Shown piece by piece: positions 1-64,000 of a DNA stretch of 64,000 nt. The notes beneath the pieces are model-generated. The model saw only the letters and a program-made list of their open reading frames with translations. It did not search any database and had not been told where the DNA came from. The first letter of the stretch is position 1. Every line of letters starts with the position of its first letter. The DNA is taken from IMG/VR virus record IMGVR_UViG_3300025011_000002. The stretch is one strand, 5' to 3'. The translations under genes were made by a program, and so were the position numbers. The stretch comes from a virus. Lineage: Duplodnaviria; Heunggongvirae; Uroviricota; Caudoviricetes.

Positions 1-330
1 AGCATGTTTATTATTTTGAGAACTATTACACCATTCTAAATTTTGATATTTATTATTTTCTTTATTTCCATCTATATGATTCACTTGAGGCAAATTATTA
101 ATATTATTTATAAAATATATTGCAACCAATCTATGAACTTTAAAGGCTTTTCTATTATTATTTTGCATTAAATTAACTATTAAATATCCATCTTTATCAT
201 AATATGGCTTTAATTGTTTTAATTTATTTTTTTTATAACTAAATACTTTACCATAATTACTAATATAATAATCTTCAAAATATAATATTTTTTTTACATT
301 TAAGCCTGTTTGTATAATATCTGCTGACAT
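1..330 (-). CDS. HNH homing endonuclease (NUMOD4-like N-term + HNH_3-like motif), C-terminus beyond window start
   Basis: Minus-strand ORF with ATG at 328-330. Translation has 'ISNYGKVFSYKKNKLKQLKPYYDKDGYLIVNL' (NUMOD4-like) and 'VNHIDGNKENNKYQNLEW' (HNH_3-like). Truncated by window edge. Confidence 0.55.
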   Translation of the reverse strand, partial: MSADIIQTGLNVKKILYFEDYYISNYGKVFSYKKNKLKQLKPYYDKDGYLIVNLMQNNNRKAFKVHRLVAIYFINNINNLPQVNHIDGNKENNKYQNLEWCNSSQNNKHA

Positions 331-341
331 TAAATTCTCAC

Positions 342-530
342 TTATATATAAATATCTATACTCTTACCTTTTTTATTTCCATTTATTCTTACATTACCAC
401 CTTGTTTATCATTATCCGTAGGGATATAATTTTTATTTGTTAATACAGGAGGTTTACTATAATAACAAGTTGGTTGAAATGGATGTCCATTAAAAACTGT
501 ATTTTTTAATGGTTGATACGGAATAATCAT
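342..530 (-). CDS. hypothetical small protein
   Basis: 62-aa ORF tightly packed on the minus strand; no recognisable motif. Confidence 0.3.
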   Translation of the reverse strand: MIIPYQPLKNTVFNGHPFQPTCYYSKPPVLTNKNYIPTDNDKQGGNVRINGNKKGKSIDIYI

Positions 531-742
531 TTTCTTTTCCTTTTTTTGTCTCTTTTAAAGCCAAGAGATTCTATACAATCTTTATACTCTTGGCATCTAT
601 CTTCTAATTTTTGACCACCAGTCTTAATATCCAACAAACATAGCTTTATATATTCTAAACCTTTTACAACATCTTGTTTGTTTGTTAGAATTTTATTTAT
701 TTCATCTATTGCATTCTTGGTATTAAGACAAATGGTACTCAT
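527..742 (-). CDS. hypothetical protein
   Basis: 71-aa ORF; 4-nt overlap with the downstream ORF suggests translational coupling. Confidence 0.3.
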   Translation of the reverse strand: MSTICLNTKNAIDEINKILTNKQDVVKGLEYIKLCLLDIKTGGQKLEDRCQEYKDCIESLGFKRDKKRKRK

Positions 743-756
743 ATCTTTATTATTCC

Positions 757-921
757 TTATTCTTGAGGGTCTTCTTCATCATTTTCTTCTAATAAAGAAG
801 CTTGTTGACCACAATAAGGGCAGGTAACTTCTTCTTGGTCTTCTTCTAAATAATCTTCATAAACAAGAAAATCACCATCACAACTTTCACAAGTAATTTC
901 TAAAACTGTACTTTGTAACAT
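757..921 (-). CDS. small zinc-ribbon protein (CxxC...CxxC)
   Basis: 54-aa minus ORF not in the track (<60 aa): 'MLQSTVLEITCESCDGDFLVYEDYLEEDQEEVTCPYCGQQ...' has two CxxC pairs. Confidence 0.3.
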   Translation of the reverse strand: MLQSTVLEITCESCDGDFLVYEDYLEEDQEEVTCPYCGQQASLLEENDEEDPQE

Positions 922-946
922 ATCCTATCTCACTTTCTTTAATATA

Positions 947-1150
947 TTAATGAATAAACAATCCTGCTTTAATAAATAAAAATAAATTAATAATTACACA
1001 TAATAAATGTACCCAAAAACTATGGACTCCTTCTTCTGGTTTCCCATGTTTATGCGCAGATAAACATAATCCAGTTAATATTAAAAGTAAAATTATTATT
1101 TCATAAATATTCATATTCATTCTCCAACTATTATAAGTATAGTATAACAT
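947..1150 (-). CDS. small hydrophobic/membrane protein
   Basis: 67 aa with hydrophobic stretch 'IIILLLILTGLCL'. Confidence 0.3.
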   Translation of the reverse strand: MLYYTYNSWRMNMNIYEIIILLLILTGLCLSAHKHGKPEEGVHSFWVHLLCVIINLFLFIKAGLFIH

Positions 1151-1175
1151 CTTTTAAAATAAAGTCAATATCTAA

Positions 1176-2324
1176 TTAATCTTTCTCTTTTAAAAGATAT
1201 TGATTTGAGATAACTTTAAAAGATATTTGTTCTCCATCACACGCCTTAAATACTATTCCTTCACGTTTTTGACTTGTATTTAAAGATTCTCCATCTGCCA
1301 TAGCTAATAATAAATCTAAATCAGCTACAAGAGGGAACGCAGGATTTAAAACAGGAACATGTTTAATATTAGTATTATATTTTTCATTAAATGAAGTAAT
1401 CCAATCCATTCTTTCTTGTGGATATAAATATCTTTGTTCTGTTATGTTAAAAATATCAAATATTCTTAATTCATGATTTAAAAGACCTTCATTATTTTTT
1501 TGAATACCAACGCCTATAAGTTCTCCTTGTAAAGCGAAATCAGCACCAACTTCTTGACAAAAATCTTTTAAATATAAATTAATTTTTTCTTCTTTTACTA
1601 TTTTCCAATAATTACTTGGTTCTGCTTTATATACAGGTAGATTATACCAAGGTAATATTTTAGATAATAATGTTTTAAAGAAACCATAATTAGGTTTAAA
1701 ATCAGGGTCTTTAAGGTCTATATTTCTACTACAAACTCCAGTATACACATCTTTATTATATGTTGTAAGACTTGAACCATCAAGTTTTATTGTAATTTCA
1801 AATAACTTACCTTCATATTGTTTAAGTTTATTAATGATATTTTGAACTCTTTCTTGGTCTGTCTTTCTAATAAAATGTGGGAATGCACCTTTAGCTTGTC
1901 CATGCTGTTTTGCTTGAGCAGGACTCATAGGTTTTTCCCAAAGTTTAATACCAAGTTCATCTGTTACATCAAGACCTTCTGAAACAACATCCATATTGAT
2001 AAGTATATTAAAATCAGTTATTGGAAGTATTAAGCCTTGGCTTATTTGACCACGAAGTTTAATAGTTCTTAATCTTTCGCCTTGAATGCCATTAAAAACT
2101 TTTGGTTCGTGTCCTTCTTTTGTTAAAAATGATGCAATTTTTGTTGGAATAAAACTGTCTATCTCAAAATATACAACAGCATCACCAATATTAAATTCTC
2201 CTTTTTTAACAACAACTTTCCAACCTAAAACAGTTGCAACTTCAATAGCATCTGCACCCTCAATAGTATTAATTTCTACAATTCTTTGAATACTTGCTAA
2301 ACTTCTTTTAATTTCTTCGCCCAT
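1176..2324 (-). CDS. ATP-dependent RNA ligase (Rnl family; covalent nucleotidyltransferase)
   Basis: Ligase motif I KxDG 'TIKLDGSS', motif IV 'EGIVFK', motif V 'FKVISNQYLLKEK'. N-terminal ~60 aa resemble the extra N-domain of DraRnl/NgrRnl-type (Rnl5) ligases. Immediately adjacent to rtcB and the tRNA array. Confidence 0.55.
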   Translation of the reverse strand: MGEEIKRSLASIQRIVEINTIEGADAIEVATVLGWKVVVKKGEFNIGDAVVYFEIDSFIPTKIASFLTKEGHEPKVFNGIQGERLRTIKLRGQISQGLILPITDFNILINMDVVSEGLDVTDELGIKLWEKPMSPAQAKQHGQAKGAFPHFIRKTDQERVQNIINKLKQYEGKLFEITIKLDGSSLTTYNKDVYTGVCSRNIDLKDPDFKPNYGFFKTLLSKILPWYNLPVYKAEPSNYWKIVKEEKINLYLKDFCQEVGADFALQGELIGVGIQKNNEGLLNHELRIFDIFNITEQRYLYPQERMDWITSFNEKYNTNIKHVPVLNPAFPLVADLDLLLAMADGESLNTSQKREGIVFKACDGEQISFKVISNQYLLKEKD

Positions 2325-2500
2325 TATTTTTCTCCTTTTTTAATTATTATAAATTAATGTTATTTATTTTATCTTTAAAATCTTTTAATTCTTCATCTGT
2401 TAATAATATTCCTGTTGAAAGAAAATAATCTTCTATTTCTATTAGCCATTTCTTTTTTGGTTCATATCTGACTATTCTTATTCTCATACTAAATATCCTT

Positions 2501-3706
2501 TTATGCCTTAAAGTTATATATAGGTTTAATAATATCTATTATTTCTATTGTATCTTCAACATATTTTATTATTTCTTCTGGATTCTTATAAGCCATTGGT
2601 GATTCGTCAAGAGTTGACTGTTTAACAGATGTTGAATAAATACCTTCCATTGATTTTTCAAAATCTTCTAAATTAATATTTTCTTTAGCTTTAGTTCTTG
2701 ACATTAATCTTCCTGCTCCATGAGGAGCAGAATTATTCCAATCTTCATTGCCTTTGCCAATAGCAAGTATTGAACCATCTCTCATATTTAATGGAATAAG
2801 AACTTTTTCATCTTTATCAGCAGATATAGCACCTTTACGAACAAAATTTAATACATCAATATAATTATGAATAGTTTCAAAACATTGTATAAAATCTATA
2901 TCTAAAAAGTTTTGTATTTTTTCATACATATAAAATCTATTCATAGAAGCAAATTTTTGTGCTACTTTCATATCATGAATATAATTTTCAAATAATCCAC
3001 CTTCTAAAAAGGATAATTCTTTAGGAACACTATAAACATCTAATGCTTTTTGAGTAGCAATTGTAAATTCATCCTCTTCTACTTTAAAAGTTCCTTTATA
3101 AGAATTTAAAGAATTACGAATTTCACTTCTCTTTTTATCGCAATATATTTCTGCTTGTTTTTGATAATATGTTGCAATTTTATGTCCAAAATTTCTTGAA
3201 CCAGAATGTATCACTAAATATTTATTATCTTCTTTATCTATATTAATTTCTATAAAATGATTTCCACCACCTAAAGAACCTATAGATTTTAAATGTCTTT
3301 CATATTTATCTATATCTCCTATATTTTTGCAAACATTATAAATATCATCTTCTAATGATTTAATTATTCTTGGTCTATGTTTATTTACTTCATTACCATG
3401 AGGTATATTATTTCTAATAAAATTATCAATCTTTGGCAAATCTAATTCTACTTTACCTAAATTAACAGTAAGCATTCCGCAACCAATATCTACTCCAATT
3501 AAATTAGGAATAACTCTATTATTTAATCTTGCAGTAAAGCCAATTACACATCCTTTTCCTGCATGAACATCTGGCATAATTCTTACAGGCATATCTTTAA
3601 ATATAGGATGATTACAAACTTCATAGATTTGAGATAATGCTTCTTGTTCAACATTATCATTAAAAATTTTAGCTGTTGTGTATTTACCTATTATTTCTAT
3701 ACTCAT
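2501..3706 (-). CDS. rtcB: RtcB RNA 3'-phosphate/5'-OH ligase
   Basis: Motifs 'PDVHAGKGC', 'GGGNHFIEI', 'NSAPHGAGR'. The track start at 3733 needs a GTG and would overlap tRNA-Trp. Internal ATG (MSIEIIGKY) at 3706 is preceded by AAGAAGGA RBS. Confidence 0.85.
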   Translation of the reverse strand: MSIEIIGKYTTAKIFNDNVEQEALSQIYEVCNHPIFKDMPVRIMPDVHAGKGCVIGFTARLNNRVIPNLIGVDIGCGMLTVNLGKVELDLPKIDNFIRNNIPHGNEVNKHRPRIIKSLEDDIYNVCKNIGDIDKYERHLKSIGSLGGGNHFIEINIDKEDNKYLVIHSGSRNFGHKIATYYQKQAEIYCDKKRSEIRNSLNSYKGTFKVEEDEFTIATQKALDVYSVPKELSFLEGGLFENYIHDMKVAQKFASMNRFYMYEKIQNFLDIDFIQCFETIHNYIDVLNFVRKGAISADKDEKVLIPLNMRDGSILAIGKGNEDWNNSAPHGAGRLMSRTKAKENINLEDFEKSMEGIYSTSVKQSTLDESPMAYKNPEEIIKYVEDTIEIIDIIKPIYNFKA

Positions 3707-3728
3707 TTTTATATTCCTTCTTATTAAA

Positions 3729-3800
3729 CGCACCCTGTAGGAATCGAACCCACACCTTTTAGTTTGGAGCCAAACGTGCTACCATTATCACCAAGAATGC
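3729..3800 (-). tRNA. tRNA-Trp (anticodon CCA)
   Basis: Reverse complement folds as a cloverleaf. Acceptor GCATTCT/AGGGTGC with two G-U pairs, T-loop GGTTCGATTCC, anticodon loop CTCCAAA. No encoded CCA end. Confidence 0.65.
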
Positions 3801-3840
3801 AAATTATTTAACTATATTTATAGTATAACATATCTTAAAA

Positions 3841-3870
3841 TAAAAAGCAACATATTTTTAATATGTTGCT
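3841..3870 (-). terminator. hairpin followed by T-run on minus strand (intrinsic terminator-like)
   Basis: 'agcaacata' tttttaa 'tatgttgct' is a perfect 9-bp inverted repeat, followed on the minus strand by TTTTA. Confidence 0.3.
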
Positions 3871-4307
3871 ATAATTAATGAAAGGGGAAACGAGAAACAT
3901 ACACGTCAAATAATTGATAGTTTTTATGTTTACCAAAGGATACTATCATCCAATATATTAAAAATATTATTACGATTAATCAGCTTGGAGGATTACCACA
4001 GGTCTTACAAACCAAAACCATAAACCTTTTATCCAAGATTTTATAAACATATACCCTTTTTGCTTAGACTTTAAAACACCGAAGTGTTTATTTAATCTTT
4101 ATATTTAGTCTTTAGTCTTGTAAACATTAACCTTATAAGCGTTCAAAATCCACCTTTAGGTGAGAATAAGCACAAGGCTTACCATATTTAAATACATTAA
4201 TTTTGTATGATTATTTGCATAATCTAACGCTTCATCAGCAATGGTTGTTTAACCCAAAACCAAGGGAGTTCGAGTTCAGGTTTTCAATCAACCGTAATAA
4301 TATTACT

Positions 4308-4916
4308 TTATACTTCTACTTTAGTTAGAGCATTTACTTCTGAAAGTTTAAAATCAACTTCTGATTCAAATGTAAATACTTCTTGTTCTAAGTCATTTAG
4401 TTTAGTAGCAATATCAAGAGGATTTAATACAGAACCTTGAAAATTCTTTTGAATTTGTTCAATAAATTCTTTACTTGAGCCTTCTTTTTCTTTTTGAGCT
4501 ACATCTTGTTGACATCTTCTATTTTGTTCTTCTGCCTTGCTTGATGCTGTTGCAAAATCTTTTCTTAATTTATTAATTAAAGCTTTTTTCAAATCAATAG
4601 CTGTTTTCAAATCAATAGCTTCTGCTACTTTCATTGTTTTATCTGCAATTGTAACATCTGTTGTTGCATTAGCTAAAGTTAATTTAGATTTTAATGTTGT
4701 TCTTCTATCTAATAAATCTTTAATAGATTGAAAATCGCTATTAATTTCTTTTGTTCTTGTTTCTGTAGTTACTTTATTAACAAGTTTTTCTCCAACTAAT
4801 ACTTCTGCAAATGTTGATTCAGAAATTTTCTTTTCAATTCTTTTGTCTAAAATTTTTAATTCAGCTAAAATCTGTGTTAAACTGATTTTTTCTACTGTTA
4901 CTTCTGACATATTCAT
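4308..4916 (-). CDS. hypothetical protein, predicted coiled coil
   Basis: 202-aa ORF; K/E/L-rich heptad-like composition. Confidence 0.4.
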   Translation of the reverse strand: MNMSEVTVEKISLTQILAELKILDKRIEKKISESTFAEVLVGEKLVNKVTTETRTKEINSDFQSIKDLLDRRTTLKSKLTLANATTDVTIADKTMKVAEAIDLKTAIDLKKALINKLRKDFATASSKAEEQNRRCQQDVAQKEKEGSSKEFIEQIQKNFQGSVLNPLDIATKLNDLEQEVFTFESEVDFKLSEVNALTKVEV

Positions 4917-4931
4917 TCTCCTATTAAATAA

Positions 4932-5102
4932 TTAACATAATTGTATTTTTAAATCATTTATTTCCACACTTATTAGATTATCACCGCTTGCCTCTTTTAA
5001 TAATTTTTTAAAGCCATCTTCAACATCCATCATATCATCATTTGATGGCATTCCATCTTCTTCAATAATCATTTCCATTTGTGCGGTTACTTTAAATTTC
5101 AT
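4932..5102 (-). CDS. small acidic hypothetical protein
   Basis: 56-aa ORF 'MKFKVTAQMEMIIEEDGMPSNDDMMDVEDGFKKLLKEASGDNLISVEINDLKIQLC'; fills an intergenic gap. Confidence 0.25.
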   Translation of the reverse strand: MKFKVTAQMEMIIEEDGMPSNDDMMDVEDGFKKLLKEASGDNLISVEINDLKIQLC

Positions 5103-5152
5103 TTTTATTTCCTTTATTATATATTTTAATTATAACATCTTTTAAAATAAAG

Positions 5153-5848
5153 TCAAGTGTTAAAATTCTTTCTTCTATATTCTCTTCCGTTTCCTTTATT
5201 TAAAGCTTTATATGTTTTTGTTAAAGAATGACAATTAGGACATAATAGAATTAAATTATCTTCATTATTATTCTTATAATTACCATCAATATGTTCTATT
5301 TCAAGTGGTATTTTGTTACTAAATGGATTAATTTCATTCCAACCACATCTTGCACATTTATTATCATATTTTTCAAATAAATATCTTCTAATAACAGAGG
5401 GTATTTTATATTGTTTTATTATATCATTAAATTTGCCTTGCTTCCAATCTTCAATTTGATTATTATATTGATATTTTTGCTGACATTTATGACTACAAAA
5501 ATAATTAGAATTTCTATGTATTATATTGTTACAAAAAATACAATATTTATTATTTTTTCTTAATTTATTATTGTATTTTGCAGCACAACTATTATTACAA
5601 AATTTTTTATTTCTTTCTTTAAATTCTAATTCTTTTTCGCACAAGATACATTTATTTGGATTTTTATAATATGATTCTCTTTTTTCATCTAAAGATTCTA
5701 CTCCAAATAATCTTCCATATTTTCTTCTTATAGCTTCAAGAGTTTTACTTGTTATAATTTTACATAATTCTTCTATAGATTTATTTTTATTATCATATAA
5801 AAGTTTTATTTCAAATTCTTCCCATTTAGACATTATTTTTATTACCAA
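5153..5848 (-). CDS. HNH endonuclease (Cys-rich zinc fingers + HNH motif), inserted beside tRNA array
   Basis: C-terminal 'IEHIDGNYKNNNEDNLILLCPNCHSLTK' is an HNH motif; multiple CxxC pairs upstream. Confidence 0.65.
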   Translation of the reverse strand: MVIKIMSKWEEFEIKLLYDNKNKSIEELCKIITSKTLEAIRRKYGRLFGVESLDEKRESYYKNPNKCILCEKELEFKERNKKFCNNSCAAKYNNKLRKNNKYCIFCNNIIHRNSNYFCSHKCQQKYQYNNQIEDWKQGKFNDIIKQYKIPSVIRRYLFEKYDNKCARCGWNEINPFSNKIPLEIEHIDGNYKNNNEDNLILLCPNCHSLTKTYKALNKGNGREYRRKNFNT

Positions 5849-5860
5849 CTATTTATAAAA

Positions 5861-5932
5861 AGCTGGTGAGAGGAATTGAACCTCCAACAGACGGTTTACA
5901 AAACCGTTACTCTACCATTGAGTTACACCAGC
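5861..5932 (-). tRNA. tRNA-Thr (anticodon TGT)
   Basis: Reverse complement: GCTGGTG...CACCAGC acceptor, anticodon stem ACGGT/ACCGT, loop TTTGTAA, T-arm GGAGGTTCAATTCCTCT. Confidence 0.8.
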
Positions 5933-6095
5933 ATATTACCAGTTATTCTGTCTTCTCGTCCGAACTCTGGCAAACGATAACGCTAACACTTTCCTTTTCA
6001 GGATGGATTTTAATCCTATTTTCATAAGCTGTTAGATGCTTGTTCAGAAACTTAGGGAACTATGAAACAGGGAGAAACACCTAAGTTTAAATAAT

Positions 6096-6167
6096 AGCGG
6101 AGGTGAGAATCGAACCCACAATACTCAAGCTTATGAGACTTGTCAGCCTACCAAGGCTTGTCTCCGC
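6096..6167 (-). tRNA. tRNA-Met (anticodon CAT; elongator versus initiator versus Ile-lysidine unresolved)
   Basis: Reverse complement: D-arm AGCC/GGCT, anticodon stem CAAGT/GCTTG, loop CTCATAA, T-loop GGGTTCGATTC. Acceptor pairing is irregular; boundaries are +/-1 nt. Confidence 0.6.
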
Positions 6168-6185
6168 AATAATGGCATAAAGTAT

Positions 6186-6258
6186 ATGAGGGAGAAGGAC
6201 TCGAACCTTCACTCAATACCTTCAAAGGGTACTGCTTTACCAATTAAGCTATCCCTCA
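6186..6258 (-). tRNA. tRNA-Gln (anticodon TTG)
   Basis: Reverse complement: TGAGGGA/TCCCTCA acceptor with U1-A72 (typical of bacterial tRNA-Gln), D-stem GCTT/AAGC, anticodon loop CTTTGAA, T-arm GAAGGTTCGAGTCCTTC. Confidence 0.75.
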
Positions 6259-6263
6259 ATAAT

Positions 6264-6336
6264 CGGATTATAGGGGAATTGAACCCCTGTTCTCAACGTG
6301 ACAGGCTGATGTCCTAGTCCACTAGACGAATAATCC
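6264..6336 (-). tRNA. tRNA-Asp (anticodon GTC)
   Basis: Reverse complement: GGATTAT/ATAATCC acceptor, anticodon stem TCAGC/GTTGA, loop CTGTCAC, T-arm AGGGGTTCAATTCCCCT. Confidence 0.8.
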
Positions 6337-6544
6337 AAGTTGATAATTTACGATATTATCAAACGCTAATTTTTACTCTAATTAGTTAAAGAAATACTTT
6401 TTGTAGGTAGGCTATAGTAAATAAAACCCTGTTGCAACTAATTACATTGTGTGGAATCTAACCACTACTTCAGGTATGGCTAACCGAACATTGCCAATAT
6501 GTTAAATGTAATCACCGAATTATAAAATTAATTAATAAATAGAA

Positions 6545-6631
6545 CGGATGCCAGAGGACTTGAACCCCTATCGCCTTTGACAGCTACAGCAGTTTTCAAA
6601 ACTGCTCTCTTACCAATTAGAGTAGACATCC
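6545..6631 (-). tRNA. tRNA-Ser (anticodon TGA), long variable arm
   Basis: 87 nt. Acceptor GGATGTC/GGCATCC, anticodon stem GCAGT/ACTGC, loop TTTGAAA, ~20-nt variable arm, T-arm AGGGGTTCAAGTCCTCT. Confidence 0.8.
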
Positions 6632-6640
6632 AAACATTAT

Positions 6641-6832
6641 TTATTTAATATGAAATAATTTTTTGAATCCATTAATTACTTTATTAAACCAAGATTCGGG
6701 AATAGTATTTGTAACTTGCTTAACAATTTCTGTAGTTTCTCCAACATTAGACTTGTCTGTTGGGTCTATTATACCACTTACTGCTTGAACTACCTCTTCT
6801 GTTTGCAATAATTTTTCTTTTGCATCTGACAT
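6641..6832 (-). CDS. hypothetical small protein between tRNA-Ser and tRNA-His
   Basis: 63-aa ORF fitting exactly between two tRNA genes. Confidence 0.3.
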   Translation of the reverse strand: MSDAKEKLLQTEEVVQAVSGIIDPTDKSNVGETTEIVKQVTNTIPESWFNKVINGFKKLFHIK

Positions 6833-6863
6833 AATCCATTATCTCCTATTATTTGTTATAAAG

Positions 6864-6940
6864 TGGGGTGACTGATGAGATTTGAACTCACAACAACTTG
6901 TTTCACAAACAAGGACTCTAACCAGTTGAGCTACAGCCAC
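6864..6940 (-). tRNA. tRNA-His (anticodon GTG), CCA encoded
   Basis: Reverse complement: GTGGCTG/CAGTCAC acceptor (one G-U), D-arm GCTC..GAGT, anticodon stem CTTGT/ACAAG, loop TTGTGAA, T-arm GTGAGTTCAAATCTCAT, then C-CCA. Confidence 0.75.
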
Positions 6941-6949
6941 AGCGACCCA

Positions 6950-7423
6950 CTAAAAATATGCTGTACGCAAACCATATTGATATTCTTTATGATGCGTTGG
7001 ACATAAAATTTTTAGATTAGATAAATTATTATTATTTCTATTAGAATCAATATGATGAACTTCAAGAACATCTATAATATCATATCCGCAAATTTCACAT
7101 TTATTCTTATAATAATTTAATGCTTTTTGTCTATAAGAACCTTTACCATTTAAATAGTTAGGGTTTTTTGCCCCATTTCTTAGTTTGTTAGCTACGCTTG
7201 ATGAACAAGACCTAGAACAAAATAATTTTCCAGATTTACTTTTTTTTACTTCTGCTAAATTTCTACTTACTGGCTTTCCACAATTATTACAATTAGTTTT
7301 TATTGTTCCATGGCTGTCTGAATAACACTTGCGATTACAATATTTTCTATTTATATATTGTGTTTTAGATTCTTTATCTTGCTTAACTAAAGTTTTTTTA
7401 CAAAATAAACATTTTCTATCCAT
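6950..7423 (-). CDS. HNH endonuclease (zinc-finger-rich) within tRNA array
   Basis: 'EVHHIDSNRNNNNLSNLKILCPTHHKEY' is an HNH motif; several CxxC pairs in the N-terminal half. Confidence 0.65.
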   Translation of the reverse strand: MDRKCLFCKKTLVKQDKESKTQYINRKYCNRKCYSDSHGTIKTNCNNCGKPVSRNLAEVKKSKSGKLFCSRSCSSSVANKLRNGAKNPNYLNGKGSYRQKALNYYKNKCEICGYDIIDVLEVHHIDSNRNNNNLSNLKILCPTHHKEYQYGLRTAYF

Positions 7424-7443
7424 ATTAATCCTTATATTAAAAA

Positions 7444-7527
7444 TGGTGCGTTAGGATGGACTCGAACCACCAATGTATCTCTACGGTTGGGTTACAGCCA
7501 ACTGCCATACCATTAGGCGACTAACGC
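7444..7527 (-). tRNA. tRNA-Tyr (anticodon GTA), bacterial-type long variable arm, CCA encoded
   Basis: 84 nt. Acceptor GCGTTAG/CTAACGC, anticodon stem GTTGG/CCAAC, loop CTGTAAC, 14-nt variable arm, T-arm GGTGGTTCGAGTCCATC, then A-CCA. Confidence 0.8.
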
Positions 7528-7528
7528 A

Positions 7529-7604
7529 TGGAGGGTAAGGTTGGATTCAAACCAACGCATAGAACCTTTGCAGGGAACTGCCTTTATCACTTGGCTACTT
7601 ACCC
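7529..7604 (-). tRNA. tRNA-Cys (anticodon GCA), CCA encoded; weak anticodon stem
   Basis: Acceptor GGGTAAG/CTTACCC, T-arm GTTGGTTTGAATCCAAC. Anticodon loop CTGCAAA is flanked by a stem with two U-U mismatches. Separated from tRNA-Tyr by 1 nt. Confidence 0.5.
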
Positions 7605-7615
7605 AAAAATAAATA

Positions 7616-7687
7616 CTGCCTCGACAGGACTCGAACCTGTAGTAGCCTCCTTAACAGGGAGGTGCATTACCATTTTGCTACAAGGCA
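7616..7687 (-). tRNA. tRNA-Asn (anticodon GTT)
   Basis: Acceptor TGCCTTG/CGAGGCA, anticodon stem CCTCC/GGAGG, loop CTGTTAA, T-arm ACAGGTTCGAGTCCTGT. Confidence 0.75.
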
Positions 7688-7707
7688 ATAAGAATATAAA
7701 TAACTTT

Positions 7708-7778
7708 GTATATAGGCAATGAATTGAACATGCTACGCTCCTGTTTTGCAGGACGCTCTACCGATGAGCTACTATATC
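7708..7778 (-). pseudogene. degenerate tRNA-like sequence (possible tRNA pseudogene)
   Basis: Reverse complement has a canonical 5' half 'GATATAG TA GCTC ATCGGTA GAGC'. The anticodon arm has a 5-nt loop (TCCTG CAAAA CAGGA), the T-stem has a bulge and the acceptor end is mismatched. Confidence 0.25.
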
Positions 7779-8164
7779 CCTTCTTATGCTACTCACTACT
7801 TGACAGAGCTATAGTATCTTTCACCCTTCACATAAGTCCGTTTTACAAAGTTATTTTAATTATAAAATATAAATAACCAGACCTAACACTTATAGACTCA
7901 TGTTTCGTTAATGTGATTGACCCTCCTATCAAGGGGATAATTTTCTATATATTTCTATATTACTAATTATCTCTCAACAACATCTGATTATTTATATTAA
8001 GTTTTCAAGGTACAATTTATTTTTTACTTAATTGTTCTGCTATTCCTTCAAAAGAGTTAGGTTTAAGTATTTTTACTATTAAACCTCTATCTTCTAAGTT
8101 CTTTACAAGTGCTTCAACTGAAAATAAATTCAGTATTTGTATATTATCTTTTTCCATGATATAT

Positions 8165-8395
8165 TTAATTTAAAACTACGCTATATGCTTCAAACTCTTC
8201 AACTATTACTTCTTTTAATGTCATAGAATAATTTAATGATTCTACTTCTTTAGTGCAAGTATCAGAAACTTGATTGTTTTCCATAATTCTATTATATAGA
8301 TGATTTAGTTTTTCTTTTCTTGTTCCTAATCTTTGCAAATCTGAATCAATGGCTATGATTGTTTTTGCTATTTGTTCTATTTTTTCTTTATTCAT
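8165..8395 (-). CDS. hypothetical protein
   Basis: 76-aa ORF. Confidence 0.3.
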   Translation of the reverse strand: MNKEKIEQIAKTIIAIDSDLQRLGTRKEKLNHLYNRIMENNQVSDTCTKEVESLNYSMTLKEVIVEEFEAYSVVLN

Positions 8396-8461
8396 TTTGA
8401 TAAATCCTCTTTATTATATATTTATTATAACATATTTTAAAATTATGTCAAGCCCATTTTT

Positions 8462-9157
8462 TTATTTAATAAAGATAAATTTCCATTTTTTATGAGTTTT
8501 CTTTTTATGCAATAGGCATTGATTTATATTTTTACTATTTAAATCATTTTCTCTTGCAAATTCAGATTGATTATTGCTTATAAATTCTTTTCCATCTGGA
8601 GAAATAGCTTTGAAAAATTTTTGGGTCTTCCATATTATTTTATTCCAGTCTATTCCTCTTCTATTTCCATGTTGCTCTTCGTCAGTAGCCCATCTACAAT
8701 TATCTAAAGAATAGCCTAAATCATTATTTATTCTGTCTATAGAAGTATTATTCTCTTCAAAATCTTTACAATGTTCTAAATAACTCTCATACATATCATC
8801 TTTGAAATTATTAAAAGATTCTAACCATTTATCACATATTTTAATATCATGTTCTCCGTAATATTTATAGGCAGGATGATTTTTATTTAAACATCTTTGT
8901 TTCATTCCTTGCCATATTTTATAAAATCTATTATAAATATTTTTCCTATTCATTCCATGTTTTAAAAGATGACTAGAATCTCTTAAACATCCACAAGATT
9001 TAGTATTGCCAGATGTTAAATTACCTCCTATTGCCTTTATTAAATTTCCACAATCGCATTGACATAACCAGATAGATTGACCTTTATCAGTACGTTGTAA
9101 AAATTTTACAACATTTAATTTTTCAAACTTTTGTCCAGTTAAATCTTTTTTAATCAT
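8462..9157 (-). CDS. homing-endonuclease-like protein, dispersed paralog family member 1
   Basis: Module 1: N-terminal 'KFEKLNVV...WLCQCDCGN...SGNTKSCGCL' Cys cluster. Module 2: core 'YNRFYKIWQGMKQRC...YKYYGEHDIKICDKW..F..F.DDMY' and HNH_3-like 'SIDRINNDLGYSLDNCRWATDEEQ'. Module 3: C-terminal 'FKAISPDGKEF...FARENDL', like the C-terminal DNA-binding module of the GIY-YIG gene here. Confidence 0.5.
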   Translation of the reverse strand: MIKKDLTGQKFEKLNVVKFLQRTDKGQSIWLCQCDCGNLIKAIGGNLTSGNTKSCGCLRDSSHLLKHGMNRKNIYNRFYKIWQGMKQRCLNKNHPAYKYYGEHDIKICDKWLESFNNFKDDMYESYLEHCKDFEENNTSIDRINNDLGYSLDNCRWATDEEQHGNRRGIDWNKIIWKTQKFFKAISPDGKEFISNNQSEFARENDLNSKNINQCLLHKKKTHKKWKFIFIK

Positions 9158-9159
9158 TA

Positions 9160-9441
9160 TTAATCTAATCTACATTTACGATTAAGAAGGGCTAATAAAT
9201 CTCCACCAGAATCTTTACCAACTGTATTAACAGAAACAACTAATTGATTATGGCTACTTCTTATTCCAGTCATTTCTAAACAAGGTGAAAATCCACTACA
9301 AACACTAATTTTATCTTTGCCTTTATCTCTTTCAATTACTTTAAATTTACCAGATAATACAGCTCCAGTAATCATTGCAGGAATAAAAGTTTGTGGAACT
9401 TCTAAACTTTCAACTTCTTTTTTTTGTTTTGATTTATTCAT
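9160..9441 (-). CDS. hypothetical protein
   Basis: 93-aa ORF, no recognisable motif. Confidence 0.3.
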   Translation of the reverse strand: MNKSKQKKEVESLEVPQTFIPAMITGAVLSGKFKVIERDKGKDKISVCSGFSPCLEMTGIRSSHNQLVVSVNTVGKDSGGDLLALLNRKCRLD

Positions 9442-9495
9442 ATCTTTACTCCTTTAAATCTTATGTATTAATAATAACATCTGATAAAATAAATG

Positions 9496-9942
9496 TCAAG
9501 TGCTAATTTCATATGGAGATATATAATATTTACCAACAACATAATCTGCGTAAGATACTTTGCCTTTTTGATGATATATTTTTATATTTGAATCGTCTTT
9601 TGCAGTCAACCAATAATATTTACAAGTTTTATATTTTTCTTCATATCTATATTCTTGACCTTCTTTTACTTTAATATTATCAAGAACTATTTCACTTTCA
9701 TCTAACTCTATAAAAGCACCATAATCACCTATTATAACTTCATTATAATCATAAGCAATTAAAGTTCCAGATAAAGTATATAAAGGTATTTTATAATCTT
9801 CTGGTTTAATTCCAACAAAAAACTCTTTTATAGGGCTTGTTTTAAGTGCTTCAAAATATTTATCTTGAACTTCATAAGATAAATGCTCTGGTAACTTTTT
9901 ATACTTATATTTTAAAGCTAATTCTTCTTGAAATTGTAACAT
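9496..9942 (-). CDS. hypothetical protein
   Basis: 148-aa ORF, Y/K/E-rich. Confidence 0.35.
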   Translation of the reverse strand: MLQFQEELALKYKYKKLPEHLSYEVQDKYFEALKTSPIKEFFVGIKPEDYKIPLYTLSGTLIAYDYNEVIIGDYGAFIELDESEIVLDNIKVKEGQEYRYEEKYKTCKYYWLTAKDDSNIKIYHQKGKVSYADYVVGKYYISPYEIST

Positions 9943-10400
9943 TAGTAATCAATTCCTTTTTTATAAATTATTTGATTGCTTGTAGCTAATTTTATATTAA
10001 ACTGAATATTATCATCTGTTAAAAGCTCTTTATCATATTTTCCTATTTTAATATAATCACAATAACATTTAATATTATTTGGAACATCTTCTAAATTAAG
10101 CCTTGTAAATAACCATATTTTTTTATTTAATAATGATGATTCTCTTAATAAGTGTCTTAAGGCATAAATATCTTGATGTAGCGGTTCGCCACCAACTATA
10201 AATATGTTATCAATTAAATTATCATAATCTTGTATATATTTTTTGATATTATTAATAGTTTGTTCTGAATATTCTTCTCCTACTTCAAATGATTGTAATT
10301 CTGGATTACAGCATCCGTCACAAAAAGGCGGTAAACAACCAGATAAGAATATGTCAATAGATTTTTGAGCTATACTGTATTCTATAAAAACTATTTTCAT
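9942..10400 (-). CDS. nrdG: anaerobic ribonucleotide reductase activating protein (radical SAM)
   Basis: 152 aa. Cys cluster 'SGCLPPFCDGCCNPE', 'IVGGEPL'. One gene (the GIY-YIG insert) away from nrdD, as in T4-type nrdDG operons. Confidence 0.6.
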   Translation of the reverse strand: MKIVFIEYSIAQKSIDIFLSGCLPPFCDGCCNPELQSFEVGEEYSEQTINNIKKYIQDYDNLIDNIFIVGGEPLHQDIYALRHLLRESSLLNKKIWLFTRLNLEDVPNNIKCYCDYIKIGKYDKELLTDDNIQFNIKLATSNQIIYKKGIDY

Positions 10401-11107
10401 AAATAATCCTCATTAACATATTCCCATGTGAGACCGCAAGCTGTTTTATAAATGCCCCTGCAAGCATTACTTATAGTTCCTTTATGAATATTATAAAACC
10501 TTGAAGCTTCATTTATACTATTAAATATTTCATTTTTATTATTTTTAATTACTTTATTTGTTTTTTGAGATTTTTTTATTTTTTCTTTATGCTCGCTTGA
10601 AAATACTTTCCCCTTTTTAGCTTCACTCATTTTAATTTTTGTTTCTAAAGATAATTTTTTGTCTTTTATCCAAGTGGTTTTTCCTTTTTTAACTTTGCTT
10701 AAATTATTTTTATGTTCTTCTGATAAAATTTTACCTTTATGACTATTTGAAATTTTATTTTTTTGTTCTTCCGTAAATTTATAGCCTAATGTATTCCCAG
10801 CAATTTTACAAATATTATAGCCATTATCTCTATTATAAGACTTAAATTCATTTATCCAATATTGTTCTCTTCCTATTAATAAATATTTATCTTCAATATA
10901 TTCTATAATTTCAAATATAAAGTTTTCTTCTCCATATTTATTATATGAACTTTGAAGATGAATATTTTTATGAATATTTTTTTTTAATTTATTAAAATGT
11001 TCTTTTTTTCTTTTATATAAATTAACACTACTACCAATATATATTTTATTATTTATTATATTTATAATTTTATATATTCCAGTATTATCCATTAATATTA
11101 ATTCCAT
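10397..11107 (-). CDS. GIY-YIG homing endonuclease (I-TevI-like) with NUMOD3-like repeats
   Basis: N-terminal 'GIYKIINIINNKIYIGSSVNLYKRKKEH...GREQYWINEF'. Repeated 'GKILSEEHKNNLSKVKKGK'-type motifs. C-terminal HTH-like 'FNSINEASRFYNIHKGTISNACRG'. Free-standing between nrdD and nrdG. Confidence 0.8.
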   Translation of the reverse strand: MELILMDNTGIYKIINIINNKIYIGSSVNLYKRKKEHFNKLKKNIHKNIHLQSSYNKYGEENFIFEIIEYIEDKYLLIGREQYWINEFKSYNRDNGYNICKIAGNTLGYKFTEEQKNKISNSHKGKILSEEHKNNLSKVKKGKTTWIKDKKLSLETKIKMSEAKKGKVFSSEHKEKIKKSQKTNKVIKNNKNEIFNSINEASRFYNIHKGTISNACRGIYKTACGLTWEYVNEDYL

Positions 11108-13103
11108 TGTAAAATTGACGATTAGGAAAGTCTAATTCACGCCTTTCTTTAATCCAATTTTCTACTTTTGTAAGAAATCCTACAACACGAGTATATTTAC
11201 CTACTATTTTTTTATTACACATAGGGCAAATATTAATATTTCCAACACTCATATGTCCTTGTTCGCATTCTTGTAAAACGTAGTTAATGGCGAAATATAT
11301 TACTCCCATTTTAGCAGAAGTTATAATTAAGTTTTTCATAATTTCTACATCTGTTATTTCTTGGTCAATGTTTAAATGACAAATACTGCCTCCAGAAAAA
11401 TGTTTGTCAAATTTTGATTGTAAAGTAATTCTATCTAATATATTCACTTTTTTTATTAATGGAATAAATTGATTAGAATAAAATTTATAATTTATATTAA
11501 TGCCTAATTGATAATCCAACTTTGCTAATTTTATAGCTACATTTTCTGCTGGTATTTGCTCTGCATTATGAGGATTTTTAAATCTTCTTTGAAGTGCTTT
11601 ATTTGTTTCATTAATAGTATTTAATATTTCTAAAACAAAATCTTGTCCTTCTTCTGTCATAATATCAAAGCCAAGAATTTCTAAAGCTTCATAGAGTCCA
11701 ACAACTCCAAAAGTAGAGTATTGTTTTTTAATATCCATATATCCTAAAGAATAAATAGGATGGCTACCAAACCTAATAGTTCTATTAACTATGTTTCTTT
11801 TAGCATTATTAACCTCTTGACAATCAATAACAAGTTGTTTTAATTTATTTAAAAAATTATATTTATAATGAGATTTTTCAAAATCCATATATTCATAATC
11901 TTTGCAAACCATTTCAGCTAATTGAGGTAAATTACCAGTACAAACACCTAATGAACCTATCTTAGAACTTCCAGCTCCGAATGAGTTAAAATATTCATTA
12001 TCTTGTTCACTTCTAAGTCTGCAACAAGAACTTAATGTACTACTTTTACCACTATAAATATTTATAAATCCAAATTTTAAATTTTGCTCTGCAATATATT
12101 CTACAAAATCTAAATCTTGAATATTATTATCTTCATCTACTGCAAAACAAGCTGTTGTAATAGGGAATGTAAGAGGCTTTCTTTCCATTTCTCTATTCAT
12201 AATTTCAAGATAAGTTTGTTGTACTTTTTTAACAACATGCATTTGTGCAGAGTATGTTCCGTCATCTCCATGTTCTAAATCTAAAACATATGCAGGAATC
12301 ATTTGTTCTAAAAACTTTTCATCATATACAGATACGTTTGAAAATAAAGATTGTGAACCTCTATATGGTTGATTTAATCTATATATGAATCCTGTTAATA
12401 TTGATTCTAAATATTTCCAACAATCATCATTATCTTTAAAGAAGAAATGTGCATCTGATTCTGATTCAAGAATCTTGGACATATAAATAGAGATTACAAT
12501 AAGTAAATCTGCAAGTCCTGTAGCTCCAAGTGTACTATTCCCTGCTATTAAAGAGAATAATTCTATTTGTCCAAGAAACGCCATTAAACTTTTAGGTGGC
12601 TTGCTTCCACCTCTACCATCAAATACACTTGGAATACCTAATAAAGCAGTATCATATGTTGAATAATTAAAACAATAGGGCATTGACGAGGAAAAACCAC
12701 TAAAATCATTTACATATATTCTACCACTTATTTGAGATTCTATTATATGTTCTGCATATTCTTTGCTTCTATTTTTACAAAGTTCTTTCCATAGCCTATA
12801 ATAACTATTTACCAACTGCATTGGCTTTGACATTTCTATTCTATGAGATATTACAGATTTGTCAGAAACATTTGCATTAGCATCTACAGAAATATCAGAT
12901 GTTGAACTTGTATTAAAAAAACTTTTAGACATTTCATTTATATCTAATTGTTTACCTATACCATTTAAATCAAAAATATCTTCACCGTATTTTGCTTTTA
13001 ATCTATCCATAAAGTCTTTAAAAGCTTTAACATAGGAAGTTGTATGCCAAAAATCTATTCTATTAACCACTTTTATTATCCTTTTAATGCAACTCTTAAA
13101 CAA
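11085..13103 (-). CDS. nrdD: anaerobic ribonucleoside-triphosphate reductase (class III, glycyl radical)
   Basis: 672 aa. C-terminal Zn-ribbon 'CPMCNKK' followed by glycyl-radical-like 'YTRVVGFLTKVENW'. Confidence 0.75.
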   Translation of the reverse strand: MFKSCIKRIIKVVNRIDFWHTTSYVKAFKDFMDRLKAKYGEDIFDLNGIGKQLDINEMSKSFFNTSSTSDISVDANANVSDKSVISHRIEMSKPMQLVNSYYRLWKELCKNRSKEYAEHIIESQISGRIYVNDFSGFSSSMPYCFNYSTYDTALLGIPSVFDGRGGSKPPKSLMAFLGQIELFSLIAGNSTLGATGLADLLIVISIYMSKILESESDAHFFFKDNDDCWKYLESILTGFIYRLNQPYRGSQSLFSNVSVYDEKFLEQMIPAYVLDLEHGDDGTYSAQMHVVKKVQQTYLEIMNREMERKPLTFPITTACFAVDEDNNIQDLDFVEYIAEQNLKFGFINIYSGKSSTLSSCCRLRSEQDNEYFNSFGAGSSKIGSLGVCTGNLPQLAEMVCKDYEYMDFEKSHYKYNFLNKLKQLVIDCQEVNNAKRNIVNRTIRFGSHPIYSLGYMDIKKQYSTFGVVGLYEALEILGFDIMTEEGQDFVLEILNTINETNKALQRRFKNPHNAEQIPAENVAIKLAKLDYQLGININYKFYSNQFIPLIKKVNILDRITLQSKFDKHFSGGSICHLNIDQEITDVEIMKNLIITSAKMGVIYFAINYVLQECEQGHMSVGNINICPMCNKKIVGKYTRVVGFLTKVENWIKERRELDFPNRQFYNGINING

Positions 13104-13465
13104 TCATTGCAAATGTATTCGCCCAAAGTTTTAACATCTTCTTTTTTAGCTTTTACTAAAGATTTTGTTGCCTTACATTTACATTGAACTTGTTTCCAAT
13201 TTATTTCTCCACCAGAAACATAAACATCTCCATTATGTTTTGATGGATATTGTCTATTGCTTCTATATTTTCTAGCATTTCTAACACCATACCATCTATT
13301 ATCTCTCATAGATTCAAGAAATTCTTTTCTCATTTCTTCTTGTTGAAGAGGATTCATATTTTCATATTTTTGTATCAACTCTTTAGTACCTTGTTCTACT
13401 TCTTCAAAGATACCTTCATCTTTAAGAAATTCATCAAAGTTTGAACCGATATTTTCTTCATTCAT
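13076..13465 (-). CDS. hypothetical protein
   Basis: 129-aa ORF; C-terminal Cys pairs (CKCK...CNDC). Confidence 0.35.
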   Translation of the reverse strand: MNEENIGSNFDEFLKDEGIFEEVEQGTKELIQKYENMNPLQQEEMRKEFLESMRDNRWYGVRNARKYRSNRQYPSKHNGDVYVSGGEINWKQVQCKCKATKSLVKAKKEDVKTLGEYICNDCLRVALKG

Positions 13466-13476
13466 TATTTTTCTCC

Positions 13477-13653
13477 TTATATATTATCTTTTTCTATTAA
13501 CTCTAACAATATATCATCTTCTAAATAAAACATAGGTATTGTACTTGGATAAATAGTATTATGTAATAATTGACAAAATCTTAAATCAGGATTCTTTTCC
13601 CATTTTTCTTTAAGTTTATCTAAAATAACAGGGATTCTATTTTTATCTCTCAT
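13477..13653 (-). CDS. small hypothetical protein
   Basis: 58-aa ORF 'MRDKNRIPVILDKLKEKWEKNPDLRFCQLLHNTIYPSTIPMFYLEDDILLELIEKDNI'; fills the gap upstream of dut. Confidence 0.25.
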   Translation of the reverse strand: MRDKNRIPVILDKLKEKWEKNPDLRFCQLLHNTIYPSTIPMFYLEDDILLELIEKDNI

Positions 13654-14120
13654 TAGAATTTACCTGAACTTCCAAGACCTTCGCCCCTTTCAGTTTCAGA
13701 AACATTATTAACTTCCACCATAACCATAGTAGGTACTGGTTTTATTTGAAACTGTGCTACTCTTTGCTGATGTTCTACAAACACAATTTTATCTGTCATA
13801 TTTTGTAATGCTATTTTACAAGTTTCTCTATATTTAGAATCCAAAATACCTGTTCCATTAGCAAGTCTTAATCCTTCTTTAATTCCAGTAGAACTTCTTG
13901 GATATATCTTCATTTCATGGTCAGGAGGTAATTCAAAAATAAGACAAGTATCGAATATTTTAATTTCATGTGGAGCTATTGAAACTTTATTTATTTGGCA
14001 TCCTTCAAAATTATCATAAGGCAACATAATTCTTAAATCCATGCAAGCATCCCCATAATTAACATAAGATGGAATAATTGCATCTTCTCTTGTTTTTTTC
14101 ACATTTACAAGTATAGTCAT
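13653..14120 (-). CDS. dut: dUTP diphosphatase
   Basis: dUTPase motifs 'PRSSTGIKEGLRLANGTGILDSKYRE' and C-terminal 'ERGEGLGSSGKF'. Confidence 0.75.
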   Translation of the reverse strand: MTILVNVKKTREDAIIPSYVNYGDACMDLRIMLPYDNFEGCQINKVSIAPHEIKIFDTCLIFELPPDHEMKIYPRSSTGIKEGLRLANGTGILDSKYRETCKIALQNMTDKIVFVEHQQRVAQFQIKPVPTMVMVEVNNVSETERGEGLGSSGKF

Positions 14121-14311
14121 TATTTTAATCCTTTTCTTAATTCTTCTGAAAACTTATCTATTATTTCTTCTATTGTAATTTCATTATTTAATATAGCTTC
14201 TTCTATTTCATTCATAGGTAAATAACTGCATTCTTTTCTATCATAATATAAAAAATCAGTTACAAGGTCATCTGTTACTGCCAATATACGTTCTCTTCTT
14301 GTTTTACTCAT
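14120..14311 (-). CDS. hypothetical small protein
   Basis: 63-aa ORF, start/stop coupled to neighbours. Confidence 0.3.
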   Translation of the reverse strand: MSKTRRERILAVTDDLVTDFLYYDRKECSYLPMNEIEEAILNNEITIEEIIDKFSEELRKGLK

Positions 14312-14961
14312 TTTAAATATCTCTCCGCTATATGTTTTAATTTTTTTATACCTTTATAATATAAATTTTCTAAACTTCTTTGTTTTAAATCTAATTTAAT
14401 TGATAATTCTTTAAATGTTGTAGGAGTATTGCCAAATAAACCTAACTTAAATATTATAACATCTTTTTGGAATTGTTGCAACCTAAATCTTTTAGCAACT
14501 ATTATATCGTCTGATAATTTAAATAAATTTTCTATTAATATATTTTTATCTAATCCTGTTTCTGAATCATCATAATGCATGCCATCATTAAATTCACAAG
14601 TTCCATCATAATCACAATATTCTGATTGATATGTTAAAGAAATATTTTTTTCATAAAAATTATCTTCTTTTGAGAATATCTTTAATAATCTTAAAAATAA
14701 TCTATGTCTAAGATATGTTAGTAACGAACCTTTTTCTATATCAAATTTATCTACACAAGTTTTAAAAACGATAAATGCTTCTTGTAATATTTCTTCTTTA
14801 ATTAAATATTTATTTTTATTATGTATTTTTTTACATATTATATTAATAAATGGCATATTCTTATCCCATAATTTTTTTAATATAATATTTTTATTTTTTT
14901 CATCTTGTGAACTTTGATACAATAGACATAAATCTTCATTTATCGTTCTTTTTATGGTCAT
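14308..14961 (-). CDS. sigma-70 family RNA polymerase sigma factor
   Basis: Region 2-like 'EEILQEAFIVFKTCVDKFDIEKGSLLTYLRHRLFLRL'; region 4 HTH-like 'TFKELSIKLDLKQRSLENLYYKGIKKLK'. Confidence 0.55.
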   Translation of the reverse strand: MTIKRTINEDLCLLYQSSQDEKNKNIILKKLWDKNMPFINIICKKIHNKNKYLIKEEILQEAFIVFKTCVDKFDIEKGSLLTYLRHRLFLRLLKIFSKEDNFYEKNISLTYQSEYCDYDGTCEFNDGMHYDDSETGLDKNILIENLFKLSDDIIVAKRFRLQQFQKDVIIFKLGLFGNTPTTFKELSIKLDLKQRSLENLYYKGIKKLKHIAERYLK

Positions 14962-14968
14962 AAAACCT

Positions 14969-15211
14969 TTAACTCCTGTTATAAGTTATTTTTCTATCAT
15001 CTATTAAACATGGATATTTTAATATTTCTATTTTATTTCTTTCACAGAAAAGAAAAATATCTCTCATTGAACGAAAATCCATTTTATATTTAGAATTTAT
15101 GTGCATTTTTAAATCAATGTCTCCTCCAACAAAACACATATCCCTTGTATCATCGCCAACTATGCAAAATATATTAACTTTAGCCATTATTACACTCTCC
15201 CTTTTTAACAA
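14969..15211 (-). CDS. hypothetical protein
   Basis: 80-aa ORF. Confidence 0.3.
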   Translation of the reverse strand: MLKRESVIMAKVNIFCIVGDDTRDMCFVGGDIDLKMHINSKYKMDFRSMRDIFLFCERNKIEILKYPCLIDDRKITYNRS

Positions 15212-15482
15212 GAGTTATATCATAATTACCGTCAGGGATATTGTTAAAATCTTTTAATTTAAAAGATTGAGTTTCACTATTATAATTTTCCATTAAAGGT
15301 TTAAAATATTCTTTAAAAAAATCTTCTGCTTCTTTAATATTTTTAGGGTCAAATTGCATTACAACAGGTTGTTTTTTATTGCTATTACAATAACAAAATG
15401 GCGTATTTGGAGCATTTACTCTTCCACATACAGGACATTGCCACCCTTTAGGGATATAATTATCATATGGATTATTTATCAT
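15180..15482 (-). CDS. hypothetical zinc-ribbon protein
   Basis: 'WQCPVCGRVNAPNTPFCYC'. Confidence 0.35.
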   Translation of the reverse strand: MINNPYDNYIPKGWQCPVCGRVNAPNTPFCYCNSNKKQPVVMQFDPKNIKEAEDFFKEYFKPLMENYNSETQSFKLKDFNNIPDGNYDITLVKKGECNNG

Positions 15483-15695
15483 ATTATAATCCTTTCATAA
15501 TTTTGAAAGTGTTATAAGCAGTTTCTATTTTTTCAACTACTTGATTTTTACCCATATTAGGTTTACCTTTATCTATTAATTTAATTAATAGATTTTTAAA
15601 ATCTTCTACATTCTGCATAATTAATTCTCCAACTTTATTTCTTATTATACTTATAGTATATCATAATAATTAAATAATTGCAAGATGTTATATTT

Positions 15696-16322
15696 TTATA
15701 AATATTTAAAAATCCAACCTTTATACTGCTTATGAATATTTTTTAAACATTTCCAAATACTTGAAGCATGTAAATCATTCTCTCTAGCAAATTTAGTATA
15801 ATTATTTTCTATATATTCTATTCCTTCTGGTGATATAGCCTTAAATTGTTTTTGAGATGGCAAAATTCTATTTATATTTTGTTGACTAAGAGTAGCCCAT
15901 CTACAATTATCTTTATTATATCCTAAATTATTATTTTCTCTATCTATAGAAGTATTTGATTCTCCAAATTCTTTACAATGTTCTAAATATTCTTCATACA
16001 TATCTTCTTTAAAATTTATAAAATCTAACCATCTATCACAAATATTTATACCTCTTGCTCCATAATCTTTATAGCGACTATTATTTATATTTAAACATCT
16101 ATTTTTCATACCATTCCATATATTATAAAATCTTGTATAATATAATCCATGTTTATTATTATTAAAATTTTCTTTTTTTAGACATCCACAAGACATCGTT
16201 CCTCCTATTTTAACATTATATATTGATATTTCTTTTCTATTACCACAAATACACAAATATTCTGCATATTGTACCCCATTTATTTTTTTAGTATTTTTTA
16301 TAAAGTTTAATCTATTTATCAT
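15696..16322 (-). CDS. homing-endonuclease-like protein, paralog family member 2
   Basis: Same three modules as 8462..9157: 'CICGN...SCGCL', 'YTRFYNIWNGMKNRC...YKDYGARGINICDRW', 'SIDRENNNLGYNKDNCRWAT', 'FKAISPEGIEYIENNYTKFARENDL'. Confidence 0.5.
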   Translation of the reverse strand: MINRLNFIKNTKKINGVQYAEYLCICGNRKEISIYNVKIGGTMSCGCLKKENFNNNKHGLYYTRFYNIWNGMKNRCLNINNSRYKDYGARGINICDRWLDFINFKEDMYEEYLEHCKEFGESNTSIDRENNNLGYNKDNCRWATLSQQNINRILPSQKQFKAISPEGIEYIENNYTKFARENDLHASSIWKCLKNIHKQYKGWIFKYL

Positions 16323-16335
16323 TTATTTAATTATC

Positions 16336-19300
16336 CTATATTAAGTTATTATGATATAATTCTGACATTAATTCTTTCTTATCAGAAAGCCAATATATAG
16401 ATTTTAATATTTTTAATCTATTGTCTTTTTTAAAAATAGTAATATATTTTATTTCCTTATTATCTGAAATATTAAGTCTTGATAAATCCTTTATAATATT
16501 TCTTATTTTAGCCATATCTTGATTTGTTTTATCATTAATATCTATTATAGCCATATTATCATCATTATTAATAAAAGTTAATTTACTTATATTTTTTAAT
16601 CCAAATCTATAATCAGAAAAAGACTTATTATCGTTTTCTTCCATAGTTCCTTTTATTAAAACTAAATCACCTTTATTATATAATTCTTTATTTAATTTTT
16701 CCCAAATCCAAGGAGGACAACTAAATGATACTTTACTTCCTAAATATTGTACTTCAACAAAACCCATTTTATTATTATTTCTAGTAGTAATTTCTTTTAT
16801 ATTTTCTATTAACGCTATTGTACTAAATTCTACGGCATAGCCATTATCATCTAAACATAAATATTCATAATTAGATTCTTCGTCTAATAAATCTGGCATT
16901 GAAGTATAATCAAAATATTTATCGTATTTGGCAAATAAAATTAGGGGATGAAATGATATAGAATAACCCATCAATTCTTCTTCACTTGCCGAATATTCTG
17001 CTTTTGTAAAATCATCACATAATAAATCTTCTTCAATATTTTCATAAATATTATTATATAATTTATCTATATCTATATCAATTAATTGCTTATCTTTCTT
17101 AGCTTGTTTTGAAGCCCCTTTAATTGATTTTTTATTTTCCATGAGCTGTTTATACTCATCACTATTTTTATGCTTCTTTTTAGCTATTATTTCCATCACA
17201 GAATACATTATATTTTGTTCTGTATTCTTTTTAGCATCAGAAATATATTCAGTTAAATTATAATAGAATTTTGCATTATAAGGTTTTTCTATTATAGAAT
17301 TTAAAGCACCAACTCTACATAAACATTCAATAGCGGATTTATCTAATTTAGGAACTCTTTTTATTAAATCTTCAATTGATTTAAAATTACCATTCTTATT
17401 TCTTTCTTGCATTAAAGGTTTAATAACTGCTTCTCCTAATCCTTTTAAAGAACTAAAAGAAAATCTTATATTGTTATTTTCATCTATTTCAAATTTATCT
17501 GTAGAAATATTAATATCTGGAGGCAATATTTTAATGCCTGTTTGAAAACAATTAGCGATACAACTACTTAATTTATCTGCATTATTACTTATTGCATTTA
17601 AATAAGATGTCATATATTCTACTCTATAATTGCATTTTAAATATGCTGTTACATAAGATAAAGCAGAGTAAGCTATAGAGTGAGGTAAGGCAAACCCATA
17701 ATTAGCAAATTTTTCAATATCTGAAAATACTCTTTCCGCAAATACTTGTTCATACCCATTATTAACACAACCATCTATAAATTTTTGCTTCTGTAAAGGC
17801 ATATCTTTTATAACTTTTTTACCAATTACATAACGCATAGAATCTGCTTCTGCCATTGAAAAGTCAGCCAATTCTCTAACTACTTGCATTACATTTTCTT
17901 GATAAATCATAAGTCCTAAAGTATCTTTCATATAATTTTCTAAAGTAGGACAAAGATAAGATATTTCTTCTTCTCCGTTTCTTCTTCTAATATAAGCCTC
18001 TGTAAGTTTAGAATCCAATGCTCCAGGTCTTGCAGCAGCATTAACAACAGAGAGTTCTTCAAGTGTTCTTGGTCTTATTTTTCTTAATAAGCTTTTCATT
18101 AACTTTGATTCAAATTGGAATACTCCAAAAGAATCACCATCACACAACATATCATAAGTTTTTTTATCTTTAAAATCTAACTTTTTAAAATCTATAAAAA
18201 TATCATGCTGTTTTTTTATTGTTTCAATACATTCTCTAACTATTGATAAATTACTTAAACCTAAAACATCTAATTTAAGTAATTTTAAATCTCCATCTAC
18301 TTCTTTCATAGAAAATGCAGATGCTTTTACCTTATTGCCTTTTGTATCTTTAACAACTACAGCAGGGCAAATATTATCTAAAGGTTGATTACTTATTATT
18401 TGCCCACAAGCATGTAATCCTCTTTTATCTTTTATATTTTCTAATTTTCCTGCAACATCATAAATCTTTTTAAATAATTCATTATTATTATATAATTCCT
18501 GTAATATATTATTTTCTTGTAGATTTTGTGCTAATGTTTGTTTCGTATTTATATAATTAGTTATTTTATTAGCATCCTGAAATGGCATTTCTAAGATAGA
18601 TGCAACAGCTTTAAAACTTGCTTTTGATGTAAATGTTCCATAAGTAGAAATATAAGCAACATAATCATCGCCATATTTTTTAGTTAAATAATCAATAACT
18701 TTATATCTATCATTATCATCTATATCACAGTCCACATCTGGAGCAGATATTCTATGTATATTAATAAATCTTTCAAAATATAAGTTATATTCTATAGGGT
18801 CAATATGAGTAACATTTAAACAATATAAGACTAAACTGGCAGTAGCAGAACCCCTACCAAATCCAGTATATATATCTTCTTTTTCGCAAAATTGATACAT
18901 ATCATATAATAAAATAAAATAATCAACAAATCCTATTTGATTAATAGTTTCTAATTCATATTTTAATCTATCTATATATATTTTAGTGTCAACAACTCTA
19001 TCTTTAAATCTTTCAACATATCCTTGTTTTGTTAATTCTACAAGTTTTCTAAAACTTTCTTTTTTATCTTCTGAAAATACAGGATAATTATATCCATCTT
19101 GTTTTAAGATAACATTACAAGAATCAGCAATAATATTAGTATTTAAAATACATTCTTCAAAAATATCATCTGGCAAATAATCAAATATTTCTTTTAATTC
19201 TGATTTATTTTTAAGATAAAATTCATTCGTATCAAATTTAAATCTTTTTTCAGAAGACATTTTAGAACCAGTATTTTTACATAATAAAACTTCATGGGCA

Positions 19301-19926
19301 AAAGCATCATCTTTTGAAGCGTAATGAGCATCATTCTGTATTATTAAAGGTAAGTTGTACTTCTTAGCCAATTCTATTAAAAACTCATTATATTCTCTTT
19401 GACCTTTTATTCCATGTTCTTGGAGTTCTAAATAAAATCTTCCTTCAAAAATATCAATATATTGTTCAATTATAGGCTCTATATCTACATTATCAAAATA
19501 TGGTTTAGCAAAAATACCGCCCATACAAGCAGTTGTAACTATTAAACCTTCATTAAATTCTTTTAATTTAGAAAAAGTTATTCTTGGTTTTCTGTAAAAG
19601 TTTTTCCAAGAATAATTATGTAGTTTAATTAAATTATTCCATCCATCATTATTATATGCAATAACTACAATGTGCATATTATCATTTATATTTTCTTCTT
19701 CATTAGCTGTTAAATAAAATTCACAAGCAAGAATTGGTTTAATATCTGCTTTATTACATTTTTTATATAATTCTAAACATCCAGACAATTCGCCATGATT
19801 AGCTAAACCTATAGATTTAATATTATTATCTATAGCCCATTGTATATATTGGTCTGTTTGTAATATTCCATCTAATAAACTATAGACATTATGCGTATGA
19901 AACGGTATCATTTCTAAATTATTCAA
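16336..19926 (-). CDS. dnaE: DNA polymerase III alpha subunit (DnaE-type, N-terminal PHP domain)
   Basis: 1196 aa. PHP motifs 'FHTHNVYSLLDGILQ', 'GLANHGELSG'. Size and organisation of bacterial replicative Pol C-family alpha. Confidence 0.8.
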   Translation of the reverse strand: MNNLEMIPFHTHNVYSLLDGILQTDQYIQWAIDNNIKSIGLANHGELSGCLELYKKCNKADIKPILACEFYLTANEEENINDNMHIVVIAYNNDGWNNLIKLHNYSWKNFYRKPRITFSKLKEFNEGLIVTTACMGGIFAKPYFDNVDIEPIIEQYIDIFEGRFYLELQEHGIKGQREYNEFLIELAKKYNLPLIIQNDAHYASKDDAFAHEVLLCKNTGSKMSSEKRFKFDTNEFYLKNKSELKEIFDYLPDDIFEECILNTNIIADSCNVILKQDGYNYPVFSEDKKESFRKLVELTKQGYVERFKDRVVDTKIYIDRLKYELETINQIGFVDYFILLYDMYQFCEKEDIYTGFGRGSATASLVLYCLNVTHIDPIEYNLYFERFINIHRISAPDVDCDIDDNDRYKVIDYLTKKYGDDYVAYISTYGTFTSKASFKAVASILEMPFQDANKITNYINTKQTLAQNLQENNILQELYNNNELFKKIYDVAGKLENIKDKRGLHACGQIISNQPLDNICPAVVVKDTKGNKVKASAFSMKEVDGDLKLLKLDVLGLSNLSIVRECIETIKKQHDIFIDFKKLDFKDKKTYDMLCDGDSFGVFQFESKLMKSLLRKIRPRTLEELSVVNAAARPGALDSKLTEAYIRRRNGEEEISYLCPTLENYMKDTLGLMIYQENVMQVVRELADFSMAEADSMRYVIGKKVIKDMPLQKQKFIDGCVNNGYEQVFAERVFSDIEKFANYGFALPHSIAYSALSYVTAYLKCNYRVEYMTSYLNAISNNADKLSSCIANCFQTGIKILPPDINISTDKFEIDENNNIRFSFSSLKGLGEAVIKPLMQERNKNGNFKSIEDLIKRVPKLDKSAIECLCRVGALNSIIEKPYNAKFYYNLTEYISDAKKNTEQNIMYSVMEIIAKKKHKNSDEYKQLMENKKSIKGASKQAKKDKQLIDIDIDKLYNNIYENIEEDLLCDDFTKAEYSASEEELMGYSISFHPLILFAKYDKYFDYTSMPDLLDEESNYEYLCLDDNGYAVEFSTIALIENIKEITTRNNNKMGFVEVQYLGSKVSFSCPPWIWEKLNKELYNKGDLVLIKGTMEENDNKSFSDYRFGLKNISKLTFINNDDNMAIIDINDKTNQDMAKIRNIIKDLSRLNISDNKEIKYITIFKKDNRLKILKSIYWLSDKKELMSELYHNNLI

Positions 19927-19998
19927 AATTATTTTCCTTATAAAAATATTCTATACATTACATATAGAATATCATATTTTTAATAAAATTACAAGATG

Positions 19999-20169
19999 TT
20001 ATTTATTAAGTTCTTTTATCATTTTATCTATTTTATTTGAACCTGCAACCGCATTATTATAAACAGAAGAATTTTGAGATTCATAACTATTACGAATATC
20101 ATCCATATAATTTTCGTATTCTATTATTTTATCAAAATATAATTGTAGTATTTTTAAATCATTAATCAT
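19999..20169 (-). CDS. small hypothetical protein
   Basis: 56-aa ORF between cca and dnaE. Confidence 0.25.
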   Translation of the reverse strand: MINDLKILQLYFDKIIEYENYMDDIRNSYESQNSSVYNNAVAGSNKIDKMIKELNK

Positions 20170-21478
20170 ATTTCGCCTCTTTTATTTTATCTAATAATAT
20201 TTCTCTTTTATTTTCTATTTCTTCATTTATTACCATATCAAATAAAATGTTTAAAATATCACCCACTTGTTTTGATGGAGGGATATTTAATATTTTCATA
20301 ACATCAGTTCCATCAATTTCAAGCATTTTCGGACTCAATGGAGGTTTTTCATTTATAACTTCCATAAATCTTCTATATAAACACCATTCGACAAAAAACT
20401 CACTATTATATAAAACATTACCTTTTTTATCAGCATATCTTAAATAAATAAAATCTTTTAAAGGTATATTTTTATCAGATAATTGAGCCAATGTTCTTCT
20501 CATGCTTTTTTTACCAATAACATGATTCATATGAAATAAACTTAAATATTTAACATAATCAACAATATCGTTAGGAAATTTTAAATGATTTTTTAAATCA
20601 TCAACAATATTATCTAAGCCTAAAGTATTATGTCCACAGAAAGTATTAAATCCTTTATCATTAATAATAGGCGAATGTTTTCCAGCATCATGATAAAGAC
20701 AGGCTAATTTCAACTGCCAATTTTTATCTTCAACAGCTTTAACAGCACCTAAAGAATGAGTAAATACAGTTTCATTATGATAACCGCCACCATCTATTCC
20801 TTTTAATTTAAATATACTTGGAAATAATATTTCAAACATTTCCATTTCATCTAACATTGTTAAGAATCTATGCGTATTATCTGTTTTAAAGGCTTTAATA
20901 ATTTCTAACTGTAATCTTTCTTTAGGAACATCTTTTAATTTATTCCTACACTCAATCATAGCAAAGTAAGTTTCTTTTTCGATAGTTAGATTATATTTAG
21001 ATGCAAATCTAACACCTCTAAGTATTCTTATCGGGTCTTCTTCTATTCTTTGCCATGGATTGCCTATAAATCTAAGTATTCTATTATTAATATCATCAAT
21101 ACCGCCAACATAATCTAATATTTTTTTACATACAATTCCATAACCCATACCATTTATGGTAAAATCTCTGCGTAAAATATCTTCTTCTAATGTTTCTACT
21201 GGAATTGCATTTTCTGCATTATCTTGTCTATATGTTGCAACTTCAATTCCATCAATTAATGAAACTAAAAAACTATTTCCTGCTATTTTTGCTTGTGGGA
21301 ATAATGTAATAATATTATCTGGAGTAGCAGATGTAACTAAATCAAAATCTACAGGCTGTTTACCCATCATATAATCACGACAAGCACCGCCAACAATAAA
21401 TACTTCATAATTATTAGCTTTTAATATTCTCATTATATTTTTTATATTATCTGGTATTTTCATTTTATTATAACTCAT
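20162..21478 (-). CDS. cca: tRNA nucleotidyltransferase (CCA-adding enzyme) with HD domain
   Basis: 'FIVGGACRDYMMGKQPVDFDLVT' (GGxxRD...DxD), 'EVATYRQD', HD motif 'CLYHDAGKH'. Confidence 0.8.
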   Translation of the reverse strand: MSYNKMKIPDNIKNIMRILKANNYEVFIVGGACRDYMMGKQPVDFDLVTSATPDNIITLFPQAKIAGNSFLVSLIDGIEVATYRQDNAENAIPVETLEEDILRRDFTINGMGYGIVCKKILDYVGGIDDINNRILRFIGNPWQRIEEDPIRILRGVRFASKYNLTIEKETYFAMIECRNKLKDVPKERLQLEIIKAFKTDNTHRFLTMLDEMEMFEILFPSIFKLKGIDGGGYHNETVFTHSLGAVKAVEDKNWQLKLACLYHDAGKHSPIINDKGFNTFCGHNTLGLDNIVDDLKNHLKFPNDIVDYVKYLSLFHMNHVIGKKSMRRTLAQLSDKNIPLKDFIYLRYADKKGNVLYNSEFFVEWCLYRRFMEVINEKPPLSPKMLEIDGTDVMKILNIPPSKQVGDILNILFDMVINEEIENKREILLDKIKEAKYD

Positions 21479-21944
21479 ATACTAATACTTCAAAATCTTT
21501 TAATTCTTCTTCTATAATTCTTTCTATAATATTCCAATCTCCACCGCCTAAACCAGCACCTATTTTTGGCATAGCGATTTGACTTATATTATTTGGTTCA
21601 TTATACCAATCTTTATATTTTTTACAATATTTAGGAATATATTTAAAACAACTTCTAAGAGCTGGATAACTTACATATTGTTTGCCATCTTTCCCATAAT
21701 ATTGTTGGGTTATTGCATTTAATATATGTATATTTTTATTATTTTCTCTTGTTCTTACTGGAATAACATTACCTAAATATAAAAGTCCACATTCATATTG
21801 TTCTCTATAATATTTATAAGCTAATGGGTATTTATTTTTAATAGTTAATGCGACTCCAGAACCCATTACTCCTTGAGCATTACACCCATGGACTATAATA
21901 TTTACATCTGTTTGTAATAAATCACCTTTAATATATGTAATCAT
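21468..21944 (-). CDS. macro domain protein (ADP-ribose binding/processing)
   Basis: 'NIIVHGCNAQGVMGSGVALTIKNKYP' matches the macro-domain core. Confidence 0.6.
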   Translation of the reverse strand: MITYIKGDLLQTDVNIIVHGCNAQGVMGSGVALTIKNKYPLAYKYYREQYECGLLYLGNVIPVRTRENNKNIHILNAITQQYYGKDGKQYVSYPALRSCFKYIPKYCKKYKDWYNEPNNISQIAMPKIGAGLGGGDWNIIERIIEEELKDFEVLVYEL

Positions 21945-22209
21945 TTTAATAAACCTTTAATAATATATTACATCTACTATTTTATCATACTTTTTAGCTA
22001 AGTCAATACTATGTTTTAATACGAGTAGTTCTTCCCATTATATAAAAATCTCATACCAATAACATGAAAATAATATCCAACATATAAATGTCATTACAAA
22101 TGTAAATAATAATAACCAAGTTTGAGTATAATTTATCCAAGTTCTATTAGCAAAATAAAGTTCTACTTCAATATAATCTTTTATTTTTTGTATAAAATAT
22201 TTTATTTCA

Positions 22210-22713
22210 TTAATCATATTTATGCCTTCTTTGATTATAGTTTTGCTCTTCTGTTGTAGCCCACCTACAATTATTTAATTCATAATTCCCATCAACATCT
22301 ATTCTATCTATACTTGTATCTTTTTCGCCAAAATCTTTACAATGTTCTAAATATTTTTCATACATATCGTCTCTAAAATTTTCAAAAGATTCAAGCCATC
22401 TATCGCAAACTTTTATTCCACGTTCTCCATAATTCTTATAATCTTTATTATTTATATTATTACATCTTTGAATAATATGAGAATATGTATTATAAAATCT
22501 TGTTTTAGACATATTATGTGTTATTTTATTCTTATTTATAATACATCCGCAAGATTTAATTGTTCCTCTTTTTATACAAGAAGATGATACTATAGTTTCT
22601 TTGCCACAATCACACAAGCATTTCCATAGCATTCTTCCTTGTTTTGTCTTACCAACTATTTCTAAAGCGGTTAAATTATTATTTTTAAATCCAGTTAAAT
22701 TTAAAATTCTCAT
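22210..22713 (-). CDS. homing-endonuclease-like protein, paralog family member 3 (lacks C-terminal module)
   Basis: 'LWKCLCDCGKE...KSCGC', 'TRFYNTYSHIIQRC...YKNYGERGIKVCDRW', 'SIDRIDVDGNYELNNCRWATTEEQ'. Confidence 0.5.
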   Translation of the reverse strand: MRILNLTGFKNNNLTALEIVGKTKQGRMLWKCLCDCGKETIVSSSCIKRGTIKSCGCIINKNKITHNMSKTRFYNTYSHIIQRCNNINNKDYKNYGERGIKVCDRWLESFENFRDDMYEKYLEHCKDFGEKDTSIDRIDVDGNYELNNCRWATTEEQNYNQRRHKYD

Positions 22714-22964
22714 TATAATGCTTTATCTTCATCTGGTTCATCTCTTAAATGAACAAATTTAGGATATAATATTATTTCATCTTTTGTTTCTTCTATTGTT
22801 AAAATATCATAAGCATTAAAGCCAAGTTCTATTAAAACTTCTTTATCTTGACCTTTTTGCTGTAATATTTTTATTAAGTCTTTAACTAAAAATGGGCTGT
22901 GCATTATTATTTTCTCCATTAAATAAGTGATAATATTCACAATCTTTACTATCGCAAGATTCAC
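22713..22964 (-). CDS. hypothetical protein
   Basis: 83-aa ORF. Confidence 0.3.
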   Translation of the reverse strand: MNLAIVKIVNIITYLMEKIIMHSPFLVKDLIKILQQKGQDKEVLIELGFNAYDILTIEETKDEIILYPKFVHLRDEPDEDKAL

Positions 22965-23071
22965 AACTTATATCATATGTTTCAGAATAATTGCCAAAAT
23001 CATCATATTCTTTGTAAACATTTACAATTTTAGGTTCACATTCTAAATTTGATTCATTTATTTGTTTCATA

Positions 23072-23602
23072 TTACACCTCATAAAATTGTGTGTTAGTCC
23101 TATTTTCTAACTTTAATATGCAGTCATCAATATGAATTGGTGTGAAATTAATACAATCTACAGAAACATCCATGCTTCTACCAAATACTTGTTTTAATGT
23201 ACCATGTTCATGACCGAAAAAGTGGTAGCTACCATGAAAGCATCTATCCCAACGCAAATGTGGGAAATGCGATAAGAAAATAAAATTATTGTTGTATAAA
23301 AATCCTTTAGTTTCATAAAATCCACCTATTAATCCTTCATTCTTGGCGTATGCCAATTCTTTTATTCTATCGTGATTACCTTTTATAACAATAATAAACC
23401 CATTTAATCTTTTTAAAATATTATAATCTCTAAATGAAATATCTCCTAAATGATATATAGTATCATTTTTTTTAACAACACTATTCCAATTTTTAACTAT
23501 TGTTTCATCTTGTTCTTGGTATGAATAAAAAGGTCTATTACAATGTTTAATAATATTTGCATGAGAGAAATGAGTATCACTTATTAAAAATGTTTCTACC
23601 AT
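23072..23602 (-). CDS. calcineurin-like metallophosphoesterase
   Basis: 'LISDTHFSH', 'YHLGDISF', 'IKGNHDR', 'HFPHLRW', 'GHEH'. Confidence 0.65.
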   Translation of the reverse strand: MVETFLISDTHFSHANIIKHCNRPFYSYQEQDETIVKNWNSVVKKNDTIYHLGDISFRDYNILKRLNGFIIVIKGNHDRIKELAYAKNEGLIGGFYETKGFLYNNNFIFLSHFPHLRWDRCFHGSYHFFGHEHGTLKQVFGRSMDVSVDCINFTPIHIDDCILKLENRTNTQFYEV

Positions 23603-23821
23603 CTTTCTCCTGCTCCTTTTAACTCTCTTAATAAGATGTTAGCTTTTTTTAATTTATTAAGAGTTTTATAAAATAAATTATCTGGAACAAAATCTCCATC
23701 TTGTATTGCTTCTACAATATTCATAAATCTAGCATATCTTCCATGATAATCTTCTAAAATTGATTTTTTATATCCTTTAACGCAATGAATATAAGCATCT
23801 CTTTCTGATGCAGTAATTCTT

Positions 23822-24073
23822 CTATTTTTTTAAATTTTCTGCAATTTCTTCTAAATTTGTAGCCTCATCATCTCTTCTTCCTCTAATATGAGTAGGAGTA
23901 ACTGTTACATTTTGTCCAACCCAAGGGCTAACATAAGATTCTCTTTCTCTCACTCTAACAAGGTCAGACATAGAAAGATGTCTCCAATCAGTATTATCAG
24001 ATGCAGCCCATACGCCACTATCTAAGTTTGGCATTTGAATATTAATTGTTCTATCGTTTCTTGGTTCACTCAT
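23822..24073 (-). CDS. hypothetical protein
   Basis: 83-aa ORF. Confidence 0.3.
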   Translation of the reverse strand: MSEPRNDRTINIQMPNLDSGVWAASDNTDWRHLSMSDLVRVRERESYVSPWVGQNVTVTPTHIRGRRDDEATNLEEIAENLKK

Positions 24074-24303
24074 TTTTTTACTTTCACCTTATTATTTAAT
24101 ATAATCAACTGCTTATAAATATCGCTTTGTGTTTTTAATTGCATTGCTTGTACACAATTATAATCATTAAAAAAATCTGTTTTATCATTACAATAATAAT
24201 TCATTGTTTCTTTTACTTTTTGCTCTTCTTCTTTTGTTAATGCAAAAGCACTACCACTACATAATAAACAAATTAGAACTAAGGAACAGATTCTTTTAAC
24301 CAT
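24070..24303 (-). CDS. small secreted/signal-peptide protein
   Basis: N-terminal 'MVKRICSLVLICLLCSGSAFALTKEEE' signal-like; two Cys in the mature part. Confidence 0.35.
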   Translation of the reverse strand: MVKRICSLVLICLLCSGSAFALTKEEEQKVKETMNYYCNDKTDFFNDYNCVQAMQLKTQSDIYKQLIILNNKVKVKK

Positions 24304-24646
24304 AAATAATCTCCTACTTTGTCAAATAATTGCCACAAGATATTTTTAAATTTTCAGAAACAAGTGTTATAAATAAATTTTCTAATTCTATTCTAGTCAA
24401 TTCTTTTATAGTTCTATTTTTTCAGAAGGATATGATATATACATTTCTACATATTCACCTTCTTCAACATCTACTCTTATTCTTGCATTGCTCATTTCTG
24501 CAATTATAGTTTCTTTTATTGATATTGTTTTCATATCTTTCTCCTTTATTATATATTTTATTATAACATATTTTTAAATTAAGTCAATATATAATTAAAA
24601 TAAAAACCCTGATGAAGCAGGGTTAAAAATGGAGGCAGGTTTTTTA

Positions 24647-25213
24647 TTAATAATATTTTTTTTCTTCTTTTGATATATGAAATTCTATTAATACAAGTAA
24701 ATTCCATATCATAGAACAAATATGTGGAACTCCACTCTCTTTATCTATCCATTCTCCAGATAGCCATCTAAAGGTGTGACGAAGGAATGCTTTTCTATAT
24801 CTTGGAATAGGATTTTTAACCTTACTCCAATTTTTTTCTTCTACTCCCTCTTTATATTTTTTAGCACCATAATTAGGGGCTTGTGCAACATATCCTAGCG
24901 CATTTGGAAAATGACACATTAATATTTCTAAATTAGGTTTCTCTTCATCATCTTTTTTGCCCTCTTCTTCAAGTTCTTCTTTTATTTCTTTATCTTGTTC
25001 TATAGGCTCATTATCATAATCTACATTAATAGCATCAACTGGACAACATTCTAATGCTTCTTCAATTTCTCCCATATTATAAGGAATATTAGTTTCGTTT
25101 ACTTCTGCTACATCTTCTACCGTAAATACTGCTTCACAAATAGATTGACAAGCACCGCATCCAATACATTGCATATTATCTATGTAAACTTTTGTTATTT
25201 TTATTTTATCCAT
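24647..25213 (-). CDS. 4Fe-4S ferredoxin-domain protein fused to a C-terminal domain of unknown function
   Basis: 'CIGCGACQSIC' and 'CCPVDAI' cluster motifs; C-terminal ~100 aa unassigned. Confidence 0.45.
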   Translation of the reverse strand: MDKIKITKVYIDNMQCIGCGACQSICEAVFTVEDVAEVNETNIPYNMGEIEEALECCPVDAINVDYDNEPIEQDKEIKEELEEEGKKDDEEKPNLEILMCHFPNALGYVAQAPNYGAKKYKEGVEEKNWSKVKNPIPRYRKAFLRHTFRWLSGEWIDKESGVPHICSMIWNLLVLIEFHISKEEKKYY

Positions 25214-25224
25214 TTTATTCTCCT

Positions 25225-26100
25225 TTATAAAATATCTTCATCTTCTACTTTTTTATATTCTTGACACATTGCTATTAATACTGCTTCTGCTTCATTATCA
25301 TTATTTGTTACATATCCTGTTAAATCATTACAAAATTTAATTGACTGTTTTTTATATTCATTTCTTCTTCTTAATAAATATTTTGAATTATTTTCATCTT
25401 TTTCTTTTTCTGGTAAATCATATAGTAGTTCATTCTGCCATATTTTAGGACTTACTGAATAATAATTAATATTAAATAATTTTAATATACAGGTATTTAT
25501 GCCATAAATTTCTCCAGATTTAATAAGGGTGTCAGCATCAATGCCCATAGCACTTTGTCTTATAGGTGCTTCAATTATAGCATAATCAATATAAATCCAA
25601 AATCTTGCAATAAAATTATATAATATACGAGTATTATATTCTTTTTTTATTGATAAAGCTCTTCTTTTTGACCTTAATCCTTTTCTAATATTAAACAATC
25701 TTCTTAATTCTGATAATTCTTTTATAAAATCATTATACTTATTATATTCAGAATCTTTTTTATTAAAATTATCTCTTTTTTTTCTATATACAGTTATTTG
25801 TTTTGATAATTCATCATATTTTATTTTTGAACTTGGAATATCTTTATTCTTATTTACTTTTCTTATTTCTGATTCAAGCTCTTTAATTTCATCAATATAT
25901 TTATTTGTACTTTCTGGGAATTGACAAGAATCAATTACTTTATTATTTTCATCAACAATAGCCCAATATCCAAGTTCTCCATTATCAATACCTAATCTAT
26001 ATTTAGGAGGACATTTAACACCGCTATTTTTTATCATATTCTCCATAGCTTCTTTAATATCTTCAATAGGATTATTTTCTTTTTCATTATATTTCTTCAT
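25225..26100 (-). CDS. RuvC-like (RNase H fold) Holliday junction resolvase candidate
   Basis: 'RLGIDNGELGYWAIVDEN' and C-terminal 'NDNEAEAVLIAMC' resemble the RuvC/YqgF catalytic motifs. Confidence 0.4.
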   Translation of the reverse strand: MKKYNEKENNPIEDIKEAMENMIKNSGVKCPPKYRLGIDNGELGYWAIVDENNKVIDSCQFPESTNKYIDEIKELESEIRKVNKNKDIPSSKIKYDELSKQITVYRKKRDNFNKKDSEYNKYNDFIKELSELRRLFNIRKGLRSKRRALSIKKEYNTRILYNFIARFWIYIDYAIIEAPIRQSAMGIDADTLIKSGEIYGINTCILKLFNINYYSVSPKIWQNELLYDLPEKEKDENNSKYLLRRRNEYKKQSIKFCNDLTGYVTNNDNEAEAVLIAMCQEYKKVEDEDIL

Positions 26101-26450
26101 AAATATTTTTCAATCCATCTTAATTCTTCATAATAATTTAATCCATTTGCTTCTATTTTTTTAATTTTATTTAAATATTTTTTTATAAAATATGTTGTTT
26201 TTGAATTTATAAAAATAAATTCTTCTAAACTTAAATTTCTTTTCTTTATATTATTGCATATATTGCAGCAAAATATTATATTTTTTAATTCTATAATTCC
26301 ACCTTTGCTTTTAGGAACAACATGGTCTATAGATACTTTTCTTTTTTTATCATAAATTTTGCCACAATAAGCGCATTTAATATTAAATTTTTTTATATAA
26401 TCTCCAACAATATATCTTATACTACGAACATATTTTTTTGGAGTCTGCAT
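26097..26450 (-). CDS. HNH endonuclease
   Basis: 'CAYCGKIYDKKRKVSIDHVVPKSKGGIIELKNIIFCCNICNNIKK'. Confidence 0.65.
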   Translation of the reverse strand: MQTPKKYVRSIRYIVGDYIKKFNIKCAYCGKIYDKKRKVSIDHVVPKSKGGIIELKNIIFCCNICNNIKKRNLSLEEFIFINSKTTYFIKKYLNKIKKIEANGLNYYEELRWIEKYL

Positions 26451-26460
26451 TTATTTTATC

Positions 26461-26682
26461 CTAACAAATATTTTCTATAAGTTTAAATTCAAGATAAGTT
26501 ACATTTTCTCCGTCTATTTTTCTGGTAACTTTTTCTTGTTGTAAAACATATCCTTCTGGTGGATTTGCTCTTATAGTACTTATTATTCTATCTGCATGAG
26601 CAGATTTAACAAGAACACATGCTTGATGATTGCTTAATTTTCTTTGTTTTAATGTTTGAAGTATTACTTGTTTTTTAGACAT
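26461..26682 (-). CDS. hypothetical protein
   Basis: 73-aa ORF. Confidence 0.3.
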   Translation of the reverse strand: MSKKQVILQTLKQRKLSNHQACVLVKSAHADRIISTIRANPPEGYVLQQEKVTRKIDGENVTYLEFKLIENIC

Positions 26683-26693
26683 TATTATTCTCC

Positions 26694-28115
26694 TTATTTA
26701 ATGTTTTCTAAAATATCTGCAATATCTTTATCGTCTCTTATTTCTACCCATACAGGATGATTTAAAGTATATATTACTTTATCTTGTCCTAATTTTTTTT
26801 CATTATATTCTACACATAATATTTTATTTAAAAATTCTTCTTTATGATTCCAAATATATTTACATAAATCTGGAGTTCTTGGTTTAACATTTACAAATAA
26901 TTTATTGTCAGAAGATTTGCAATATACAGCTCCACAGGCATTTTCTAAAGCACCCTTACCTTCAATAAAATCTATTATTTGTAAATCACAATCTTCTTTA
27001 GCTTTAACTTTAAATGCAGAAGATTTTGTATCTTTCCAAATAGAATCATAATTTTTAATTACAAGTCCTTCTTCTTTTCTTTTTATAACTTCATTAAAAT
27101 ATTCCATTATTTCTTCATAACTATTACATATTCTATGCTCTGGAATACTGATATGTTCAAAATCATAATATTCTAATGTTTCAAGCAATAATTTAAATCT
27201 ATCTACACAAGGTAATTTAAATTCTTTATTAATAAAATTATGCCAAGGTATAAAATCCCAAATTTTATATACAATATATTCATTTAAATATATTGGTCTT
27301 TTTTCATCTCTTAATAGACCATTACCTATTTCTCTTGCCAAATATTCTTTATTTAAAGATTGTTCATGTCTTAAAGCTTTAATTTCATCTTCATCTTTTG
27401 TTTTAGATAATAAATATCTAAATACTTTTTCTTCTGCTAATATTCTTATCTCGCCAGTAAATACTAATTTATCATAGCCAAATGTTATAGCAAAATTTAC
27501 TAATTCTTCATCTAATATATTTCCTAATGCTAAAGGTTTACCTTGTCTTGATATATATTGTACTTTAGCAGGAACTAAATCTATAATAGCATTACAAAAT
27601 AATCCATCTTCTTTCATTTGCGCAAGACATGGATATTTAATTTTGTTTATATTTTTTTCACTTAATCCAGTTGCTCCAAGATAAGGATAATCAAAACTAA
27701 AATCATTCCAAACTTTATTAAAAGTAGAAATATCACAACCAAGATGAAGTGTTTTAAATAAAATGCCCTTGCAAAGTTCTTGTTCTGATTCGCTATTTAA
27801 AGATTTAATAAATAAAAATATTTTAATAACATCTTCGTTTTTTGCAGCTTTTAAACAACTTAATTTATCTAATAATTCTTTAAAATTTTCCCATATTAAA
27901 TATTGTTTCTGAACAGAATATGCTTTCCCTTCTAAACATTTATTAAATTTAGCTTCTTTTATTCCATATTGAAAATTAGGATTATATGTATAAAATAATA
28001 TTTCTTTAAGCAAATCATTATAGCTATTTGTTTTTAAAAATTCAATAGCATCATTTCCAGAAGTTTCTCTTAAAATATTTAATATTTCAATTATATTATT
28101 CATATAAATCTTCAC
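26694..28115 (-). CDS. ATP-dependent DNA ligase
   Basis: Motif I 'AQMKEDGLFCN' (KxDG), motif III 'LVFTGEI', motif IV 'EGLVIK', motif V 'WKDTKSSAFKVKAK'. Confidence 0.65.
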   Translation of the reverse strand: MKIYMNNIIEILNILRETSGNDAIEFLKTNSYNDLLKEILFYTYNPNFQYGIKEAKFNKCLEGKAYSVQKQYLIWENFKELLDKLSCLKAAKNEDVIKIFLFIKSLNSESEQELCKGILFKTLHLGCDISTFNKVWNDFSFDYPYLGATGLSEKNINKIKYPCLAQMKEDGLFCNAIIDLVPAKVQYISRQGKPLALGNILDEELVNFAITFGYDKLVFTGEIRILAEEKVFRYLLSKTKDEDEIKALRHEQSLNKEYLAREIGNGLLRDEKRPIYLNEYIVYKIWDFIPWHNFINKEFKLPCVDRFKLLLETLEYYDFEHISIPEHRICNSYEEIMEYFNEVIKRKEEGLVIKNYDSIWKDTKSSAFKVKAKEDCDLQIIDFIEGKGALENACGAVYCKSSDNKLFVNVKPRTPDLCKYIWNHKEEFLNKILCVEYNEKKLGQDKVIYTLNHPVWVEIRDDKDIADILENIK

Positions 28116-28599
28116 CTACTATATTTTTATCAGTATATCTTTCTATAATTCTATAAACAATTGATTCTACATCCCAATATTTTTTAGTAAATTCTATAAC
28201 ATCTTTTATAGGAAAATCTTTACAAGAATATAAATCTATTGTTATAAAATTTTCAAAAGCCCAACAATGAATAGCCGAATGAGATTCACACCAAGTAATA
28301 GTTCCAGTACAACCACTTATTTCATTTTCTCTGGCAACTATTCTATCTCTCATTTTTTTAACTATAGGATGTTCTTTTAATCCAGCATTTTCTAATTCAT
28401 CTGTATATGAATCAATTTCATTAGCAAAAGGAAGATTAAAAACTCTTGGGGCTTCCATAGCAGTCATTTTTGCTACTTTAGTTACATCTCTTAAATATTT
28501 ATCAGTATGTTTTATATTAGATAATAGATGTCTATTTTCTTCTTTAGTATTAACTTGTATTATGATATGGTCGCCTGTATATAAACTTTCTTTTGCCAT
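28096..28599 (-). CDS. speH: S-adenosylmethionine decarboxylase proenzyme (pyruvoyl-dependent, SpeH-like)
   Basis: 'ITWCESHSAIHCWAFENFITIDLYSCK' matches the bacterial AdoMetDC 'ESHxxxHTWPE...CG' region. Confidence 0.55.
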   Translation of the reverse strand: MAKESLYTGDHIIIQVNTKEENRHLLSNIKHTDKYLRDVTKVAKMTAMEAPRVFNLPFANEIDSYTDELENAGLKEHPIVKKMRDRIVARENEISGCTGTITWCESHSAIHCWAFENFITIDLYSCKDFPIKDVIEFTKKYWDVESIVYRIIERYTDKNIVGEDLYE

Positions 28600-28616
28600 G
28601 ATTACCTCTTATTCTA

Positions 28617-28802
28617 TTAAATACTCGTATCTGCGCTTAATAAGCGTTCTCTGCCTCTATAAATAGAATCTAAAAATTCTACTGGATTATTTATACCTCT
28701 ATCATCTGGCATTCCTGCTAAAACACTATTTATTTCTGTTAATAAATCAGCAGATAAACCAATACATTGTTTTTTAAGGTCTCCTATAGTTCTTAATGGC
28801 AA
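28617..28802 (-). CDS. hypothetical small protein
   Basis: 61-aa ORF. Confidence 0.25.
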   Translation of the reverse strand: MPLRTIGDLKKQCIGLSADLLTEINSVLAGMPDDRGINNPVEFLDSIYRGRERLLSADTSI

Positions 28803-28843
28803 TCTATTTACAGTTAATGCTAATTTTAAAAACTCATAAGAAT

Positions 28844-29488
28844 TTATTTCATATCCTCTTGATAAATATTTTTAAGTCTTAATAAACTATTAATTGGAAA
28901 TTTTGTTTTTGGATTAAATACTAAAGATTTAGACATAATATCTGATAAAAAATTAGGATGAAAAATAAAATTTCCAATATTATCATTTTCTTCTGTAATT
29001 TCAAAAGGCAAAGCAGCCATATTAATAGAATAATCAAAGAAATCAAATATTTGTTCTGGAGTTCCAAATATTTTCATAGCTTGAAAAATTACACCACTTC
29101 TATTATATGTTACTGCTCTTTCAGTTTCTTTAATAACCGTAGCATAATTTTTCATTGTTTCATGAAAAGGTTTAAAATCTTCTTCTGTATAAAAATACAT
29201 ATCATAATCATTTATTGGTTGTTTTGTAAATACGCTTGTTATTGCTCCTCCTGCTATAAATCCTCTTAAAGAAGTTTTTCCATCAGGAAGTTTTTCAAAT
29301 ATAGTATCTGCTATAACATCTAATAAATCATTAAATTCAGATAATATTTCATCTTTTTGTTGCTTAAATTCATATGGTCTTTCAGATTGAGAAAGATAAG
29401 ATGAATATATTTCTTTCAATTCTTCTTCGCTTAATAATTCAAATGGTTTTGGTATTTCTCTTAAATCAGAAATATTAATTAATTCCAT
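28844..29488 (-). CDS. hypothetical protein with Pol-beta-like nucleotidyltransferase signature
   Basis: 'GFIAGGAITSVFTKQPINDYDMYF' fits the hG[GS]...DxD minimal NTase motif. Confidence 0.3.
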   Translation of the reverse strand: MELINISDLREIPKPFELLSEEELKEIYSSYLSQSERPYEFKQQKDEILSEFNDLLDVIADTIFEKLPDGKTSLRGFIAGGAITSVFTKQPINDYDMYFYTEEDFKPFHETMKNYATVIKETERAVTYNRSGVIFQAMKIFGTPEQIFDFFDYSINMAALPFEITEENDNIGNFIFHPNFLSDIMSKSLVFNPKTKFPINSLLRLKNIYQEDMK

Positions 29489-29554
29489 TATCTACTTGCT
29501 CCTTATTTAATTCATAAAAATATTATAACATATTATATAATAAATTACAATATT

Positions 29555-30055
29555 TTATTTTTCTTCAACATAATTAAATCTATACCCTTTATGTTGTTTA
29601 ATTTTATTTTGTAAACATCTAATTATACTTGTACTATCTAAGTCATGTTCTCTTGCAAATTTTCTCTGATTTATTTCAATATATTCTATATTTTCTGAAC
29701 TTACAGCTTTAAATAACTTTTGCGTTGGTAAAACTCTTCTATTATTTGACTGTTGAATTTTTGTAGCCCATTTACAATTTTTAGGATAATAATCTTTATT
29801 AACATCTATTCTATCAATACTTGTATCTTTTTCTCCATAATTATCTACATGTTCTAAATAACTTTTATACATATCGTCTCTAAAATTTTCAAAAGATTCA
29901 AGCCATTCTTTGCAAATACTTATGCCTCTTGCTCCGTAATCACAATAATTTATAGCTTTTTTATTATAACATCTTATCTTCATACTTTGCCATATTTTAT
30001 AAAATCTTGTATAAGACATATTATGAGTTACATTTATTTTATTATTTTTCATCAA
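29555..30055 (-). CDS. homing-endonuclease-like protein, paralog family member 4 (lacks N-terminal Cys cluster)
   Basis: 'YTRFYKIWQSMKIRC...YCDYGARGISICKEW', 'SIDRIDVNKDYYPKNCKWAT', 'FKAVSSENIEYIEINQRKFAREHDL'. Confidence 0.5.
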   Translation of the reverse strand: MMKNNKINVTHNMSYTRFYKIWQSMKIRCYNKKAINYCDYGARGISICKEWLESFENFRDDMYKSYLEHVDNYGEKDTSIDRIDVNKDYYPKNCKWATKIQQSNNRRVLPTQKLFKAVSSENIEYIEINQRKFAREHDLDSTSIIRCLQNKIKQHKGYRFNYVEEK

Positions 30056-31430
30056 CTCTATTCCCTAAAAATAATAAATCAACAGGCTCTCTTTTTTTTC
30101 TGCCTCTTATTTTGCTAAAAGTAATGTCAAATATATCTTTAAAATCTGCTCTTTCTAAAATTAAATCGTCATATATTGCAGCTCTATATATTAATAGGAC
30201 TACATCACAATTCTGTCTTATATCGCTTGCTCCTTTAAGAGAGAAAATATTAGGTCTATAATCAGTATTATCTTGTATAGAATTTGAAAACTGGTGTAAG
30301 GCAAGTACACATATATTTAAGTCTTTAGCTAATTTTTTTAAACCCTTATAGATATTTTTAATTCTTAAGAAATCATTTCCTTTTGCATCAGCATATTCTA
30401 AAATATCAGTATGGTCTATAACAACAAGTGCTAAATTATTATTTTGCATTTGACATCTTTTTGATTTAATAATAACATCTATTAAATCTGCCCCTGCCGT
30501 ATCATCTATTAATAGATTCATTTTATTTAAACGCATTAAGGCTTTATTTAATCTATCACAATATTCTTTTTTAGCATTCTCATCTATTTTATCATTATGA
30601 ATTAAATCTCTTTCTAAGAAATATAATCTTGGATTTTCTATATGTTCTGAATCAATACCAGATAAAATAGATAACGCTCTTTGTCTTAATTCTTCTGTAG
30701 ACATCTCTAAAGAATGATATAAAACACTTTTATCAGGGTATCTTTCGCATATATTTAAAGCCCATTGCAATGATATTAAAGATTTTCCTGCTCCAGAATC
30801 TCCAGTTAAATTAATTAATTGACCTTTTTGAAGTCCGTTTAATGCAAAATCAATTCTACTAAATCCTGTTTCTAAACCAGTTATTTCATGATTTGTTTTA
30901 TCAAATTTATTAAATAAATCAGTAAAGAAATCTTCTTTATTTATTTCTATTTTCTGTATTTTATTACTTTCAACTTCTAAATTATTTATTTTTAATACAG
31001 TATTATTAAATTCATCTAATAATTTTTCTGATGTTAAAGAATCTTTTTGGTCTATTATTTCTTGACAAGATGTAATAACAGACCTTTTAATAAACCTTTT
31101 TTTAACCTCTTCCGCATAGAATTTAGCATCAATTGAGGACTTTGCTAACTTTTTATAACTATATATATGTTCTTGAGGAGTAAAGGCATCCCATAGTTTA
31201 TTTTCTAATAAATGTGCTAAAATTATATCTTCACTAAATTTTACTTTATTTTGAAATAATTCTAACATTGCGTGATATATATTTCCAGTTAGTTTTGATT
31301 CAAACATATGTGGTTTTAGTATATCTGCAATATTTACAATTACATCTGGCTTATATAATATAGAACCTATTGCTATAGCTTCTACTACATCTGTTGATTG
31401 ATTTAAAATAAAATCTTCTCTTCTTGCCAC
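30042..31430 (-). CDS. dnaB: DnaB-like replicative DNA helicase
   Basis: Walker A 'LTGDSGAGKSLISLQWA', RecA-like C-terminal domain, N-terminal DnaB-like region. Confidence 0.7.
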   Translation of the reverse strand: MARREDFILNQSTDVVEAIAIGSILYKPDVIVNIADILKPHMFESKLTGNIYHAMLELFQNKVKFSEDIILAHLLENKLWDAFTPQEHIYSYKKLAKSSIDAKFYAEEVKKRFIKRSVITSCQEIIDQKDSLTSEKLLDEFNNTVLKINNLEVESNKIQKIEINKEDFFTDLFNKFDKTNHEITGLETGFSRIDFALNGLQKGQLINLTGDSGAGKSLISLQWALNICERYPDKSVLYHSLEMSTEELRQRALSILSGIDSEHIENPRLYFLERDLIHNDKIDENAKKEYCDRLNKALMRLNKMNLLIDDTAGADLIDVIIKSKRCQMQNNNLALVVIDHTDILEYADAKGNDFLRIKNIYKGLKKLAKDLNICVLALHQFSNSIQDNTDYRPNIFSLKGASDIRQNCDVVLLIYRAAIYDDLILERADFKDIFDITFSKIRGRKKREPVDLLFLGNRVDEK

Positions 31431-31514
31431 TTAATATCTCCTTACTATAATAAATATCAGGACAGTATGACTCTAAGGAGCAAAAGCCATACCGCCCAAT
31501 ATTTATCTATTTAA

Positions 31515-32333
31515 CTATTCTTTTGCATCAACTATTGTAGCACCGCCACCAATAACTTTTGCTCCTAATGGATAATGTCCATCCCATTTATCTATTTCAT
31601 TAAGTCTTAAAACTGATGGTGACTTAGCAATAGCTTGCGCTTTTATTGTTAATGCTCTTGCTTCTCCTTCTGCTTTTGCAATAGAAGATTGCGCATCTAC
31701 TCTAGCTTGTTGTAAAACATATTCTGCTTTTTGAGCATTTTGTTGAGCAACTTGTTTTTCTTTTATAGCTGTTTCATATTGGTCATCAAAATCTACATTT
31801 GTAATAGGAATATCAATTACTTTAATAGCAGGTTTTTTTGTTTGGTCATTAACTACCGCTAATTTTGCAGCTTCCACTACTTCTTTTCTAATTTTTTCTC
31901 TATTAGTAACAAATTCGCTTGCTGTATATTTTCCAGCTACAGCCTTAAAAGTGTCCATTATTTTAGATTGAGCAAAATTAGCATATGGTTGTGAATTATA
32001 TGTTATTACAGTATTAGCAATATCATCTAAAGGATATGTAGCTATAACATTAAATTTTACATCAATAGGCTGATTATCTTTTGTATATGCTAATGCTTCT
32101 TCATTGATAGTCCATGGCTTAACATCTACATTAATAACAGAATCAATAAATGGTGTTCTAAAGTGCATACCTTCATTAATAACTTCTTGTTTTACAACAC
32201 CAAGGCTTTTAACTACAGCTTTTTCTCCAGATTGTACAAAATAAACAGGGTTTAATGTTATAGCTGCAACAACTATCGCTATTACTGCTATTATACCTAC
32301 TACTTCTCCTTCGCCTTTTCTTTTTTTAAACAT
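31515..32333 (-). CDS. SPFH/band-7 (prohibitin/HflKC-like) membrane protein
   Basis: Start moved to internal 'MFKKRKGEGE' followed by TM helix 'VVGIIAVIAIVVAAI'. 'AKAEGEARALTIKAQAIAKSP' and 'IDKWDGHYP' are prohibitin-family-like. Confidence 0.55.
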   Translation of the reverse strand: MFKKRKGEGEVVGIIAVIAIVVAAITLNPVYFVQSGEKAVVKSLGVVKQEVINEGMHFRTPFIDSVINVDVKPWTINEEALAYTKDNQPIDVKFNVIATYPLDDIANTVITYNSQPYANFAQSKIMDTFKAVAGKYTASEFVTNREKIRKEVVEAAKLAVVNDQTKKPAIKVIDIPITNVDFDDQYETAIKEKQVAQQNAQKAEYVLQQARVDAQSSIAKAEGEARALTIKAQAIAKSPSVLRLNEIDKWDGHYPLGAKVIGGGATIVDAKE

Positions 32334-32352
32334 AATTTTACCTCTTTCTAAT

Positions 32353-32742
32353 TTATTTATTATTACAAACAACTTGTTTAAATTCTTCAACCGTTGCCAT
32401 ATCGCAATGACTTTTATTTTGCTTAAGAAATCCTGTTGCACCTGTGATTGTTCCATCTTCATTAAAATTATTACATAATCCTTTTAACTCTGATGTTGTT
32501 AAAAATACAAGTTCATGATTATCGTCTTCAATAAAAGCAGAATACCAATATGAACCACCTTCTTCATTTTTTGTAGATACATCTTCAAGTTGAGTAGAAC
32601 TTGAACCTTGTGTTACATAAACAATTCTTTCTGTTGATGAAGGAGTGTTTATATGTTCTTCTTTATTTTTTGGTAGAAATATAATCAAACCTATAATTAA
32701 GGCTATTATTATTATTAAATAATCAGTTTTACTTATTTTCAT
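32353..32742 (-). CDS. membrane-anchored hypothetical protein
   Basis: N-terminal TM 'YLIIIIALIIGLIIF'. Confidence 0.35.
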   Translation of the reverse strand: MKISKTDYLIIIIALIIGLIIFLPKNKEEHINTPSSTERIVYVTQGSSSTQLEDVSTKNEEGGSYWYSAFIEDDNHELVFLTTSELKGLCNNFNEDGTITGATGFLKQNKSHCDMATVEEFKQVVCNNK

Positions 32743-32753
32743 TTTAACCTCAT

Positions 32754-33353
32754 TTAAATATTAACAAAATATTTTTTGTTAAATATTTTAATAAATTCTT
32801 TCGCTTTTAAAGCTATTACTGAAAATGGGTCAAGTGTTTGTTTTGATTTAACAACTTCCATTTGCTCTTTTATTAATTTAGAGAAATCAGAATTATCTTC
32901 TAAAAAGAATCTCATTGCTAAACCTGTAAAGAATACATCTGTTTTTAGATATTCATTTAATTGACTTTGAGCTTCTTCTGGAGATACTTCAATCCTACTA
33001 TCATCTTTTATATATTTCATTGTATTAAATATATTAGATAATATTTTAGATTGACTTGGTTTTGATTCAGCAGCCATTTCTAATTTATACCAATCTCCTT
33101 GTTTAAATAAGATGACTGTATCTCCTACTGTTTTTGTAAAAAATAGGAATTTAAATTTATCTTCTCCATAAACTTCTATTGGCGTTAATCCATCCAACAT
33201 ATCTTCTGTTACAATTCTAACTACTGGATTACCATTAGATGTTAAATCAAAAACAATTGATTTAATTGTTTTTTCATTAGGATTTACTACTACTTTTTCT
33301 TCAACTACTGTTGTTGTTTCTACAACTTCTTTATCTTTTTCTTTTTTCGACAT
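32754..33353 (-). CDS. acidic hypothetical protein
   Basis: 199-aa ORF. Confidence 0.35.
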   Translation of the reverse strand: MSKKEKDKEVVETTTVVEEKVVVNPNEKTIKSIVFDLTSNGNPVVRIVTEDMLDGLTPIEVYGEDKFKFLFFTKTVGDTVILFKQGDWYKLEMAAESKPSQSKILSNIFNTMKYIKDDSRIEVSPEEAQSQLNEYLKTDVFFTGLAMRFFLEDNSDFSKLIKEQMEVVKSKQTLDPFSVIALKAKEFIKIFNKKYFVNI

Positions 33354-33443
33354 TATTTATATTATCTCCTTAACTTAAAAAGTTGGTAGCTTACCTACCA
33401 GCACTTAGTTTTAAAGCTATGAAACTAAGAAAACTAATATTTA

Positions 33444-34520
33444 TTATTCTGTAAACTCTTCTTCGCTTTCTGCCAACATAGCATCAATATCAGAGAATAC
33501 TGTTTCATCTACTACTGCTTCTTCTTTTTTAGTTTTAGCAGTTGATGTTTTTTTAGATTTTTTATCAGAAGCTATTTCTTCTTTAACTTCTTCTTTTTTC
33601 TCTACTTCAACATCTGTATTAATTTCTGTTTTTTTAGATTTAGGTAATTCTTGAACATTACCTTTGAATTTAGAAAAATCTAATCCATCTCCATCATCTT
33701 CTATATCCAAACCAGAAATATCAATTGTTTTAGGCGGAGTATAATTAGAAGTTGATGTAAATTTCTTATTTCTATCTACAATTTCAACTCCCAAAAGTTT
33801 AAGTTTAAGATAAACTGTGTTTTTATTATTTACTCCTTGAGTTGGAATAATTTTAAAACTTATATTTACTAAATCATTAAACGAAGCATATAGGGGTTTT
33901 TCTAAGCCGTCTTTTGAAGATGTAAATGTTGAAACATATTGACCATCTTTTTGTTCAACAATTGGAGGTAATACAAATTTTCTATCATCAAAATAAAATT
34001 GATTTGGAGTTAAACAATTTTCAATTAACTCATTTGCATCATCTTCTAATCCTAAATCTTTAAGATGTTTAATTTCTTGCATTAAAGCTTTACTATGACC
34101 ATTTTTTTGAACTAAAAGGTCTGTAATTTCTTCTGCTTTTTTAGAATCTCCTGCTTCTTCATATTTTTTAGCAATTTCTTCTAAAGCACTTACTGTTTTC
34201 TTTTCTGAAAGATTTTTAAACATAAATTCAAGTTCAGCATATCCTTTTGAATTTCCAGTTTTATCTTCTGGATATTTTAAAGGACTTGGAACAACAACTT
34301 TTCTTCTGTTTTCGCCTTTTGCAAAAGAAGCTACAACATATTCAGAAATAGTATCAAACTTATTAGTCAACATACTTTCTTGTTCTGAATCAAATTCAAC
34401 TCTAAAAGAGGCTTTCCTTCCGAATCTAACATCTCTAAGTGGTCCTGTTGCATTGTAATTTACAACTCTAACATTTTTTAATGTTACTTCATCTCTTTTT
34501 TCTGACATTTTCTTCTCCAT
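33444..34520 (-). CDS. hypothetical protein with K/E-rich linker and acidic C-terminal tail (SSB-like organisation, speculative)
   Basis: C-terminal '...KKSKKTSTAKTKKEEAVVDETVFSDIDAMLAESEEEFTE'. First gene leftward of the putative origin. Confidence 0.3.
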   Translation of the reverse strand: MEKKMSEKRDEVTLKNVRVVNYNATGPLRDVRFGRKASFRVEFDSEQESMLTNKFDTISEYVVASFAKGENRRKVVVPSPLKYPEDKTGNSKGYAELEFMFKNLSEKKTVSALEEIAKKYEEAGDSKKAEEITDLLVQKNGHSKALMQEIKHLKDLGLEDDANELIENCLTPNQFYFDDRKFVLPPIVEQKDGQYVSTFTSSKDGLEKPLYASFNDLVNISFKIIPTQGVNNKNTVYLKLKLLGVEIVDRNKKFTSTSNYTPPKTIDISGLDIEDDGDGLDFSKFKGNVQELPKSKKTEINTDVEVEKKEEVKEEIASDKKSKKTSTAKTKKEEAVVDETVFSDIDAMLAESEEEFTE

Positions 34521-34681
34521 ACTTATTTTTTAAACATCCGATTTTAATCGGTAATATTATTATAACATCTTATTAAAAAAAGTCAATATATTTTTTTATT
34601 TTATTCGTCAGCAACTAAATGTATTTATACTTGTAATTTTATTATATAATATAATTTAAATCAAGTAAAGGTATATTTTGT

Positions 34682-34818
34682 ATTTATTTAAAAAGTTCTA
34701 TATTTTTAATATAAATATTTAGAACCTTGTAAATATTTTATTTCTTGTAGATATTTATTACTTGTATTTATTTAAATAAATAGAACTTATATAAAATAAT
34801 AGAACTTTTTAAATAAAT
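34682..34818. promoter_or_regulatory. origin/divergent-promoter candidate: perfect 20-bp inverted repeat flanking three iteron-like direct repeats
   Basis: 'atttatttaaaaagttctat' (34682-34701) is the exact reverse complement of 'atagaactttttaaataaat' (34799-34818). Between them lie three tandem ~17-bp CTTGTA-led repeats (34726-34776) and AAATAnnTAGAAC repeats. The region sits at the minus/plus strand switch. Confidence 0.45.
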
Positions 34819-34957
34819 CTATATTTTAAATTAATGAGTATTTTATTTTATATCATATTTTAAAATATGTCAACCCAATAATTAAAAAAAAATAACATCT
34901 TGTAAATTATATAAAATTATGGTATTATATTCCTATAACAGTTAAAAAGGTGAGAAA

Positions 34958-35545
34958 ATGATTAAAGTAATAGTTGGTTCAATGAGGTCAGGAAAATCAA
35001 AAGCAATAATTCGTATTATAAACGAAAAAATTGCAGAAGGAAAGAGTGTAAAAGTTTTTTATCCTATCTGTGCTAGTAAAGAGGATAATTATATCGTTAG
35101 TAGGTCTGGATTAAAACATAAGGCAATTCCAGTTATTGACCCAATATCTATTTTTAGTCATATAGGAAATTCAGATTTAATTGTTATTGACGAGATAAGT
35201 TTTATAAATAATATGGATTCTTCTTTAGATGATGATTTTTTAAATCTTTTAGATTATTGTGTATCTAAGGATATTGATGTTGTTTTAGCAGGATTAGATT
35301 TAGATTATAGAGGACAATCTTTCCCATTAGTTAATAAAATTTTAGCATACGCAGATGAAGTAGAAAAACCATTATCTTTATGTGATAATTGTGGAAATAA
35401 TAATGGTAGACGTACCATTAAAAAAGTTGATGATTTGTTAGCAGATATTAAATTAGAATGTGAGAATGTTTTAGAATTAGAAGAAGGAGATGTTCAATAT
35501 ATGTCTGTTTGTGTTAAATGTTATAATAAAATGTATGGTCGTTAA
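34958..35545 (+). CDS. tdk: thymidine kinase
   Basis: P-loop 'VGSMRSGKSKAII'; C-terminal zinc ribbon 'CDNCG...CVKCY'. Confidence 0.8.
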   Translation: MIKVIVGSMRSGKSKAIIRIINEKIAEGKSVKVFYPICASKEDNYIVSRSGLKHKAIPVIDPISIFSHIGNSDLIVIDEISFINNMDSSLDDDFLNLLDYCVSKDIDVVLAGLDLDYRGQSFPLVNKILAYADEVEKPLSLCDNCGNNNGRRTIKKVDDLLADIKLECENVLELEEGDVQYMSVCVKCYNKMYGR

Positions 35546-35547
35546 TT

Positions 35548-36006
35548 ATGACGGATAAAGAAATAAATAAATTTAATCAGCATAATGAAGAAATATATAA
35601 AAAATTATTATATATTAATAAAGATAATCTTTATCTTGTTGAAAATCTTTGTAAATATGATTTCTTTTACGAATATAAAAAAAATAATTATATTTTAGAT
35701 GCGAATGTTTCTTTTATGTCTATGAGTGATTTACAATTAACATTGGATGATTCTATCTATGTTTTACAAGATTTAGAAGATATATATAATTATAATTTTA
35801 TAAATTTTCAAGACTTGGAAGAAATAATTAGAAAAGATAGTTATTTTGAAACTTCAATGGTAGATTCATTATTATATGCAAGTGTTGTTGAAGAGTATCA
35901 TATTACTTGTAGTGTGAGTGAATTAGTTATAGAAATAATGGATATAGCAAGAGTATATCATAATACAATTAATAAAATAATAGATGTTAGAAATAGATGT
36001 AAATAA
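35548..36006 (+). CDS. hypothetical protein
   Basis: 152-aa ORF. Confidence 0.35.
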   Translation: MTDKEINKFNQHNEEIYKKLLYINKDNLYLVENLCKYDFFYEYKKNNYILDANVSFMSMSDLQLTLDDSIYVLQDLEDIYNYNFINFQDLEEIIRKDSYFETSMVDSLLYASVVEEYHITCSVSELVIEIMDIARVYHNTINKIIDVRNRCK

Positions 36007-36019
36007 ATGGAAGATAAAA

Positions 36020-38797
36020 ATGATAAGTAAAGAAGATGTTCTAAAATTAAAAAAAGCTATAGATATAATTCCATTTTATGAAAGATATTTAAAATTAAAA
36101 AGAATAGGTTCATCTTATTTTGCAAGATGTCCATTTGGAAAACATACAGATTCGACACCAAGTTTTTCTATTTTACCAGAAAAAAATGGTATATTTAAAT
36201 GCTTTGGATGTTTGCCAGAATATCAAGAAGTAAGAACGGAAAATGGAATTAAAAAAATAAAAGATATTGTTATTGGAGAAAACATCTATACTTTAGATGG
36301 AAATTTAACAAAAATAATAAATAAAAAAAATCATAAATCTGAATATAATATTATAAAAATTAAAACAGCTAATTCTTATGAATATTCTTATTATACAGCC
36401 AATCATAACATGTTTTATATTTCAAAAGAACAAGCCGTAAATTCTTTACCTTTTTTAAGAAATGAAAATGATAGAGACAATTTAAAGTTTTATAAAAGAA
36501 TGAAAAAAAGAGATGATAAATATAAATTAAATATTGAACAAGGATTTGCTGAAAATATTAAATATGAAGACTATTTTATATACCCATCTACAAGAGAAGA
36601 ATTAAAAAAAGATGGTATTTCTTTTAAAAATTTAAAAACAAAAGATATAAAAGAAATACCATTAAATGAAGATATTATGTGGTTATTTGGGTTATATATT
36701 GCAGAAGGAAGCGTATATAGAGGTGGTGTTAAATGGTCTTTACATATAAAAGAGATTGACTATGCTCTTAGAATTAAAGATATATTAAAAAAATATTTAA
36801 ATTTAGAAGCATCAATATATAAATATGACAATAAGCCTAATTCTTTAGAAATTGGATGCTCTAAAACAGATTTAGAATTAATTTTCTCTAATTTATTCGG
36901 CAATGGCTCAATAAATAAAAAATATCCATATTATTTTAATTATTTATCTTTAAATCTAAGAGCATCTTTATTTAAAGGAATGTTTGATGGAGATGGATGT
37001 TATTCTAATAATAAATATACTACTATTAGCCCAATATTAAAAGATTTATTTTTTGACTTAAGTATAAGTTTAAATAAGATACCTAGTATTTATTCTTATA
37101 CTAATGAGAATAAACAAACATCATATCTTATTTATATTAAAAATAGAGAATCAGTAAAATCATTTTTTTATTATATTAATGAAATAAAATATTTATTTTT
37201 ACAAATAACCGATATTAATAAAATAGATAAATGTAATAATGATGTTTATGATATAACTGTATCTCACTATTCTCATTCATTTTTATCAAAATATTTTATT
37301 GTTGGAAATTGTGGAACAAGCGGAGATGTAATATCTTTTTATCAAAGAATAGAAAATCTTTCATTCTTTGATGCAGTAATACAACTTGCAAAAGATTATA
37401 ATGTTGAAATAAAAATAAATAAAGAATTAAAACAAGAATATGCTAAAAAGAATTTATTATATAAATTTAATAAACATGTTTTAGATATTTACAGAAATAA
37501 TTTAAGATATAATACTTCTGCGTTAAAATATCTCATAGAGGAGAGAAAAATATCTTTAGATATGATTAAATCATTTAAGATAGGAACAACCCTTAATGAC
37601 GACTTACATATCGTATTATTTAAATATAAAAGTATTCTTGAAGAATTAAAATTAATTACAGAAAAAAATAATGACCATTTTAGAAATAATAGAATTATGT
37701 TCCCTTATTTGGATGAAAAATTTAATATATCTGGATTTAATTCAAGAGCTATTAATGAAGATAATATAAAATATTTAACATCTAAAACATCACCTATATT
37801 TGATAAAAATAGGGCTTTATATGGCATACACTTAGCTTTAAAAGAAATAATGGAAAGAGCTGCTGTTATTTTAGTTGAAGGTCAATTTGATTGTATAAGA
37901 TGTCATCAAGAAGGTATCAAAAATTGTGTTGCTGCATCTGGACTTGCTTTATCAGAAGAACAAGTAAAATTTTTAAATAAATATGTTAAAACATATTTTA
38001 TTTGTTTTGATAATGATGAAGCAGGGAATGAACAATTAGAAGCAACATATATTCAAATAAATAAAATTAATCCATATGCAAGGGTTAGAATTATAGAATT
38101 ACCTAAGCCTATAGGTAAGAAAAAAATGGATTTGGATGAGTATTTATTAAATAATGATAAGTCTGAATTTCTTAAAATTGCATTAGCATCTAAAAATTAT
38201 AATGAATATTTTATAGAGAAAGTATTAAAAGATGTTAATTATAAGACAATTGAAGAAAAGAAAAAATATGTTTATATCTTAAAAGATAGATTACTTAGTA
38301 TAAGTTCTATTATTGATAGAAATCAATATATCTCTATGGTAGCTAATAAGTTAGAAATACCAGAAATTGATATACATAATATTTTAAAAAATAAAGAAAA
38401 ATATGATAATAAACAGAAAAATTCTGATAAAATTAAAAAAATAGAAAAAAGAAATATATCTGCTCAAAAATATCTTATTTCTTTATTATTTTCAGAACAT
38501 AATCCTTACGATATATTAAAAATATTTGAAGAATTAGATATATATAAGCATTTTGAACCAATGTATTATAATATTTTTAAATATATTGAAAAACAATGGT
38601 TGCAATCTAATGGGATAGATGATATAATAGATAATGTAACAATGAATTTTAAATCAGATGAATCAAAACAAGCGGTTATAGATATTCTATTTAAATCAAA
38701 TGAATTAAATTATTATGATAATGATGAAATAAAAATATTTATAGAAGACCAAATAAGTACATTAGAAGAGTCTGAAGAAGAGAAAGAACATGAGTAA
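36020..38797 (+). CDS. dnaG: DnaG-type DNA primase interrupted by an intein
   Basis: CHC2 zinc finger 'CPFGKHTDSTPSFSI...FKCFGC', resumed after the insertion by 'GTSGDVISFYQ...LSFFDAVIQLA'. TOPRIM 'ILVEGQFDCIRCHQEG' and 'FICFDNDEAGNEQ'. Start taken at MISKEDV to avoid overlap with the upstream ORF. Confidence 0.8.
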   Translation: MISKEDVLKLKKAIDIIPFYERYLKLKRIGSSYFARCPFGKHTDSTPSFSILPEKNGIFKCFGCLPEYQEVRTENGIKKIKDIVIGENIYTLDGNLTKIINKKNHKSEYNIIKIKTANSYEYSYYTANHNMFYISKEQAVNSLPFLRNENDRDNLKFYKRMKKRDDKYKLNIEQGFAENIKYEDYFIYPSTREELKKDGISFKNLKTKDIKEIPLNEDIMWLFGLYIAEGSVYRGGVKWSLHIKEIDYALRIKDILKKYLNLEASIYKYDNKPNSLEIGCSKTDLELIFSNLFGNGSINKKYPYYFNYLSLNLRASLFKGMFDGDGCYSNNKYTTISPILKDLFFDLSISLNKIPSIYSYTNENKQTSYLIYIKNRESVKSFFYYINEIKYLFLQITDINKIDKCNNDVYDITVSHYSHSFLSKYFIVGNCGTSGDVISFYQRIENLSFFDAVIQLAKDYNVEIKINKELKQEYAKKNLLYKFNKHVLDIYRNNLRYNTSALKYLIEERKISLDMIKSFKIGTTLNDDLHIVLFKYKSILEELKLITEKNNDHFRNNRIMFPYLDEKFNISGFNSRAINEDNIKYLTSKTSPIFDKNRALYGIHLALKEIMERAAVILVEGQFDCIRCHQEGIKNCVAASGLALSEEQVKFLNKYVKTYFICFDNDEAGNEQLEATYIQINKINPYARVRIIELPKPIGKKKMDLDEYLLNNDKSEFLKIALASKNYNEYFIEKVLKDVNYKTIEEKKKYVYILKDRLLSISSIIDRNQYISMVANKLEIPEIDIHNILKNKEKYDNKQKNSDKIKKIEKRNISAQKYLISLLFSEHNPYDILKIFEELDIYKHFEPMYYNIFKYIEKQWLQSNGIDDIIDNVTMNFKSDESKQAVIDILFKSNELNYYDNDEIKIFIEDQISTLEESEEEKEHE
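36209..37309 (+). mobile_element. intein with LAGLIDADG homing endonuclease inside dnaG
   Basis: 367-aa in-frame insertion between 'FKCFG' and 'CGTSGDV'. Starts 'CLPEYQEV', block B 'TANHNMF', LAGLIDADG motifs 'LFGLYIAEGS' and 'FKGMFDGDGC', ends '...FIVGN' with +1 Cys. Flanking exteins rejoin to the canonical CFGCGxxGDVI primase motif. Confidence 0.7.
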
Positions 38798-39506
38798 TAT
38801 AATAGGACAAAAATTTGAAAGATTAGAAGTTTTATCTAAATCTTATAGAAATAAAAATAGCATTCAATATTATGAATGTAAGTGTGATTGTGGTAATATT
38901 ATAAATACAAGAAAATATTGTTTAATATCTGGAAGTACAAAATCATGTGGATGTTTACATAAAGAAAAAGTATCAACTCACAATATAACAAAAACTAGAT
39001 TTTATAGAATATGGCAAAATATTAAAACTAGATGTTTAAATAAAAATCATACATATTATAAAAATTATGGAGAACGTGGTATAAATATTTGTGATAGATG
39101 GCTAAATTTTGATAAATTTAAAGAAGATATGTATGATAGTTATTTAGAATATGTAAAAGATTTTGGAGAAAAAGATACAAGTATTGATAGAGAAAATAAT
39201 AATTTAGGATATTCAAAAGATAATTGTAAATGGTCTACTTGTGAAGAACAGGCAAGCAATAGAAGAGAAATAAATTGGGATAAAGCAAAATTTAAAAACC
39301 AAAAATTATTTAAAGCTATTTCTCCAGAAGGTATAGAATATATTGAAATAAATCAAAGAAAATTTGCAAGAGAATATGAATTAGATAGTAATAGGGTAAA
39401 TAGTTGTTTAAATAATCATCAAAAAACTCATAATAATTGGAAATTTAAATATTTATCAGATGATGAAATAAATAATTTTTTGGTATTAAAACAAGATGAA
39501 GTGTGA
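38790..39506 (+). CDS. homing-endonuclease-like protein, paralog family member 5
   Basis: 'KFERLEVL...YECKCDCGN...SGSTKSCGCL', 'TRFYRIWQNIKTRC...YKNYGERGINICDRW', 'SIDRENNNLGYSKDNCKWST', 'FKAISPEGIEYIEINQRKFAREYEL'. Confidence 0.5.
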   Translation: MSNIIGQKFERLEVLSKSYRNKNSIQYYECKCDCGNIINTRKYCLISGSTKSCGCLHKEKVSTHNITKTRFYRIWQNIKTRCLNKNHTYYKNYGERGINICDRWLNFDKFKEDMYDSYLEYVKDFGEKDTSIDRENNNLGYSKDNCKWSTCEEQASNRREINWDKAKFKNQKLFKAISPEGIEYIEINQRKFAREYELDSNRVNSCLNNHQKTHNNWKFKYLSDDEINNFLVLKQDEV

Positions 39507-39669
39507 TTCTTGTAAAAAGAGAACTATTTTTGCTGGTGCTTCTTTAACACAATGGTCTTGTAAAATATGTGGAAAAGAATATTGGGCTGGCAATAATAAT
39601 CCTCCATCCATATGTAAGAAATGTAGTTATAAATATAAAAAATGTGAAAGATGCGAAAGCAAAATTTAG
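39496..39669 (+). CDS. small zinc-ribbon protein
   Basis: 57 aa 'MKCDSCKKRT...WSCKICGKEY...CKKCSYKYKKCERCESKI'; ends just before the RBS AGGAG of the helicase gene. Confidence 0.3.
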   Translation: MKCDSCKKRTIFAGASLTQWSCKICGKEYWAGNNNPPSICKKCSYKYKKCERCESKI

Positions 39670-39678
39670 GAGCAAATA

Positions 39679-41373
39679 ATGTCGATAAGACTTACAGAAG
39701 AACAAGAAAATATATTAGATACATTAGATAATGAACAAAAATATGTTATTATAAACGCATTATCTGGTACAGGTAAAACAAGTACAACAATAAAACTTAT
39801 AGAAAAAATATTAGATGAAAATCCTGATGCTAAAATATTATATACTTGTTTTAATACTATCATTTTAAATGAAGGTAAAGAAAAGTTTAAAAAATTAGGA
39901 TTAAAAGTAGAAAGTAGAACTGCGCATTCTTTAGCATTAGGAGAATTAAAGAAGATAAGAAATGTTGAAGTTATACAATATTTAGATTATGAATTTTTTA
40001 AGAAAAATAAAAAAGATAGAAAATCTACTTTTATTGGTGTAAAACATCTTATTGATGAATATTGTCATTCTAATTCAAATATGGAAAATTTTAAAAAAGA
40101 AGCATTTAATTCTTGGTACAATGATGAAGATAAAACTCCATATGTTGAAGAAGACATTGAAGATTTTGAAGTTATATATAATAAATTAATGGATGAAGAT
40201 AAATTCTTACATGAAATGTATTTAAAAGAATATGCTTTATTGAGTATGGTAATAGATAGATTTGATTATGTATTTATAGATGAAGCGCAAGACCTTGACC
40301 GTTCAATGTTATCTATTATAAGAAAACTTGATGTTAAAAAGATTTATTTATTTGGAGATGTTAATCAAAATATATATTCAAGTTTTAGAAATACAGTAAA
40401 TGCCTTAGATATTTTAAGAGAAAATCAAGGTGGTAATGTTTATCCTCTTACAAAATCTTTTAGGTTTCATGACGATATAGCCAAGATAGCAAATTCTATT
40501 TTAGTAGATAGAAAAGGTTCTACAGTATCTTTAAAAGGGAATGGACCAAGAAGAGATATTGCTATTGATATGACTAAAAAGACAGTCTTATTTAGAAGTA
40601 ATTTTGGTATTTTAACATGGGCTTGTGCTTTATTAAGAGTAGAAAGAAATGCAAAAATAAAATTTAATGGAATAGTAAATGGTAAATCTACAAAAACATT
40701 TGTTGAATTATTTTATGATTTTATTTCTTTATTAAAACTTATGGCTCAAGAAAAAAGAGATAGATACTTTGAATCTGAATTAGATACCCATTTTTATATA
40801 AGCGTTCCAAGTCCTAAAGTATTAAAAATGAAAAAAATAGCTAAAGAAGAAAAAGAATCTTTAATAAGTTATTTAAGATTTCAATGTGATAAAAATGTTA
40901 GTTTAGACCAAGATTTAGTTAATTATTTTAAATTTGCAGATTCAAACTGGACTAATTTAATAAGTAATTTAATAATGCTTGAAAAAGCTCAATTTATAAA
41001 AGACCCTAGTAATATTTATGAATTATATACAACACATAAGTGCAAAGGAATGGAATATGATAATGTTATTATAGCACCTGATTGTTGGTATAATGAAGAT
41101 TATGCAAGAACTGATGAAAAATATAAAAAAGAAGCATTAAATATAATTTATACTGCTTTAACAAGAGCAAAAGAAAATTTAACTATAGAATCTCCAATTG
41201 TTAGAGAATTATGTTGCATACATGAGATAGAAGTTAATTCTGTTATTAATTTTTCTGATTATATAGATGATGAAGATGAAGAAGATAATCCATCTATTAT
41301 AAGTAATACAAATAAAAATAAATGGTTATTATATGAAGATTTCTGTAGAGATAAAGCAATAGGTATATTATAA
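39679..41373 (+). CDS. UvrD/Rep-family SF1 DNA helicase
   Basis: Walker A 'ALSGTGKTST', 'YVFIDEAQDLD', C-terminal 'TTHKCKGMEYDNVII'. Confidence 0.65.
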   Translation: MSIRLTEEQENILDTLDNEQKYVIINALSGTGKTSTTIKLIEKILDENPDAKILYTCFNTIILNEGKEKFKKLGLKVESRTAHSLALGELKKIRNVEVIQYLDYEFFKKNKKDRKSTFIGVKHLIDEYCHSNSNMENFKKEAFNSWYNDEDKTPYVEEDIEDFEVIYNKLMDEDKFLHEMYLKEYALLSMVIDRFDYVFIDEAQDLDRSMLSIIRKLDVKKIYLFGDVNQNIYSSFRNTVNALDILRENQGGNVYPLTKSFRFHDDIAKIANSILVDRKGSTVSLKGNGPRRDIAIDMTKKTVLFRSNFGILTWACALLRVERNAKIKFNGIVNGKSTKTFVELFYDFISLLKLMAQEKRDRYFESELDTHFYISVPSPKVLKMKKIAKEEKESLISYLRFQCDKNVSLDQDLVNYFKFADSNWTNLISNLIMLEKAQFIKDPSNIYELYTTHKCKGMEYDNVIIAPDCWYNEDYARTDEKYKKEALNIIYTALTRAKENLTIESPIVRELCCIHEIEVNSVINFSDYIDDEDEEDNPSIISNTNKNKWLLYEDFCRDKAIGIL

Positions 41374-41448
41374 TGGAAAGCAAGAATGTATTGATTTATA
41401 TATTAAAATATGTTATAATAATATAAATATTAAAAAAGGTAAACTTAT

Positions 41449-42420
41449 ATGAAATTTTTAAAACATAATGATAAAATATTAATTACTGGAGGAGCTGGGT
41501 TTATAGGGTCTCATTTAGTAGATGTCCTTATAACTAATGGTTATAAAGTTGTTGTTGTAGATAATTTATCTAATAGTAATATTAATAATATAAAACACAA
41601 TTTAAATAATCCAAATTTTATGTTTTATAATGATGATATTACCAATTTAAACATATTAAATAAAATTTTTAAAGAAGAAAATCCAAAAATTATATTTCAT
41701 TTAGCTGCTAATTCAGATATTGCAAAAAGTCATTATAATCCAGGAATTGATTTTAAAGATACATTATTAACTACTTATAATATTTTAAATGCCATGAAAA
41801 ATAATAGTATTTATAAAATCGTATTTGCATCTACTTCAGCGGTTTATGGAGAATTAAAAGGCAAACTGTCTGAAGATTCTGGTCCTCTTTTACCTACTTC
41901 TCATTATGGGGCTTCTAAATTAGCTTCCGAAGGTTTTATATCAAGTTTTGTTGAAAATTATAATATCAAAGCTTGGATATTTAGATTTCCAAATGTTGTT
42001 GGTCCAAGAGCAACACATGGCGTAATATATGATTTTATTAATAAATTAAAATATATGCCTGAAAATATAACAGTTTTAGGTGATGGAAATCAATATAAGC
42101 CATATTTATATGTTAGTGAATTAATAAAAGCTATATTATTTGTATTAAACAATACAAATGAAAAAATAAATTTATATAATATAGGCAATACGACAAGAAC
42201 TTATGTAAAAGATATTATAAAAATGACTATAAATGAAATGAATTTAAAACATATAACTAATATTATTTATACTGGAGGAAGTAAAGGTTGGATTGGAGAT
42301 GTATCAGAATTTGAATATTGCTTGGATAAGATACACAATCTGGGTTGGAGAGCAAGTATGACATCTGATGAAGCTGTAAGAAAAGCTATTATAGAAAATA
42401 TTGGAGATTATTTAGTATGA
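41449..42420 (+). CDS. NAD-dependent nucleotide-sugar epimerase/dehydratase (SDR family)
   Basis: 'ILITGGAGFIGSHL' Rossmann motif; catalytic 'SHYGASKLASE' (YxxxK). Confidence 0.75.
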   Translation: MKFLKHNDKILITGGAGFIGSHLVDVLITNGYKVVVVDNLSNSNINNIKHNLNNPNFMFYNDDITNLNILNKIFKEENPKIIFHLAANSDIAKSHYNPGIDFKDTLLTTYNILNAMKNNSIYKIVFASTSAVYGELKGKLSEDSGPLLPTSHYGASKLASEGFISSFVENYNIKAWIFRFPNVVGPRATHGVIYDFINKLKYMPENITVLGDGNQYKPYLYVSELIKAILFVLNNTNEKINLYNIGNTTRTYVKDIIKMTINEMNLKHITNIIYTGGSKGWIGDVSEFEYCLDKIHNLGWRASMTSDEAVRKAIIENIGDYLV

Positions 42421-43184
42421 ATTTAGAGGAGCTTAAAACCGTAGGGTTTGTTCCGCATAATTCTATTATCAATGCAGATTGTCTTGAGGCAATGAAATAT
42501 ATTCAAGACAAAAGTATTGATATGATTTTATGTGATTTGCCTTATGGAACGACAGCTTGTAAATGGGATACAATCATTCCTTTTGAGCCACTTTGGGAAC
42601 AATACAACAGGATTATAAAAGATAAAGGCGTAATTGTCCTAACATCACAAGGTATATTTACCGCAAAATTAATATTAAGTAATGAAAAATTTTTCAAATA
42701 TAAAATTGTATGGGAAAAATCAAAATCTACTAATTTTTTAAATGCAAAAAAACAACCTTTAAGAAAACATGAAGATATTTGTGTTTTTTATAAAAATCAA
42801 CCAAACTATTTTCCTCAAATGAAAGAAGGTTTGCCATATAACAAAGGAACAAGAAAAGCTCAACTAACGGGAAGCTATGGAGATTTTAATCCAGTTCTTG
42901 TTAAAAGTGAAGGCAGTAGATACCCAACAGATATTATTTATTTTAAAACTGCTGAATCAGAAGGGGATGTTTATCACCCCACTCAAAAACCAGTAGCCCT
43001 CTTTGAATATCTAATAAAAACATACACAAACGAAGGTGATTTGGTTCTTGATAATTGTGCAGGAAGTGGAACAACGGGTGTGGCATGCTTAAATACAAAT
43101 AGAAATTATATTTTAATTGAAAAAGAAAAAGAATATATTGATATAATTAATAAAAGAATTGAGGAAAATAAATGCAACTTGTAA
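42417..43184 (+). CDS. DNA methyltransferase (N6-adenine/N4-cytosine, beta class)
   Basis: Motif IV 'ILCDLPYGT' precedes motif I 'VLDNCAGSGTTGVAC'; this is the N6_N4 MTase order. Confidence 0.65.
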   Translation: MNLEELKTVGFVPHNSIINADCLEAMKYIQDKSIDMILCDLPYGTTACKWDTIIPFEPLWEQYNRIIKDKGVIVLTSQGIFTAKLILSNEKFFKYKIVWEKSKSTNFLNAKKQPLRKHEDICVFYKNQPNYFPQMKEGLPYNKGTRKAQLTGSYGDFNPVLVKSEGSRYPTDIIYFKTAESEGDVYHPTQKPVALFEYLIKTYTNEGDLVLDNCAGSGTTGVACLNTNRNYILIEKEKEYIDIINKRIEENKCNL

Positions 43185-43876
43185 TTATAGCTGGTGGCAA
43201 AGGCACAAGACTTGGCTTAAAAGATATTCCAAAACCTATGGTGTTATTGGGTGATAAGCCTATTATACATCATCAAATAGACTTGGCTATAAGACATGGT
43301 ATAAAAGATATAGTTATTATAGGAGGTTATTTATCCGAAGTTATTGTTGATTATTTTAAAGAGGATATGCCAAATGGTATAGATTTAACTATCATACAAG
43401 AATTAAAACCAATGGGAACAGCAGGAGCTTTACATTCTGCTAAATCAATATTACAAGATAGATTTATGGTATTTTACGGTGATTTATATTTAGATTTTGA
43501 TATTAATAAATTTATTGAGTTTTATGAACACATTAGAGCGTCTGCTACAATAATTGTTCAGCCAAATGCCTATCCAGATGAAGCAGACTTATTAGAGGTG
43601 GATAATATGGTTGTAAAGAATATTTATCCAAAACCAAGAGGCAAAGATAAAGAATATAAAAATATATCAAATGCTGCGGTTTATATATTTGATAGAGCAA
43701 TACTTCATTTTATAGATTCTACAGAGCCACAAGATTTTGGCAAAGATGTGTTTCCAAGAATGTTGAATAATGGTGTTTCAATTATAGCTTATGAGACAGA
43801 TGAGATATTAAAAGATTTAGGAACTTTAGAAAAATTAGAAGGTGTTAGAAATGATTATTTCAAGAACTCCATTTAG
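43172..43876 (+). CDS. hddC: sugar-1-phosphate nucleotidyltransferase (HddC-like heptose-1-P guanylyltransferase)
   Basis: 'MQLVIIAGGKGTRLG' N-terminal signature; size 234 aa. Confidence 0.65.
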   Translation: MQLVIIAGGKGTRLGLKDIPKPMVLLGDKPIIHHQIDLAIRHGIKDIVIIGGYLSEVIVDYFKEDMPNGIDLTIIQELKPMGTAGALHSAKSILQDRFMVFYGDLYLDFDINKFIEFYEHIRASATIIVQPNAYPDEADLLEVDNMVVKNIYPKPRGKDKEYKNISNAAVYIFDRAILHFIDSTEPQDFGKDVFPRMLNNGVSIIAYETDEILKDLGTLEKLEGVRNDYFKNSI

Positions 43877-44816
43877 AATAAGTTTTGCTGGTGGCGGTAG
43901 TGATTTAAAAGAACACTATAAAAAATATGGTGGTGCTGTTTTGTCTGTCACAATAAATAAATATATATATCTTTCAATGCATCCTTATTTTGAAAAAGAT
44001 AAATATATTCTTAAATATTCAGAAATTGAAAAAACTAATTCAGTTAATAATATTCAACATAGAATTATTAAACAAGTTTTTAAAAATTATAATATAAAGG
44101 GAGTAGATTTTAATTCAAGTGCAGACATTCCATCTGGAACTGGATTGGGTTCTTCGTCTGCATTTACAGCAGGATTAATAAACTTATGTAATTCATATAA
44201 CAATGAAAAAATAAGCAAAGAAGATATTGCCAATGAAGCTTGCGATGTTGAGATAAACCAATTAAATTGCCCGATAGGAAAACAAGACCAATATGCTTCA
44301 ACTTATGGAGGATTAAACTTTATATTATTTAATCAAGATTGTTCTGTTACAGTTAAAAAGACTAATATGATTGAATGGAAAAAAGATAAATTGGAAAATA
44401 ATTTATTGTTATTCTATCTTGGCAAAACAAGGTCAGCAGACAAGGTTTTAAATACATATAATAGTAATAATAATAATTTAATAAAAATGGTTGACTTAGC
44501 ATATAGTTTAAATTCATCACTAAGTAAGAATAATATAGATTCAGTTGGAGATATTCTACATACAGGATGGATGTATAAGAAAGAGTTATCATCTGAAATA
44601 AGCAATACAGATATAGATTATTATTATAATTTAGCCATTAAAAATGGGGCAGAAGGTGGGAAACTATTAGGTGCTGGTGGGGGAGGATTTTTATTATTTT
44701 ATGTCAAAGAGGAAAATCAAGAGCGATTAAGAAATGTTTTAAGCGTTCTGAAAGAAGTAAGTTTTAAGTTTGAAGACAAAGGAGCAAGTATAATATATGA
44801 TGATGACGATAGATAA
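43842..44816 (+). CDS. hddA: GHMP kinase, D-glycero-alpha-D-manno-heptose 7-phosphate kinase-like (HddA)
   Basis: N-terminal 'RTPFRISFAGGGSDL'; GHMP motif 'PSGTGLGSSSAFTAGL'. Confidence 0.7.
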   Translation: MLEMIISRTPFRISFAGGGSDLKEHYKKYGGAVLSVTINKYIYLSMHPYFEKDKYILKYSEIEKTNSVNNIQHRIIKQVFKNYNIKGVDFNSSADIPSGTGLGSSSAFTAGLINLCNSYNNEKISKEDIANEACDVEINQLNCPIGKQDQYASTYGGLNFILFNQDCSVTVKKTNMIEWKKDKLENNLLLFYLGKTRSADKVLNTYNSNNNNLIKMVDLAYSLNSSLSKNNIDSVGDILHTGWMYKKELSSEISNTDIDYYYNLAIKNGAEGGKLLGAGGGGFLLFYVKEENQERLRNVLSVLKEVSFKFEDKGASIIYDDDDR

Positions 44817-45357
44817 TTATTTTGACAGATTAAAAAAGACTATTGATAATATTGATAAAGAAGAGATAAAAAATGTTGTAAATATACTTTTAAAAGCAAG
44901 GGCTAATGAAAAGCAAATATTTATAATGGGTAATGGAGGAAGTGCATCTACGGCTTCTCATTTTGCTTGTGATATAAATAAAGGTACAAAACAAAAAGAT
45001 AAAAAACCGTTTAGGGTAATATGTTTAAATGATAATATACCTACAATGTTGGCTTATGCAAACGACAGTAATTATGATAATATTTTTATAGAGCAGTTAG
45101 AAAATCTATTAAAACCAGGAGATGTCGTAATCGGAATATCTGGAAGTGGAAATTCTAATAATATTATAAATGCAATTGGATTTTCAAATTTTTTAAAAAT
45201 AACAACTGTGGGAATAACAGGCTTCGATGGGGGAATGTTAAAACAAATGAGTAAGCATTCTATTAATACAAATATAGATGATATGCAGATTTCTGAAGAC
45301 ATACATATGATATTGGTTCATGTAATAATGAAAGCTATATTGAATGAAAAATTATAA
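44797..45357 (+). CDS. gmhA: SIS-domain phosphoheptose isomerase
   Basis: 'IFIMGNGGSASTASHFACDINKG'. Confidence 0.75.
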   Translation: MMMTIDNYFDRLKKTIDNIDKEEIKNVVNILLKARANEKQIFIMGNGGSASTASHFACDINKGTKQKDKKPFRVICLNDNIPTMLAYANDSNYDNIFIEQLENLLKPGDVVIGISGSGNSNNIINAIGFSNFLKITTVGITGFDGGMLKQMSKHSINTNIDDMQISEDIHMILVHVIMKAILNEKL

Positions 45358-46099
45358 ATTAGTTGTTTTATTTGCACAATATGGTAATGAACAATATCCT
45401 GATGCACATAAAGATTTAGATAATTTTTTAAAAGATATTAATTGTAGTAAACAAAAAATTATAATAGATAATAAAACTGCATGTGATTATGATTATGTTT
45501 TTCCAAATGGAAATATTTATATACAAGGAGATAATTCAGCATGGGAATTTAGTGCTTGGGATAAGGGATTAAAATATGTTAAAGATTTAAATGTAGAATA
45601 TGATGCAATATTATTTGTAAACAGTTCTTTTATGAACAGCAGAATAAAAGGAATTGGTGGAAATCCAAAAACAGTTATAAATAATGAGTCAATAAGACTT
45701 TGCATTGAAGATAATAAAGCTATATTCCCTTGGCTCACAACAGGGGATAAATATTTTAAATTAGATAATAATGATGTAAGTTCTTGGTATAGAACAAATT
45801 GTTTCTTGTTAAATAAAAATCATATTAACGTCTTGCAATTTATTCAAACATATGATATAATATATTTAGATAAATTCATTAATAAAGAAATATCAGACAA
45901 TTATTTTAAAGCTGACGCTCCAATGAACAAGATATTAAAAGATTTTATAATATGGAGATTAACAGAAAGTTGGCATAATCCAATAGATATAAAAGAATCT
46001 TGGTCATTATTTAAAATGAAAACATTGGGATATTTTAATGAGTTTGGTTTAACGGCACGATTAAGGAATTGCAAAATAAATGTTATTTCAGAACAATAA
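45344..46099 (+). CDS. hypothetical protein, paralog of 48813..49856 (possible glycosyltransferase)
   Basis: Shares 'YKLVVLF.QY...YP', 'GDNSAWEFSAWDKGL.Y.K', 'YDAILFVN.SF', 'NWH' blocks with 48813..49856. Confidence 0.35.
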   Translation: MKNYKLVVLFAQYGNEQYPDAHKDLDNFLKDINCSKQKIIIDNKTACDYDYVFPNGNIYIQGDNSAWEFSAWDKGLKYVKDLNVEYDAILFVNSSFMNSRIKGIGGNPKTVINNESIRLCIEDNKAIFPWLTTGDKYFKLDNNDVSSWYRTNCFLLNKNHINVLQFIQTYDIIYLDKFINKEISDNYFKADAPMNKILKDFIIWRLTESWHNPIDIKESWSLFKMKTLGYFNEFGLTARLRNCKINVISEQ

Positions 46100-47261
46100 A
46101 AAAATAAAAATTGTTTTTTTATTTCAAGTTGCTTCGTTCTGGGCATCATGGGATTCATTCTATAATGAGTGTATAAAAGATGATAGACTTGAAATAAAAA
46201 TGGTTTTATTTGATGAAGAAATTTGCGAAAAAAGTCAAATGAAAACTGCAAGGGTGTTTTTAGAAAAAAATAATATTTCATTTATAGAATATAAGGATTA
46301 TAATATAGATAAAGATTGTCCTGATATTTGGGTGATGCAAACGCCTTATGATGAAGGGCATAGACCACTAGAGTTAAGGTCTGACTATATAAAAAACAAA
46401 GGAATAAAGATTGTTTATATAACTTATGGAATAGAAATATCTAATACTGTTGAATCAATAAATGCTCACTTCTTAAAAGGTGTTCCACAGAATGCATGGA
46501 AAATATATACTTTTTCTCTATTAATTAAAAAAGATTATGATAAATATATATCTCCAGAAATAACAAGAGCATTAGGGCATCCAAAGTTTGATGGATTGTA
46601 CAATAAAAATAATTTTCCATTGCCAGAAAATATTAAACAAAAAGCAAATGGAAGAAAAATTATATTATGGAAAGTTCATTTTCCAAAGATATTTTCAATA
46701 CCAAATACAGATAAAATTCATTATGTTACACCAGACTTTGAAGAATATAAAAAATTTTTAAATGAAATAAAAAAACATAAAGATTTATATTTTATATTTA
46801 TGCCTCATCCAAAGTTTTTTGAAATGATTTTAGAATACAATATTTTAAATGAACAAGAAATTAAAGACTTACAGAATGAATTAAACAGTTATGATAACTT
46901 ATATATGTATTTAGAAGATGATTATAGACCTATAATTTTGAATGCAGATTGTATAATTACTGATAGGTCTGCAATAATGGTAGAGGCATCGGTAGCAGAA
47001 AAGCCAATATTATATATGTATAATAATAAAAATATAGAGGCTATGACAGATGCTATATCTGAATTAATAAATACATATTATACTGGTGACACTTGTGAAG
47101 ATATGATAAATTTTATAGAAATGTTTAAAAGAGGTGAAGATATAAAAAAACAAGAAAGATTAAGTGCAATAAAGAAATATATTCCATTTTTTGATGGAAA
47201 TGCAGGTAAAAGAATTAAAGAAGATATTATATCTTCTTTTGAAAATGAAGCGATGGAGTAA
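46080..47261 (+). CDS. CDP-glycerol glycerophosphotransferase (TagB/TagF)-family protein
   Basis: 'ADCIITDRSAIMVEASVAEKPILYM' resembles the TagF-family C-terminal signature. Confidence 0.4.
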   Translation: MLFQNNKKIKIVFLFQVASFWASWDSFYNECIKDDRLEIKMVLFDEEICEKSQMKTARVFLEKNNISFIEYKDYNIDKDCPDIWVMQTPYDEGHRPLELRSDYIKNKGIKIVYITYGIEISNTVESINAHFLKGVPQNAWKIYTFSLLIKKDYDKYISPEITRALGHPKFDGLYNKNNFPLPENIKQKANGRKIILWKVHFPKIFSIPNTDKIHYVTPDFEEYKKFLNEIKKHKDLYFIFMPHPKFFEMILEYNILNEQEIKDLQNELNSYDNLYMYLEDDYRPIILNADCIITDRSAIMVEASVAEKPILYMYNNKNIEAMTDAISELINTYYTGDTCEDMINFIEMFKRGEDIKKQERLSAIKKYIPFFDGNAGKRIKEDIISSFENEAME

Positions 47262-47264
47262 ATA

Positions 47265-47840
47265 ATGGATTTAAATTTTACAGGTGAAAGACAGGTAAGT
47301 AAAACACTAGAGGGTATTGAAAAAAAACATTTAGATAGATATTGTTTTGCTAAAAATAAGGTAAGAGAGTTATTATCAAAAGATAATATAAAAATATCTG
47401 ATATTGGTTGTGGTATTGGATATGGTTCATCTATATTATCTGAACTTAATTGCTCTATTGATTCATACGACATATCAAAAGAAGCAATTGATTTTGCTAA
47501 CAAATATTATAAGAAAGACAATATAAATTATTTTACAAAAGACTGTTCTGATTCTGATTTTTTAACAAAACATTATGATGTAATTGTGTCTTTTGAATTT
47601 TTAGAACATATTAATATTGATAAATCTAAAAAAATATTACATAGAATTATTGAAAAAAGCGATTTATCAATTATATCTATCCCTATAAATAAGCCTTCGC
47701 CTTTTCATAAAATAGTATTAAAAAAAGAAGAAGTTAAACAATACTATGACGAGGCGTTGAAAAGTTTTTCAAATAAACATATAATAGAAGAATGGATTCA
47801 AGATACTATATTTTACATAGTAGTAATAGGATTAAAATAA
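47265..47840 (+). CDS. class I SAM-dependent methyltransferase
   Basis: Motif I 'ISDIGCGIGYGS'; 'VSFEFLEH'. Confidence 0.6.
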   Translation: MDLNFTGERQVSKTLEGIEKKHLDRYCFAKNKVRELLSKDNIKISDIGCGIGYGSSILSELNCSIDSYDISKEAIDFANKYYKKDNINYFTKDCSDSDFLTKHYDVIVSFEFLEHINIDKSKKILHRIIEKSDLSIISIPINKPSPFHKIVLKKEEVKQYYDEALKSFSNKHIIEEWIQDTIFYIVVIGLK

Positions 47841-48823
47841 TGACAATATATTTTAGAACACCCGAAAACCCAAACCCTTGTGGTGGCATAAAAAAGTTAT
47901 ATGACCAAACAGATATTCTTAATAAAAATGGTATTGAGGCATATGTAATTCACTTTGATAAAACAGAAACTTTTAGATGCGATTGGTTTGAAAATGATAC
48001 AAAAATAGTTTATAATAAAACACTTATTCAAGAAGATGATATAGTTGTTATCCCAGAAATATATGATTACCATATGTTTAATTTATTCCCTAAAGGCAAA
48101 AAGGTTATATTCAATCAAAATGCTTATAATACATTCAGACCATATGGAACAATAAATGATAATAGTATATTAAATTATAACAATCCCGACTTGCTTGGAG
48201 TTATGGTTGTTTCTGAAGATAATAAAAAATATTTAGAACTTGCTTTTCCAAATAATAAAATTTACAGGATTCATATATCAATCGACACAGATAAATTCTT
48301 TCCAAAAGAAAATAAGAAAAAACAAATATGTTATATGCCGAGAAAAAATAAACAGGATGTTGACCAAGTAATAAGTATTTTAAAATTAAGAGGTTACTTA
48401 AAAGATTATAATTTTGTGGCTATTGAAAATATGACAGAAGAAGAATTAATAAAAACTTATCAAGAATCTGAAATATTTTTAAGTTTTGGTTATCCAGAAG
48501 GTTGTGCAGCTCCTCCACTTGAAGCAATGGCTTGTGGATGTATAGTTATTGGATATACAGGAATGGGATGTAGAGAATATATGAATACAGATTATTCTTT
48601 CCCAATTGAACATGGGGATATAGTCTCTTTTGTAAAAACAATAGAAGAAAAGATTTATTCATTTAATGCAATTAACAACTGCCCTTATTATAATGAATTT
48701 GAAAATTTAAACAACAAAGCTATTAAATTTATAAAAGAAAATTATACAAAAGAAAGAGAAAAATCAGATATATTAAATTTTTGGAACGAAATATTAAATA
48801 AAGGAAATAATAATGTATTATAA
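47840..48823 (+). CDS. glycosyltransferase (GT-B fold, GT4-like)
   Basis: 'EGCAAPPLEAMACGCIVIGYTGMGCREYM' matches the GT4 C-terminal motif. Start moved to internal ATG (MTIYFRT) to avoid overlap. Confidence 0.6.
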   Translation: MTIYFRTPENPNPCGGIKKLYDQTDILNKNGIEAYVIHFDKTETFRCDWFENDTKIVYNKTLIQEDDIVVIPEIYDYHMFNLFPKGKKVIFNQNAYNTFRPYGTINDNSILNYNNPDLLGVMVVSEDNKKYLELAFPNNKIYRIHISIDTDKFFPKENKKKQICYMPRKNKQDVDQVISILKLRGYLKDYNFVAIENMTEEELIKTYQESEIFLSFGYPEGCAAPPLEAMACGCIVIGYTGMGCREYMNTDYSFPIEHGDIVSFVKTIEEKIYSFNAINNCPYYNEFENLNNKAIKFIKENYTKEREKSDILNFWNEILNKGNNNVL

Positions 48824-49856
48824 ATTAGTTGTACTTTTTCTACAATATGATTCAGATAAGTATCCAAATTCTTTATTTTATTTACAAAAATATTTAAGCA
48901 GAATAAGTCAAAATGATGTTCAAATAATAGTTATAGATAATAAGCAAAAAGTAAATTATAAAGAAAGAATCGAAGATTATTATTATGGCGAACCAATTAC
49001 AATATCAGGAGACAATACTATTTGGGAGTTTTCAGGATGGGATAAAGGATTAGAGTATCTTAAAGAAAATAATATTGATTATGATGCAATACTTTTTGTA
49101 AATGATTCATTTTTAGCTCCATCAGGTTATGATTCTCCAATAACAATAATAAATGATGAAAATATATTTGATTGTATAAAAAACAACAACATTATCGGAA
49201 ATATATGTAATGTAGGAAATGGATTTAAAATAGATAAATATAATGTAAAAAAATATATAAGGACTCATTGCTTTATGCTATCTAAAGACTCTGTTGAAAA
49301 GATAAAGACTCTTGTGACTTTGGATATTAATTTTATTAACAGATGTATAAATAATATTTCAACTAAGTTCTATTTCTTAGGTAAGGCTCCAATTTGTATA
49401 GACACAATGAAGAATATTGTCGTTAATTTAACTCAAAATTGGCATAGCAAATTCAATATTCATGATAATTGGGGATTATTTAGAATGAAATCCTTAGTAA
49501 TGCTTAATGAATTAACATTATATACAAGAATATCCAGTATAATAGGAGATAATAAAGTACAAATGAATATAAAAGAGCTTATAAACAATATTCCAAATGA
49601 TAAAAAAATAGTATGTGTGGGAGCTGCAACAAATGCTCACAAGATGATGAAGGAAAGTGACTTACCAAAGAAGAATGTGGTTGCATTTCTGGATAACTAC
49701 ATTAAGGGAGATATTAATGGAATACCAATATATACACCCGAAGAGTTCGTTAATAAAAAGATAAATTATGACTTTGCAATTTTTTGTATGTTCCAACCAG
49801 AAACGATTAAAAATCAATTAGATAGCTTAGGAATTATAACAAAAGATGAATATTGA
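48813..49856 (+). CDS. hypothetical protein, paralog of 45344..46099 with a C-terminal extension
   Basis: Conserved blocks shared with 45344..46099. Confidence 0.35.
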   Translation: MYYKLVVLFLQYDSDKYPNSLFYLQKYLSRISQNDVQIIVIDNKQKVNYKERIEDYYYGEPITISGDNTIWEFSGWDKGLEYLKENNIDYDAILFVNDSFLAPSGYDSPITIINDENIFDCIKNNNIIGNICNVGNGFKIDKYNVKKYIRTHCFMLSKDSVEKIKTLVTLDINFINRCINNISTKFYFLGKAPICIDTMKNIVVNLTQNWHSKFNIHDNWGLFRMKSLVMLNELTLYTRISSIIGDNKVQMNIKELINNIPNDKKIVCVGAATNAHKMMKESDLPKKNVVAFLDNYIKGDINGIPIYTPEEFVNKKINYDFAIFCMFQPETIKNQLDSLGIITKDEY

Positions 49857-50466
49857 TAAAAATAATACCCTCATTATATTTAGTACAGGCGATTCTAATT
49901 ATAATGAATTAAAAGAACATATTATCCCTTTACAGCAAAGTTATGATACGTTGGGTCTTAATATGTTTAATTGTTTCCATTATGGCTGTACATATTGGAA
50001 TTGGAATGATAGATTTTTATTTAGAGATTGTTTATATGAACATTATATAGAAATAGAAGACAATAAAAAGCCTTTATTAGTTACTACAGACGAAGTAACT
50101 AAAAGAGAATTTATTAATAATAATATAAAACCATATTATACTTATGAAGCAACAACAAAATATATACCTACAAATAAAGAGGATAATAAATTATATATAT
50201 TTAAAGCCAGTTTGCATACAGCCATTAATACAGCCATTGTTGAGGGTTATAAGAATTGCATTATATTATTTGCTGATTTATCTTATGATAAGCATGCCCA
50301 TTTTTATGATTCAGAAGAAACAAAAAATAAGATGCAACCAAGACCAACTAAAAGATTAAATATAATGAGAGAATCTTTATATAATTTTAAACAATATGCA
50401 AATATTTATAAAACAAATCATAATGATTTAGATTTAGAATATATTGATATAAAAGAAATTATATAA
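49846..50466 (+). CDS. hypothetical protein (full-length copy of duplicated gene flanking the NAD island)
   Basis: 206 aa. N-terminal 'MFNCFHYGCTYWNWND' and C-terminal 'RESLYNFK...NIYKTNHNDLDLEYIDIKEII' are near-identical to 55800..56210. Confidence 0.35.
   Translation: MNIDKNNTLIIFSTGDSNYNELKEHIIPLQQSYDTLGLNMFNCFHYGCTYWNWNDRFLFRDCLYEHYIEIEDNKKPLLVTTDEVTKREFINNNIKPYYTYEATTKYIPTNKEDNKLYIFKASLHTAINTAIVEGYKNCIILFADLSYDKHAHFYDSEETKNKMQPRPTKRLNIMRESLYNFKQYANIYKTNHNDLDLEYIDIKEII
50368..50466 (+). repeat. ~99-bp direct repeat (copy 1) bracketing the NAD island
   Basis: Near-identical to 56112..56210, with differences clustered in the first ~40 nt. A further 51-nt perfect match lies at 49960..50010 versus 55927..55977. 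Confidence 0.6.
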
Positions 50467-50481
50467 AAAGGAGAATATTAA

Positions 50482-51396
50482 ATGTATCTAATACATAATA
50501 GTAACATAAATTCATATTTTACAATTAATAAAAAAGATAAAATGGCATTTTTATCTTTAATTGATAATTTTTTTGAAGATGATGATAACGTATTTAGAAT
50601 AATTTATGATAAAGACGAATTAAATAAAATATTAAATGATAGATTTTTATCAAAAAACAGGGGAGAAAAATATAATGAAGAATATACATCTGTAACAAAA
50701 ATAGTTGGAGATTTATTCCCTATGGATTTGGATAAGTCCAGAGGATTAATTTATTGGGCTAAAAATATATCTAAAGAAGATTATGCTTTACAACAAGAAA
50801 TAAATGAAGAATGTCAAAATAAAGGAACATATCTTCATGCTGTAATTGAACATATTTTAAAAGATAAGAAACATTATTCTTTAAGAGATATTCAAAGTCA
50901 TATAAATAATCAAGCTGTAGAACAGAATCAATTATGCTCTAAGGCATTATTTGAATATCCGAAGTACAAAGACAAGGGAAAAAATAATTGGCTCAATAAC
51001 GAGCTTCCATATATTGATACTATTTATTCTGAATTATTTATAAAAGATGATGAGCTTGGATTACAGGGAACTTTGGATGGTTTATTAATTTATAATAAAA
51101 TTTTAACATTATGGGATTTAAAATCAACATCTAAAATTGATAAAAAAACACAAAAAGGTGTTCATAAAACTCCAAGTACAATGAATAATTATCATAGACA
51201 ATTAGCAATGTATTCTTATTTATTAGAAAAACATGGATATATTACTAAAAAAGAATTTCAAGATTTGGCTTTTAAAATAGATTGTTTCCATTGGATAAGA
51301 GAAGATTATAGGCAATATGATTTTGAAAACGCATATATATTAAGTTTAATTGAAGATATTTTAAAAGTTACTGAATGGTTTAATAATAGTAAATAG
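50482..51396 (+). CDS. PD-(D/E)xK nuclease, RecB/Cas4-like
   Basis: 'ELFIKDDELGLQGTLDGLLIY...LTLWDLKSTSK' (D...D-x-K) and 'QLAMYSYLL' (QxxxY motif of the RecB nuclease family). Confidence 0.45.
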   Translation: MYLIHNSNINSYFTINKKDKMAFLSLIDNFFEDDDNVFRIIYDKDELNKILNDRFLSKNRGEKYNEEYTSVTKIVGDLFPMDLDKSRGLIYWAKNISKEDYALQQEINEECQNKGTYLHAVIEHILKDKKHYSLRDIQSHINNQAVEQNQLCSKALFEYPKYKDKGKNNWLNNELPYIDTIYSELFIKDDELGLQGTLDGLLIYNKILTLWDLKSTSKIDKKTQKGVHKTPSTMNNYHRQLAMYSYLLEKHGYITKKEFQDLAFKIDCFHWIREDYRQYDFENAYILSLIEDILKVTEWFNNSK

Positions 51397-51402
51397 GTAA
51401 AT

Positions 51403-51936
51403 ATGGCAATATTTAAAAAGAAAAAAAAGGTCTATAAAAAGACTTTTAATTCTCAAGATATAAAAAGAATACTATTGAATGAATTTAGATACAACAAAAA
51501 CTATACCTATGCATGTACAGAATGCGGTAGGTATAGTGCTGATGTTTTATTATATAATATATTTTTAATAGAGATAGAAGTAAAATGTTCGTTATCTGAT
51601 TTTTATGCTGATTTTCGTAAAAAGAAACATTTATTATATTTAAGAGAAAGAAGTAATGCTGGTAGTTATTCTAAAAATATGATTCCTAATAAATTTTATT
51701 TTGCTGTTTCAGATAAATTATATGAACCTGTTAATAATTTTTTAAAAGATAATCCACAATTTAATAAATATGGAATAATAGTAGTTTATCCAAGTGAAAA
51801 AATATCAATAAAAAAATCTGCTAAACTTTTGCATTCAGAATCTCCATCTCAAATGATGTTGGATATTATGATTAGAAGAATGTCATCAGAAATTTGTGTA
51901 TTATATAATAAATTGAATGAAGAAACATCTACTTGA
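51403..51936 (+). CDS. hypothetical protein (possible second PD-(D/E)xK-like nuclease)
   Basis: 'YSADVLLYN...IFLIEIEVKCS' D...ExK-like; weak. Confidence 0.25.
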   Translation: MAIFKKKKKVYKKTFNSQDIKRILLNEFRYNKNYTYACTECGRYSADVLLYNIFLIEIEVKCSLSDFYADFRKKKHLLYLRERSNAGSYSKNMIPNKFYFAVSDKLYEPVNNFLKDNPQFNKYGIIVVYPSEKISIKKSAKLLHSESPSQMMLDIMIRRMSSEICVLYNKLNEETST

Positions 51937-51983
51937 TTTTCTTTTATAATATGTTATAATATTATAAAAGGAGATAAAAAATA

Positions 51984-52835
51984 ATGTTAGATTTACATAA
52001 AGATTTTGAAATATTTAACTTTCCAGGTGGAGAAGTTAATGTAAGATTAAAAAATTTTCCAACAGATGATTGTTTTATTGTAACATTAATAGCAAGATTA
52101 AAAAATTCTAACGATATAATGTCATTATTATTAGCTGTGGATGTATTAAAAAGAGAAAATGTTTTTATTAATGAATTAATAATACCATATTTTCCATATG
52201 CAAGACAAGATAGAGTTTGTAATAAAGGCGAAGCATTATCTGTTAAAGTTATAGCAGATTTAATTAATAGTTTAAATATACCAAAAGTAACAATATTAGA
52301 CCCACATTCAGATGTAACTCCTGCATTAATTAATAATGTAAATATTATTAGTCAAGTAGAATGTTTTACTAAATCAATGTGGAATTTTGGTAAATCTAAT
52401 TTAGAAATTAGAAATGATTATTATATTATTTGTCCTGATGCTGGAGCAAGAAAAAGGATTGATACTATAGCTAAAGAAGTGCAAACAGATAAGGTTATAT
52501 ATTTTAATAAAAAAAGAGATTTATTAACTGGAAATATTTTAGGGATAGATTCTGAATATCAAAATTTTAAAAATAAAAAATGTATTATTATTGATGATAT
52601 TTGTGATGGTGGTCGTACATTTATAGAAATAGCTAAATATTTAAAATCATATGATGCTGATGAAATTATTTTATATATTACTCATGGTATTTTTAGTAAA
52701 GGTCTTGAATGCTTAAAAGAAGCAGGAATAGATAAAATATTTACTACCAATAGTTATCAAGAAATTGATGATAGATATTTGAATAAAGGTACGGTTCCTC
52801 AAGTTTTACAATATGATATATTTCAAGGAATTTAA
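51984..52835 (+). CDS. prs: ribose-phosphate pyrophosphokinase (PRPP synthetase)
   Basis: 'IIPYFPYARQDRV' and PRPP-binding 'CIIIDDICDGGRT'. Confidence 0.8.
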   Translation: MLDLHKDFEIFNFPGGEVNVRLKNFPTDDCFIVTLIARLKNSNDIMSLLLAVDVLKRENVFINELIIPYFPYARQDRVCNKGEALSVKVIADLINSLNIPKVTILDPHSDVTPALINNVNIISQVECFTKSMWNFGKSNLEIRNDYYIICPDAGARKRIDTIAKEVQTDKVIYFNKKRDLLTGNILGIDSEYQNFKNKKCIIIDDICDGGRTFIEIAKYLKSYDADEIILYITHGIFSKGLECLKEAGIDKIFTTNSYQEIDDRYLNKGTVPQVLQYDIFQGI

Positions 52836-53112
52836 TATGATTGGGTATAAAGCTTTTTCTAAAAATATGACAAATAGAAAAGGATATATTTTTAATATAG
52901 ATAAAGAACTTATTTATCATATTAATAAGCCTATAAAATTAAGAGGAACAGGATTTCATTTTTGTAAAAATATTTTATCTTGCCTTATATGGTATCAAAA
53001 TATTTTTAATATTACAATATATAAAATAGAAATTTTAGGAGATGTAATAGATAGTAAATTTACACCTAAGTCAGTAACTAATAAATTTAGATTTATAGAA
53101 AAAGTATTTTAA
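52813..53112 (+). CDS. hypothetical protein
   Basis: 99-aa ORF between prs and nadV. Confidence 0.3.
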   Translation: MIYFKEFNMIGYKAFSKNMTNRKGYIFNIDKELIYHINKPIKLRGTGFHFCKNILSCLIWYQNIFNITIYKIEILGDVIDSKFTPKSVTNKFRFIEKVF

Positions 53113-53129
53113 TAAATAAGGAGAAAAAT

Positions 53130-54641
53130 ATGAAAAAATTACCAGCAACATTACTTTGTGATTTTTATAAAATAAGTCATAGAGAACAATATGATGAAGA
53201 CACAGAACAAATTTATTCTACTTGGACTGCAAGAGGTTCAAGAATAGAAGGAATTAATAAAGTTGTTGTTTTTGGACTTCAAGGATTTATTAAAAAATAT
53301 CTTATTGATTATTTTAATGAGAATTTCTTTAATCGTTCTTGGCAAGAAGTTGTTTCTGAATATAAAAGAGTTATTAAATATACATTAAATATTGATAATC
53401 CAAGCATACAACATATATGGGATTTGCATGAATTAGGATATTTACCATTATTAATTGAAGCAGTACCAGAAGGAACAAAATTACCAATAAGAGTTCCATC
53501 AGCAACAGTAAGAAATACACATCCTAAATTTTTCTGGCTAACAAATTTTATTGAAACATTACTTTCATGTGAAACTTGGCAACCAACAACATCTGCTACA
53601 ATAGCGAATAGTTATAAAAATATATTAAAAAAATGGTCAGATAAAACTTGCGATAATGATTACCATGTTCCATTTCAAGGTCATGATTTTTCAATGAGAG
53701 GTATGCCTTGTTTAGAAGCAGCATGCACATCTGGAGCAGGACATCTTTTAAGTTTTGTTGGAACAGATACAATTCCTGCAATATTATATCTTGAAAATTA
53801 CTATAATGCGGATATTGAAAAAGAACTTGTAGGTACTTCTATACCAGCTACAGAACATTCTGTAATGTGTTGCAATGGAAGAGACGAATATAGTTCTATT
53901 AAAAGATTAATAACTGAAGTTTATCCAAATGGATTTGTTTCTATAGTTTCTGATACTTGGAATTTATGGGATATATTAACAAAAACATTACCAAAATTAA
54001 AAGATGAAATAATGAATCGTGATGGTAGAGTCGTTATAAGACCAGATAGCGGTAATCCTGTAGATATTATTTGTGGAACAAGAAGAGAAATAGAAACAAG
54101 AGAACTTTCAAATATTAATGAAATTAGAAAAGGTGTTATTGAGTCACTTTGGGATGTATTTGGTGGTACAATAAATTCAAAAGGATATAAAGTATTAGAT
54201 TCTCATATAGGGGCTATATATGGTGATGCTATCACTATGGAGAGAGCAGAAGAAATATGTAGTAGACTTGAAGAAAAAGGATTTGCAAGTAGCAATATTG
54301 TTTTTGGCATTGGTTCATTTACTTATACTTATAATACAAGAGATACATTTGGATTCGCTCAAAAATCAACATATGCTGTAAAAGGCGGTCAAGAAGTCTT
54401 CCTATATAAAGACCCTATAACAGATGATGGTCTTAAAAAATCACAAAAAGGCTTAGTTTATGTTTTGGATTTAGAAGGGAATATTACATATAAAGATGAA
54501 TTTAATATACAAGAGCATGAAAAATTACAACCATTTGGACTATTAAGACCTATATTTAAAAATGGAGAATTATTAGTAGATGAAAATCTTGCAGAAATAA
54601 GAAAAAGGGTAGAAGATAATGAATTATTACGATATTCGTAG
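53130..54641 (+). CDS. nadV: nicotinamide phosphoribosyltransferase (NAMPT/NadV)
   Basis: 'VVVFGLQGFIKKYL', 'IEAVPEGTKLP...KFFWLTNFIETLL', 'FQGHDFSMRG...SFVGTDT', 'IRPDSGNPVD' align with NAMPT conserved blocks. Confidence 0.85.
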   Translation: MKKLPATLLCDFYKISHREQYDEDTEQIYSTWTARGSRIEGINKVVVFGLQGFIKKYLIDYFNENFFNRSWQEVVSEYKRVIKYTLNIDNPSIQHIWDLHELGYLPLLIEAVPEGTKLPIRVPSATVRNTHPKFFWLTNFIETLLSCETWQPTTSATIANSYKNILKKWSDKTCDNDYHVPFQGHDFSMRGMPCLEAACTSGAGHLLSFVGTDTIPAILYLENYYNADIEKELVGTSIPATEHSVMCCNGRDEYSSIKRLITEVYPNGFVSIVSDTWNLWDILTKTLPKLKDEIMNRDGRVVIRPDSGNPVDIICGTRREIETRELSNINEIRKGVIESLWDVFGGTINSKGYKVLDSHIGAIYGDAITMERAEEICSRLEEKGFASSNIVFGIGSFTYTYNTRDTFGFAQKSTYAVKGGQEVFLYKDPITDDGLKKSQKGLVYVLDLEGNITYKDEFNIQEHEKLQPFGLLRPIFKNGELLVDENLAEIRKRVEDNELLRYS

Positions 54642-55602
54642 AGAGATTAAAGATTTAGTAAGACAAAAAGGAGGATTCTGTAATGCTCATTCTCATCTTG
54701 ATAAATCTTATACTTTAACGAAAGATAATAAAGATATTTGTAATAAACATTTAAAAAATAAATGGAATTTAATAGATAGTATAAAAAGAAATAGTACAAT
54801 ATATGATATAAAAGATAGAATAGAATATTCTCTTATAAAACAAACATTATATAATACTCATAATATTTTAACATTTATAGATGTTGATAGCGTTGCTAAA
54901 AGTACAGGTCTTGAGGCTTTAGAATTAGCTAAAGAAAATTATTTAGCAACGCAAATATATTCTGCTAATCAAACAATTAAAGGAATATTAAATAAAAAAG
55001 AATACGAATGGTTTTTAAAAGGAGCAGAACAATGTGATTTTATAGGAAGTTTACCTAAAGTAGATGATAATATAGAATTACATTTAGATATACTATTTGA
55101 TACTGCTAAAAATTTTAATAAACACATACAAATTCATTGTGACCAATTTTCTTTAATAGAAGAAAAAGAAACAGAATTAATATTAAAATATATAGATAAA
55201 TATAATTGGCAAGGCAAAGTATCATTAATACATTGTCTTTCTTTAGCTTCTCAAGAAAAGTCTTATAGGTATAAAATATATGAAAAATTAGAAGAAACAA
55301 GAACAAATATAATTATAGCTCCATTAATTTGGATTGATACACCAAGAAATGAAGAATTACAACCTCGTCATAATTGTTTAACTCCAGTAGATGAAATGTT
55401 AGAATTTAACATTAATATAGCTATGGGAACAGATAATATTTCTGATTTAAATGGTATGTTGTCAAATGGAGATATGATGGAAGAATTAATCTTTTTAATT
55501 CGAGCATGTAGATTATATAATAAAATAGAAGAATGTATTAATATAGCCACAATAAATGGTAATAAGATTATAAATAATAGATTAAATAATAATATAATTT
55601 AA
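54619..55602 (+). CDS. amidohydrolase-fold deaminase/hydrolase (CodA-like metal-binding motifs)
   Basis: 'CNAHSHLDKS', 'IQIHCDQ', 'LIHCLS', 'AMGTDNISD' match the H-x-H...H...H...D metal ligands of the amidohydrolase superfamily. Confidence 0.55.
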   Translation: MNYYDIRREIKDLVRQKGGFCNAHSHLDKSYTLTKDNKDICNKHLKNKWNLIDSIKRNSTIYDIKDRIEYSLIKQTLYNTHNILTFIDVDSVAKSTGLEALELAKENYLATQIYSANQTIKGILNKKEYEWFLKGAEQCDFIGSLPKVDDNIELHLDILFDTAKNFNKHIQIHCDQFSLIEEKETELILKYIDKYNWQGKVSLIHCLSLASQEKSYRYKIYEKLEETRTNIIIAPLIWIDTPRNEELQPRHNCLTPVDEMLEFNINIAMGTDNISDLNGMLSNGDMMEELIFLIRACRLYNKIEECINIATINGNKIINNRLNNNII

Positions 55603-55634
55603 AAAGCAAGTTTTAAATATATAAGGAGCTTAAA

Positions 55635-55787
55635 ATGCAAAAGGAAGTCTTTGAAAAAATAAAAGTGGCTCTTAAACGTATTAACTTTAATGAAGATACA
55701 TATATTATTTTCCCTGATTCTGATTTTAAAAGATATAAGGAATCAAGTATTGAAGTTTCTCACAAAAAACTATTTGGATTATTTTAA
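55635..55787 (+). CDS. small hypothetical protein
   Basis: 50-aa ORF with RBS AGGAG 8 nt upstream. Confidence 0.25.
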   Translation: MQKEVFEKIKVALKRINFNEDTYIIFPDSDFKRYKESSIEVSHKKLFGLF

Positions 55788-55799
55788 TATGGGGGAATC

Positions 55800-56210
55800 A
55801 TGCATAATATAACTCCAGATAATACATTATTTATTTTTGGATGCGGAGAATCAAATTATAATGAATTGCTACCATATATAGCACATATACAAGCAAATTG
55901 GAAAACATTAGGCATGAATATGTTTAATTGTTTCCATTATGGCTGTACATATTGGAATTGGAATGATTTATATGTTTGGAGTAGATTTCTTCAAGATAAA
56001 TATTTAGAAATAGAAGACATAAAAAAACCTCGTCTTGTGACTACAGACGAGGTTAATAAAAAAGAGGTATTAACATCAAGTATAAAACCATATTATACTT
56101 ATGATATTATTAGAGAATCTTTATATAATTTTAAAAAACATATTAATATATATAAAACAAATCATAATGATTTAGATTTAGAATATATTGATATAAAAGA
56201 AATAATTTAA
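55800..56210 (+). CDS. truncated paralog of 49846..50466 (internal deletion copy)
   Basis: 136 aa. Shares the N-terminal and C-terminal blocks with 49846..50466 but lacks ~70 central residues. Confidence 0.35.
   Translation: MHNITPDNTLFIFGCGESNYNELLPYIAHIQANWKTLGMNMFNCFHYGCTYWNWNDLYVWSRFLQDKYLEIEDIKKPRLVTTDEVNKKEVLTSSIKPYYTYDIIRESLYNFKKHINIYKTNHNDLDLEYIDIKEII
56112..56210 (+). repeat. ~99-bp direct repeat (copy 2) bracketing the NAD island
   Basis: See copy 1. Confidence 0.6.
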
Positions 56211-56377
56211 GTAGAAGTTGTTTTTAATTTTCCATTTTCATCAAATTGTAATTTTTCTAATATAACTAATATTGCATCTAAAGTTACTTTTGACGAAACA
56301 GATTCATCATATATTTTTTTTAACCATTCATTTGAACCTTGAGCCATTTTTAATCTCTCTTTCTTTTTTTTAAATAA

Positions 56378-58357
56378 CTAACCTAATATTCCAGGTAAAT
56401 TATTGATTGTCATATTCTCATCCTGAATTAATTTTCCAAAAGTTCCTGCCCCTGTAATTTGAGAAGATTGAGTATTCCAAATATCTAAAGCTCCTAAACC
56501 AGTTGATAATATTAGTGGTACTGGTTGCCCTTGATACCAAAAATCAAAAGTTCCTGTATTTAAAGCTGTTCCTGCAATTATAAAGTCATCAAAATATATT
56601 GCTCCTGCTGCTGATTGTCCAGATATAGTTAATAAAGCTTGCGTGTTCTCTGTTGGAGTTCCTATAACAACAAACTGAATCCATTCATCGTGTGTATCTG
56701 GCATAGTCCAAACATTAGTCGTCATTCCTGCGCCAGACAAAGCAACTGTTGGATTCGCAACATCTGTATAATCAGAAGTTTTCTTAATGTAACCTGTTAC
56801 AGCAATTGGAGTTCCAGCTACCGCCATCACATTAAATTTTTGTGTTACAGCTATTGAATTGCTTATAAAATTCATTCCAACACAAATTGAACCTGTTCTA
56901 TAGTTTGTTATATCTTTTTCAATATACCCACTTACTTGATAAACACGATTTATTACAGAGGCATCTTTCATTTCACAGTTATCAAACGCAATTGCTGAAT
57001 TTTGAAGTATAGATGAAAGATTAGTTATAAAGTTTGTGGAATTAAATGAGCAATTTTGAAAATAATGTTGAGTTAAGTTAGTAGAGCACACTAAATCATA
57101 AGTATTATACTGGTTTACTGATGCGCCTACTCCAAAATTGCTACTATAAAAACTTATATCGCTTGTTAAGCCATTTGCTAAAAATACTCCTTGATAACAA
57201 GCATAAGCATTTAAGTTTGTATAAACGTCATTTGCCCCTCCGTTAAAGTATGTCCCGCTATAACAGCCTACAGAATTTATATTAGTCATGGCATTAGCGT
57301 TACTGTAGTTATGAAATATTGATGTCCTTCCGCTAAAAACATTAAAATTACTAATGCTTGAATTAGTGGACTGGTATAAATAAACAGGGTATCCACTTTG
57401 AGCGTTTGGATTGTAGAAAACTAAATTATTAATAGTAATTTCTGCTCTTGCTGTATAAAGAACTATTCCAGAATAGTTTGCAGTATTGTCTTTGGGATTA
57501 TAAATAACAACATCATTAAAGGTTGCTCTACTGTAACCATTTTGAGCATATAAACAATAAGAGGCATTTGAAGCCGTTGCAGATGACGGAGCAAAAGAAG
57601 TACCAAGATAACTTAAAGAAACATTATCAAGAACATGTTTGCTGGCATCTTGTAATTGAGTAGTAGCTCCCCAATAATAAGATGTATTAAAAGCAGTTAA
57701 TATAATATTTTTAGTAATATTAGAAATATCTGTATTTGCAAGATGTGTATAACTTAAATTTGTTGTTAAAGTTACGGCAACATCAGCACCCGAAGAATCT
57801 ATGGATTGAACTATTTTATTTTCAATATGTAAATAATTAGTATCGGGGGTTGCAATAACTAAATTATCACCTTCATAAACTAAAGTTCCTGAAGGAAGAT
57901 GTATAACTGCTTGTCCTAAGTCAGCTTGAGCAGTTAATAAAGTGTTAGTTGTTCTTTCTGCTCCATATAGTAAAATACTACTTGTTGCACTCGAATCTGT
58001 TATAATTCCGTATTTGTTGTTTGCTGGACTTCCATTATATCCATTAAATTTATATGTAACAGTACTTGCTACAGGAACTCTTGACCCCGAAGAGCCAACC
58101 AACCATGAGCAACCACTTTTTAAATTTAAATTTCCTTTAAAAATTGCAGTCCTTGAAGCTGTTGTATCTGGTGTGAATGTTCCGTAAAGAGTTAAAGCAG
58201 AAGTTGAAGAATCTGCACCGATTGTTATATCTTGGTCTTGGGTTACAATATGTCCTGCTGCAATAGTAACTGTGTCACCATCAATAGGAATTATTCCTCC
58301 AGTCCATGTTGAGGTATCTGACCAAGCTCCTGTTTGTGCTGAAGTTATTGCTGTCAT
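56378..58357 (-). CDS. tail fibre/tailspike protein, predicted right-handed beta-helix
   Basis: 659 aa, S/T/N/G-rich with periodic N/T-x-x-N repeats. N-terminal 'WSDTSTWTGGIIPIDGDTVTIAAGHIVT' is typical of pectate-lyase-fold tailspikes. Confidence 0.45.
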   Translation of the reverse strand: MTAITSAQTGAWSDTSTWTGGIIPIDGDTVTIAAGHIVTQDQDITIGADSSTSALTLYGTFTPDTTASRTAIFKGNLNLKSGCSWLVGSSGSRVPVASTVTYKFNGYNGSPANNKYGIITDSSATSSILLYGAERTTNTLLTAQADLGQAVIHLPSGTLVYEGDNLVIATPDTNYLHIENKIVQSIDSSGADVAVTLTTNLSYTHLANTDISNITKNIILTAFNTSYYWGATTQLQDASKHVLDNVSLSYLGTSFAPSSATASNASYCLYAQNGYSRATFNDVVIYNPKDNTANYSGIVLYTARAEITINNLVFYNPNAQSGYPVYLYQSTNSSISNFNVFSGRTSIFHNYSNANAMTNINSVGCYSGTYFNGGANDVYTNLNAYACYQGVFLANGLTSDISFYSSNFGVGASVNQYNTYDLVCSTNLTQHYFQNCSFNSTNFITNLSSILQNSAIAFDNCEMKDASVINRVYQVSGYIEKDITNYRTGSICVGMNFISNSIAVTQKFNVMAVAGTPIAVTGYIKKTSDYTDVANPTVALSGAGMTTNVWTMPDTHDEWIQFVVIGTPTENTQALLTISGQSAAGAIYFDDFIIAGTALNTGTFDFWYQGQPVPLILSTGLGALDIWNTQSSQITGAGTFGKLIQDENMTINNLPGILG

Positions 58358-58360
58358 ATA

Positions 58361-58741
58361 TTATACCCATCCTATAAATAAATTGTTATTATATTGTGCT
58401 GTTTGAGTTAAAACCAATGTATCATCTGATAAATAACTTTTCTTTTGATTTATACTATTATCTTCATTATAAGAAAATACTATATAGTTGTTATTTGTAT
58501 ATGTTTTTTGTATTACTTGGTTGTTGTCATTATAACCAAGAGAGAAATTACCAGAAAAAACATCTATATCTGCTTTTAGATTTAAAGCAGCAGACAAACC
58601 ATTTATAGTGGAAATATCCTGTGTATGTGATATCGGAGTTCTTGCATCTGAAAGTCTGAAATCATTTGTATCAACTTTGTTTAACAAGTCATTTGTCAAG
58701 CCTTTTATTTGATTTTGCTTTATTCTTTCTCTACCAGTCAT
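58361..58741 (-). CDS. hypothetical tail-associated protein
   Basis: 126 aa, N/Y/T-rich. Confidence 0.3.
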   Translation of the reverse strand: MTGRERIKQNQIKGLTNDLLNKVDTNDFRLSDARTPISHTQDISTINGLSAALNLKADIDVFSGNFSLGYNDNNQVIQKTYTNNNYIVFSYNEDNSINQKKSYLSDDTLVLTQTAQYNNNLFIGWV

Positions 58742-58744
58742 AAC

Positions 58745-61024
58745 TTATGTCCTTTTAAAGAGTAAAATATTAATAGTATTGGCTTTTAGCTCTACCGAAT
58801 TGTTAATAATACTAAGATTATTAAAATTATAAGAAATTTTTCTTATTTCAGAAGGATTAGCCTCGCTGTCATTAATATTTAAAACATTATAATCTAGCGG
58901 TAATCCTTCGCCAATAACAATACTTTTCTTGAACTCACAATTAGAAGGTAAATCCAAATTAATAGTCCTATCAGAACCTATGTTTACAATAATTACAGAC
59001 ATCTTGCCTGTATCATAAGTTGCTGCAATTTCTACATTATGATTATTGGATTCAGTCTTTAGAACATTTTTATAAATATATTTATTAAATAGCTTTATGA
59101 TGTGAGCTGTCGGTAAAAGGATAAAGGATTTTAGTTTATCTGTCTCAAAAGTTCTAAGCAGAACCCCAAAAGAATCAGATAAAAATTTAGAACTTGAAGT
59201 TGTATAAACGTCTAGTAATTCAAAATGACAGAGTTCCATAAAACCTAATGTATTGACTGCCGACAATATAGTTCTAGCATTAGCCAAAGCTCCTAAGTAT
59301 GATGACATATTTCTATCCGACAAATTAAAAGCGTTAAATTCTCCAACTATTATTTTTGGGTTAGTTACACCGCCATTAATTAAAGTTCTATAACAGTTAT
59401 CTCTGATTATTATATTATGTCCATTTAATGTTTGGTCAATACAATTTTCAAAAGTATTAAAAGTTGGGTTGTCGGAAGCTTTTTGATTTAAACTTTTTTC
59501 ATACGCAACAGAGTAATAATAATGTGGTGCATAATAAATATTTCCATCGTTTTTATAATTATCTAAATGTCCAGAAGCAAGCATGTCTTCGCCAAAAACA
59601 TGTCCCATTACATAATAAGCCCAATAATCTGAATCTCCTTCCGTAAAAGTAAGCATTACTTTTAAATTAGAATCGACTTCACGCATTTTTTCGATAAAAA
59701 CAGAAGCAAGCTGTGCATATTCAGAAGCTAAAAAATAATTGCTATAAGCCCCAATAGCGTAATCTTCATTACCTATTTCCCAATAAGCAATTAAATCTGC
59801 ATTTCCTGAATCATAAATATATTGAACTAATTCTTTGGCTGATGCAGCCATCTTATCAACTAATTCCCAATCTACATTACCACCGTTGCCTGTCGGATAA
59901 TCAGTATTTGTTAATAAATGAGTTCCATCTTTTGTAAAACTAATTGTTTTTGTTTCTTTGTCAAAATAAGCATGATTATTAACTTGCATTATTATTTTTA
60001 AATTATGCTCTCGGCAATAAGCCAGTATATCGTCGACAAACCACATATTTTCACGACTAATGTTTTTGAGATAAGAAGCTCTCCAAAAAGTCCAATTATT
60101 AAATCCTTCGATTAAATCGTTGTAAGGTATATCCCAAAAAAATGAAGCAACATATACACCTGAAGGAAACCTAAGCGTCTTTATTCCTAAAAATTTTGTA
60201 AAGTCTGCAAGAGTTTTTAATTGATTATTTTGTGTCATCAAATTGGTTGTTCCTGCTGAATTATTAGCATTAAGCCAATTTGAACTTATAAAGCTTGATT
60301 GAGGTAAAGTTTTTATTGTTTCGTTTTCAATAGTTACTATATTTTCAGTTATCTGACTGTCTTTAAAAGCTATTTCATAGTTGTCGCAAATGTCTTTCAT
60401 GGTTAAAACATCGTCATATAAGCGATAACTATATATTTTTACTGGCTTATTTTCAAAAGAAATAAGCTCAAAATCATAAGTATTTACATTATTTATCTTA
60501 TTTGAATTTATTTCCCACCCTGCTTGTATTTTATTGCTATACCCTACTAAATTATAGTTCTCGTCATAAGTTACAACAATATGATGAATTTTATCTCTCC
60601 TTAAGCAAGCCCTTGCACCTGTCATACAGTTTTTAAACCAGCCTACTCCTGTGAAGACAGCTTTTATCCAAAAATACCACACGTTGGCATAAGAATTGTA
60701 ATGTTCTACCATATCTTCCTCAATAGAACATGTTATTTCGATTGAAAACTTAGTACTTAACATTAATTTTTCAGAGTGCGGTATTCTTATTTTACTTAGT
60801 CCGTCACCTAAAAGCCTGACGTAAAAAGGTATATTGTCTCCATCTCCCAAAATTGCTTGACTTAAATTTTCAATTACTGCATTATCGGCAGCCTTATCAG
60901 GATTATAAATTTTTGCAAGGTTATACATACAAAAATTATCGACATCAAGACCGCTATCAGTATTATGATAGGCTCTTAAATCAATTATGCAGTTGTTTGG
61001 TTTTGCAGGAAGTATAAAAGACAT
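58745..61024 (-). CDS. large tail-associated protein with glycoside-hydrolase-like domain (depolymerase candidate)
   Basis: 759 aa. 'AYWEIGNEDYA' is an acid/base motif of TIM-barrel glycosidases. Lies among tail fibre genes. Confidence 0.35.
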   Translation of the reverse strand: MSFILPAKPNNCIIDLRAYHNTDSGLDVDNFCMYNLAKIYNPDKAADNAVIENLSQAILGDGDNIPFYVRLLGDGLSKIRIPHSEKLMLSTKFSIEITCSIEEDMVEHYNSYANVWYFWIKAVFTGVGWFKNCMTGARACLRRDKIHHIVVTYDENYNLVGYSNKIQAGWEINSNKINNVNTYDFELISFENKPVKIYSYRLYDDVLTMKDICDNYEIAFKDSQITENIVTIENETIKTLPQSSFISSNWLNANNSAGTTNLMTQNNQLKTLADFTKFLGIKTLRFPSGVYVASFFWDIPYNDLIEGFNNWTFWRASYLKNISRENMWFVDDILAYCREHNLKIIMQVNNHAYFDKETKTISFTKDGTHLLTNTDYPTGNGGNVDWELVDKMAASAKELVQYIYDSGNADLIAYWEIGNEDYAIGAYSNYFLASEYAQLASVFIEKMREVDSNLKVMLTFTEGDSDYWAYYVMGHVFGEDMLASGHLDNYKNDGNIYYAPHYYYSVAYEKSLNQKASDNPTFNTFENCIDQTLNGHNIIIRDNCYRTLINGGVTNPKIIVGEFNAFNLSDRNMSSYLGALANARTILSAVNTLGFMELCHFELLDVYTTSSSKFLSDSFGVLLRTFETDKLKSFILLPTAHIIKLFNKYIYKNVLKTESNNHNVEIAATYDTGKMSVIIVNIGSDRTINLDLPSNCEFKKSIVIGEGLPLDYNVLNINDSEANPSEIRKISYNFNNLSIINNSVELKANTINILLFKRT

Positions 61025-61033
61025 TATAACCTC

Positions 61034-61816
61034 TTAAAATACATAACTTATAATACCTAACGAATCTTTATATGCTAATTGATTTTGGTCTGTTGAATAA
61101 AAAAAAGAATTTATTGGAGCGTTTACCTCCGCTGAAGCTTTTGGTCGAAAAAATCCATCTCCAATATTAGGTTCTGCTGTAACAGCGTATATTTCTAATT
61201 CATCATCAGCTTCAAGTGCATCATCAAAAGTTAAAATATCTAAAATATAGCTTCCTAAATCATCTGCTGAATAATCTACACTATTAAGCTTAATTCTAAT
61301 ATTTGGATAAGCCTCATCAGTTACGAAAACTTTATTGCTGCCGTCAATATCTCCTGTAAAATTTACAGGTTGCGCTCCTGCTAGAAGATTTTGAGCTGAT
61401 GTTCCATTTATTACACTTACATTAAATTCGTTTGCGCTAAAATTTTGTGAAAAATTTCCATTAATATCTGCTTTTAAATTAATAGCTGTTTGCTGTGCTG
61501 TTGAAATAGGTTTATTAACATCTGATGTATTGTCAACGTTTGATAACCCTACTTGTGTTTTTGTAACAGAATGTGGATTAGATGTTGAACTTATATGATT
61601 TTGAATATTTGTACTTTTTGGCTCATAAACATTTGAATAATCTGGATTTACTTGTGCTCCATATTCTATTCCATCTAATTTATTTTTTTCTATTGTTGTA
61701 TAATCATTAGTAGATAATTGTTTCCCTGTAATTTTATCCACTTTATTATCAAGTAATGTTTCTATATTTTCAGAAGTAAAATAAGCATGACCGTTATAAG
61801 TTAATGCCCCATCCAC
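61034..61816 (-). CDS. tail fibre-like protein
   Basis: 260 aa, N/S/T-rich. Confidence 0.3.
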   Translation of the reverse strand: MDGALTYNGHAYFTSENIETLLDNKVDKITGKQLSTNDYTTIEKNKLDGIEYGAQVNPDYSNVYEPKSTNIQNHISSTSNPHSVTKTQVGLSNVDNTSDVNKPISTAQQTAINLKADINGNFSQNFSANEFNVSVINGTSAQNLLAGAQPVNFTGDIDGSNKVFVTDEAYPNIRIKLNSVDYSADDLGSYILDILTFDDALEADDELEIYAVTAEPNIGDGFFRPKASAEVNAPINSFFYSTDQNQLAYKDSLGIISYVF

Positions 61817-61860
61817 ATCTGTTAGTAGGTCAAGAACAGATAGATTATCGTGAATGTGGC

Positions 61861-62217
61861 TTAGAAAAAATTTCCTTTTATCTGCTCATCTAAATTACTT
61901 ATAGAATCAATTATAGAGTCAACATCTATTTTTATAGGGTCTTCTTTATCTAATTCATCTGGAGTCGTATATCTTTCATAAAGAAATAATGTCTTATAAT
62001 TCTTTGGAATTATTAATTTATATTTATATATACCAGTAGAAGTTTTCGTTACATCTGATACCTTAATTTCTTGTATCTGGTTGCCATTAACATCTTTTAA
62101 TTCAGCACAGAAATTTATAACATCAAAATAATTATCAAGAGTTAATTCATTTGTTCCTGTATAAAATTTTCTTGTTCTCCAATATTCATTACCTTGAATA
62201 ATACTATGTCTTGACAT
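61861..62217 (-). CDS. hypothetical protein
   Basis: 118-aa ORF. Confidence 0.3.
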   Translation of the reverse strand: MSRHSIIQGNEYWRTRKFYTGTNELTLDNYFDVINFCAELKDVNGNQIQEIKVSDVTKTSTGIYKYKLIIPKNYKTLFLYERYTTPDELDKEDPIKIDVDSIIDSISNLDEQIKGNFF

Positions 62218-62229
62218 ATCTTAAATACC

Positions 62230-62604
62230 TTATTTTTTTTCTAATAATTTCTCTGTTAAACTATCAAATTTAGAATGTAAATTATCTATTTTAATATCAG
62301 TTTTATTTGAATTATTTATTACTAATTCTAAAAGTTTATCATAATGCCAATGTTTGCTTTCGCATAAATCTTTTTTTTGAAATATACATTCATTAGAATC
62401 TTTTAAGTCTTCAATTTTTTTATTTAGTTCTTCATAATTATTATCTAATACTTCAGTCATTTCGGTCTTTAAATCCCCAATGCTTTTTGTAATATCTTCT
62501 TTTCTTGCAAAACCTACTTTTATTAAAACTAAACTAATAACAGTTATTACGCCTATTAATATAAATGCTTCTATATTTGGTGCTGTTAAAATTTGTTCTA
62601 TCAT
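62230..62604 (-). CDS. membrane-anchored coiled-coil protein
   Basis: N-terminal TM 'IEAFILIGVITVISLVLI', remainder K/E/L-rich. Confidence 0.3.
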   Translation of the reverse strand: MIEQILTAPNIEAFILIGVITVISLVLIKVGFARKEDITKSIGDLKTEMTEVLDNNYEELNKKIEDLKDSNECIFQKKDLCESKHWHYDKLLELVINNSNKTDIKIDNLHSKFDSLTEKLLEKK

Positions 62605-62672
62605 TTTATATAACTTTCTTTGTTAAAATGCATGCCGTATATATACTATATCTAATATATTTAAAATATTTG

Positions 62673-63560
62673 TTACTGTTTTAAATAAGTAATAATTTTA
62701 TTTATATCTTTTATCCAAATTGTTGAAATATATGAGTCTGCTAAATCCTTTAGCCCTCGTAGGTTTTTATCGCTAACATTATCCATACTTTCAAATTCTG
62801 TAGGACAATCAAATTGAAATCTAAAATATTTTTCATTATCTAATAATTCAGATAAAATATCATGTGTTTTTGAAGTTATTCTATCCATAGTTTCAGGAAT
62901 TAAATGTTTTGCAAAATCATCCCACCAAAACTTTGCAATATCTTTTTGAGACATTTTATCTACTAAAGTGCCAGTTCCTAAACTAACTACAAATAAATCT
63001 TCAAGTTTAGCATCAGTATGTTTTATAGTTTTTACTATCGCTAAGTCAGTTGGGTTTGAGGCATATAGACCGCCATCAAAGCATCCTTCAGAAGCACTAA
63101 AAAATGTTTCTGCTGCGGATGATTTTCTTGTTGCTTGCCATAATTTTATTGATTTTGTTTCAAATGTTGAAAATATAACTCCTTGTCTATTTGACCAATC
63201 ATCCGTAGGAATTAAAAGGTCAATTAAACAATCCCCAAAAGTTTTATCCCCAAAGGTATCTTTTAAAACATTCTCAATATTATTTGAATCATATTTTGGA
63301 CAATGTGTTCCAATAGAATGAAACAAATCTTTTGAAAATATTTTTTTTATTTTATCGCCTATATAAAAACTTATAATATTTTCTACAGGTTCTCCTATTG
63401 AAAGTAATGCTGCTATTATTGCTCCTGTTGAAGTTCCAGCTATTACATCGAACATCTGATATATTTGTTTACCAGTTCTTTTTTCTAAAACATATAAAAT
63501 ACATAAAGGAATAAGACCTCTGCATCCTCCGCCATCAATAGATAATATTTTAGTAGTCAT
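62673..63560 (-). CDS. patatin-like phospholipase
   Basis: Oxyanion 'IDGGGCRGLIP', nucleophile elbow 'AGTSTGAII' (GxSxG), catalytic Asp 'FDGGLYASNP' (DGG). Confidence 0.7.
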   Translation of the reverse strand: MTTKILSIDGGGCRGLIPLCILYVLEKRTGKQIYQMFDVIAGTSTGAIIAALLSIGEPVENIISFYIGDKIKKIFSKDLFHSIGTHCPKYDSNNIENVLKDTFGDKTFGDCLIDLLIPTDDWSNRQGVIFSTFETKSIKLWQATRKSSAAETFFSASEGCFDGGLYASNPTDLAIVKTIKHTDAKLEDLFVVSLGTGTLVDKMSQKDIAKFWWDDFAKHLIPETMDRITSKTHDILSELLDNEKYFRFQFDCPTEFESMDNVSDKNLRGLKDLADSYISTIWIKDINKIITYLKQ

Positions 63561-63573
63561 TTAATTTTCCTTA

Positions 63574-64000
63574 TTATATCTGTGGAGTATATTGTTCTAT
63601 AATTGATTGAGCATACGCATCTTTTTCTTCTGGAGTCATATTAAATACTTGAATTACAAGTTCATCTGGAGCTGTTTTAATCATATTAGATATATTAACA
63701 ATAGTTTGAGTTAAATTATTTACCGTATTAGTTAAGAAGGTATTTAATCTTAATAGTTCTTCTTCTGTTATAGGAACAAATTCATCTAAATAAGGCTCTT
63801 CAGCATGTGTTAAATGAACAAATCTTACATTAGTGACAATAATATTATTTTCATTATCTTTTAAATCTTGAGGGATTGTATTTTTTACTACAATCCATTG
63901 ATTTAAAGTAGAATCTTGTAAATCTGTTTCAATATTTATTGAACCATCTCCAGCTTTATTTATACTAACTATAAATTTTTCTTTTTTCTTTTCAAGTATT
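63574..64000 (-). CDS. hypothetical protein, N-terminus beyond window end
   Basis: Open minus-strand frame from the window edge to the TAA at 63574-63576. Confidence 0.3.
   Translation of the reverse strand, partial: ILEKKKEKFIVSINKAGDGSINIETDLQDSTLNQWIVVKNTIPQDLKDNENNIIVTNVRFVHLTHAEEPYLDEFVPITEEELLRLNTFLTNTVNNLTQTIVNISNMIKTAPDELVIQVFNMTPEEKDAYAQSIIEQYTPQI

What the first reader, a model, noticed from the sequence alone, without database searches (positions are those of the whole stretch)
34520..34957. Strand-switch region with a perfect 20-bp inverted repeat and iteron-like tandem repeats (origin candidate)
All genes to the left are minus-strand and all to the right are plus-strand. The 440-bp AT-rich gap holds 'atttatttaaaaagttctat' (34682-34701) and its exact reverse complement (34799-34818). 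Inside them are three CTTGTA-initiated ~17-bp direct repeats and repeated AAATAnnTAGAAC boxes. The replication genes dnaB and a putative SSB-like protein lie immediately leftward, and tdk/dnaG immediately rightward. The region probably also carries divergent early/middle promoters.
Basis: seen in the sequence. Interest (0 to 1): 0.6.

Follow-up and report, generated by a model that had tools for sequence, protein, structure and literature searches.

The report
Repeat-packed control region, possible phage origin
The 450-bp gap between a phage's single-strand-binding-protein gene and its thymidine-kinase/primase genes really does hold promoters facing both ways plus protein-binding repeats, and related phages keep the same layout, so it is a genuine control region and a plausible but unproven replication origin.

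Summary
The perfect 20-bp inverted repeat (34682-34701 / 34799-34818), the three CTTGTA-headed 17-18-bp repeats and the four TAGAAC boxes are all present. They exceed chance: 1 of 2000 shuffles reaches a 20-bp inverted repeat.

The gap is the longest non-tRNA non-coding stretch in the window. It is also the most AT-rich and least stable duplex in 82 kb of this roughly 123-kb groundwater phage.

The new result is comparative. Five other lineages have a 320-630+ bp AT-rich gap upstream of the SSB gene, four of them packed with repeats. Where both flanks are visible, the order DnaB-200aa-SSB-gap-tdk is kept. The repeat boxes differ by lineage: AGAACTT, TGAACTT, ATAACTT, ATCTTAAGAT.

This pattern suggests binding sites that co-evolve with a phage protein. 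That fits an origin, but it equally fits operators. GC skew follows gene direction, DnaA boxes are not enriched, and no initiator protein is recognisable.

Verdict: a real, conserved control region. Origin is plausible (about 0.45). It is a new member of a known kind, of modest interest.

The parts
33444..34508 (-). Gene for a T7 gp2.5-like single-stranded-DNA-binding protein. It is 354 aa from the ATG at 34508, with an alternative ATG at 34520. It has a disordered acidic C-terminal tail.
32754..33353 (-). Conserved gene of about 200 aa and unknown function, always directly downstream of the SSB gene. It is a candidate partner (origin binder, helicase loader or regulator); that role is inferred only.
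   Evidence: Homologues follow the SSB gene in L022 (E 5e-35), L021 (1e-27), L013 (2e-9), L015 and L016. No PHROG, Pfam or PDB sequence match.
34538..34551 (-). Short hairpin CCGATTAAAATCGG at the predicted 5' end of the SSB mRNA made from P_L1.
   Evidence: Found, where the scan reported it as a terminator-like hairpin on the + strand. A hairpin sits at the same position in L008 (CCGA..TCGG) and L013 (GGAATT..AATTCC).
34559..34586 (-). P_L1, the proximal leftward promoter for the SSB operon: TTGACT - 16 nt - TATAAT, preceded by TGt.
   Evidence: 11 of 12 consensus matches. It belongs to the recurring TTGACT-N13-TGTTATAAT class on the left arm. Position and sequence are conserved in L008, and equivalents exist in L013, L015, L021 and L022.
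34608..34621 (.). TCAGCAACTAAATG, a G+C-containing island 22 bp upstream of the P_L1 -35 element. Function unknown.
   Evidence: Identical at 14 of 14 positions in the 53%-identity relative L008, although the flanking sequence cannot be aligned. Unique in 82 kb.
34641..34669 (-). P_L3, a candidate second leftward promoter: TTTACT - 17 nt - TATAAT.
   Evidence: 10 of 12 consensus matches. Tandem leftward promoters 65-100 bp apart are also seen in L021 and L022. This is a consensus match only.
34682..34701 (+). Left arm of the perfect 20-bp inverted repeat. It combines an ATTTATTTAAA box with an AAGTTCTAT box (an inverted TAGAAC box).
34799..34818 (-). Right arm of the perfect 20-bp inverted repeat: ATAGAACTTTTTAAATAAAT.
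34712..34774 (+). Tandem array of 17-18-nt units headed by CTTGTA (at 34726, 34744 and 34761). Related TTGTA-type boxes lie at 34631, 34678 and 34900, all in the + orientation.
   Evidence: TRF reports period 17, 3.6 copies, score 66. CTTGTA occurs 5 times on the + strand of the gap. About 0.24 is expected from the window-wide + strand frequency of 35 per 64 kb (my arithmetic). None of the three internal copies is followed by a TGnTAnnnT -10 element (sequence; pattern scan). TTGTATTTATTTA also occurs once in the L008 gap.
34765..34782 (.). Perfect 18-bp palindrome TATTTATTTAAATAAATA.
   Evidence: It is the longest perfect palindrome in the 82 kb examined.
34768..34818 (+). Tandem array of 19-nt units carrying ATAGAACTT boxes at 34780 and 34799. 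A degenerate TTAGAACCT box lies at 34719.
   Evidence: TRF reports period 19, 2.7 copies, score 74. AGAACTT occurs 3 times against 0.18 expected (P = 9e-4). The same GAACTT core is repeated 6 times in the orthologous gap of L013.
34807..34864 (+). Third tandem array, about 17 nt x 3.4 copies.
34845..34873 (-). P_L2, a candidate distal leftward promoter (TTGACA - 17 nt - TAAAAT). It sits back-to-back with P_tdk and would transcribe across the repeats. The 16-bp palindrome CATATTTTAAAATATG (34854-34869) overlaps its -35 element and spacer.
   Evidence: 11 of 12 consensus matches. Palindrome. L013 has an equivalent distal TTGACA promoter back-to-back with its tdk promoter. Not experimentally supported.
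34892..34928 (+). P_tdk, the rightward promoter for the tdk-dnaG arm: ATAACATC-TTGTAA - 17 nt (ending TGg) - TATTAT.
   Evidence: The identical 14-mer ATAACATCTTGTAA with the same spacing lies upstream of the DNA polymerase gene at 19989-20002 (-). A one-mismatch copy lies at 15678-15691 (-). 13 of 14 hits to the TTGnnA-N13-15-TGnTAnnnT pattern are co-oriented with the local genes.
34958..35545 (+). Thymidine kinase gene, the first gene of the rightward arm.
   Evidence: Pfam TK, E = 1.2e-21. A TK gene flanks the orthologous gap in L013 and L021.

Best explanation
This is the central non-coding control region of an uncultivated phage of about 123 kb and 25% GC.

Two sigma-70-type promoters with extended -10 elements fire outward. 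P_L1 drives the gp2.5-like SSB, 200-aa protein and DnaB arm. P_tdk drives the tdk and DnaG arm. Between them lies a core of about 200 bp at 10-12% GC, filled with three kinds of short boxes: TAGAAC/GAACTT, TTGTA-type and ATTTATTTAAA. They are arranged as direct repeats framed by a 20-bp inverted repeat.

My preferred mechanism is the following, and it is inferred rather than shown. The boxes are binding sites for a phage-encoded sequence-specific protein, which assembles a nucleoprotein complex on the least stable DNA in the genome. Melting there lets the phage's own DnaB, DnaG and Pol III-alpha-type replisome load and start bidirectional replication. Transcription from the distal leftward promoter P_L2 across the core may help, as in the T7 and T4 origins.

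Shown: the repeats, their statistical excess, the promoters' family membership, and the conservation of the architecture.

Inferred: protein binding, unwinding and initiation.
For: - Anatomy. The repeats exceed chance. The gap holds the only long perfect inverted repeat and the longest palindrome in 64-82 kb. Three abutting tandem arrays have 17-19-nt periods, which is iteron-sized.
- Unwinding potential. It has the lowest GC and the least stable duplex at every scale tested, in the window and in the 82-kb extension.
- Not coding, not RNA. It is the largest non-tRNA non-coding gap. It has no ORF of 20 aa or more inside it (one 31-aa ORF only overlaps its left edge) and no Rfam match.
- Location. 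It sits at the divergence of two arms of 43 and 21 kb that carry SSB, DnaB, ligase, Pol III-alpha-like polymerase, DnaG and a UvrD-like helicase.
- Skew. The cumulative G-C minimum of the 82 kb visible falls here. Coding-strand skew is about 0.25 in both arms but only about 0.09 in the minus-strand tail block to the right. That is what an added replication skew from an origin to the left would produce.
- Conservation. Orthologous gaps in five other lineages have 7-21% GC against 21-29% for their loci as a whole (L008, L013/14, L015, L021, L022). Four of them carry strongly enriched, lineage-specific boxes: TGAACTT 6 vs 0.19 expected, ATAACTT 10 vs 0.19, ATCTTAA 9 vs 0.21 (P from 1e-8 to 1e-14). 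L008 has only low-complexity AT repeats. Synteny tdk-gap-SSB-200aa-DnaB is kept wherever both flanks are visible.
- Box placement. L013 has more than 10 boxes spread over about 250 bp, mostly not overlapping core promoter elements. That looks more like a nucleoprotein assembly site than a simple operator.
Against: - There is no direct evidence of initiation.
- GC skew flips wherever gene direction flips (34.7 kb, 56.3 kb, and about -8.5 kb in extended coordinates), so it cannot separate replication from transcription.
- About 41 kb of the genome, including at least one more divergent switch, could not be retrieved.
- No Rep, O, DnaA-like or other initiator protein was recognised nearby.
- DnaA boxes are not enriched in any of the gaps.
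- The closest relative, L008, has no TAGAAC boxes, only a 93%-AT low-complexity stretch.
- Some boxes overlap promoter-like elements. The 16-bp palindrome lies on P_L2, and the TAGAAC box lies over the -10 position of the TTGTAT promoter-like sites. That is what operators do.
- In L022 the repeats lie upstream of both leftward promoters, so transcription through the repeats is not universal.
Confidence: 0.45

Rival explanations
1. The region is a purely transcriptional control hub. The boxes are operators for one or two phage regulators that time or balance expression of the divergent SSB/DnaB and tdk/DnaG operons. This would resemble lambda OR or the phi29 A2b/A2c-A3 switch region. The origin lies elsewhere, or replication is recombination-primed.
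For: - Real promoter families flank the repeats and lie within them.
- The 16-bp palindrome overlaps the -35 element and spacer of P_L2.
- L021 has an inverted repeat between its two tandem leftward promoters.
- TTGTAT-17-TATTCT in L008 and TTGTAT-17-TATTTT at 34678 look like weak rightward promoters overlapped by a TAGAAC box.
- Lineage-specific box sequences fit repressor-operator co-evolution as well as they fit initiator-iteron co-evolution.
- No initiator protein was found.
- The phage carries recombination genes: a Holliday-junction resolvase domain, an exonuclease and a UvrD-like helicase.
Against: - Ten or more sites spread over 200-300 bp, with tandem arrays of 6 or more 16-nt units (L015), is heavier than typical operator sets.
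- Most boxes in L013 do not touch core promoter elements.
- The extreme AT content (7-15% GC over 300-600 bp) is more than promoters need.
- No HTH-type regulator was recognised next to the region.
Confidence: 0.35
2. The region is a long AU-rich leader used for post-transcriptional autoregulation of the SSB gene. SSB would bind its own unstructured mRNA leader transcribed from P_L2, as T4 gp32 does (the gp32 precedent is from my own knowledge).
For: - A long AT-rich stretch upstream of the SSB gene is the most conserved feature of all six lineages, including L008, which lacks discrete boxes.
- A candidate distal promoter would give a leader of about 330 nt.
- A conserved hairpin precedes the ribosome-binding site.
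Against: - The boxes contain G/C-bearing cores, occur in both orientations and form perfect palindromes. That points to double-stranded-DNA recognition, not to non-specific single-strand binding.
- The RNA fold is only modestly better than shuffles (z = -2.8), and that comes from the inverted repeat alone.
- The strong proximal promoter P_L1 bypasses the leader.
- In L021 and L022 most repeats lie upstream of both leftward promoters.
Confidence: 0.07
3. The gap is a low-complexity AT-rich spacer whose repeats arose by slippage and have no specific function. A variant is that it serves another cis function, such as a packaging or partition site.
For: - AT-rich low-complexity DNA generates repeats easily, and L008 looks like this.
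- Contigs often break here (L003, L006, L007, L008, L015, L022), as expected for a poorly covered, repetitive stretch.
Against: - Shuffles almost never reach the 20-bp inverted repeat (1 of 2000).
- G/C-containing boxes are enriched 15- to 50-fold over the flanks in four lineages.
- The related GAACTT core is shared by the window and the distant L013.
- No terminase or partition genes are nearby. The visible structural genes lie more than 20 kb away.
Confidence: 0.08

Closest known systems
Iteron-type theta origins (phage lambda ori, P1 oriR, plasmids such as pSC101, R6K, F). Comparison from my own knowledge.
   Same: Clusters of 17-22-bp direct repeats lie next to an AT-rich, easily melted stretch and some dyad symmetry. 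They sit among replication genes. The repeat sequence diverges between relatives while the architecture is kept.
   Different: No Rep/O-type initiator gene is recognisable. In lambda the origin lies inside the initiator gene, whereas here it is intergenic. There are no DnaA boxes. At least two or three different box types are interleaved, rather than one iteron.
Transcription-activated origins of virulent phages: the T7 primary origin (tandem promoters followed by an AT-rich segment) and T4 oriF/oriG (promoter plus downstream unwinding element). Comparison from my own knowledge.
   Same: It is a virulent-type phage with its own replisome and a gp2.5-type SSB. Tandem promoters (P_L2, P_L3, P_L1) read into or through the most AT-rich DNA of the genome. 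No dedicated initiator protein is needed in this model.
   Different: The promoters here are host sigma-70-like, not phage-RNA-polymerase or MotA-dependent. T7 and T4 origins do not carry dense arrays of sequence-specific repeat boxes. In L022 the repeats lie upstream of the promoters.
Origins of lactococcal and streptococcal phages that lie in non-coding, repeat-rich regions (for example the c2 ori between divergent early and late promoters, and the sk1 and Sfi21 ori fragments). Comparison from my own knowledge.
   Same: The region is intergenic, AT-rich, and contains direct plus inverted repeats. It sits at or near a divergent promoter region beside replication genes. These were first predicted from exactly this kind of anatomy.
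   Different: Those fragments were validated by plasmid replication or interference (Per) assays, and no such test exists here. There is no sequence similarity, and the phage lineage is unrelated (no GenBank phage relatives).
Divergent-promoter operator regions (lambda OR; the phi29 A2c/A2b-A3 control region with multiple p4 sites and p6 coating). Comparison from my own knowledge.
   Same: Back-to-back and divergent promoters have several repeated or palindromic sites between and over them. The DNA is AT-rich and probably bent.
   Different: This region has far more sites, arranged as tandem arrays. No cognate regulator has been identified. There is no lysogeny module in the 82 kb examined.

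Membership tests
Iteron-type replication origin | Three or more direct repeats of about 17-22 bp clustered in one place | tested here: met
   TRF finds arrays of 17 nt x 3.6, 19 nt x 2.7 and 17 nt x 3.4 at 34712-34864. L015 has 6.5 or more copies of a 16-nt unit plus 3 copies of a 17-nt unit.
Iteron-type replication origin | Adjacent AT-rich DNA-unwinding element | tested here: met
   This is the least stable duplex and lowest GC (10.5% over 200 bp) in the window and the 82-kb extension.
Iteron-type replication origin | Cognate initiator (Rep/O-like) encoded at or next to the origin | tested here: inconclusive
   No Pfam or PHROG initiator domain is found in the ten neighbouring genes. The conserved 200-aa protein next to SSB has no recognisable family, so it could be the initiator or not.
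Iteron-type replication origin | Supports or initiates replication (marker-frequency peak, autonomous replication) | not testable with these tools
   Only sequence is available. GC skew is confounded by gene direction.
DnaA-dependent origin | Cluster of DnaA boxes (TTATCCACA / TTWTNCACA) | tested here: not met
   There is no enrichment in the window gap or in any orthologous gap (P = 0.17-0.83).
Transcription-activated phage origin (T7 / T4 type) | Promoter directing transcription into an AT-rich unwinding segment | tested here: inconclusive
   Candidate P_L2 (TTGACA-17-TAAAAT, 11 of 12) reads leftward across the repeats, and L013 has an equivalent. However, promoter-like hits are no more frequent than in shuffles (19 vs 20.4). 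L022 has its repeats upstream of both promoters.
Transcription-activated phage origin (T7 / T4 type) | Persistent R-loop or transcript used as primer | not testable with these tools
   This needs experiments.
Divergent promoter / operator control region | Functional promoters firing in opposite directions from the gap | tested here: met
   P_L1 is conserved in L008 and belongs to the TTGACT-N13-TGTTATAAT class. P_tdk shares ATAACATCTTGTAA-N17-TATxxT with the polymerase-gene promoter. 13 of 14 pattern hits are co-oriented with the local genes. This is computational support only.
Divergent promoter / operator control region | Repeated operator sites overlapping core promoter elements, plus a cognate regulator | tested here: inconclusive
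   The 16-bp palindrome overlaps P_L2. Most boxes do not overlap the -35 or -10 elements of the well-supported promoters. No regulator has been identified.
T7 gp2.5-like SSB (the left-flanking gene) | gp2.5-type OB fold with an acidic C-terminal tail | tested here: met

The most novel reading that the evidence does not exclude
The gap is the replication origin of a previously undescribed clade of low-GC environmental phages. Its lineage-specific two-box iterons are read by a new family of origin-binding or helicase-loading proteins. The candidate is the uncharacterised protein of about 200 aa that is always encoded right after the gp2.5-like SSB gene; in some lineages it ends in an E. coli-SSB-like acidic ...EEIPF tip. 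That would define a new initiator family and a new way of coupling a T7-type SSB to a DnaB/DnaG/Pol III-alpha replisome.
Probability: 0.15. Interest if true: 0.6.

Novelty: new member of a known kind. Interest (0 to 1): 0.38.

Why it matters
If this is the origin, it provides the cis element and a short list of candidate trans factors for replication in a phage clade with no cultured member and no GenBank relatives. These phages come from groundwater and other metagenomes.

The set of six orthologous gaps with diverged boxes is a ready-made specificity series for finding the binding protein.

Even on the more modest reading, it defines the promoter grammar of this phage and the control point of its replication genes. 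That grammar is an extended -10 element, TTGACT or AACATC-TTGyAA -35 regions, and 5' hairpins.

The kind of element is familiar, so the gain is incremental rather than conceptual.

Tried and rejected
- **Close relatives.** Megablast and tblastn against GenBank phages found none. The best DnaB match there is below 30% identity.
- **Single-protein scans.** IMG/VR scans with SSB, tdk or DnaB found nothing. IMG/VR with the 2-sequence alignment A1 also found nothing, as did two metagenome-contig scans. Only alignments of distant SSB homologues retrieved the orthologous loci.
- **Strain variation.** The seven contigs carrying the identical SSB are the same strain at 99.7-100% identity, so they give no variation data.
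- **Whole-genome skew.** Only window-encoded proteins can be looked up, so I could extend only to 82 of about 123 kb.
- **TAGAAC/AAGTTC boxes elsewhere as a regulon.** The other copies I inspected (around 22.1 and 22.8 kb) look like chance matches in sequence that reads as protein-coding. The composite ATTTATTTAAA plus AAGTTCTAT occurs only in the gap.
- **The three internal CTTGTA repeats as -35 elements of tandem promoters.** None has a TGnTAnnnT -10 element at the right spacing.
- **DnaA boxes.** Not enriched.
- **Structured RNA or small ORF.** No Rfam hit and no ORF of 20 aa or more inside the gap. Fold z is only -2.8 (RNA) and -2.3 (DNA).
- **A second similar site at 10.8-11.1 kb** (next-lowest stability, tandem repeats). 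It is the coding sequence of a GIY-YIG endonuclease.
- **First structure prediction.** With two sequences it was too poor to use (pLDDT 45).
- **Sequence searches against PDB.** They gave nothing for SSB or the 200-aa protein.
- **Literature.** Searches found no description of this phage or element.
Full report
**1. What the window is**

The window is part of a phage-like genome of about 25% GC. It carries ten tRNA genes and its own replication genes:
- a DnaB helicase at 30042-31430 (-);
- an intein-containing DnaG primase at 35984-38797 (+);
- thymidine kinase at 34958-35545 (+);
- a UvrD-like helicase, an ATP-dependent ligase and a 1196-aa polymerase matching PHROG 405.

Identical sequence occurs on 123-kb contigs from the Rifle aquifer groundwater metagenomes, PRJNA268031. 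GenBank phages contain no close relative.

**2. The observation**

- The arms ATTTATTTAAAAAGTTCTAT (34682-34701) and ATAGAACTTTTTAAATAAAT (34799-34818) are perfectly complementary.
- Only 1 of 2000 dinucleotide-preserving shuffles of the gap reaches a perfect inverted repeat of 20 nt or more. The 15-nt direct repeat TTGTATTTATTTAAA (34678 / 34762) is reached in about 2%.
- Across the 64 kb, every perfect inverted repeat of 16 nt or more lies in this gap. That includes an 18-bp and a 16-bp palindrome.
- TRF finds three abutting arrays: 17 nt x 3.6 (the CTTGTA units), 19 nt x 2.7 (the TAGAAC units) and 17 nt x 3.4. Together they span 34712-34864.
- TAGAAC occurs four times against 0.36 expected.
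- The gap is the longest non-tRNA non-coding stretch, the lowest in GC and the least stable duplex at 100, 200 and 300 bp.
- It holds no ORF of 20 aa or more inside it; one 31-aa ORF only overlaps its left edge. It holds no Rfam family.

Minor corrections: genes to the right are on the + strand only up to 56.2 kb, and dnaB is 3 kb away rather than adjacent.

**3. The neighbours**

The left-hand 354/358-aa protein had no Pfam, PHROG or PDB sequence match. An exhaustive profile search found just ten family members. With nine of them aligned, AlphaFold gave a confident model for residues 1-250.

**4. Promoters**

*P_L1* (34586 to 34559, - strand; TTGACT-16-TATAAT with TG) is one of a recurring TTGACT-N13-TGTTATAAT class on the left arm. 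It is conserved in the 53%-identical relative L008, together with a hairpin at the predicted 5' end of the mRNA.

*P_tdk* (34892-34928) shares the exact 14-mer ATAACATCTTGTAA, the 17-nt spacer ending in TG, and a TATxxT -10 element with a site in front of the polymerase gene (19989-20002). A one-mismatch copy lies at 15678.

Thirteen of fourteen hits to the extended -10 promoter pattern are co-oriented with the local genes. So the pattern is meaningful in this genome, even though generic consensus hits are no more frequent than in shuffles.

Two further leftward candidates exist. P_L2 (34873 to 34845) sits back-to-back with P_tdk and reads across the repeats. P_L3 runs from 34669 to 34641.

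The three internal CTTGTA repeats lack any suitably spaced -10 element. They are not simply tandem promoters.

**5. Comparative evidence (the main new result)**

Alignments of distant SSB homologues retrieved the orthologous locus in several other lineages:
- L013/L014 and L015 from IMG/VR;
- L021, a GTDB contig labelled as a Mycoplasmataceae MAG;
- L022;
- L008.

Where both flanks are visible (L013, L021), the gene order matches the window: DnaB, 200-aa protein, SSB, then the gap, then tdk on the other strand. In L013, DnaG follows tdk.

The gaps are 560 and 576 bp in L013 and L021. In the three contigs that end inside the gap they exceed 323, 495 and 629 bp. GC is 7-21%, against 21-29% for the loci as a whole.

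Four of the five gaps are packed with their own repeat boxes:

| Lineage | Boxes in the gap | Enrichment |
|---|---|---|
| L013 | two AAGTTCATGAACTT palindromes plus half-sites | TGAACTT 6 vs 0.19 expected, P = 6e-8 |
| L013 | GGAGTGTATA (core AGTGTATA) | 5 copies vs 0 elsewhere |
| L015 | ATAACTT units, 16-17-nt tandem arrays | 10 vs 0.19 expected, P = 2e-14 |
| L021 | ATCTTAAGAT palindromes | ATCTTAA 9 vs 0.21 expected, P = 2e-12 |
| L022 | TATACTTTAAATAT and TTTAGTTATTATA | 2 exact (3 with the shorter core ACTTTAAA) and 3 copies, none elsewhere |

The window's AGAACTT, L013's TGAACTT and L015's ATAACTT share an AACTT core. L013 also mirrors the window's layout of symmetric sites framing three direct composite repeats. 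L008 is the exception: it has only extreme low-complexity AT sequence plus one copy of TTGTATTTATTTA. L016 lacks the divergent arrangement and the boxes.

A conserved architecture with diverging box sequences is the signature of cis sites co-evolving with a sequence-specific protein encoded by the phage. The only uncharacterised gene kept next to the gap in every lineage is the protein of about 200 aa after SSB. Its role is a guess.

**6. Origin or operator?**

*For an origin:*
- the repeats are iteron-sized tandem arrays;
- the DNA is the most meltable in the genome;
- the position is between the replication-gene arms;
- there are many sites that mostly avoid core promoter elements;
- the cumulative G-C minimum of the 82 kb I could assemble falls here;
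- the minus-strand tail block to the right has a much weaker coding-strand skew (about 0.09 against 0.25), as expected if replication from the left opposes transcription there.

*Against, or neutral:*
- skew changes sign at every change of gene direction, so it is confounded;
- a third of the genome, with at least one more divergent switch, was out of reach;
- DnaA boxes are not enriched;
- no initiator protein is recognisable;
- some boxes do overlap promoter-like elements.

Both functions can coexist. My own knowledge offers precedents: the T7 primary origin, T4 oriF/oriG and the lactococcal phage c2 ori all combine promoters with an AT-rich segment.

I put the origin reading at about 0.45, a purely transcriptional control region at about 0.35, and minor alternatives at about 0.15 together. 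The remainder is unassigned.

**7. Comparison with known systems and novelty**

The element resembles iteron-type and transcription-activated phage origins, and also divergent operator regions. It passes the structural criteria for each. It fails or cannot be tested on the decisive ones: a cognate initiator and initiation activity.

It is best filed as a new member of a known kind, a putative origin and control region in an undescribed phage clade. The clade-wide conservation with lineage-specific boxes is a useful handle for experiments, but it is not surprising in kind.

**8. Verdict**

Promoters, SSB and functional repeats are supported; the origin is plausible but unproven.
- Interest is modest (0.38).

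Noticed in passing
window 34608-34621: TCAGCAACTAAATG is identical at 14 of 14 positions in relative L008, inside AT-rich sequence that otherwise cannot be aligned. It is unique in 82 kb. It may be a factor-binding site upstream of P_L1; the function is unknown.
   Followed up: partly
window 32754-33353 (-); L013:6520-7233; L015:1331-1987; L021:3608-4210; L022:1609-2175: A protein of about 200 aa with no known family always follows the gp2.5-like SSB gene. The L013 and L015 versions end in an acidic ...EEIPF tail that resembles the C-terminal tip of E. coli SSB.
   Followed up: partly
window 35984-38797 (+): The DnaG primase is 937 aa. Between the zinc ribbon and the catalytic core it carries an insertion with LAGLIDADG and Hint matches, which is probably an intein. 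The L013 homologue is 546 aa and lacks it.
   Followed up: no
window 22254-22536, 29555-30055, 38790-39506: Three paralogous HNH endonuclease genes share 74-79% nucleotide identity. One sits beside dnaB and one beside dnaG. A GIY-YIG endonuclease (10397-11107) sits beside nrdD.
   Followed up: no
window 15678-15691 (-), 19989-20002 (-), 34892-34905 (+), and many TTGACT-N13-TGTTATAAT sites: There are two recurring promoter classes with extended -10 elements. One has a conserved (A)ACA(T)C motif just upstream of the -35 element. Nearly all sites are co-oriented with the genes, which implies transcription by a host sigma-70-type polymerase throughout the replication arms.
   Followed up: partly
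L009:17480-17730 (about 5.2 kb left of window position 1): A strong promoter is followed about 40 nt later by a canonical terminator hairpin (TCCCGATTAATAATCGGGA plus a T-run), and then by a second promoter. This may be a small RNA of about 55 nt. The hairpin resembles the one in the SSB 5' UTR.
   Followed up: no
window 34570, 34626, 34788; L008, L015 and L022 contig ends: Three of the five short same-strain contigs end inside this gap, as do three contigs of relatives. This is probably a coverage drop or a repeat-induced assembly break in DNA of 7-15% GC. It could also hide length variation in the arrays.
   Followed up: partly
window 1176-3733 and 3728-7688: RtcB and an RNA ligase lie next to the ten-tRNA cluster, and a tRNA nucleotidyltransferase lies at 20162-21478. 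Together they look like a tRNA repair and maintenance kit.
   Followed up: no
window 41449-49856, 24647-25213, 28096-28599: This run of genes includes a sugar-nucleotide epimerase, nucleotidyltransferase, GHMP kinase, glycosyltransferases, a DNA methyltransferase, an AdoMet-decarboxylase-like protein and a dGTP/dATP pyrophosphohydrolase-like protein. It may form a DNA hypermodification pathway.
   Followed up: no
L021 (WTBJ01000035.1): A 6.1-kb contig binned as a Mycoplasmataceae MAG carries the phage module tdk-gap-SSB-200aa-DnaB. It is either a mis-binned phage fragment or a hint to the host range of this clade.
   Followed up: no
window 51984-54641: PRPP synthetase and nicotinamide phosphoribosyltransferase genes (NAD salvage) lie at the end of the rightward arm. 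A patatin-like gene lies in the tail block at 62673-63560.
   Followed up: no

Follow-up and report, generated by a model that had tools for sequence, protein, structure and literature searches.

A phage gene cassette of the GDP-heptose type and its possible part in modifying a host envelope glycan

The window (the whole 64-kb stretch that was analysed) comes from a 123-kb contractile-tailed gut phage; with ~18 kb beyond it, the sequence covered amounts to ~82 kb. As listed in Table 1, the plus strand carries between 41449 and 50466 a single tight gene run in which, according to the ORF listing, most neighbours overlap by a few bases. The contiguous plus-strand genes named in an earlier note on this DNA were all found at the positions that it gave, and HMM annotation of the ORFs (Pfam and NCBIfam) bore out its inventory. 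The start that it set for the block holds, but not the end, at 49856: since the gene for a 206-aa protein follows the homolog of paralog B in another phage too (L004), the block should run to 50466. The GT4 gene probably begins at 47840 (M17), a start that would match that of its homolog in phage L001, and the kinase probably begins at the ATG at 43851. None of the 11 block proteins has a transmembrane segment, and their net charge is neutral to acidic.

Table 1. Genes of the 41449-50466 block, with the evidence for each assignment
Position	Strand	Product	Evidence
41449..42420	+	SDR, probable GDP-heptose C4-epimerase	Pfam Epimerase PF01370, 3.5e-54
42417..43184	+	Orphan N6/N4 DNA methyltransferase, insertion outside the glycan module	N6_N4_Mtase 4.2e-36; phrog_67
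43172..43876	+	Sugar-1-phosphate nucleotidyltransferase, guanylyltransferase-like (HddC role), without GmhB domain	NTP_transferase 1.5e-28
43842..44816	+	GHMP kinase, HddA/WcbL (heptose-7-phosphate 1-kinase) family	GHMP_kinases_N and _C
44797..45357	+	SIS-domain sedoheptulose-7-phosphate isomerase, GmhA-like subfamily	SIS_2/SIS
45344..46099	+	Paralog A, uncharacterised GT-A-fold transferase family	No Pfam model
46080..47261	+	TagF / UDP-GlcNAc-2-epimerase-fold (GT-B-type) protein	Glyphos_transf 36.4 bits (gathering cut-off 22.1)
47265..47840	+	Class I SAM-dependent methyltransferase	Methyltransf_25, _11 and _23 above cut-off
47840..48823 (ORF opens at 47792)	+	GT4-type (GT-B) glycosyltransferase	Glycos_transf_1 32.6 bits (cut-off 26.4)
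48813..49856	+	Paralog B, GT-A family, with ~100-aa C-terminal domain resembling C2185-like_N	Paralogy to A
49846..50466	+	Conserved 206-aa protein	Synteny with paralog B in L004

The relatives of the sugar-supply enzymes agree with the GDP-heptose-type pathway that had been proposed. For the kinase, the PDB matches (3k85 at 7e-40, 4usk, 4n3o) are all HddA/WcbL enzymes, galactokinase coming at just 1e-14; its top NCBIfam model is HddA (5.1e-49) and it matches phrog_34407 at 9e-68. For the isomerase, whose top NCBIfam model is GmhA (TIGR00441, 1.8e-30), 13 of the 15 PDB matches are GmhA, including the top four (the first being 1tk9, 9e-24), and two are DiaA. Residues H55, D59, E167, H170 and H175 are conserved without exception in the phage and bacterial cassette copies, as are both GmhA catalytic histidines; at two active-site or metal positions, which we take to be Glu65 and Gln172 of E. 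coli GmhA, the subfamily has Asp and Glu, respectively. The nucleotidyltransferase resembles guanylyltransferases, its top PDB matches being the GDP-mannose pyrophosphorylase GMPPB (7d72, 8e-21), with the HddC-type 6jq8 at 4e-17 over the N-terminal half only. The top solved relatives of the SDR, PhGal4E_1 (8rdg; 1.5e-75, ~50% identity), 3ehe and 3icp, are within or near the GDP-sugar 4-epimerase subgroup (PMC12171764). This protein had been called an epimerase/dehydratase; the first half of the name is kept (the STS...YxxxK motif is present, as STS...YGASK) and the second is dropped (there is no TDE motif). All the pathway enzymes score well under the NCBIfam equivalog cut-offs (kinase 167 versus 600 bits, isomerase 106 versus 209, the remaining comparison 68 versus 300), so that we only infer the exact sugar and nucleotide.

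A pathway to GDP-D-glycero-alpha-D-manno-heptose with the same four-step logic and enzyme families (GmhA, HddA, GmhB, HddC) was reportedly described by Kneidinger et al. in 2001 for the S-layer glycan of Aneurinibacillus thermoaerophilus; it also occurs in Campylobacter jejuni and for Burkholderia capsules. The phage isomerase and kinase have their closest solved relatives in it, and HddC is among the better matches of the nucleotidyltransferase, behind the pyrophosphorylases. The present set differs in being phage-borne, in its sub-cut-off scores and in having no GmhB. The earlier note had seen no GmhB-type phosphatase, and the extended search agrees: tblastn with three bacterial GmhB domains revealed no GmhB/HAD gene in the window, and the ~82 kb covered, out of a genome of 123 kb, likewise gave no GmhB phosphatase. 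Unlike the 6-deoxyheptose routes, which use a 4,6-dehydratase/reductase pair, the follow-up SDR of the phage is of the GDP-sugar 4-epimerase type.

Five phage genes are 36-58% identical to an uncharacterised five-gene cassette, made of the same families, from bacterial polysaccharide loci of the ABC-transporter type. The GHMP, SDR, NTase::GmhB, SIS and TagF-like genes stand side by side in two gut metagenome loci (L010, L042) and in Paenibacillus vulneris JBHSUK010000062 (L041), with methyltransferases and C2185-like_N-domain proteins close by; L010 also has Wzm/Wzt-type ABC transporter, GT4 and GT2 genes, and at least the SIS, TagF-like and methyltransferase genes are present in L043. Identity to the bacterial proteins is 50-51% for the kinase, 45-49% for the SDR (L010, L041 and L042) and 36-38% for the nucleotidyltransferase, the latter with the N-terminal half of NTase::GmhB fusions of 436-482 aa, whose GmhB domain has the motifs DRDGTIN, VTNQ and CPHHP...CxCRKP. 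What sets the phage copy apart from these cassettes is the loss of the GmhB domain and of 110-190 extra residues of the TagF-like protein, the lack of an ABC transporter or primer gene, the addition of two GT-A family copies and a lower GC content (25-29% versus 37-42%).

The two putative transferases are paralogous, as had been noted (40% identity over 243 residues, E 2e-46), and their predicted structure is a GT-A fold. In paralog A, the NDS motif is without its Asp. For paralog B, a word search gave 21 homolog clusters and a profile search 1080; its C-terminal domain can be aligned with the PF22674 region of P0059 (pairwise E 0.001). Bacterial members of this GT-A family are fused to GT4, GT2, GT9 (heptosyltransferase), HAD or methyltransferase domains, the methyltransferase being of class I in P0172, P0167 and P0151. 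One member lies directly 3' of SDR-GHMP-NTase (L026), and distant ones are found in bacterial polysaccharide loci (L007, L008, L009), of which L008 contains Wzm, Wzt with Wzt_C, a 1315-aa GT4 and methyltransferases.

For the next protein, thought to be a TagB/TagF glycerophosphotransferase, the TagF-like fold stands and the activity does not: UDP-GlcNAc 2-epimerases and TagF are matched equally well, there is no CDP-glycerol supply gene, and the bacterial homologs adjoin the heptose cassette in all four loci inspected. This signature partner of the heptose cassette is probably a heptosyl or heptose-phosphate transferase or an NDP-heptose-modifying enzyme; it could be an NDP-sugar 2-epimerase instead of a transferase. 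The class I methyltransferase is probably a sugar O-methyltransferase; a methyltransferase adjoins paralog B in L001 and L004 also. The GT4 gene matches glycosyltransferases phrog_4356 and phrog_2170; its product shares 71% identity with the L001 copy from residue 17 onward, and has an Actinobacillus glucosyltransferase (8xsg, 1e-10) as its sole PDB sequence match. The 206-aa protein is likely a member of the module: it lies downstream of paralog B both here and in L004, where its homolog is 36% identical. It has only 5 homolog clusters, and searches gave no Pfam, PHROG, PDB or MptE-like similarity. An internally deleted paralog of it is present at 55800-56210.

The cluster and its counterpart in phage L001/L011 share 79-91% nucleotide identity, while the flanking genes of that phage show just 32-38% protein identity and another arrangement; the ~9-kb cassette is mobile between phages. 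In the related phages L004 and L006, the paralogs and the methyltransferase are kept and the sugar-supply genes are swapped. L001-L003 and L011 have the syntenic cluster but no gene for the N6/N4 DNA methyltransferase; in them, the SDR gene directly overlaps that for the nucleotidyltransferase. Because a related phage has the cluster without it, the DNA methyltransferase gene is an unrelated insertion and does not belong to the conserved block. In the ~82 kb covered, no integrase came to light, and for that reason the phage is probably virulent.

Starting from this gene content, these folds and the homology to bacterial cassettes, and reading the steps from family assignments and conserved synteny, we tentatively propose that the cassette yields GDP-heptose, the C4 epimer of this sugar and then a cytoplasmic methylated heptoglycan destined for a host lipid-linked envelope-glycan intermediate; as a whole, we give this proposal somewhat less than an even chance. 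The GmhA-like isomerase would convert host sedoheptulose-7-phosphate to D-glycero-D-manno-heptose-7-phosphate, the HddA-type kinase would turn it into the alpha-1,7-bisphosphate, a host phosphatase would take off the 7-phosphate (none of the phage's own having turned up in the ~82 kb), the nucleotidyltransferase would form GDP-heptose and the SDR would epimerise it at C4. The TagF/2-epimerase-fold protein, both GT-A paralogs, the GT4 enzyme, the methyltransferase and possibly the 206-aa protein would then build a short O-methylated heptose-containing glycan, presumably in the cytoplasm since all of them are soluble. The acceptor is the weakest step, and one that we infer: a lipid-linked intermediate of a host cell-envelope glycan, the kind of substrate used by the bacterial homologs, appears likeliest, and virion proteins come next. 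The phage is without priming phosphoglycosyltransferase, exporter and ligase, so a surface role needs a compatible host pathway; the modified glycan would reach the surface by way of the host's export machinery. The surface glycan of the infected cell would then be altered, which might, for instance, block superinfection or keep progeny from re-adsorbing. To our knowledge, the known surface-converting modules are those of temperate phages, which counts against an envelope role in a probably virulent one.

Virulence would fit better with the use of the same GDP-heptose supply and transferases to put the methylated heptoglycan, in the cytoplasm, on capsid, tail or fibres; its effect in the gut would be to shield the particle or tune it. 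Soluble enzymes with neither exporter nor primer gene suit a cytoplasmic protein acceptor, the variation of the sugar type with retention of transferases and methyltransferase (L004, L006) is the pattern expected of an exposed, selected surface, and the block ends ~6 kb from the tail-fibre module. There are precedents: phage glycosyltransferases glycosylate mycobacteriophage capsids and tail tubes, giant-virus capsid glycans contain methylated sugars, and soluble viral glycosyltransferases and sugar methyltransferases, both shared with the present cassette, are found in mycobacteriophages, chlorovirus and mimivirus, the giant viruses having nucleotide-sugar pathways of their own. We nevertheless hold virion glycosylation to be rather unlikely: the block is part of a replication-gene array, running in the same direction as the genes for primase, helicase and exonuclease, rather than of the late structural module, and every homolog with informative context sits in bacterial loci for lipid-linked polysaccharides. 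The sequence covered does not extend to the genes for capsid and sheath.

The same location, among replication and nucleotide-metabolism genes, would suit a glycan or single heptose attached to a modified phage base and blocking host nucleases, which we regard as improbable. Sugar activation with a GT-B enzyme in the replication region is common to this cluster and to those for DNA sugar hypermodification (T4 alpha/beta-GT; arabinosyl-5hoC of RB69/DLP3; MT+5mYOX+GT of Pyle et al.). To arabinosylate their DNA, phages RB69, DLP3 and HY126 use a comparable gene set (SIS isomerase, kinase, HAD phosphatase, nucleotidyltransferase and GT-B transferases; PMC13326640), which counts against the envelope reading, and one relative of the GT-A paralogs adjoins a dNMP kinase gene (L006). 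Heptose is itself a documented DNA adduct, heptosyl-5hmC having been made by reconstitution of a different phage gene cluster (bioRxiv 10.1101/2023.12.21.572611); contrary to what had been supposed, DNA heptosylation would thus not be the first of its kind. Here it is unsupported, because no acceptor-base enzyme was found: the window and the ~18 kb beyond contain no gene for a ThyA-like hydroxymethylase, 5hoC synthase, C5-methyltransferase, TET/JBP dioxygenase, dNMP kinase or dCTPase, and the thymidine kinase and dUTPase that the phage does encode are those expected where thymine is of the ordinary kind. The embedded DNA methyltransferase, once an argument for DNA modification, loses that weight, being absent from the related cluster and of the N6/N4 type, which makes no glycosyl acceptor. 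The neutral to acidic transferases are nearest to envelope-glycan enzymes; the TagF-like protein is structurally closest to 2-epimerases and TagF, and matches DNA glucosyltransferases as generic GT-B only (TM-scores 0.35-0.44). At least five transferases plus O-methylation also go beyond any DNA glycan in the DNA-hypermodification papers cited.

That the isomerase, kinase and nucleotidyltransferase activate a sugar other than heptose, e.g. a ketose-phosphate-derived aldose, and owe their heptose labels only to their nearest characterised relatives, is equally hard to believe: against the low scores, the two substituted isomerase positions and the half-length HddC match stand top matches that are consistently heptose enzymes (10 to 25 orders of magnitude ahead of other sugar kinases), the full GmhB motif set of the bacterial cassette domain, the invariant catalytic histidines, and homologs in two cultured phages, Synechococcus phage Bellamy and Caulobacter phage Cr30, that bear the annotations phosphoheptose isomerase and heptose kinase.

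This kind of cassette was known before as annotated phage heptose gene sets: Bellamy genes 211-222 and Cr30 gp006-gp010 are single blocks that each combine a glycosyltransferase with a phosphoheptose isomerase, a heptose kinase and nucleotide-sugar epimerase(s), to which Bellamy, like the present phage, adds a nucleotidyltransferase. A literature search found no published function for these two blocks. Their identity to the cluster described here is just 30-35%, so acquisition was independent; by their annotations, only the present cluster has at least five transferase-like genes, a methyltransferase, a TagF-like protein and the GT-A family.

The block, eleven ORFs most of which overlap their neighbours by a few bases, very probably directs GDP-heptose synthesis and glycan assembly. 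Profile searches bore out every family named in the earlier note, including the N6/N4 DNA methyltransferase (4.2e-36), Glyphos_transf, the class I methyltransferase and Glycos_transf_1. For the isomerase, the top NCBIfam match is GmhA (1.8e-30; 106 bits, under the equivalog cut-off of 209), and GmhA accounts for 13 of the 15 PDB matches, including the best four (top 1tk9, 9e-24), the other two being DiaA. Both catalytic/metal histidines are kept in this isomerase subfamily; at the other two sites, Glu65 and Gln172 in E. coli GmhA, it has Asp and Glu, respectively, a pattern invariant in the phage and bacterial copies. The best model for the kinase is HddA (5e-49; 167 bits versus an NCBIfam cut-off of 600): its four best PDB matches are all HddA/WcbL (7e-40 to 6e-38), followed by galactokinase and fucokinase at 1e-14 or weaker. 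The nucleotidyltransferase clearly belongs to the NTP_transferase family (1.5e-28), with guanylyltransferases as best PDB and NCBIfam matches; GDP-mannose pyrophosphorylases come first among the structures, then HddC over the N-terminal half, and the HddC equivalog is matched over residues 1-115 only (68 bits versus 300).

The SDR protein falls in the SDR epimerase family (3.5e-54); its best PDB match is 8rdg, the Pyrococcus horikoshii PhGal4E_1 (1.5e-75 over 310 residues, about 50% identity), followed by 3EHE and 3ICP. The GDP-sugar 4-epimerase subgroup, delineated only recently, names 3EHE and represents the Pyrobaculum calidifontis enzyme as 3AW9 (PMC12171764). Judged by closeness to PhGal4E_1, 3EHE and 3AW9, by the Ser/Thr-Tyr-Lys triad and by the equivalent of His182, the SDR protein is by its sequence a member of this subgroup, with a predicted substrate: the STS...YGASK and THGVIYDF motifs are conserved, P80 and R83 are not. 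Of its previous labelling as an epimerase/dehydratase, the first half holds (STS...YxxxK motif) and the second is not borne out, the TDE motif of 4,6-dehydratases being absent. Taken together, the four sets of matches point to enzymes that would make GDP-D-glycero-alpha-D-manno-heptose and then epimerise it at C4, a heptose assignment for which the isomerase, kinase and nucleotidyltransferase all score well under the NCBIfam equivalog cut-offs.

A GmhB-type phosphatase had been reported as not seen, and a search for one, extended to the sequence read outside the window, found none; within the whole window, three bacterial GmhB domains gave no tblastn match. Two candidates were rejected. One, named 'phosphatase' after phrog_335, proved to be a Macro domain; the other, a 162-aa HAD_PNKP phosphatase left of the window, has no similarity to GmhB and sits among RNA-repair genes. 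The latter is encoded together with an MT-A70-type methyltransferase at 12521-15112 of the left extension (L047), just outside the window; homologs of both flank the sugar cluster in L001, a related phage contig.

The origin of the cassette clearly lies in a bacterial module for envelope glycans. Homologs of the TagF-like protein number more than 200, mostly bacterial and 40-58% identical, and heptose genes lie beside them in all four bacterial contexts inspected. One locus (L010) has a GHMP kinase, an SDR, a nucleotidyltransferase fused to HAD, an SIS and a TagF-like protein, adjoined by ABC-2 permease and ATPase genes, GT4 and GT2; the same gene set is present in Paenibacillus vulneris (L041) and in L042, and the fourth locus (L043) has SIS, two methyltransferases and the TagF-like protein. 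The phage cassette proteins are 36-58% identical to those of the bacterial loci. Since the HAD domain fused to the bacterial nucleotidyltransferase carries the GmhB motif set, the bacterial cassette amounts to a complete GDP-heptose route plus the epimerase, from which the phosphatase has been lost in the phage copy.

The two ORFs proposed as paralogous transferases (paralogs A and B) are indeed paralogs (40% identity, E 2e-46). Their putative GT-A family is matched by no Pfam, NCBIfam or PHROG model; a word-based search collected 21 clusters, and 1080 (763 at E <= 1e-10) came from 1.84 billion representatives searched with a profile. Its members share the motifs GDNxxWEFSGW, FVNDSF, WHS and K...NE; in paralog A, NSS replaces NDS. 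Distant members lie within bacterial polysaccharide loci, one of them directly after an SDR-GHMP-nucleotidyltransferase trio in a Patescibacteria MAG, and the domain also occurs in larger bacterial proteins, fused to GT4, GT2, GT9 (the heptosyltransferase family), HAD or a class I methyltransferase. Paralog B ends in an additional domain with a weak match to C2185-like_N, which recurs in bacterial heptose loci. The TagF-like protein matches Glyphos_transf (36.4 bits versus a cut-off of 22.1), as the earlier note had it; the function then attached to it, glycerophosphotransferase, is unlikely because there is no CDP-glycerol supply gene: neither a TagD/TarI-type gene nor a teichoic-acid context that would indicate CDP-glycerol or CDP-ribitol use was found. 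It may be a transferase, a phosphotransferase or an NDP-sugar-modifying enzyme. The GT4 gene product matches Glycos_transf_1 (32.6 bits versus 26.4) and, over its full length, the glucosyltransferase 8xsg (1e-10). For the 206-aa protein, a suspected likeness to Cst-II/MptE-like transferases received no support from a PDB profile search or from hhalign against an MptE-like protein; an internally deleted 136-aa paralog of its gene lies downstream, 61% identical over the N-terminal 100 residues and 76% over the last 41.

A second phage lineage (L001-L003 and L011, the last being IMGVR_UViG_3300025000_000064, 123,605 bp) carries the block at 63-91% protein and 79-91% nucleotide identity. As the genes on either side share only 32-38% identity with those flanking the block here and are differently arranged, the block must have been transferred between distant phages. 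The second lineage has no DNA methyltransferase between its SDR and nucleotidyltransferase genes, which overlap each other; it has an extra CmcI-type methyltransferase and up to four GT-A paralogs. The DNA methyltransferase is thus an insertion in the window's block, and its embedding, previously taken as an argument for DNA modification, loses that meaning. A further related phage (L004) keeps the paralogs, the methyltransferase and the 206-aa gene, with a WsaF-like transferase and no pathway genes. Another (L006) keeps the paralogs, the sugar supply being replaced by NeuB, a DegT aminotransferase, a TPP-dependent enzyme and others. On the contig of this relative (L006/L012, 78,560 bp), which was probably binned in a Saccharibacteria MAG by artefact, a gene related to the GT-A paralog adjoins a dNMP kinase gene as well as a different and long sugar cluster (HAD, TPP enzyme, epimerases, nucleotidyltransferase, DegT aminotransferase, pyruvyl transferase, GT2, NeuB and DHQ synthase).

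Exact-sequence matching places the window in a 123,264-bp contig (ENA ERZ27254729 k141_960484). In IMG/VR, this genome itself is missing and only the 63%-identical relative is present. Within the assembly collection, proteins from the window edges were found on 50-200 kb contigs in 16-17 read blocks, and a phage contig of about 123 kb with the cassette in at least 16. It is a contractile-tailed phage (tape-measure protein, Baseplate_J, sheath initiator) with DnaE-type polymerase, DnaB, DNA ligase, anaerobic ribonucleotide reductase and dUTPase genes, an RNA-repair set, ten tRNA genes and many homing endonucleases. No close relative was found among GenBank phages, the matches being short methyltransferase fragments only, and no GenBank phage protein exceeds 35% identity to the DnaE polymerase. 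The NrdD/NrdG pair points to an anaerobic host and narrows the host no further. The window has a GC content of 22-34% (about 25% overall) and a strand switch near 34.5 kb. From 34958 to 56210 every gene is on the plus strand, in the order thymidine kinase, 937-aa primase, HNH endonuclease, UvrD-type helicase, the block, PD-(D/E)XK exonuclease, PRPP synthase, NAMPT and amidohydrolase; promoter-like and terminator-like sites occur at chance level in this AT-rich DNA and mark no operon boundaries.

As to what receives the sugar, a host envelope glycan would be our tentative choice, given somewhat under an even chance: all informative bacterial contexts are lipid-linked, ABC-exported polysaccharide loci. 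The block does not resemble a temperate-phage seroconversion module of the gtrABC, oac or wzy type: we found no membrane-embedded transferase or flippase (none of the 11 block proteins, all neutral to acidic, has a transmembrane segment) and no lysogeny module in about 82 kb. The solubility of all the enzymes and the absence of an exporter speak for virion proteins as the acceptor, as does the variation in sugar type among related phages; the phage, moreover, is probably virulent, because no integrase (nor any repressor) was seen in about 82 kb of the 123-kb genome. Decoration of virion proteins comes second in likelihood and is less likely than not. Phage DNA is an improbable acceptor: the block does lie among replication genes, RB69 and DLP3, for which DNA arabinosylation is an established target, use a logically identical pathway (PMC13326640), and another phage cluster has yielded heptosyl-5hmC (bioRxiv 10.1101/2023.12.21.572611), but the transferases resemble envelope-glycan enzymes, the methyltransferase argument has fallen and no acceptor-base enzyme appeared in the sequence read. 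Neither a ThyA-like hydroxymethylase, a 5hoC synthase nor a C5-methyltransferase with TET/5mYOX was found among the window ORFs of at least 100 aa and the genes called in both flanking extensions, together about 82 of 123 kb, nor was a dNMP kinase or dCTPase; only dUTPase and thymidine kinase, whose presence also counts against DNA, and a MazZ-like domain were. As heptosyl-5hmC has already been made elsewhere, a heptose on DNA would not be categorically new. It is very improbable that the cassette adds heptose to phage DNA, perhaps as a methylated oligo-heptoside, by way of an acceptor-base enzyme of unrecognised kind or encoded in the other 40 kb or so; if true, this would be the first demonstrated case of a natural phage producing GDP-heptose of its own to hypermodify DNA. 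What likelihood the host envelope glycan, virion proteins and DNA leave over goes to other acceptors.

The cassette bears on why a probably virulent phage should devote about 7% of its genome to glycan synthesis. Phages with whole nucleotide-sugar pathways are known, with T-even DNA glucosylation and mycobacteriophage virion glycans among the established targets; to our knowledge, the target has been established for few of them. Recurrence in at least 16 read blocks, exchange between distantly related phages and bacterial derivation make this a tractable case for that question. The Synechococcus phage Bellamy and the Caulobacter phage Cr30 already carry annotated heptose gene sets, only 30-35% identical to the proteins described here, and the kinase and isomerase are represented by PHROG families; no paper in the literature searched assigns a function to those sets. 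The bacterial source cassette is itself uncharacterised, and its acquisition here is independent and larger than the known phage heptose sets. It brings in two enzyme families without a characterised member, the putative GT-A family (about 1080 clusters, no Pfam model) and the TagF/2-epimerase-fold family, which accompanies the heptose cassette in bacteria. The cassette would matter substantially more if its acceptor proved to be DNA or a virion protein.

Coordinates of the features discussed (positions in the window)
Feature	Position	Strand	Remark
RNA-repair toolkit	1176-7688 and 20162-21944	-	
RNA ligase	1176-2324	-	
RtcB	2501-3733	-	
tRNA genes	3728-7688	-	n = 10
CCA-adding enzyme	20162-21478	-	
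Macro-domain protein	21468-21944	-	phrog_335
HNH/GIY-YIG homing endonucleases	5153-5848, 6950-7423, 8462-9157, 10397-11107, 15696-16322, 22210-22713, 26097-26450, 29555-30055, 38790-39506		at least 9
Ferredoxin/MazZ-like protein	24647-25213	-	188 aa
S-adenosylmethionine decarboxylase-like protein	28096-28599	-	PF02675, 9e-12
SPFH/Band 7 protein	31515-32462	-	PF01145, 1.2e-27
Primase	35984-38797	+	937 aa
Block	41449-50466	+	eleven ORFs
Paralog A	45344-46099	+	
Paralog B	48813-49856	+	
206-aa gene	49846-50466	+	
PRPP synthase	51984-52835	+	NAD-salvage pair, 51984-55602 with amidohydrolase
NAMPT	53130-54641	+	
Amidohydrolase	54619-55602	+	
Deleted paralog of 206-aa gene	55800-56210	+	136 aa
Tail-fibre module	56378-63560	-	
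Tail protein	56378-58357	-	659 aa
Tail protein	58745-61024	-	759 aa
Patatin-like phospholipase	62673-63560	-	

Several other genes deserve mention. One GIY-YIG gene sits between those for NrdD and NrdG, and the primase gene appears, on reading its sequence, to be interrupted by an intein. The 188-aa protein bears the PHROG name endolysin, which we reject, as its Pfam domains are a 4Fe-4S ferredoxin and PF18909, the domain at the N-terminus of dATP/dGTP diphosphohydrolases; with no PurZ-like gene seen, nothing supports a link to 2-aminoadenine DNA. In the tail-fibre module, the 659-aa protein looks beta-helical by eye and the 759-aa protein has a WEIGNEDY motif recalling glycoside hydrolases; as neither has a Pfam or PDB sequence match, they were not retained as glycan depolymerases. 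A patatin-like phospholipase is encoded in the same module. Downstream of the block, an NAD-salvage pair (PRPP synthase and NAMPT) is followed by an amidohydrolase gene, and an Amidohydro_1 gene also adjoins the paralog genes in L004. The replication module includes an SPFH/Band 7 protein, labelled 'lipoprotein' in PHROGs, and a protein resembling S-adenosylmethionine decarboxylase, unusual in a phage, is encoded between the DNA ligase gene and a gene without known function.

What the first reader, a model, noticed from the sequence alone, without database searches (positions are those of the whole stretch)
49846..56210. NAD+ salvage island (Prs + NadV + amidohydrolase + nuclease) bracketed by duplicated gene copies
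A 5.6-kb block encodes a RecB/Cas4-like PD-(D/E)xK nuclease, PRPP synthetase (PYFPYARQDRV), nicotinamide phosphoribosyltransferase NadV (clear NAMPT blocks) and an amidohydrolase-fold enzyme. It lies between a full-length ORF (49846..50466) and a truncated paralog of it (55800..56210). The two copies share a 51-nt perfect repeat and a ~99-bp near-identical 3' repeat, which is the footprint of insertion by duplication and gives a recombination substrate for excision. Phage-encoded Nam-to-NMN synthesis is a known counter to NAD+-depleting immunity (Thoeris, DSR, Sir2/SEFIR-type effectors). Supplying PRPP alongside NadV is a self-sufficient variant. No NMN adenylyltransferase is evident in the window, so the last step may use the host enzyme or an unrecognised ORF such as 52813..53112 or 51403..51936.
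Basis: partly seen in the sequence, partly recalled or inferred. Interest (0 to 1): 0.8.

Follow-up and report, generated by a model that had tools for sequence, protein, structure and literature searches.

The report
Phage NAD+-rebuilding operon (NARP1) island
An uncultivated, very AT-rich groundwater phage carries the already known two-enzyme NARP1 pathway, which rebuilds NAD+ from the fragments left by bacterial NAD+-destroying defences, on a 5.7-kb insertion flanked by two copies of one gene; it is an ordinary new member of a known anti-defence system, not a new PRPP/NMN salvage variant.

Summary
Genes at 50482-55787 lie between a 206-aa ORF (49846-50466) and a 136-aa paralog (55800-56210). 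The copies share a perfect 51-nt patch and a 114-nt 3' repeat (89%, with a 53-nt perfect core). The paralog has an in-frame 71-codon internal deletion rather than a truncation.

The "Prs + NadV without NMNAT" pair is the signature of NARP1 (Osterman et al. 2024). Adps pyrophosphorylates ADP-ribose, and Namat joins ADPR-PP to nicotinamide to give NAD+ directly, so no NMNAT is needed.
- The NadV-like protein is 62% identical to the crystallised SPbetaL1 Namat (693 bits, against about 206 for true Nampt). It keeps all 20 listed ligand contacts, including the adenine clamp GSFTYTYNTRD.
- The Prs-like protein fails every Prs equivalog cut-off and carries the Adps motif DPHSDVTPALIN. It scores 235 bits on an Adps HMM, against 112 for E. 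coli Prs.

A 960-nt relative contig shows the empty site, and three more relatives have no island. The nuclease, phrog_2776 protein and amidohydrolase are unrelated passengers; the last two flank ThyX in a relative. Only the DUF7666 gene between adps and namat is unexplained.

Verdict: new member of a known kind, low to moderate interest.

The parts
49846..50466 (+). ORF206, copy A. Full-length left bracket and last gene of a sugar/glycosyltransferase cluster. Function unknown.
   Evidence: ORF; no Pfam, PHROG or NCBIfam hit. Only 5 homolog clusters in 5.8 billion proteins. In relatives L008, L009, L010, L052 and L053 it is the terminal rightward gene. The AF2 model is weak (pLDDT 58) and has no significant fold match.
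49960..50010 (+). Perfect 51-nt patch shared with 55917-55967, inside an otherwise ~70% identical 5' repeat (49849-50108 vs 55806-56065).
   Evidence: The L010 ortholog differs at 6 of these 51 positions, so the identity reflects gene conversion between the two copies rather than constraint alone.
50360..50473 (+). Left copy of the 114-nt 3' direct repeat. It runs 7 nt past the stop of copy A, and the left island junction lies at its end.
   Evidence: 101/114 identical to 56104-56217, with a 53-nt perfect core at 50407-50459. L010 differs at 8/53 positions in the core.
50482..51396 (+). PD-(D/E)xK (Cas4/RecB-like) exonuclease. Passenger gene with no evidence of an NAD+ role.
   Evidence: PF12705 at 1.5e-4, phrog_298 exonuclease at 5.6e-19. 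Absent from 32 other NARP1 loci.
51403..51936 (+). phrog_2776 protein of unknown function. It is a backbone gene of this phage group, not an NMNAT.
   Evidence: phrog_2776 at 3.7e-17; no Pfam hit even at E<=10. A 37% identical homolog in L009 lies just upstream of ThyX and the amidohydrolase.
51984..52835 (+). adps: ADP-ribose pyrophosphate synthetase (Prs-like), step 1 of NARP1.
   Evidence: phrog_619 at 2e-86. It fails all Prs equivalog cut-offs, for example 134 vs 296 bits. Identity is 33%, 29% and 45% to SPbetaL1, FADO and Av-05 Adps, against 26% to E. coli Prs; the motif DPHSDVTPALIN replaces Prs DLHAEQIQGFF. It scores 235 bits on an HMM of 32 Namat-adjacent Adps, against 112 for E. coli Prs, and K176 aligns with the SPbetaL1 active-site K162.
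52837..53112 (+). DUF7666 protein (91 aa) lying between adps and namat. Unexplained; a candidate accessory or a passenger.
   Evidence: PF24703 at 7e-16. No Macro or RyR hit. No tblastn hit in 50,697 phage records, and only one distant homolog cluster. Absent from 32 other NARP1 loci. The AF2 model is unusable (pLDDT 54).
53130..54641 (+). namat: nicotinamide ADP-ribose transferase (Nampt-like), step 2 of NARP1.
   Evidence: 62% identical to SPbetaL1 Namat. PDB 9W5X/9W5W score 693 bits, against about 206 bits for human and bacterial Nampt (PDB identity). All 20 listed ligand-contact residues are identical, including the clamp residues R38, F397, Y401, T403 and D405; the motif is GSFTYTYNTRD (criteria from PMC12774641).
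54619..55602 (+). PRK06886-type amidohydrolase (cytosine-deaminase-like TIM barrel with HxDQ in place of HxDE). It overlaps the namat stop by 23 nt. Probably pyrimidine-related and not shown to belong to NARP1.
   Evidence: NF005365 at 290 bits, below its 340 cut-off. Closest PDB match is CodA at 1e-15. The family is cellular (Blattabacterium, Flavobacteriales, CPR). Metal ligands H24, H26, H173, H205 and D272 are kept, and Q176 replaces CodA E217 across the family. Its neighbours are pyrD/E/F, dcd and uridine kinase in L048 and ThyX in L009. It is absent from cultured phages and from 32 NARP1 loci.
55635..55787 (+). 50-aa ORF with no homologs.
55800..56210 (+). ORF136, copy B. A paralog of ORF206 with an in-frame 71-codon internal deletion. 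Its 5' part is diverged (70% nt) and its 3' part is near-identical. Right bracket.
   Evidence: dN/dS between the 5' parts is about 0.41. Its 3' end and downstream flank are orthologous to those of the single gene in L010 (96/109 and 135/144 nt).
56207..56347 (-). 46-aa leftward gene. It marks the conserved right flank and the start of the convergent tail-fibre block.
   Evidence: 43/46 residues are identical to the gene that directly follows the single ORF206 ortholog in L010. 61034-61816 hits tail-fibre PHROGs.

Best explanation
The core of the island is a NARP1 operon, adps (51984-52835) and namat (53130-54641).

Mechanism, inferred from orthology to characterised enzymes: a host NADase effector (Thoeris ThsA, DSR1/2, SIR2-HerA, SEFIR and similar) splits NAD+ into ADP-ribose and nicotinamide. 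Adps uses ATP to pyrophosphorylate ADP-ribose to ADPR-PP. Namat displaces the pyrophosphate with nicotinamide and regenerates NAD+ directly. No PRPP, NMN or NMN adenylyltransferase is needed.

Location and origin: the operon lies in a ~5.7-kb block (about 50474-56103) inserted at the junction between the rightward glycosylation cluster and the leftward tail-fibre block of a ~123-kb, 25.7% GC groundwater phage. The block is bracketed by the resident gene ORF206 and a diverged, internally deleted second copy. Most likely it was brought in by recombination with a related phage that carried its own ORF206 homolog to the right of the block. Gene conversion between the two copies then created the perfect 51-nt and 53-nt patches.

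The other genes (Cas4-like exonuclease, phrog_2776, PRK06886-type amidohydrolase, 50-aa ORF) are passengers from the phage-group backbone and are not NAD+ enzymes. The role of the DUF7666 gene between adps and namat is unknown.
For: Shown by computation.

Namat identity:
- It is 62% identical to SPbetaL1 Namat.
- It scores 693 bits to PDB 9W5X/9W5W, which are SPbetaL1 Namat, against about 206 bits to true Nampt.
- All 20 ligand contacts and the diagnostic GSX-phi-X-phi-X-phi-TRD clamp and SCL Arg are conserved (criteria).

Adps identity:
- It fails all Prs equivalog cut-offs.
- It shares the Adps-specific PHSDV(T/S)xAL motif and lacks the Prs N- and C-terminal extensions.
- It scores 235 bits against 112 for E. 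coli Prs on an independent Adps HMM, and the K162 equivalent is present.

Operon logic:
- In 29 of 32 related viral loci an adps lies within 1.6 kb upstream of namat (one more has it downstream). In 13 of these more than 250 nt, usually with ORFs, lie between them.
- The experimentally validated FADO and SPbetaL1 operons are among the best Namat hits.
- There is no NMNAT in 64 kb.

Insertion:
- L010 matches the copy-A upstream flank (75%) and 5' ORF (86%), then the copy-B downstream flank (94%). Its 46-aa gene is 43/46 identical.
- L009, L052 and L053 lack the island.

Gene conversion: the perfect patches differ at 6/51 and 8/53 positions in the L010 ortholog.

Passengers: homologs of phrog_2776 and the amidohydrolase flank ThyX in L009.

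From the literature: the biochemistry and anti-defence phenotypes of NARP1 (10.1101/2024.02.11.579819; PMC12774641).
Against: - No enzyme assay or infection phenotype exists for these proteins.
- Adps is only 29-45% identical to reference Adps proteins, and no explicit phylogeny with many cellular Prs or with KVP40 Nampt was built.
- Namat enzymes retain PRPP-dependent NMN synthesis in vitro, so some NMN production cannot be excluded.
- Only 64 kb of the ~123-kb genome was inspected for an Nmnat.
- The empty-site evidence rests mainly on one 960-nt contig, 76% identical at protein level. The other relatives are distant (35-59%).
- Island GC content equals that of the flanks, so composition gives no independent sign of import.
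- No excised variant was seen among 24 contigs of this phage population.
- The host and its defence systems are unknown.
Confidence: 0.8

Rival explanations
1. The Prs-like enzyme makes PRPP and the NadV-like enzyme makes NMN from nicotinamide. A host or unrecognised phage NMN adenylyltransferase completes NAD+ synthesis, as a NARP2-like or classical salvage route.
For: Pfam and NCBIfam names point this way (Pribosyl_synth, NAPRTase/NAMPT_N, NF006629). Namat enzymes can make NMN from PRPP in vitro when ADPR-PP is absent.
Against: - The same expectation was tested and refuted for this gene pair: Bas63 still countered SIR2-HerA in a pncC/nadR double mutant, and SPbetaL1 Adps gave no product in the PRPP-synthetase control reaction but made ADPR-PP from ADP-ribose and ATP.
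- The window proteins fall with Adps and Namat by score, motifs and clamp residues.
- NARP2-type Nampt genes come with a phage Nmnat in 94% of cases, and none is present in the window.
Confidence: 0.07
2. The pair is a general auxiliary metabolic module. It raises NAD+ for phage replication regardless of host immunity and is not a counter-defence.
For: The window is rich in nucleotide-metabolism and repair genes: NrdD, thymidine kinase, RNA ligases and a CCA-adding enzyme. NARP2 raises NAD+ even without a defence system.
Against: - NARP1 needs free ADP-ribose and nicotinamide.
- In Bas63 infection, ADPR-PP appeared only when the NADase defence was present.
- The phage DNA ligase here is the ATP-dependent type (phrog_114), so no obvious NAD+-hungry phage enzyme is visible.
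Confidence: 0.06
3. Origin by local tandem duplication. ORF206 duplicated in place, the block then accumulated between the copies, and copy B is a decaying remnant. No diverged donor homolog was imported.
For: The 3' 114 nt are duplicated at 89% identity on both sides of the block. Composition is uniform. Gene conversion shows the copies interact.
Against: - Copy B's 5' 260 nt are only 70% identical to copy A (dS 0.77; dS 1.24 to L010), whereas the 3' part is 89% identical.
- Homology begins at the start codon, and the upstream sequence is unrelated (57/111).
- Copy B keeps an open frame with dN/dS about 0.41, which is not the pattern of a free-decaying remnant.
Confidence: 0.25

Closest known systems
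NARP1 (Adps + Namat) of Bacillus phages SPbetaL1 and FADO and E. coli phage Bas63 (Osterman et al. 2024, bioRxiv 10.1101/2024.02.11.579819; Namat structures 9W5X/9W5W, PMC12774641)
   Same: - The gene order is the same: adps upstream of namat on one strand.
- Namat is 62% (SPbetaL1) and 59% (FADO) identical, with identical catalytic and adenine-clamp residues.
- Adps has the same PHSDVT.AL motif and active-site Lys.
- No Nmnat is present.
   Different: - A DUF7666 gene sits between the two genes.
- A PRK06886-type amidohydrolase overlaps the namat stop.
- Adps is closest to enterobacterial and Pseudomonas phage Adps (43-45%), while Namat is closest to Bacillus and Alicyclobacillus phage Namat.
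- The host is unknown, the genome is 25.7% GC and comes from groundwater, and nothing has been tested experimentally.
NARP1-AP (Adps-Adpp-Namat, Vibrio phage Gary; bioRxiv 10.64898/2026.01.28.702374) and RyDEP-associated NARP1 (phage DyoEdafos; bioRxiv 10.64898/2026.05.28.727677)
   Same: The layout has three genes, with a small extra gene inside or next to the NARP1 operon. In these systems the extra enzyme converts another NAD+-derived molecule (ADPR-1''-phosphate, or 2'/3' cADPR) into ADP-ribose for Adps.
   Different: The extra gene here is DUF7666. It shows no Macro or RyR domain signal at Pfam E<=10, and it does not recur in 32 other NARP1 loci.
NARP2 (Nampt + bifunctional Nmnat, Vibrio phage KVP40)
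   Same: It has a Nampt-family enzyme and the same end result, which is restoring NAD+ against NADase defences.
   Different: NARP2 goes through PRPP and NMN and needs a phage Nmnat, with no Adps. Here an Adps is present, no Nmnat is found in 64 kb, and the Nampt-family protein carries the Namat clamp.
Cellular ribose-phosphate diphosphokinase (Prs) and nicotinamide phosphoribosyltransferase (Nampt/NadV)
   Same: The folds and core catalytic residues are shared, so Pfam and NCBIfam give these names.
   Different: - Prs equivalog cut-offs are failed by more than 160 bits.
- The ribose-5-phosphate loop region is replaced.
- Scores to true Nampt are about 490 bits lower than to Namat.

Membership tests
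NARP1 | The Prs-family protein belongs to the phage Adps clade, not to cellular Prs. | tested here: met
   It fails all Prs equivalog cut-offs. It scores 235 bits against 112 for E. coli Prs on an HMM of 32 Namat-adjacent Adps built without the window protein. The PHSDVTPAL motif is shared with SPbetaL1, FADO and Av-05. No full phylogeny with many cellular Prs was made.
NARP1 | A Namat homolog lies in the immediate vicinity of adps (within ten genes; true for 97% of the Adps clade). | tested here: met
   namat starts 295 nt after the adps stop, on the same strand, with one 91-aa gene between them.
NARP1 | [quoted passage not shown] | tested here: met
   The motif is GSFTYTYNTRD (F397, Y401, T403, R404, D405), and R38 aligns with SPbetaL1 R40. 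The criteria come from PMC12774641.
NARP1 | Intact catalytic residues: Namat F189, D215, R306 and the catalytic His; Adps K162. | tested here: met
   Namat has F187, D213, R304 and H243 in TEHS. Adps K176 aligns with K162 and is invariant in the alignment.
NARP1 | No Nmnat in the same genome (NARP1 and NARP2 were never found together). | tested here: inconclusive
   None was found in the 64-kb window by motif scan or by phmmer/tblastn with NadD and NadR. About 59 kb of the 123-kb contig was not examined.
NARP1 | Enzymatic activity: ADP-ribose + ATP gives ADPR-PP, then ADPR-PP + nicotinamide gives NAD+, with rescue from NADase defences. | not testable with these tools
   This needs protein purification with LC-MS and infection assays.
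NARP2 | A KVP40-type Nampt together with a phage Nmnat, and no Adps. | tested here: not met
   An Adps is present. No Nmnat was found in the window. The Nampt-family protein matches Namat structures far better than Nampt structures. KVP40 Nampt itself was not compared.
NARP1-AP / RyDEP-extended NARP1 | A Macro-domain ADPR-1''-phosphatase (Adpp) or an RyR-domain glycosidase (RyDEP) lies in or next to the operon. | tested here: not met
   The interposed protein hits only DUF7666 at Pfam E<=10. No island ORF has a Macro or RyR hit.
Transposon / integrative island | A transposase, integrase or recombinase gene, and short identical target-site duplications or att sites. | tested here: not met
   No such gene appears among the island ORFs. 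The flanking repeats are diverged copies of a whole gene (61-76% aa), not short identical duplications.
Cytosine deaminase (CodA) family, for 54619-55602 | HxH, His and Asp metal ligands plus the catalytic HxxE glutamate (E217). | tested here: not met
   The metal ligands are conserved, but Q176 replaces E217 here and in all ten aligned homologs. The protein scores below the CodA-type NCBIfam cut-offs.

The most novel reading that the evidence does not exclude
The DUF7666 gene wedged between adps and namat, and possibly the translationally overlapping HxDQ amidohydrolase, could be a new kind of NARP1 accessory. It would be analogous to Adpp (Macro) and RyDEP, converting some other NAD+-derived defence product or signal into ADP-ribose or nicotinamide, or inhibiting an NADase. 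That would extend NARP1 against a defence NARP1 alone cannot beat.
Probability: 0.1. Interest if true: 0.6.

Novelty: new member of a known kind. Interest (0 to 1): 0.3.

Why it matters
It shows that a Prs-like plus NadV-like pair in a phage should be read as NARP1, which rebuilds NAD+ directly from ADP-ribose and nicotinamide. It should not be read as PRPP/NMN salvage that lacks a last step. It extends NARP1 to a very AT-rich, uncultivated groundwater phage.

It also gives one of the few cases where the acquisition site of the operon can be reconstructed. An empty-site relative exists, the flanks are gene copies, and gene conversion between those copies is visible. The unexplained DUF7666 gene inside the operon is a cheap candidate to test alongside the known accessories Adpp and RyDEP.

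Beyond that, the finding is ordinary: NARP1 occurs in about 4% of sequenced phages.

Tried and rejected
- **Close relatives in phage databases.** Megablast of 16 kb against 50,697 phage records found only a 54-nt conserved adps motif in Proteus phages. IMG/VR scans with ORF206, the amidohydrolase, the nuclease and the 659-aa tail-side protein found nothing.
- **DUF7666 context.** tblastn against phages found nothing. The big protein search found only itself and one 108-aa protein on a 511-nt contig. The AF2 model had pLDDT 54, so no fold search was run on it.
- **ORF206 structure.** The model had pLDDT 58 and pTM 0.64. Foldseek against the PDB gave only generic Rossmann-like matches (E >= 0.036, TM <= 0.33), which is uninformative.
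- **Promoter and terminator scan.** Promoter-like counts equalled the shuffles (77 vs 78) and one terminator-like site was found against 1.1 expected, so no transcription units can be drawn. The TTGATT-16-TATAAT site at 51933-51960, just upstream of adps, is only a candidate.
- **Composition.** Island GC content (21-30%) is the same as the flanks, so it gives no signal of foreign origin.
- **Bas63 Adps.** An attempt to locate it through Av-05 relatives did not list it. SPbetaL1 and FADO were used as the validated references instead.
- **Amidohydrolase as an NAD+ enzyme.** Rejected as unsupported. Its family is cellular housekeeping, its neighbours elsewhere are pyrimidine genes or ThyX, and it never accompanies NARP1 in 32 loci.
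- **Excision variants.** None was seen among the 24 contigs carrying the exact ORF206 protein.

Full report
**What is there**

The window is 25.7% GC. It is identical in gene content to a 123-kb contig from a Rifle groundwater metagenome (ENA ERZ909594), and the same arrangement was seen in the other contigs that were read.

It is clearly a large phage. It encodes a DNA polymerase, DnaB helicase, DnaG primase, ATP-dependent ligase, NrdD, RNA ligases, RtcB, a CCA-adding enzyme, ten tRNAs and tail-fibre proteins.

The rightward gene block ends with a sugar-nucleotide and glycosyltransferase cluster at 41449-49856. After that cluster come:
- ORF206 (49846-50466)
- a Cas4-like PD-(D/E)xK exonuclease (50482-51396)
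- a phrog_2776 protein (51403-51936)
- a Prs-like protein (51984-52835)
- a DUF7666 protein (52837-53112)
- a Nampt-like protein (53130-54641)
- an amidohydrolase (54619-55602)
- a 50-aa ORF (55635-55787)
- ORF136 (55800-56210)

The leftward tail-fibre block starts straight after, with a 46-aa gene at 56207-56347.

**The observation**

The two bracketing ORFs are paralogs, 61% identical over the first 100 residues and 76% over the last 41.
- The perfect 51-nt repeat is 49960-50010 = 55917-55967.
- The 3' repeat is 50360-50473 vs 56104-56217, 101/114 identical, with a perfect 53-nt core.
- Copy B is not truncated. It lacks 71 internal codons in frame.
- No NMNAT-like motif or NadD/NadR-like ORF occurs anywhere in the 64 kb.

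**What the NAD+ genes are**

A phage operon annotated as Prs plus Nampt, with no Nmnat, is the configuration in which Osterman et al. discovered NARP1. They expected PRPP and NMN. They found instead that the pathway works without the host NMN routes, that the Prs-like enzyme (Adps) pyrophosphorylates ADP-ribose, and that the Nampt-like enzyme (Namat) joins ADPR-PP to nicotinamide to give NAD+ (10.1101/2024.02.11.579819). [quoted passage not shown] Nampt of the other pathway (NARP2) comes with a phage Nmnat in 94% of cases.

*Namat.*
- The best phage hits include SPbetaL1 (62%) and FADO (59%), the two Bacillus phages whose NARP1 was validated.
- Against the PDB it scores 693 bits to 9W5X/9W5W, the SPbetaL1 Namat structures, but about 206 bits to human and bacterial Nampt.
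- All 20 residues reported to contact nicotinamide, the NMN part, the AMP part and the adenine ring are identical. They include the clamp residues R40, F392, Y396, T398 and D400, here R38, F397, Y401, T403 and D405.
- The diagnostic motif reads GSFTYTYNTRD (criteria).

*Adps.*
- It passes only the broad Prs subfamily model and fails every Prs equivalog model by more than 160 bits.
- It lacks the N- and C-terminal extensions of E. coli Prs. It carries DPHSDVTPALIN where Prs has DLHAEQIQGFF, as do SPbetaL1, FADO and Av-05 Adps and most of 29 Adps genes found beside Namat in IMG/VR contigs.
- An HMM built from those 32 Adps, without the window protein, gives 235 bits to the window protein and 112 to E. 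coli Prs. The lysine mutated in SPbetaL1 Adps (K162) is conserved.

In 29 of 32 viral loci found with the Namat protein, adps lies just upstream. I therefore file the pair as NARP1. The chemistry is inferred by orthology and has not been shown for these proteins.

**The rest of the block**

None of the other island genes accompanies NARP1 in the 32 related loci.

*Amidohydrolase.*
- It belongs to the PRK06886 family, a cellular family present even in Blattabacterium, Flavobacteriales and CPR bacteria.
- It keeps the metal ligands of cytosine deaminase, but a glutamine replaces the catalytic glutamate throughout the family.
- Its neighbours elsewhere are pyrimidine genes (pyrD/E/F, dcd, uridine kinase), phage RNA-ligase genes, or ThyX.

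*Relative L009.* The order there is phrog_2776 homolog, a small ORF, ThyX, amidohydrolase, an HNH endonuclease, then the glycosylation genes and the ORF206 homolog. So phrog_2776 and the amidohydrolase are backbone genes of this phage group. In the window, NARP1 occupies the slot between them that ThyX occupies in L009.

*Overlap with namat.* The 23-nt overlap of the amidohydrolase with namat is matched by a 1-nt overlap with thyX in L009, so it is not evidence of a functional link.

*DUF7666.* This gene is unexplained. It has no Macro or RyR signal, almost no homologs and an unusable model. Extra genes between adps and namat are common: more than 250 nt in 13 loci, 11 of them with ORFs. They are diverse and include a nucleoside deoxyribosyltransferase-like gene, an M16 peptidase-like gene and a VWA gene. 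Known accessories are Adpp and RyDEP.

**Is it an insertion?**

Yes, as far as the data go.
- The 960-nt contig L010 carries a single full-length ORF206 ortholog (76% aa).
- Its upstream flank and 5' part match the copy-A side (75% and 86% nt).
- Its 3' end matches copy B slightly better than copy A (96 vs 90 of 109).
- Its downstream flank matches the sequence after copy B (135/144 nt; 46-aa gene 43/46) and not the sequence after copy A.
- In L009, L052 and L053 the homolog also abuts the convergent genes with no island.

There is no transposase or integrase, and the repeats are diverged gene copies rather than target-site duplications.

Copy B is a mosaic. Its 5' 260 nt are 70% identical to copy A, and homology starts at the start codon with an unrelated upstream region. 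Its 3' 114 nt are 89% identical. This fits recombination with a related phage that carried a diverged ORF206 homolog to the right of the block, followed by rejoining in the resident 3' end. A local tandem duplication remains possible (about 0.25).

The two perfect patches are not explained by constraint, because the L010 ortholog differs at 6/51 and 8/53 positions. They indicate gene conversion between the copies. The repeats are therefore recombinationally active. No excised variant was seen, and composition gives no signal.

**Verdict**

The sequence observation is confirmed, and the idea of an inserted anti-NADase module is supported. The proposed PRPP/NMN mechanism and the search for a missing NMNAT are superseded by NARP1, and the nuclease and amidohydrolase are not part of it.

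This is a new member of a known kind. What is new is modest: an environmental, very AT-rich host range, a reconstructable acquisition site, and one unexplained gene inside the operon.

Noticed in passing
window 41449-49856 (+): A sugar-nucleotide and glycosylation cluster in a phage. It contains an epimerase/dehydratase, an N6/N4 DNA methylase-like gene, an NTP-transferase, a GHMP kinase, a SIS isomerase (a GDP-heptose-like route), a glycerophosphotransferase-like gene, a methyltransferase, a GT1 glycosyltransferase and two paralogous unknowns (45344-46099 and 48813-49856, 39% identical). ORF206 is its last gene.
   Followed up: partly
window 8462-9157(-), 15696-16322(-), 22210-22713(-), 29555-30055(-), 38790-39506(+): Five paralogous HNH homing-endonuclease genes (phrog_374, about 50% identical to one another and to L009 2938-3606) are scattered through the replication region. 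They are a likely source of recombination and gene conversion in this genome.
   Followed up: partly
window 35984-38797 (+): A 937-aa DnaG-type primase has a LAGLIDADG-like domain hit (residues 230-287) between the zinc finger and the catalytic core. This may be an intein or an inserted homing endonuclease.
   Followed up: no
window 1176-7688 and 20162-21478 (-): A tRNA toolkit: ten tRNA genes (3728-7688), RtcB (2501-3733), an RNA ligase (1176-2324) and a CCA-adding enzyme (20162-21478). Together these look like a tRNA repair or replacement set against anticodon nucleases.
   Followed up: no
window 54619-55602 and homologs P0009-P0127: The PRK06886 amidohydrolase family has an invariant HxDQ where cytosine deaminase has the catalytic HxDE. 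It is kept in the reduced genomes of Blattabacterium. It sits beside pyrD/E/F, dcd and uridine kinase in one cellular contig (L048) and beside thyX in phage contig L009. This looks like an uncharacterised pyrimidine-related enzyme.
   Followed up: partly
window 62673-63560 (-): A patatin-like phospholipase (PF01734, 3.8e-26) is encoded near the tail-fibre genes.
   Followed up: no
window 11085-13103 (-): An anaerobic ribonucleotide reductase (NrdD-like) is present, which suggests an anaerobic host. A thymidine kinase lies at 34958-35545, and no ThyX was found in the window, unlike relative L009.
   Followed up: no
L018 5343-5810; L026 4888-5991; L045 4441-5127: Other uncultivated-phage NARP1 operons carry different genes between adps and namat. 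L018 has a nucleoside 2-deoxyribosyltransferase-like protein, L026 an M16 peptidase-like protein and L045 a VWA-domain protein. The first is a plausible untested NARP1 accessory.
   Followed up: no
window 51933-51960 (+): A TTGATT-16-TG-TATAAT promoter-like site lies in the 47-nt gap just upstream of adps. Such sites are at chance frequency in this AT-rich DNA, so it is only a candidate.
   Followed up: no
window 52584-52637: A 54-nt stretch of adps (the DDICDGG loop region) is 91-93% identical at DNA level to Proteus phages 3H10_20 and Privateer. The proteins are otherwise well under 60% identical.
   Followed up: no
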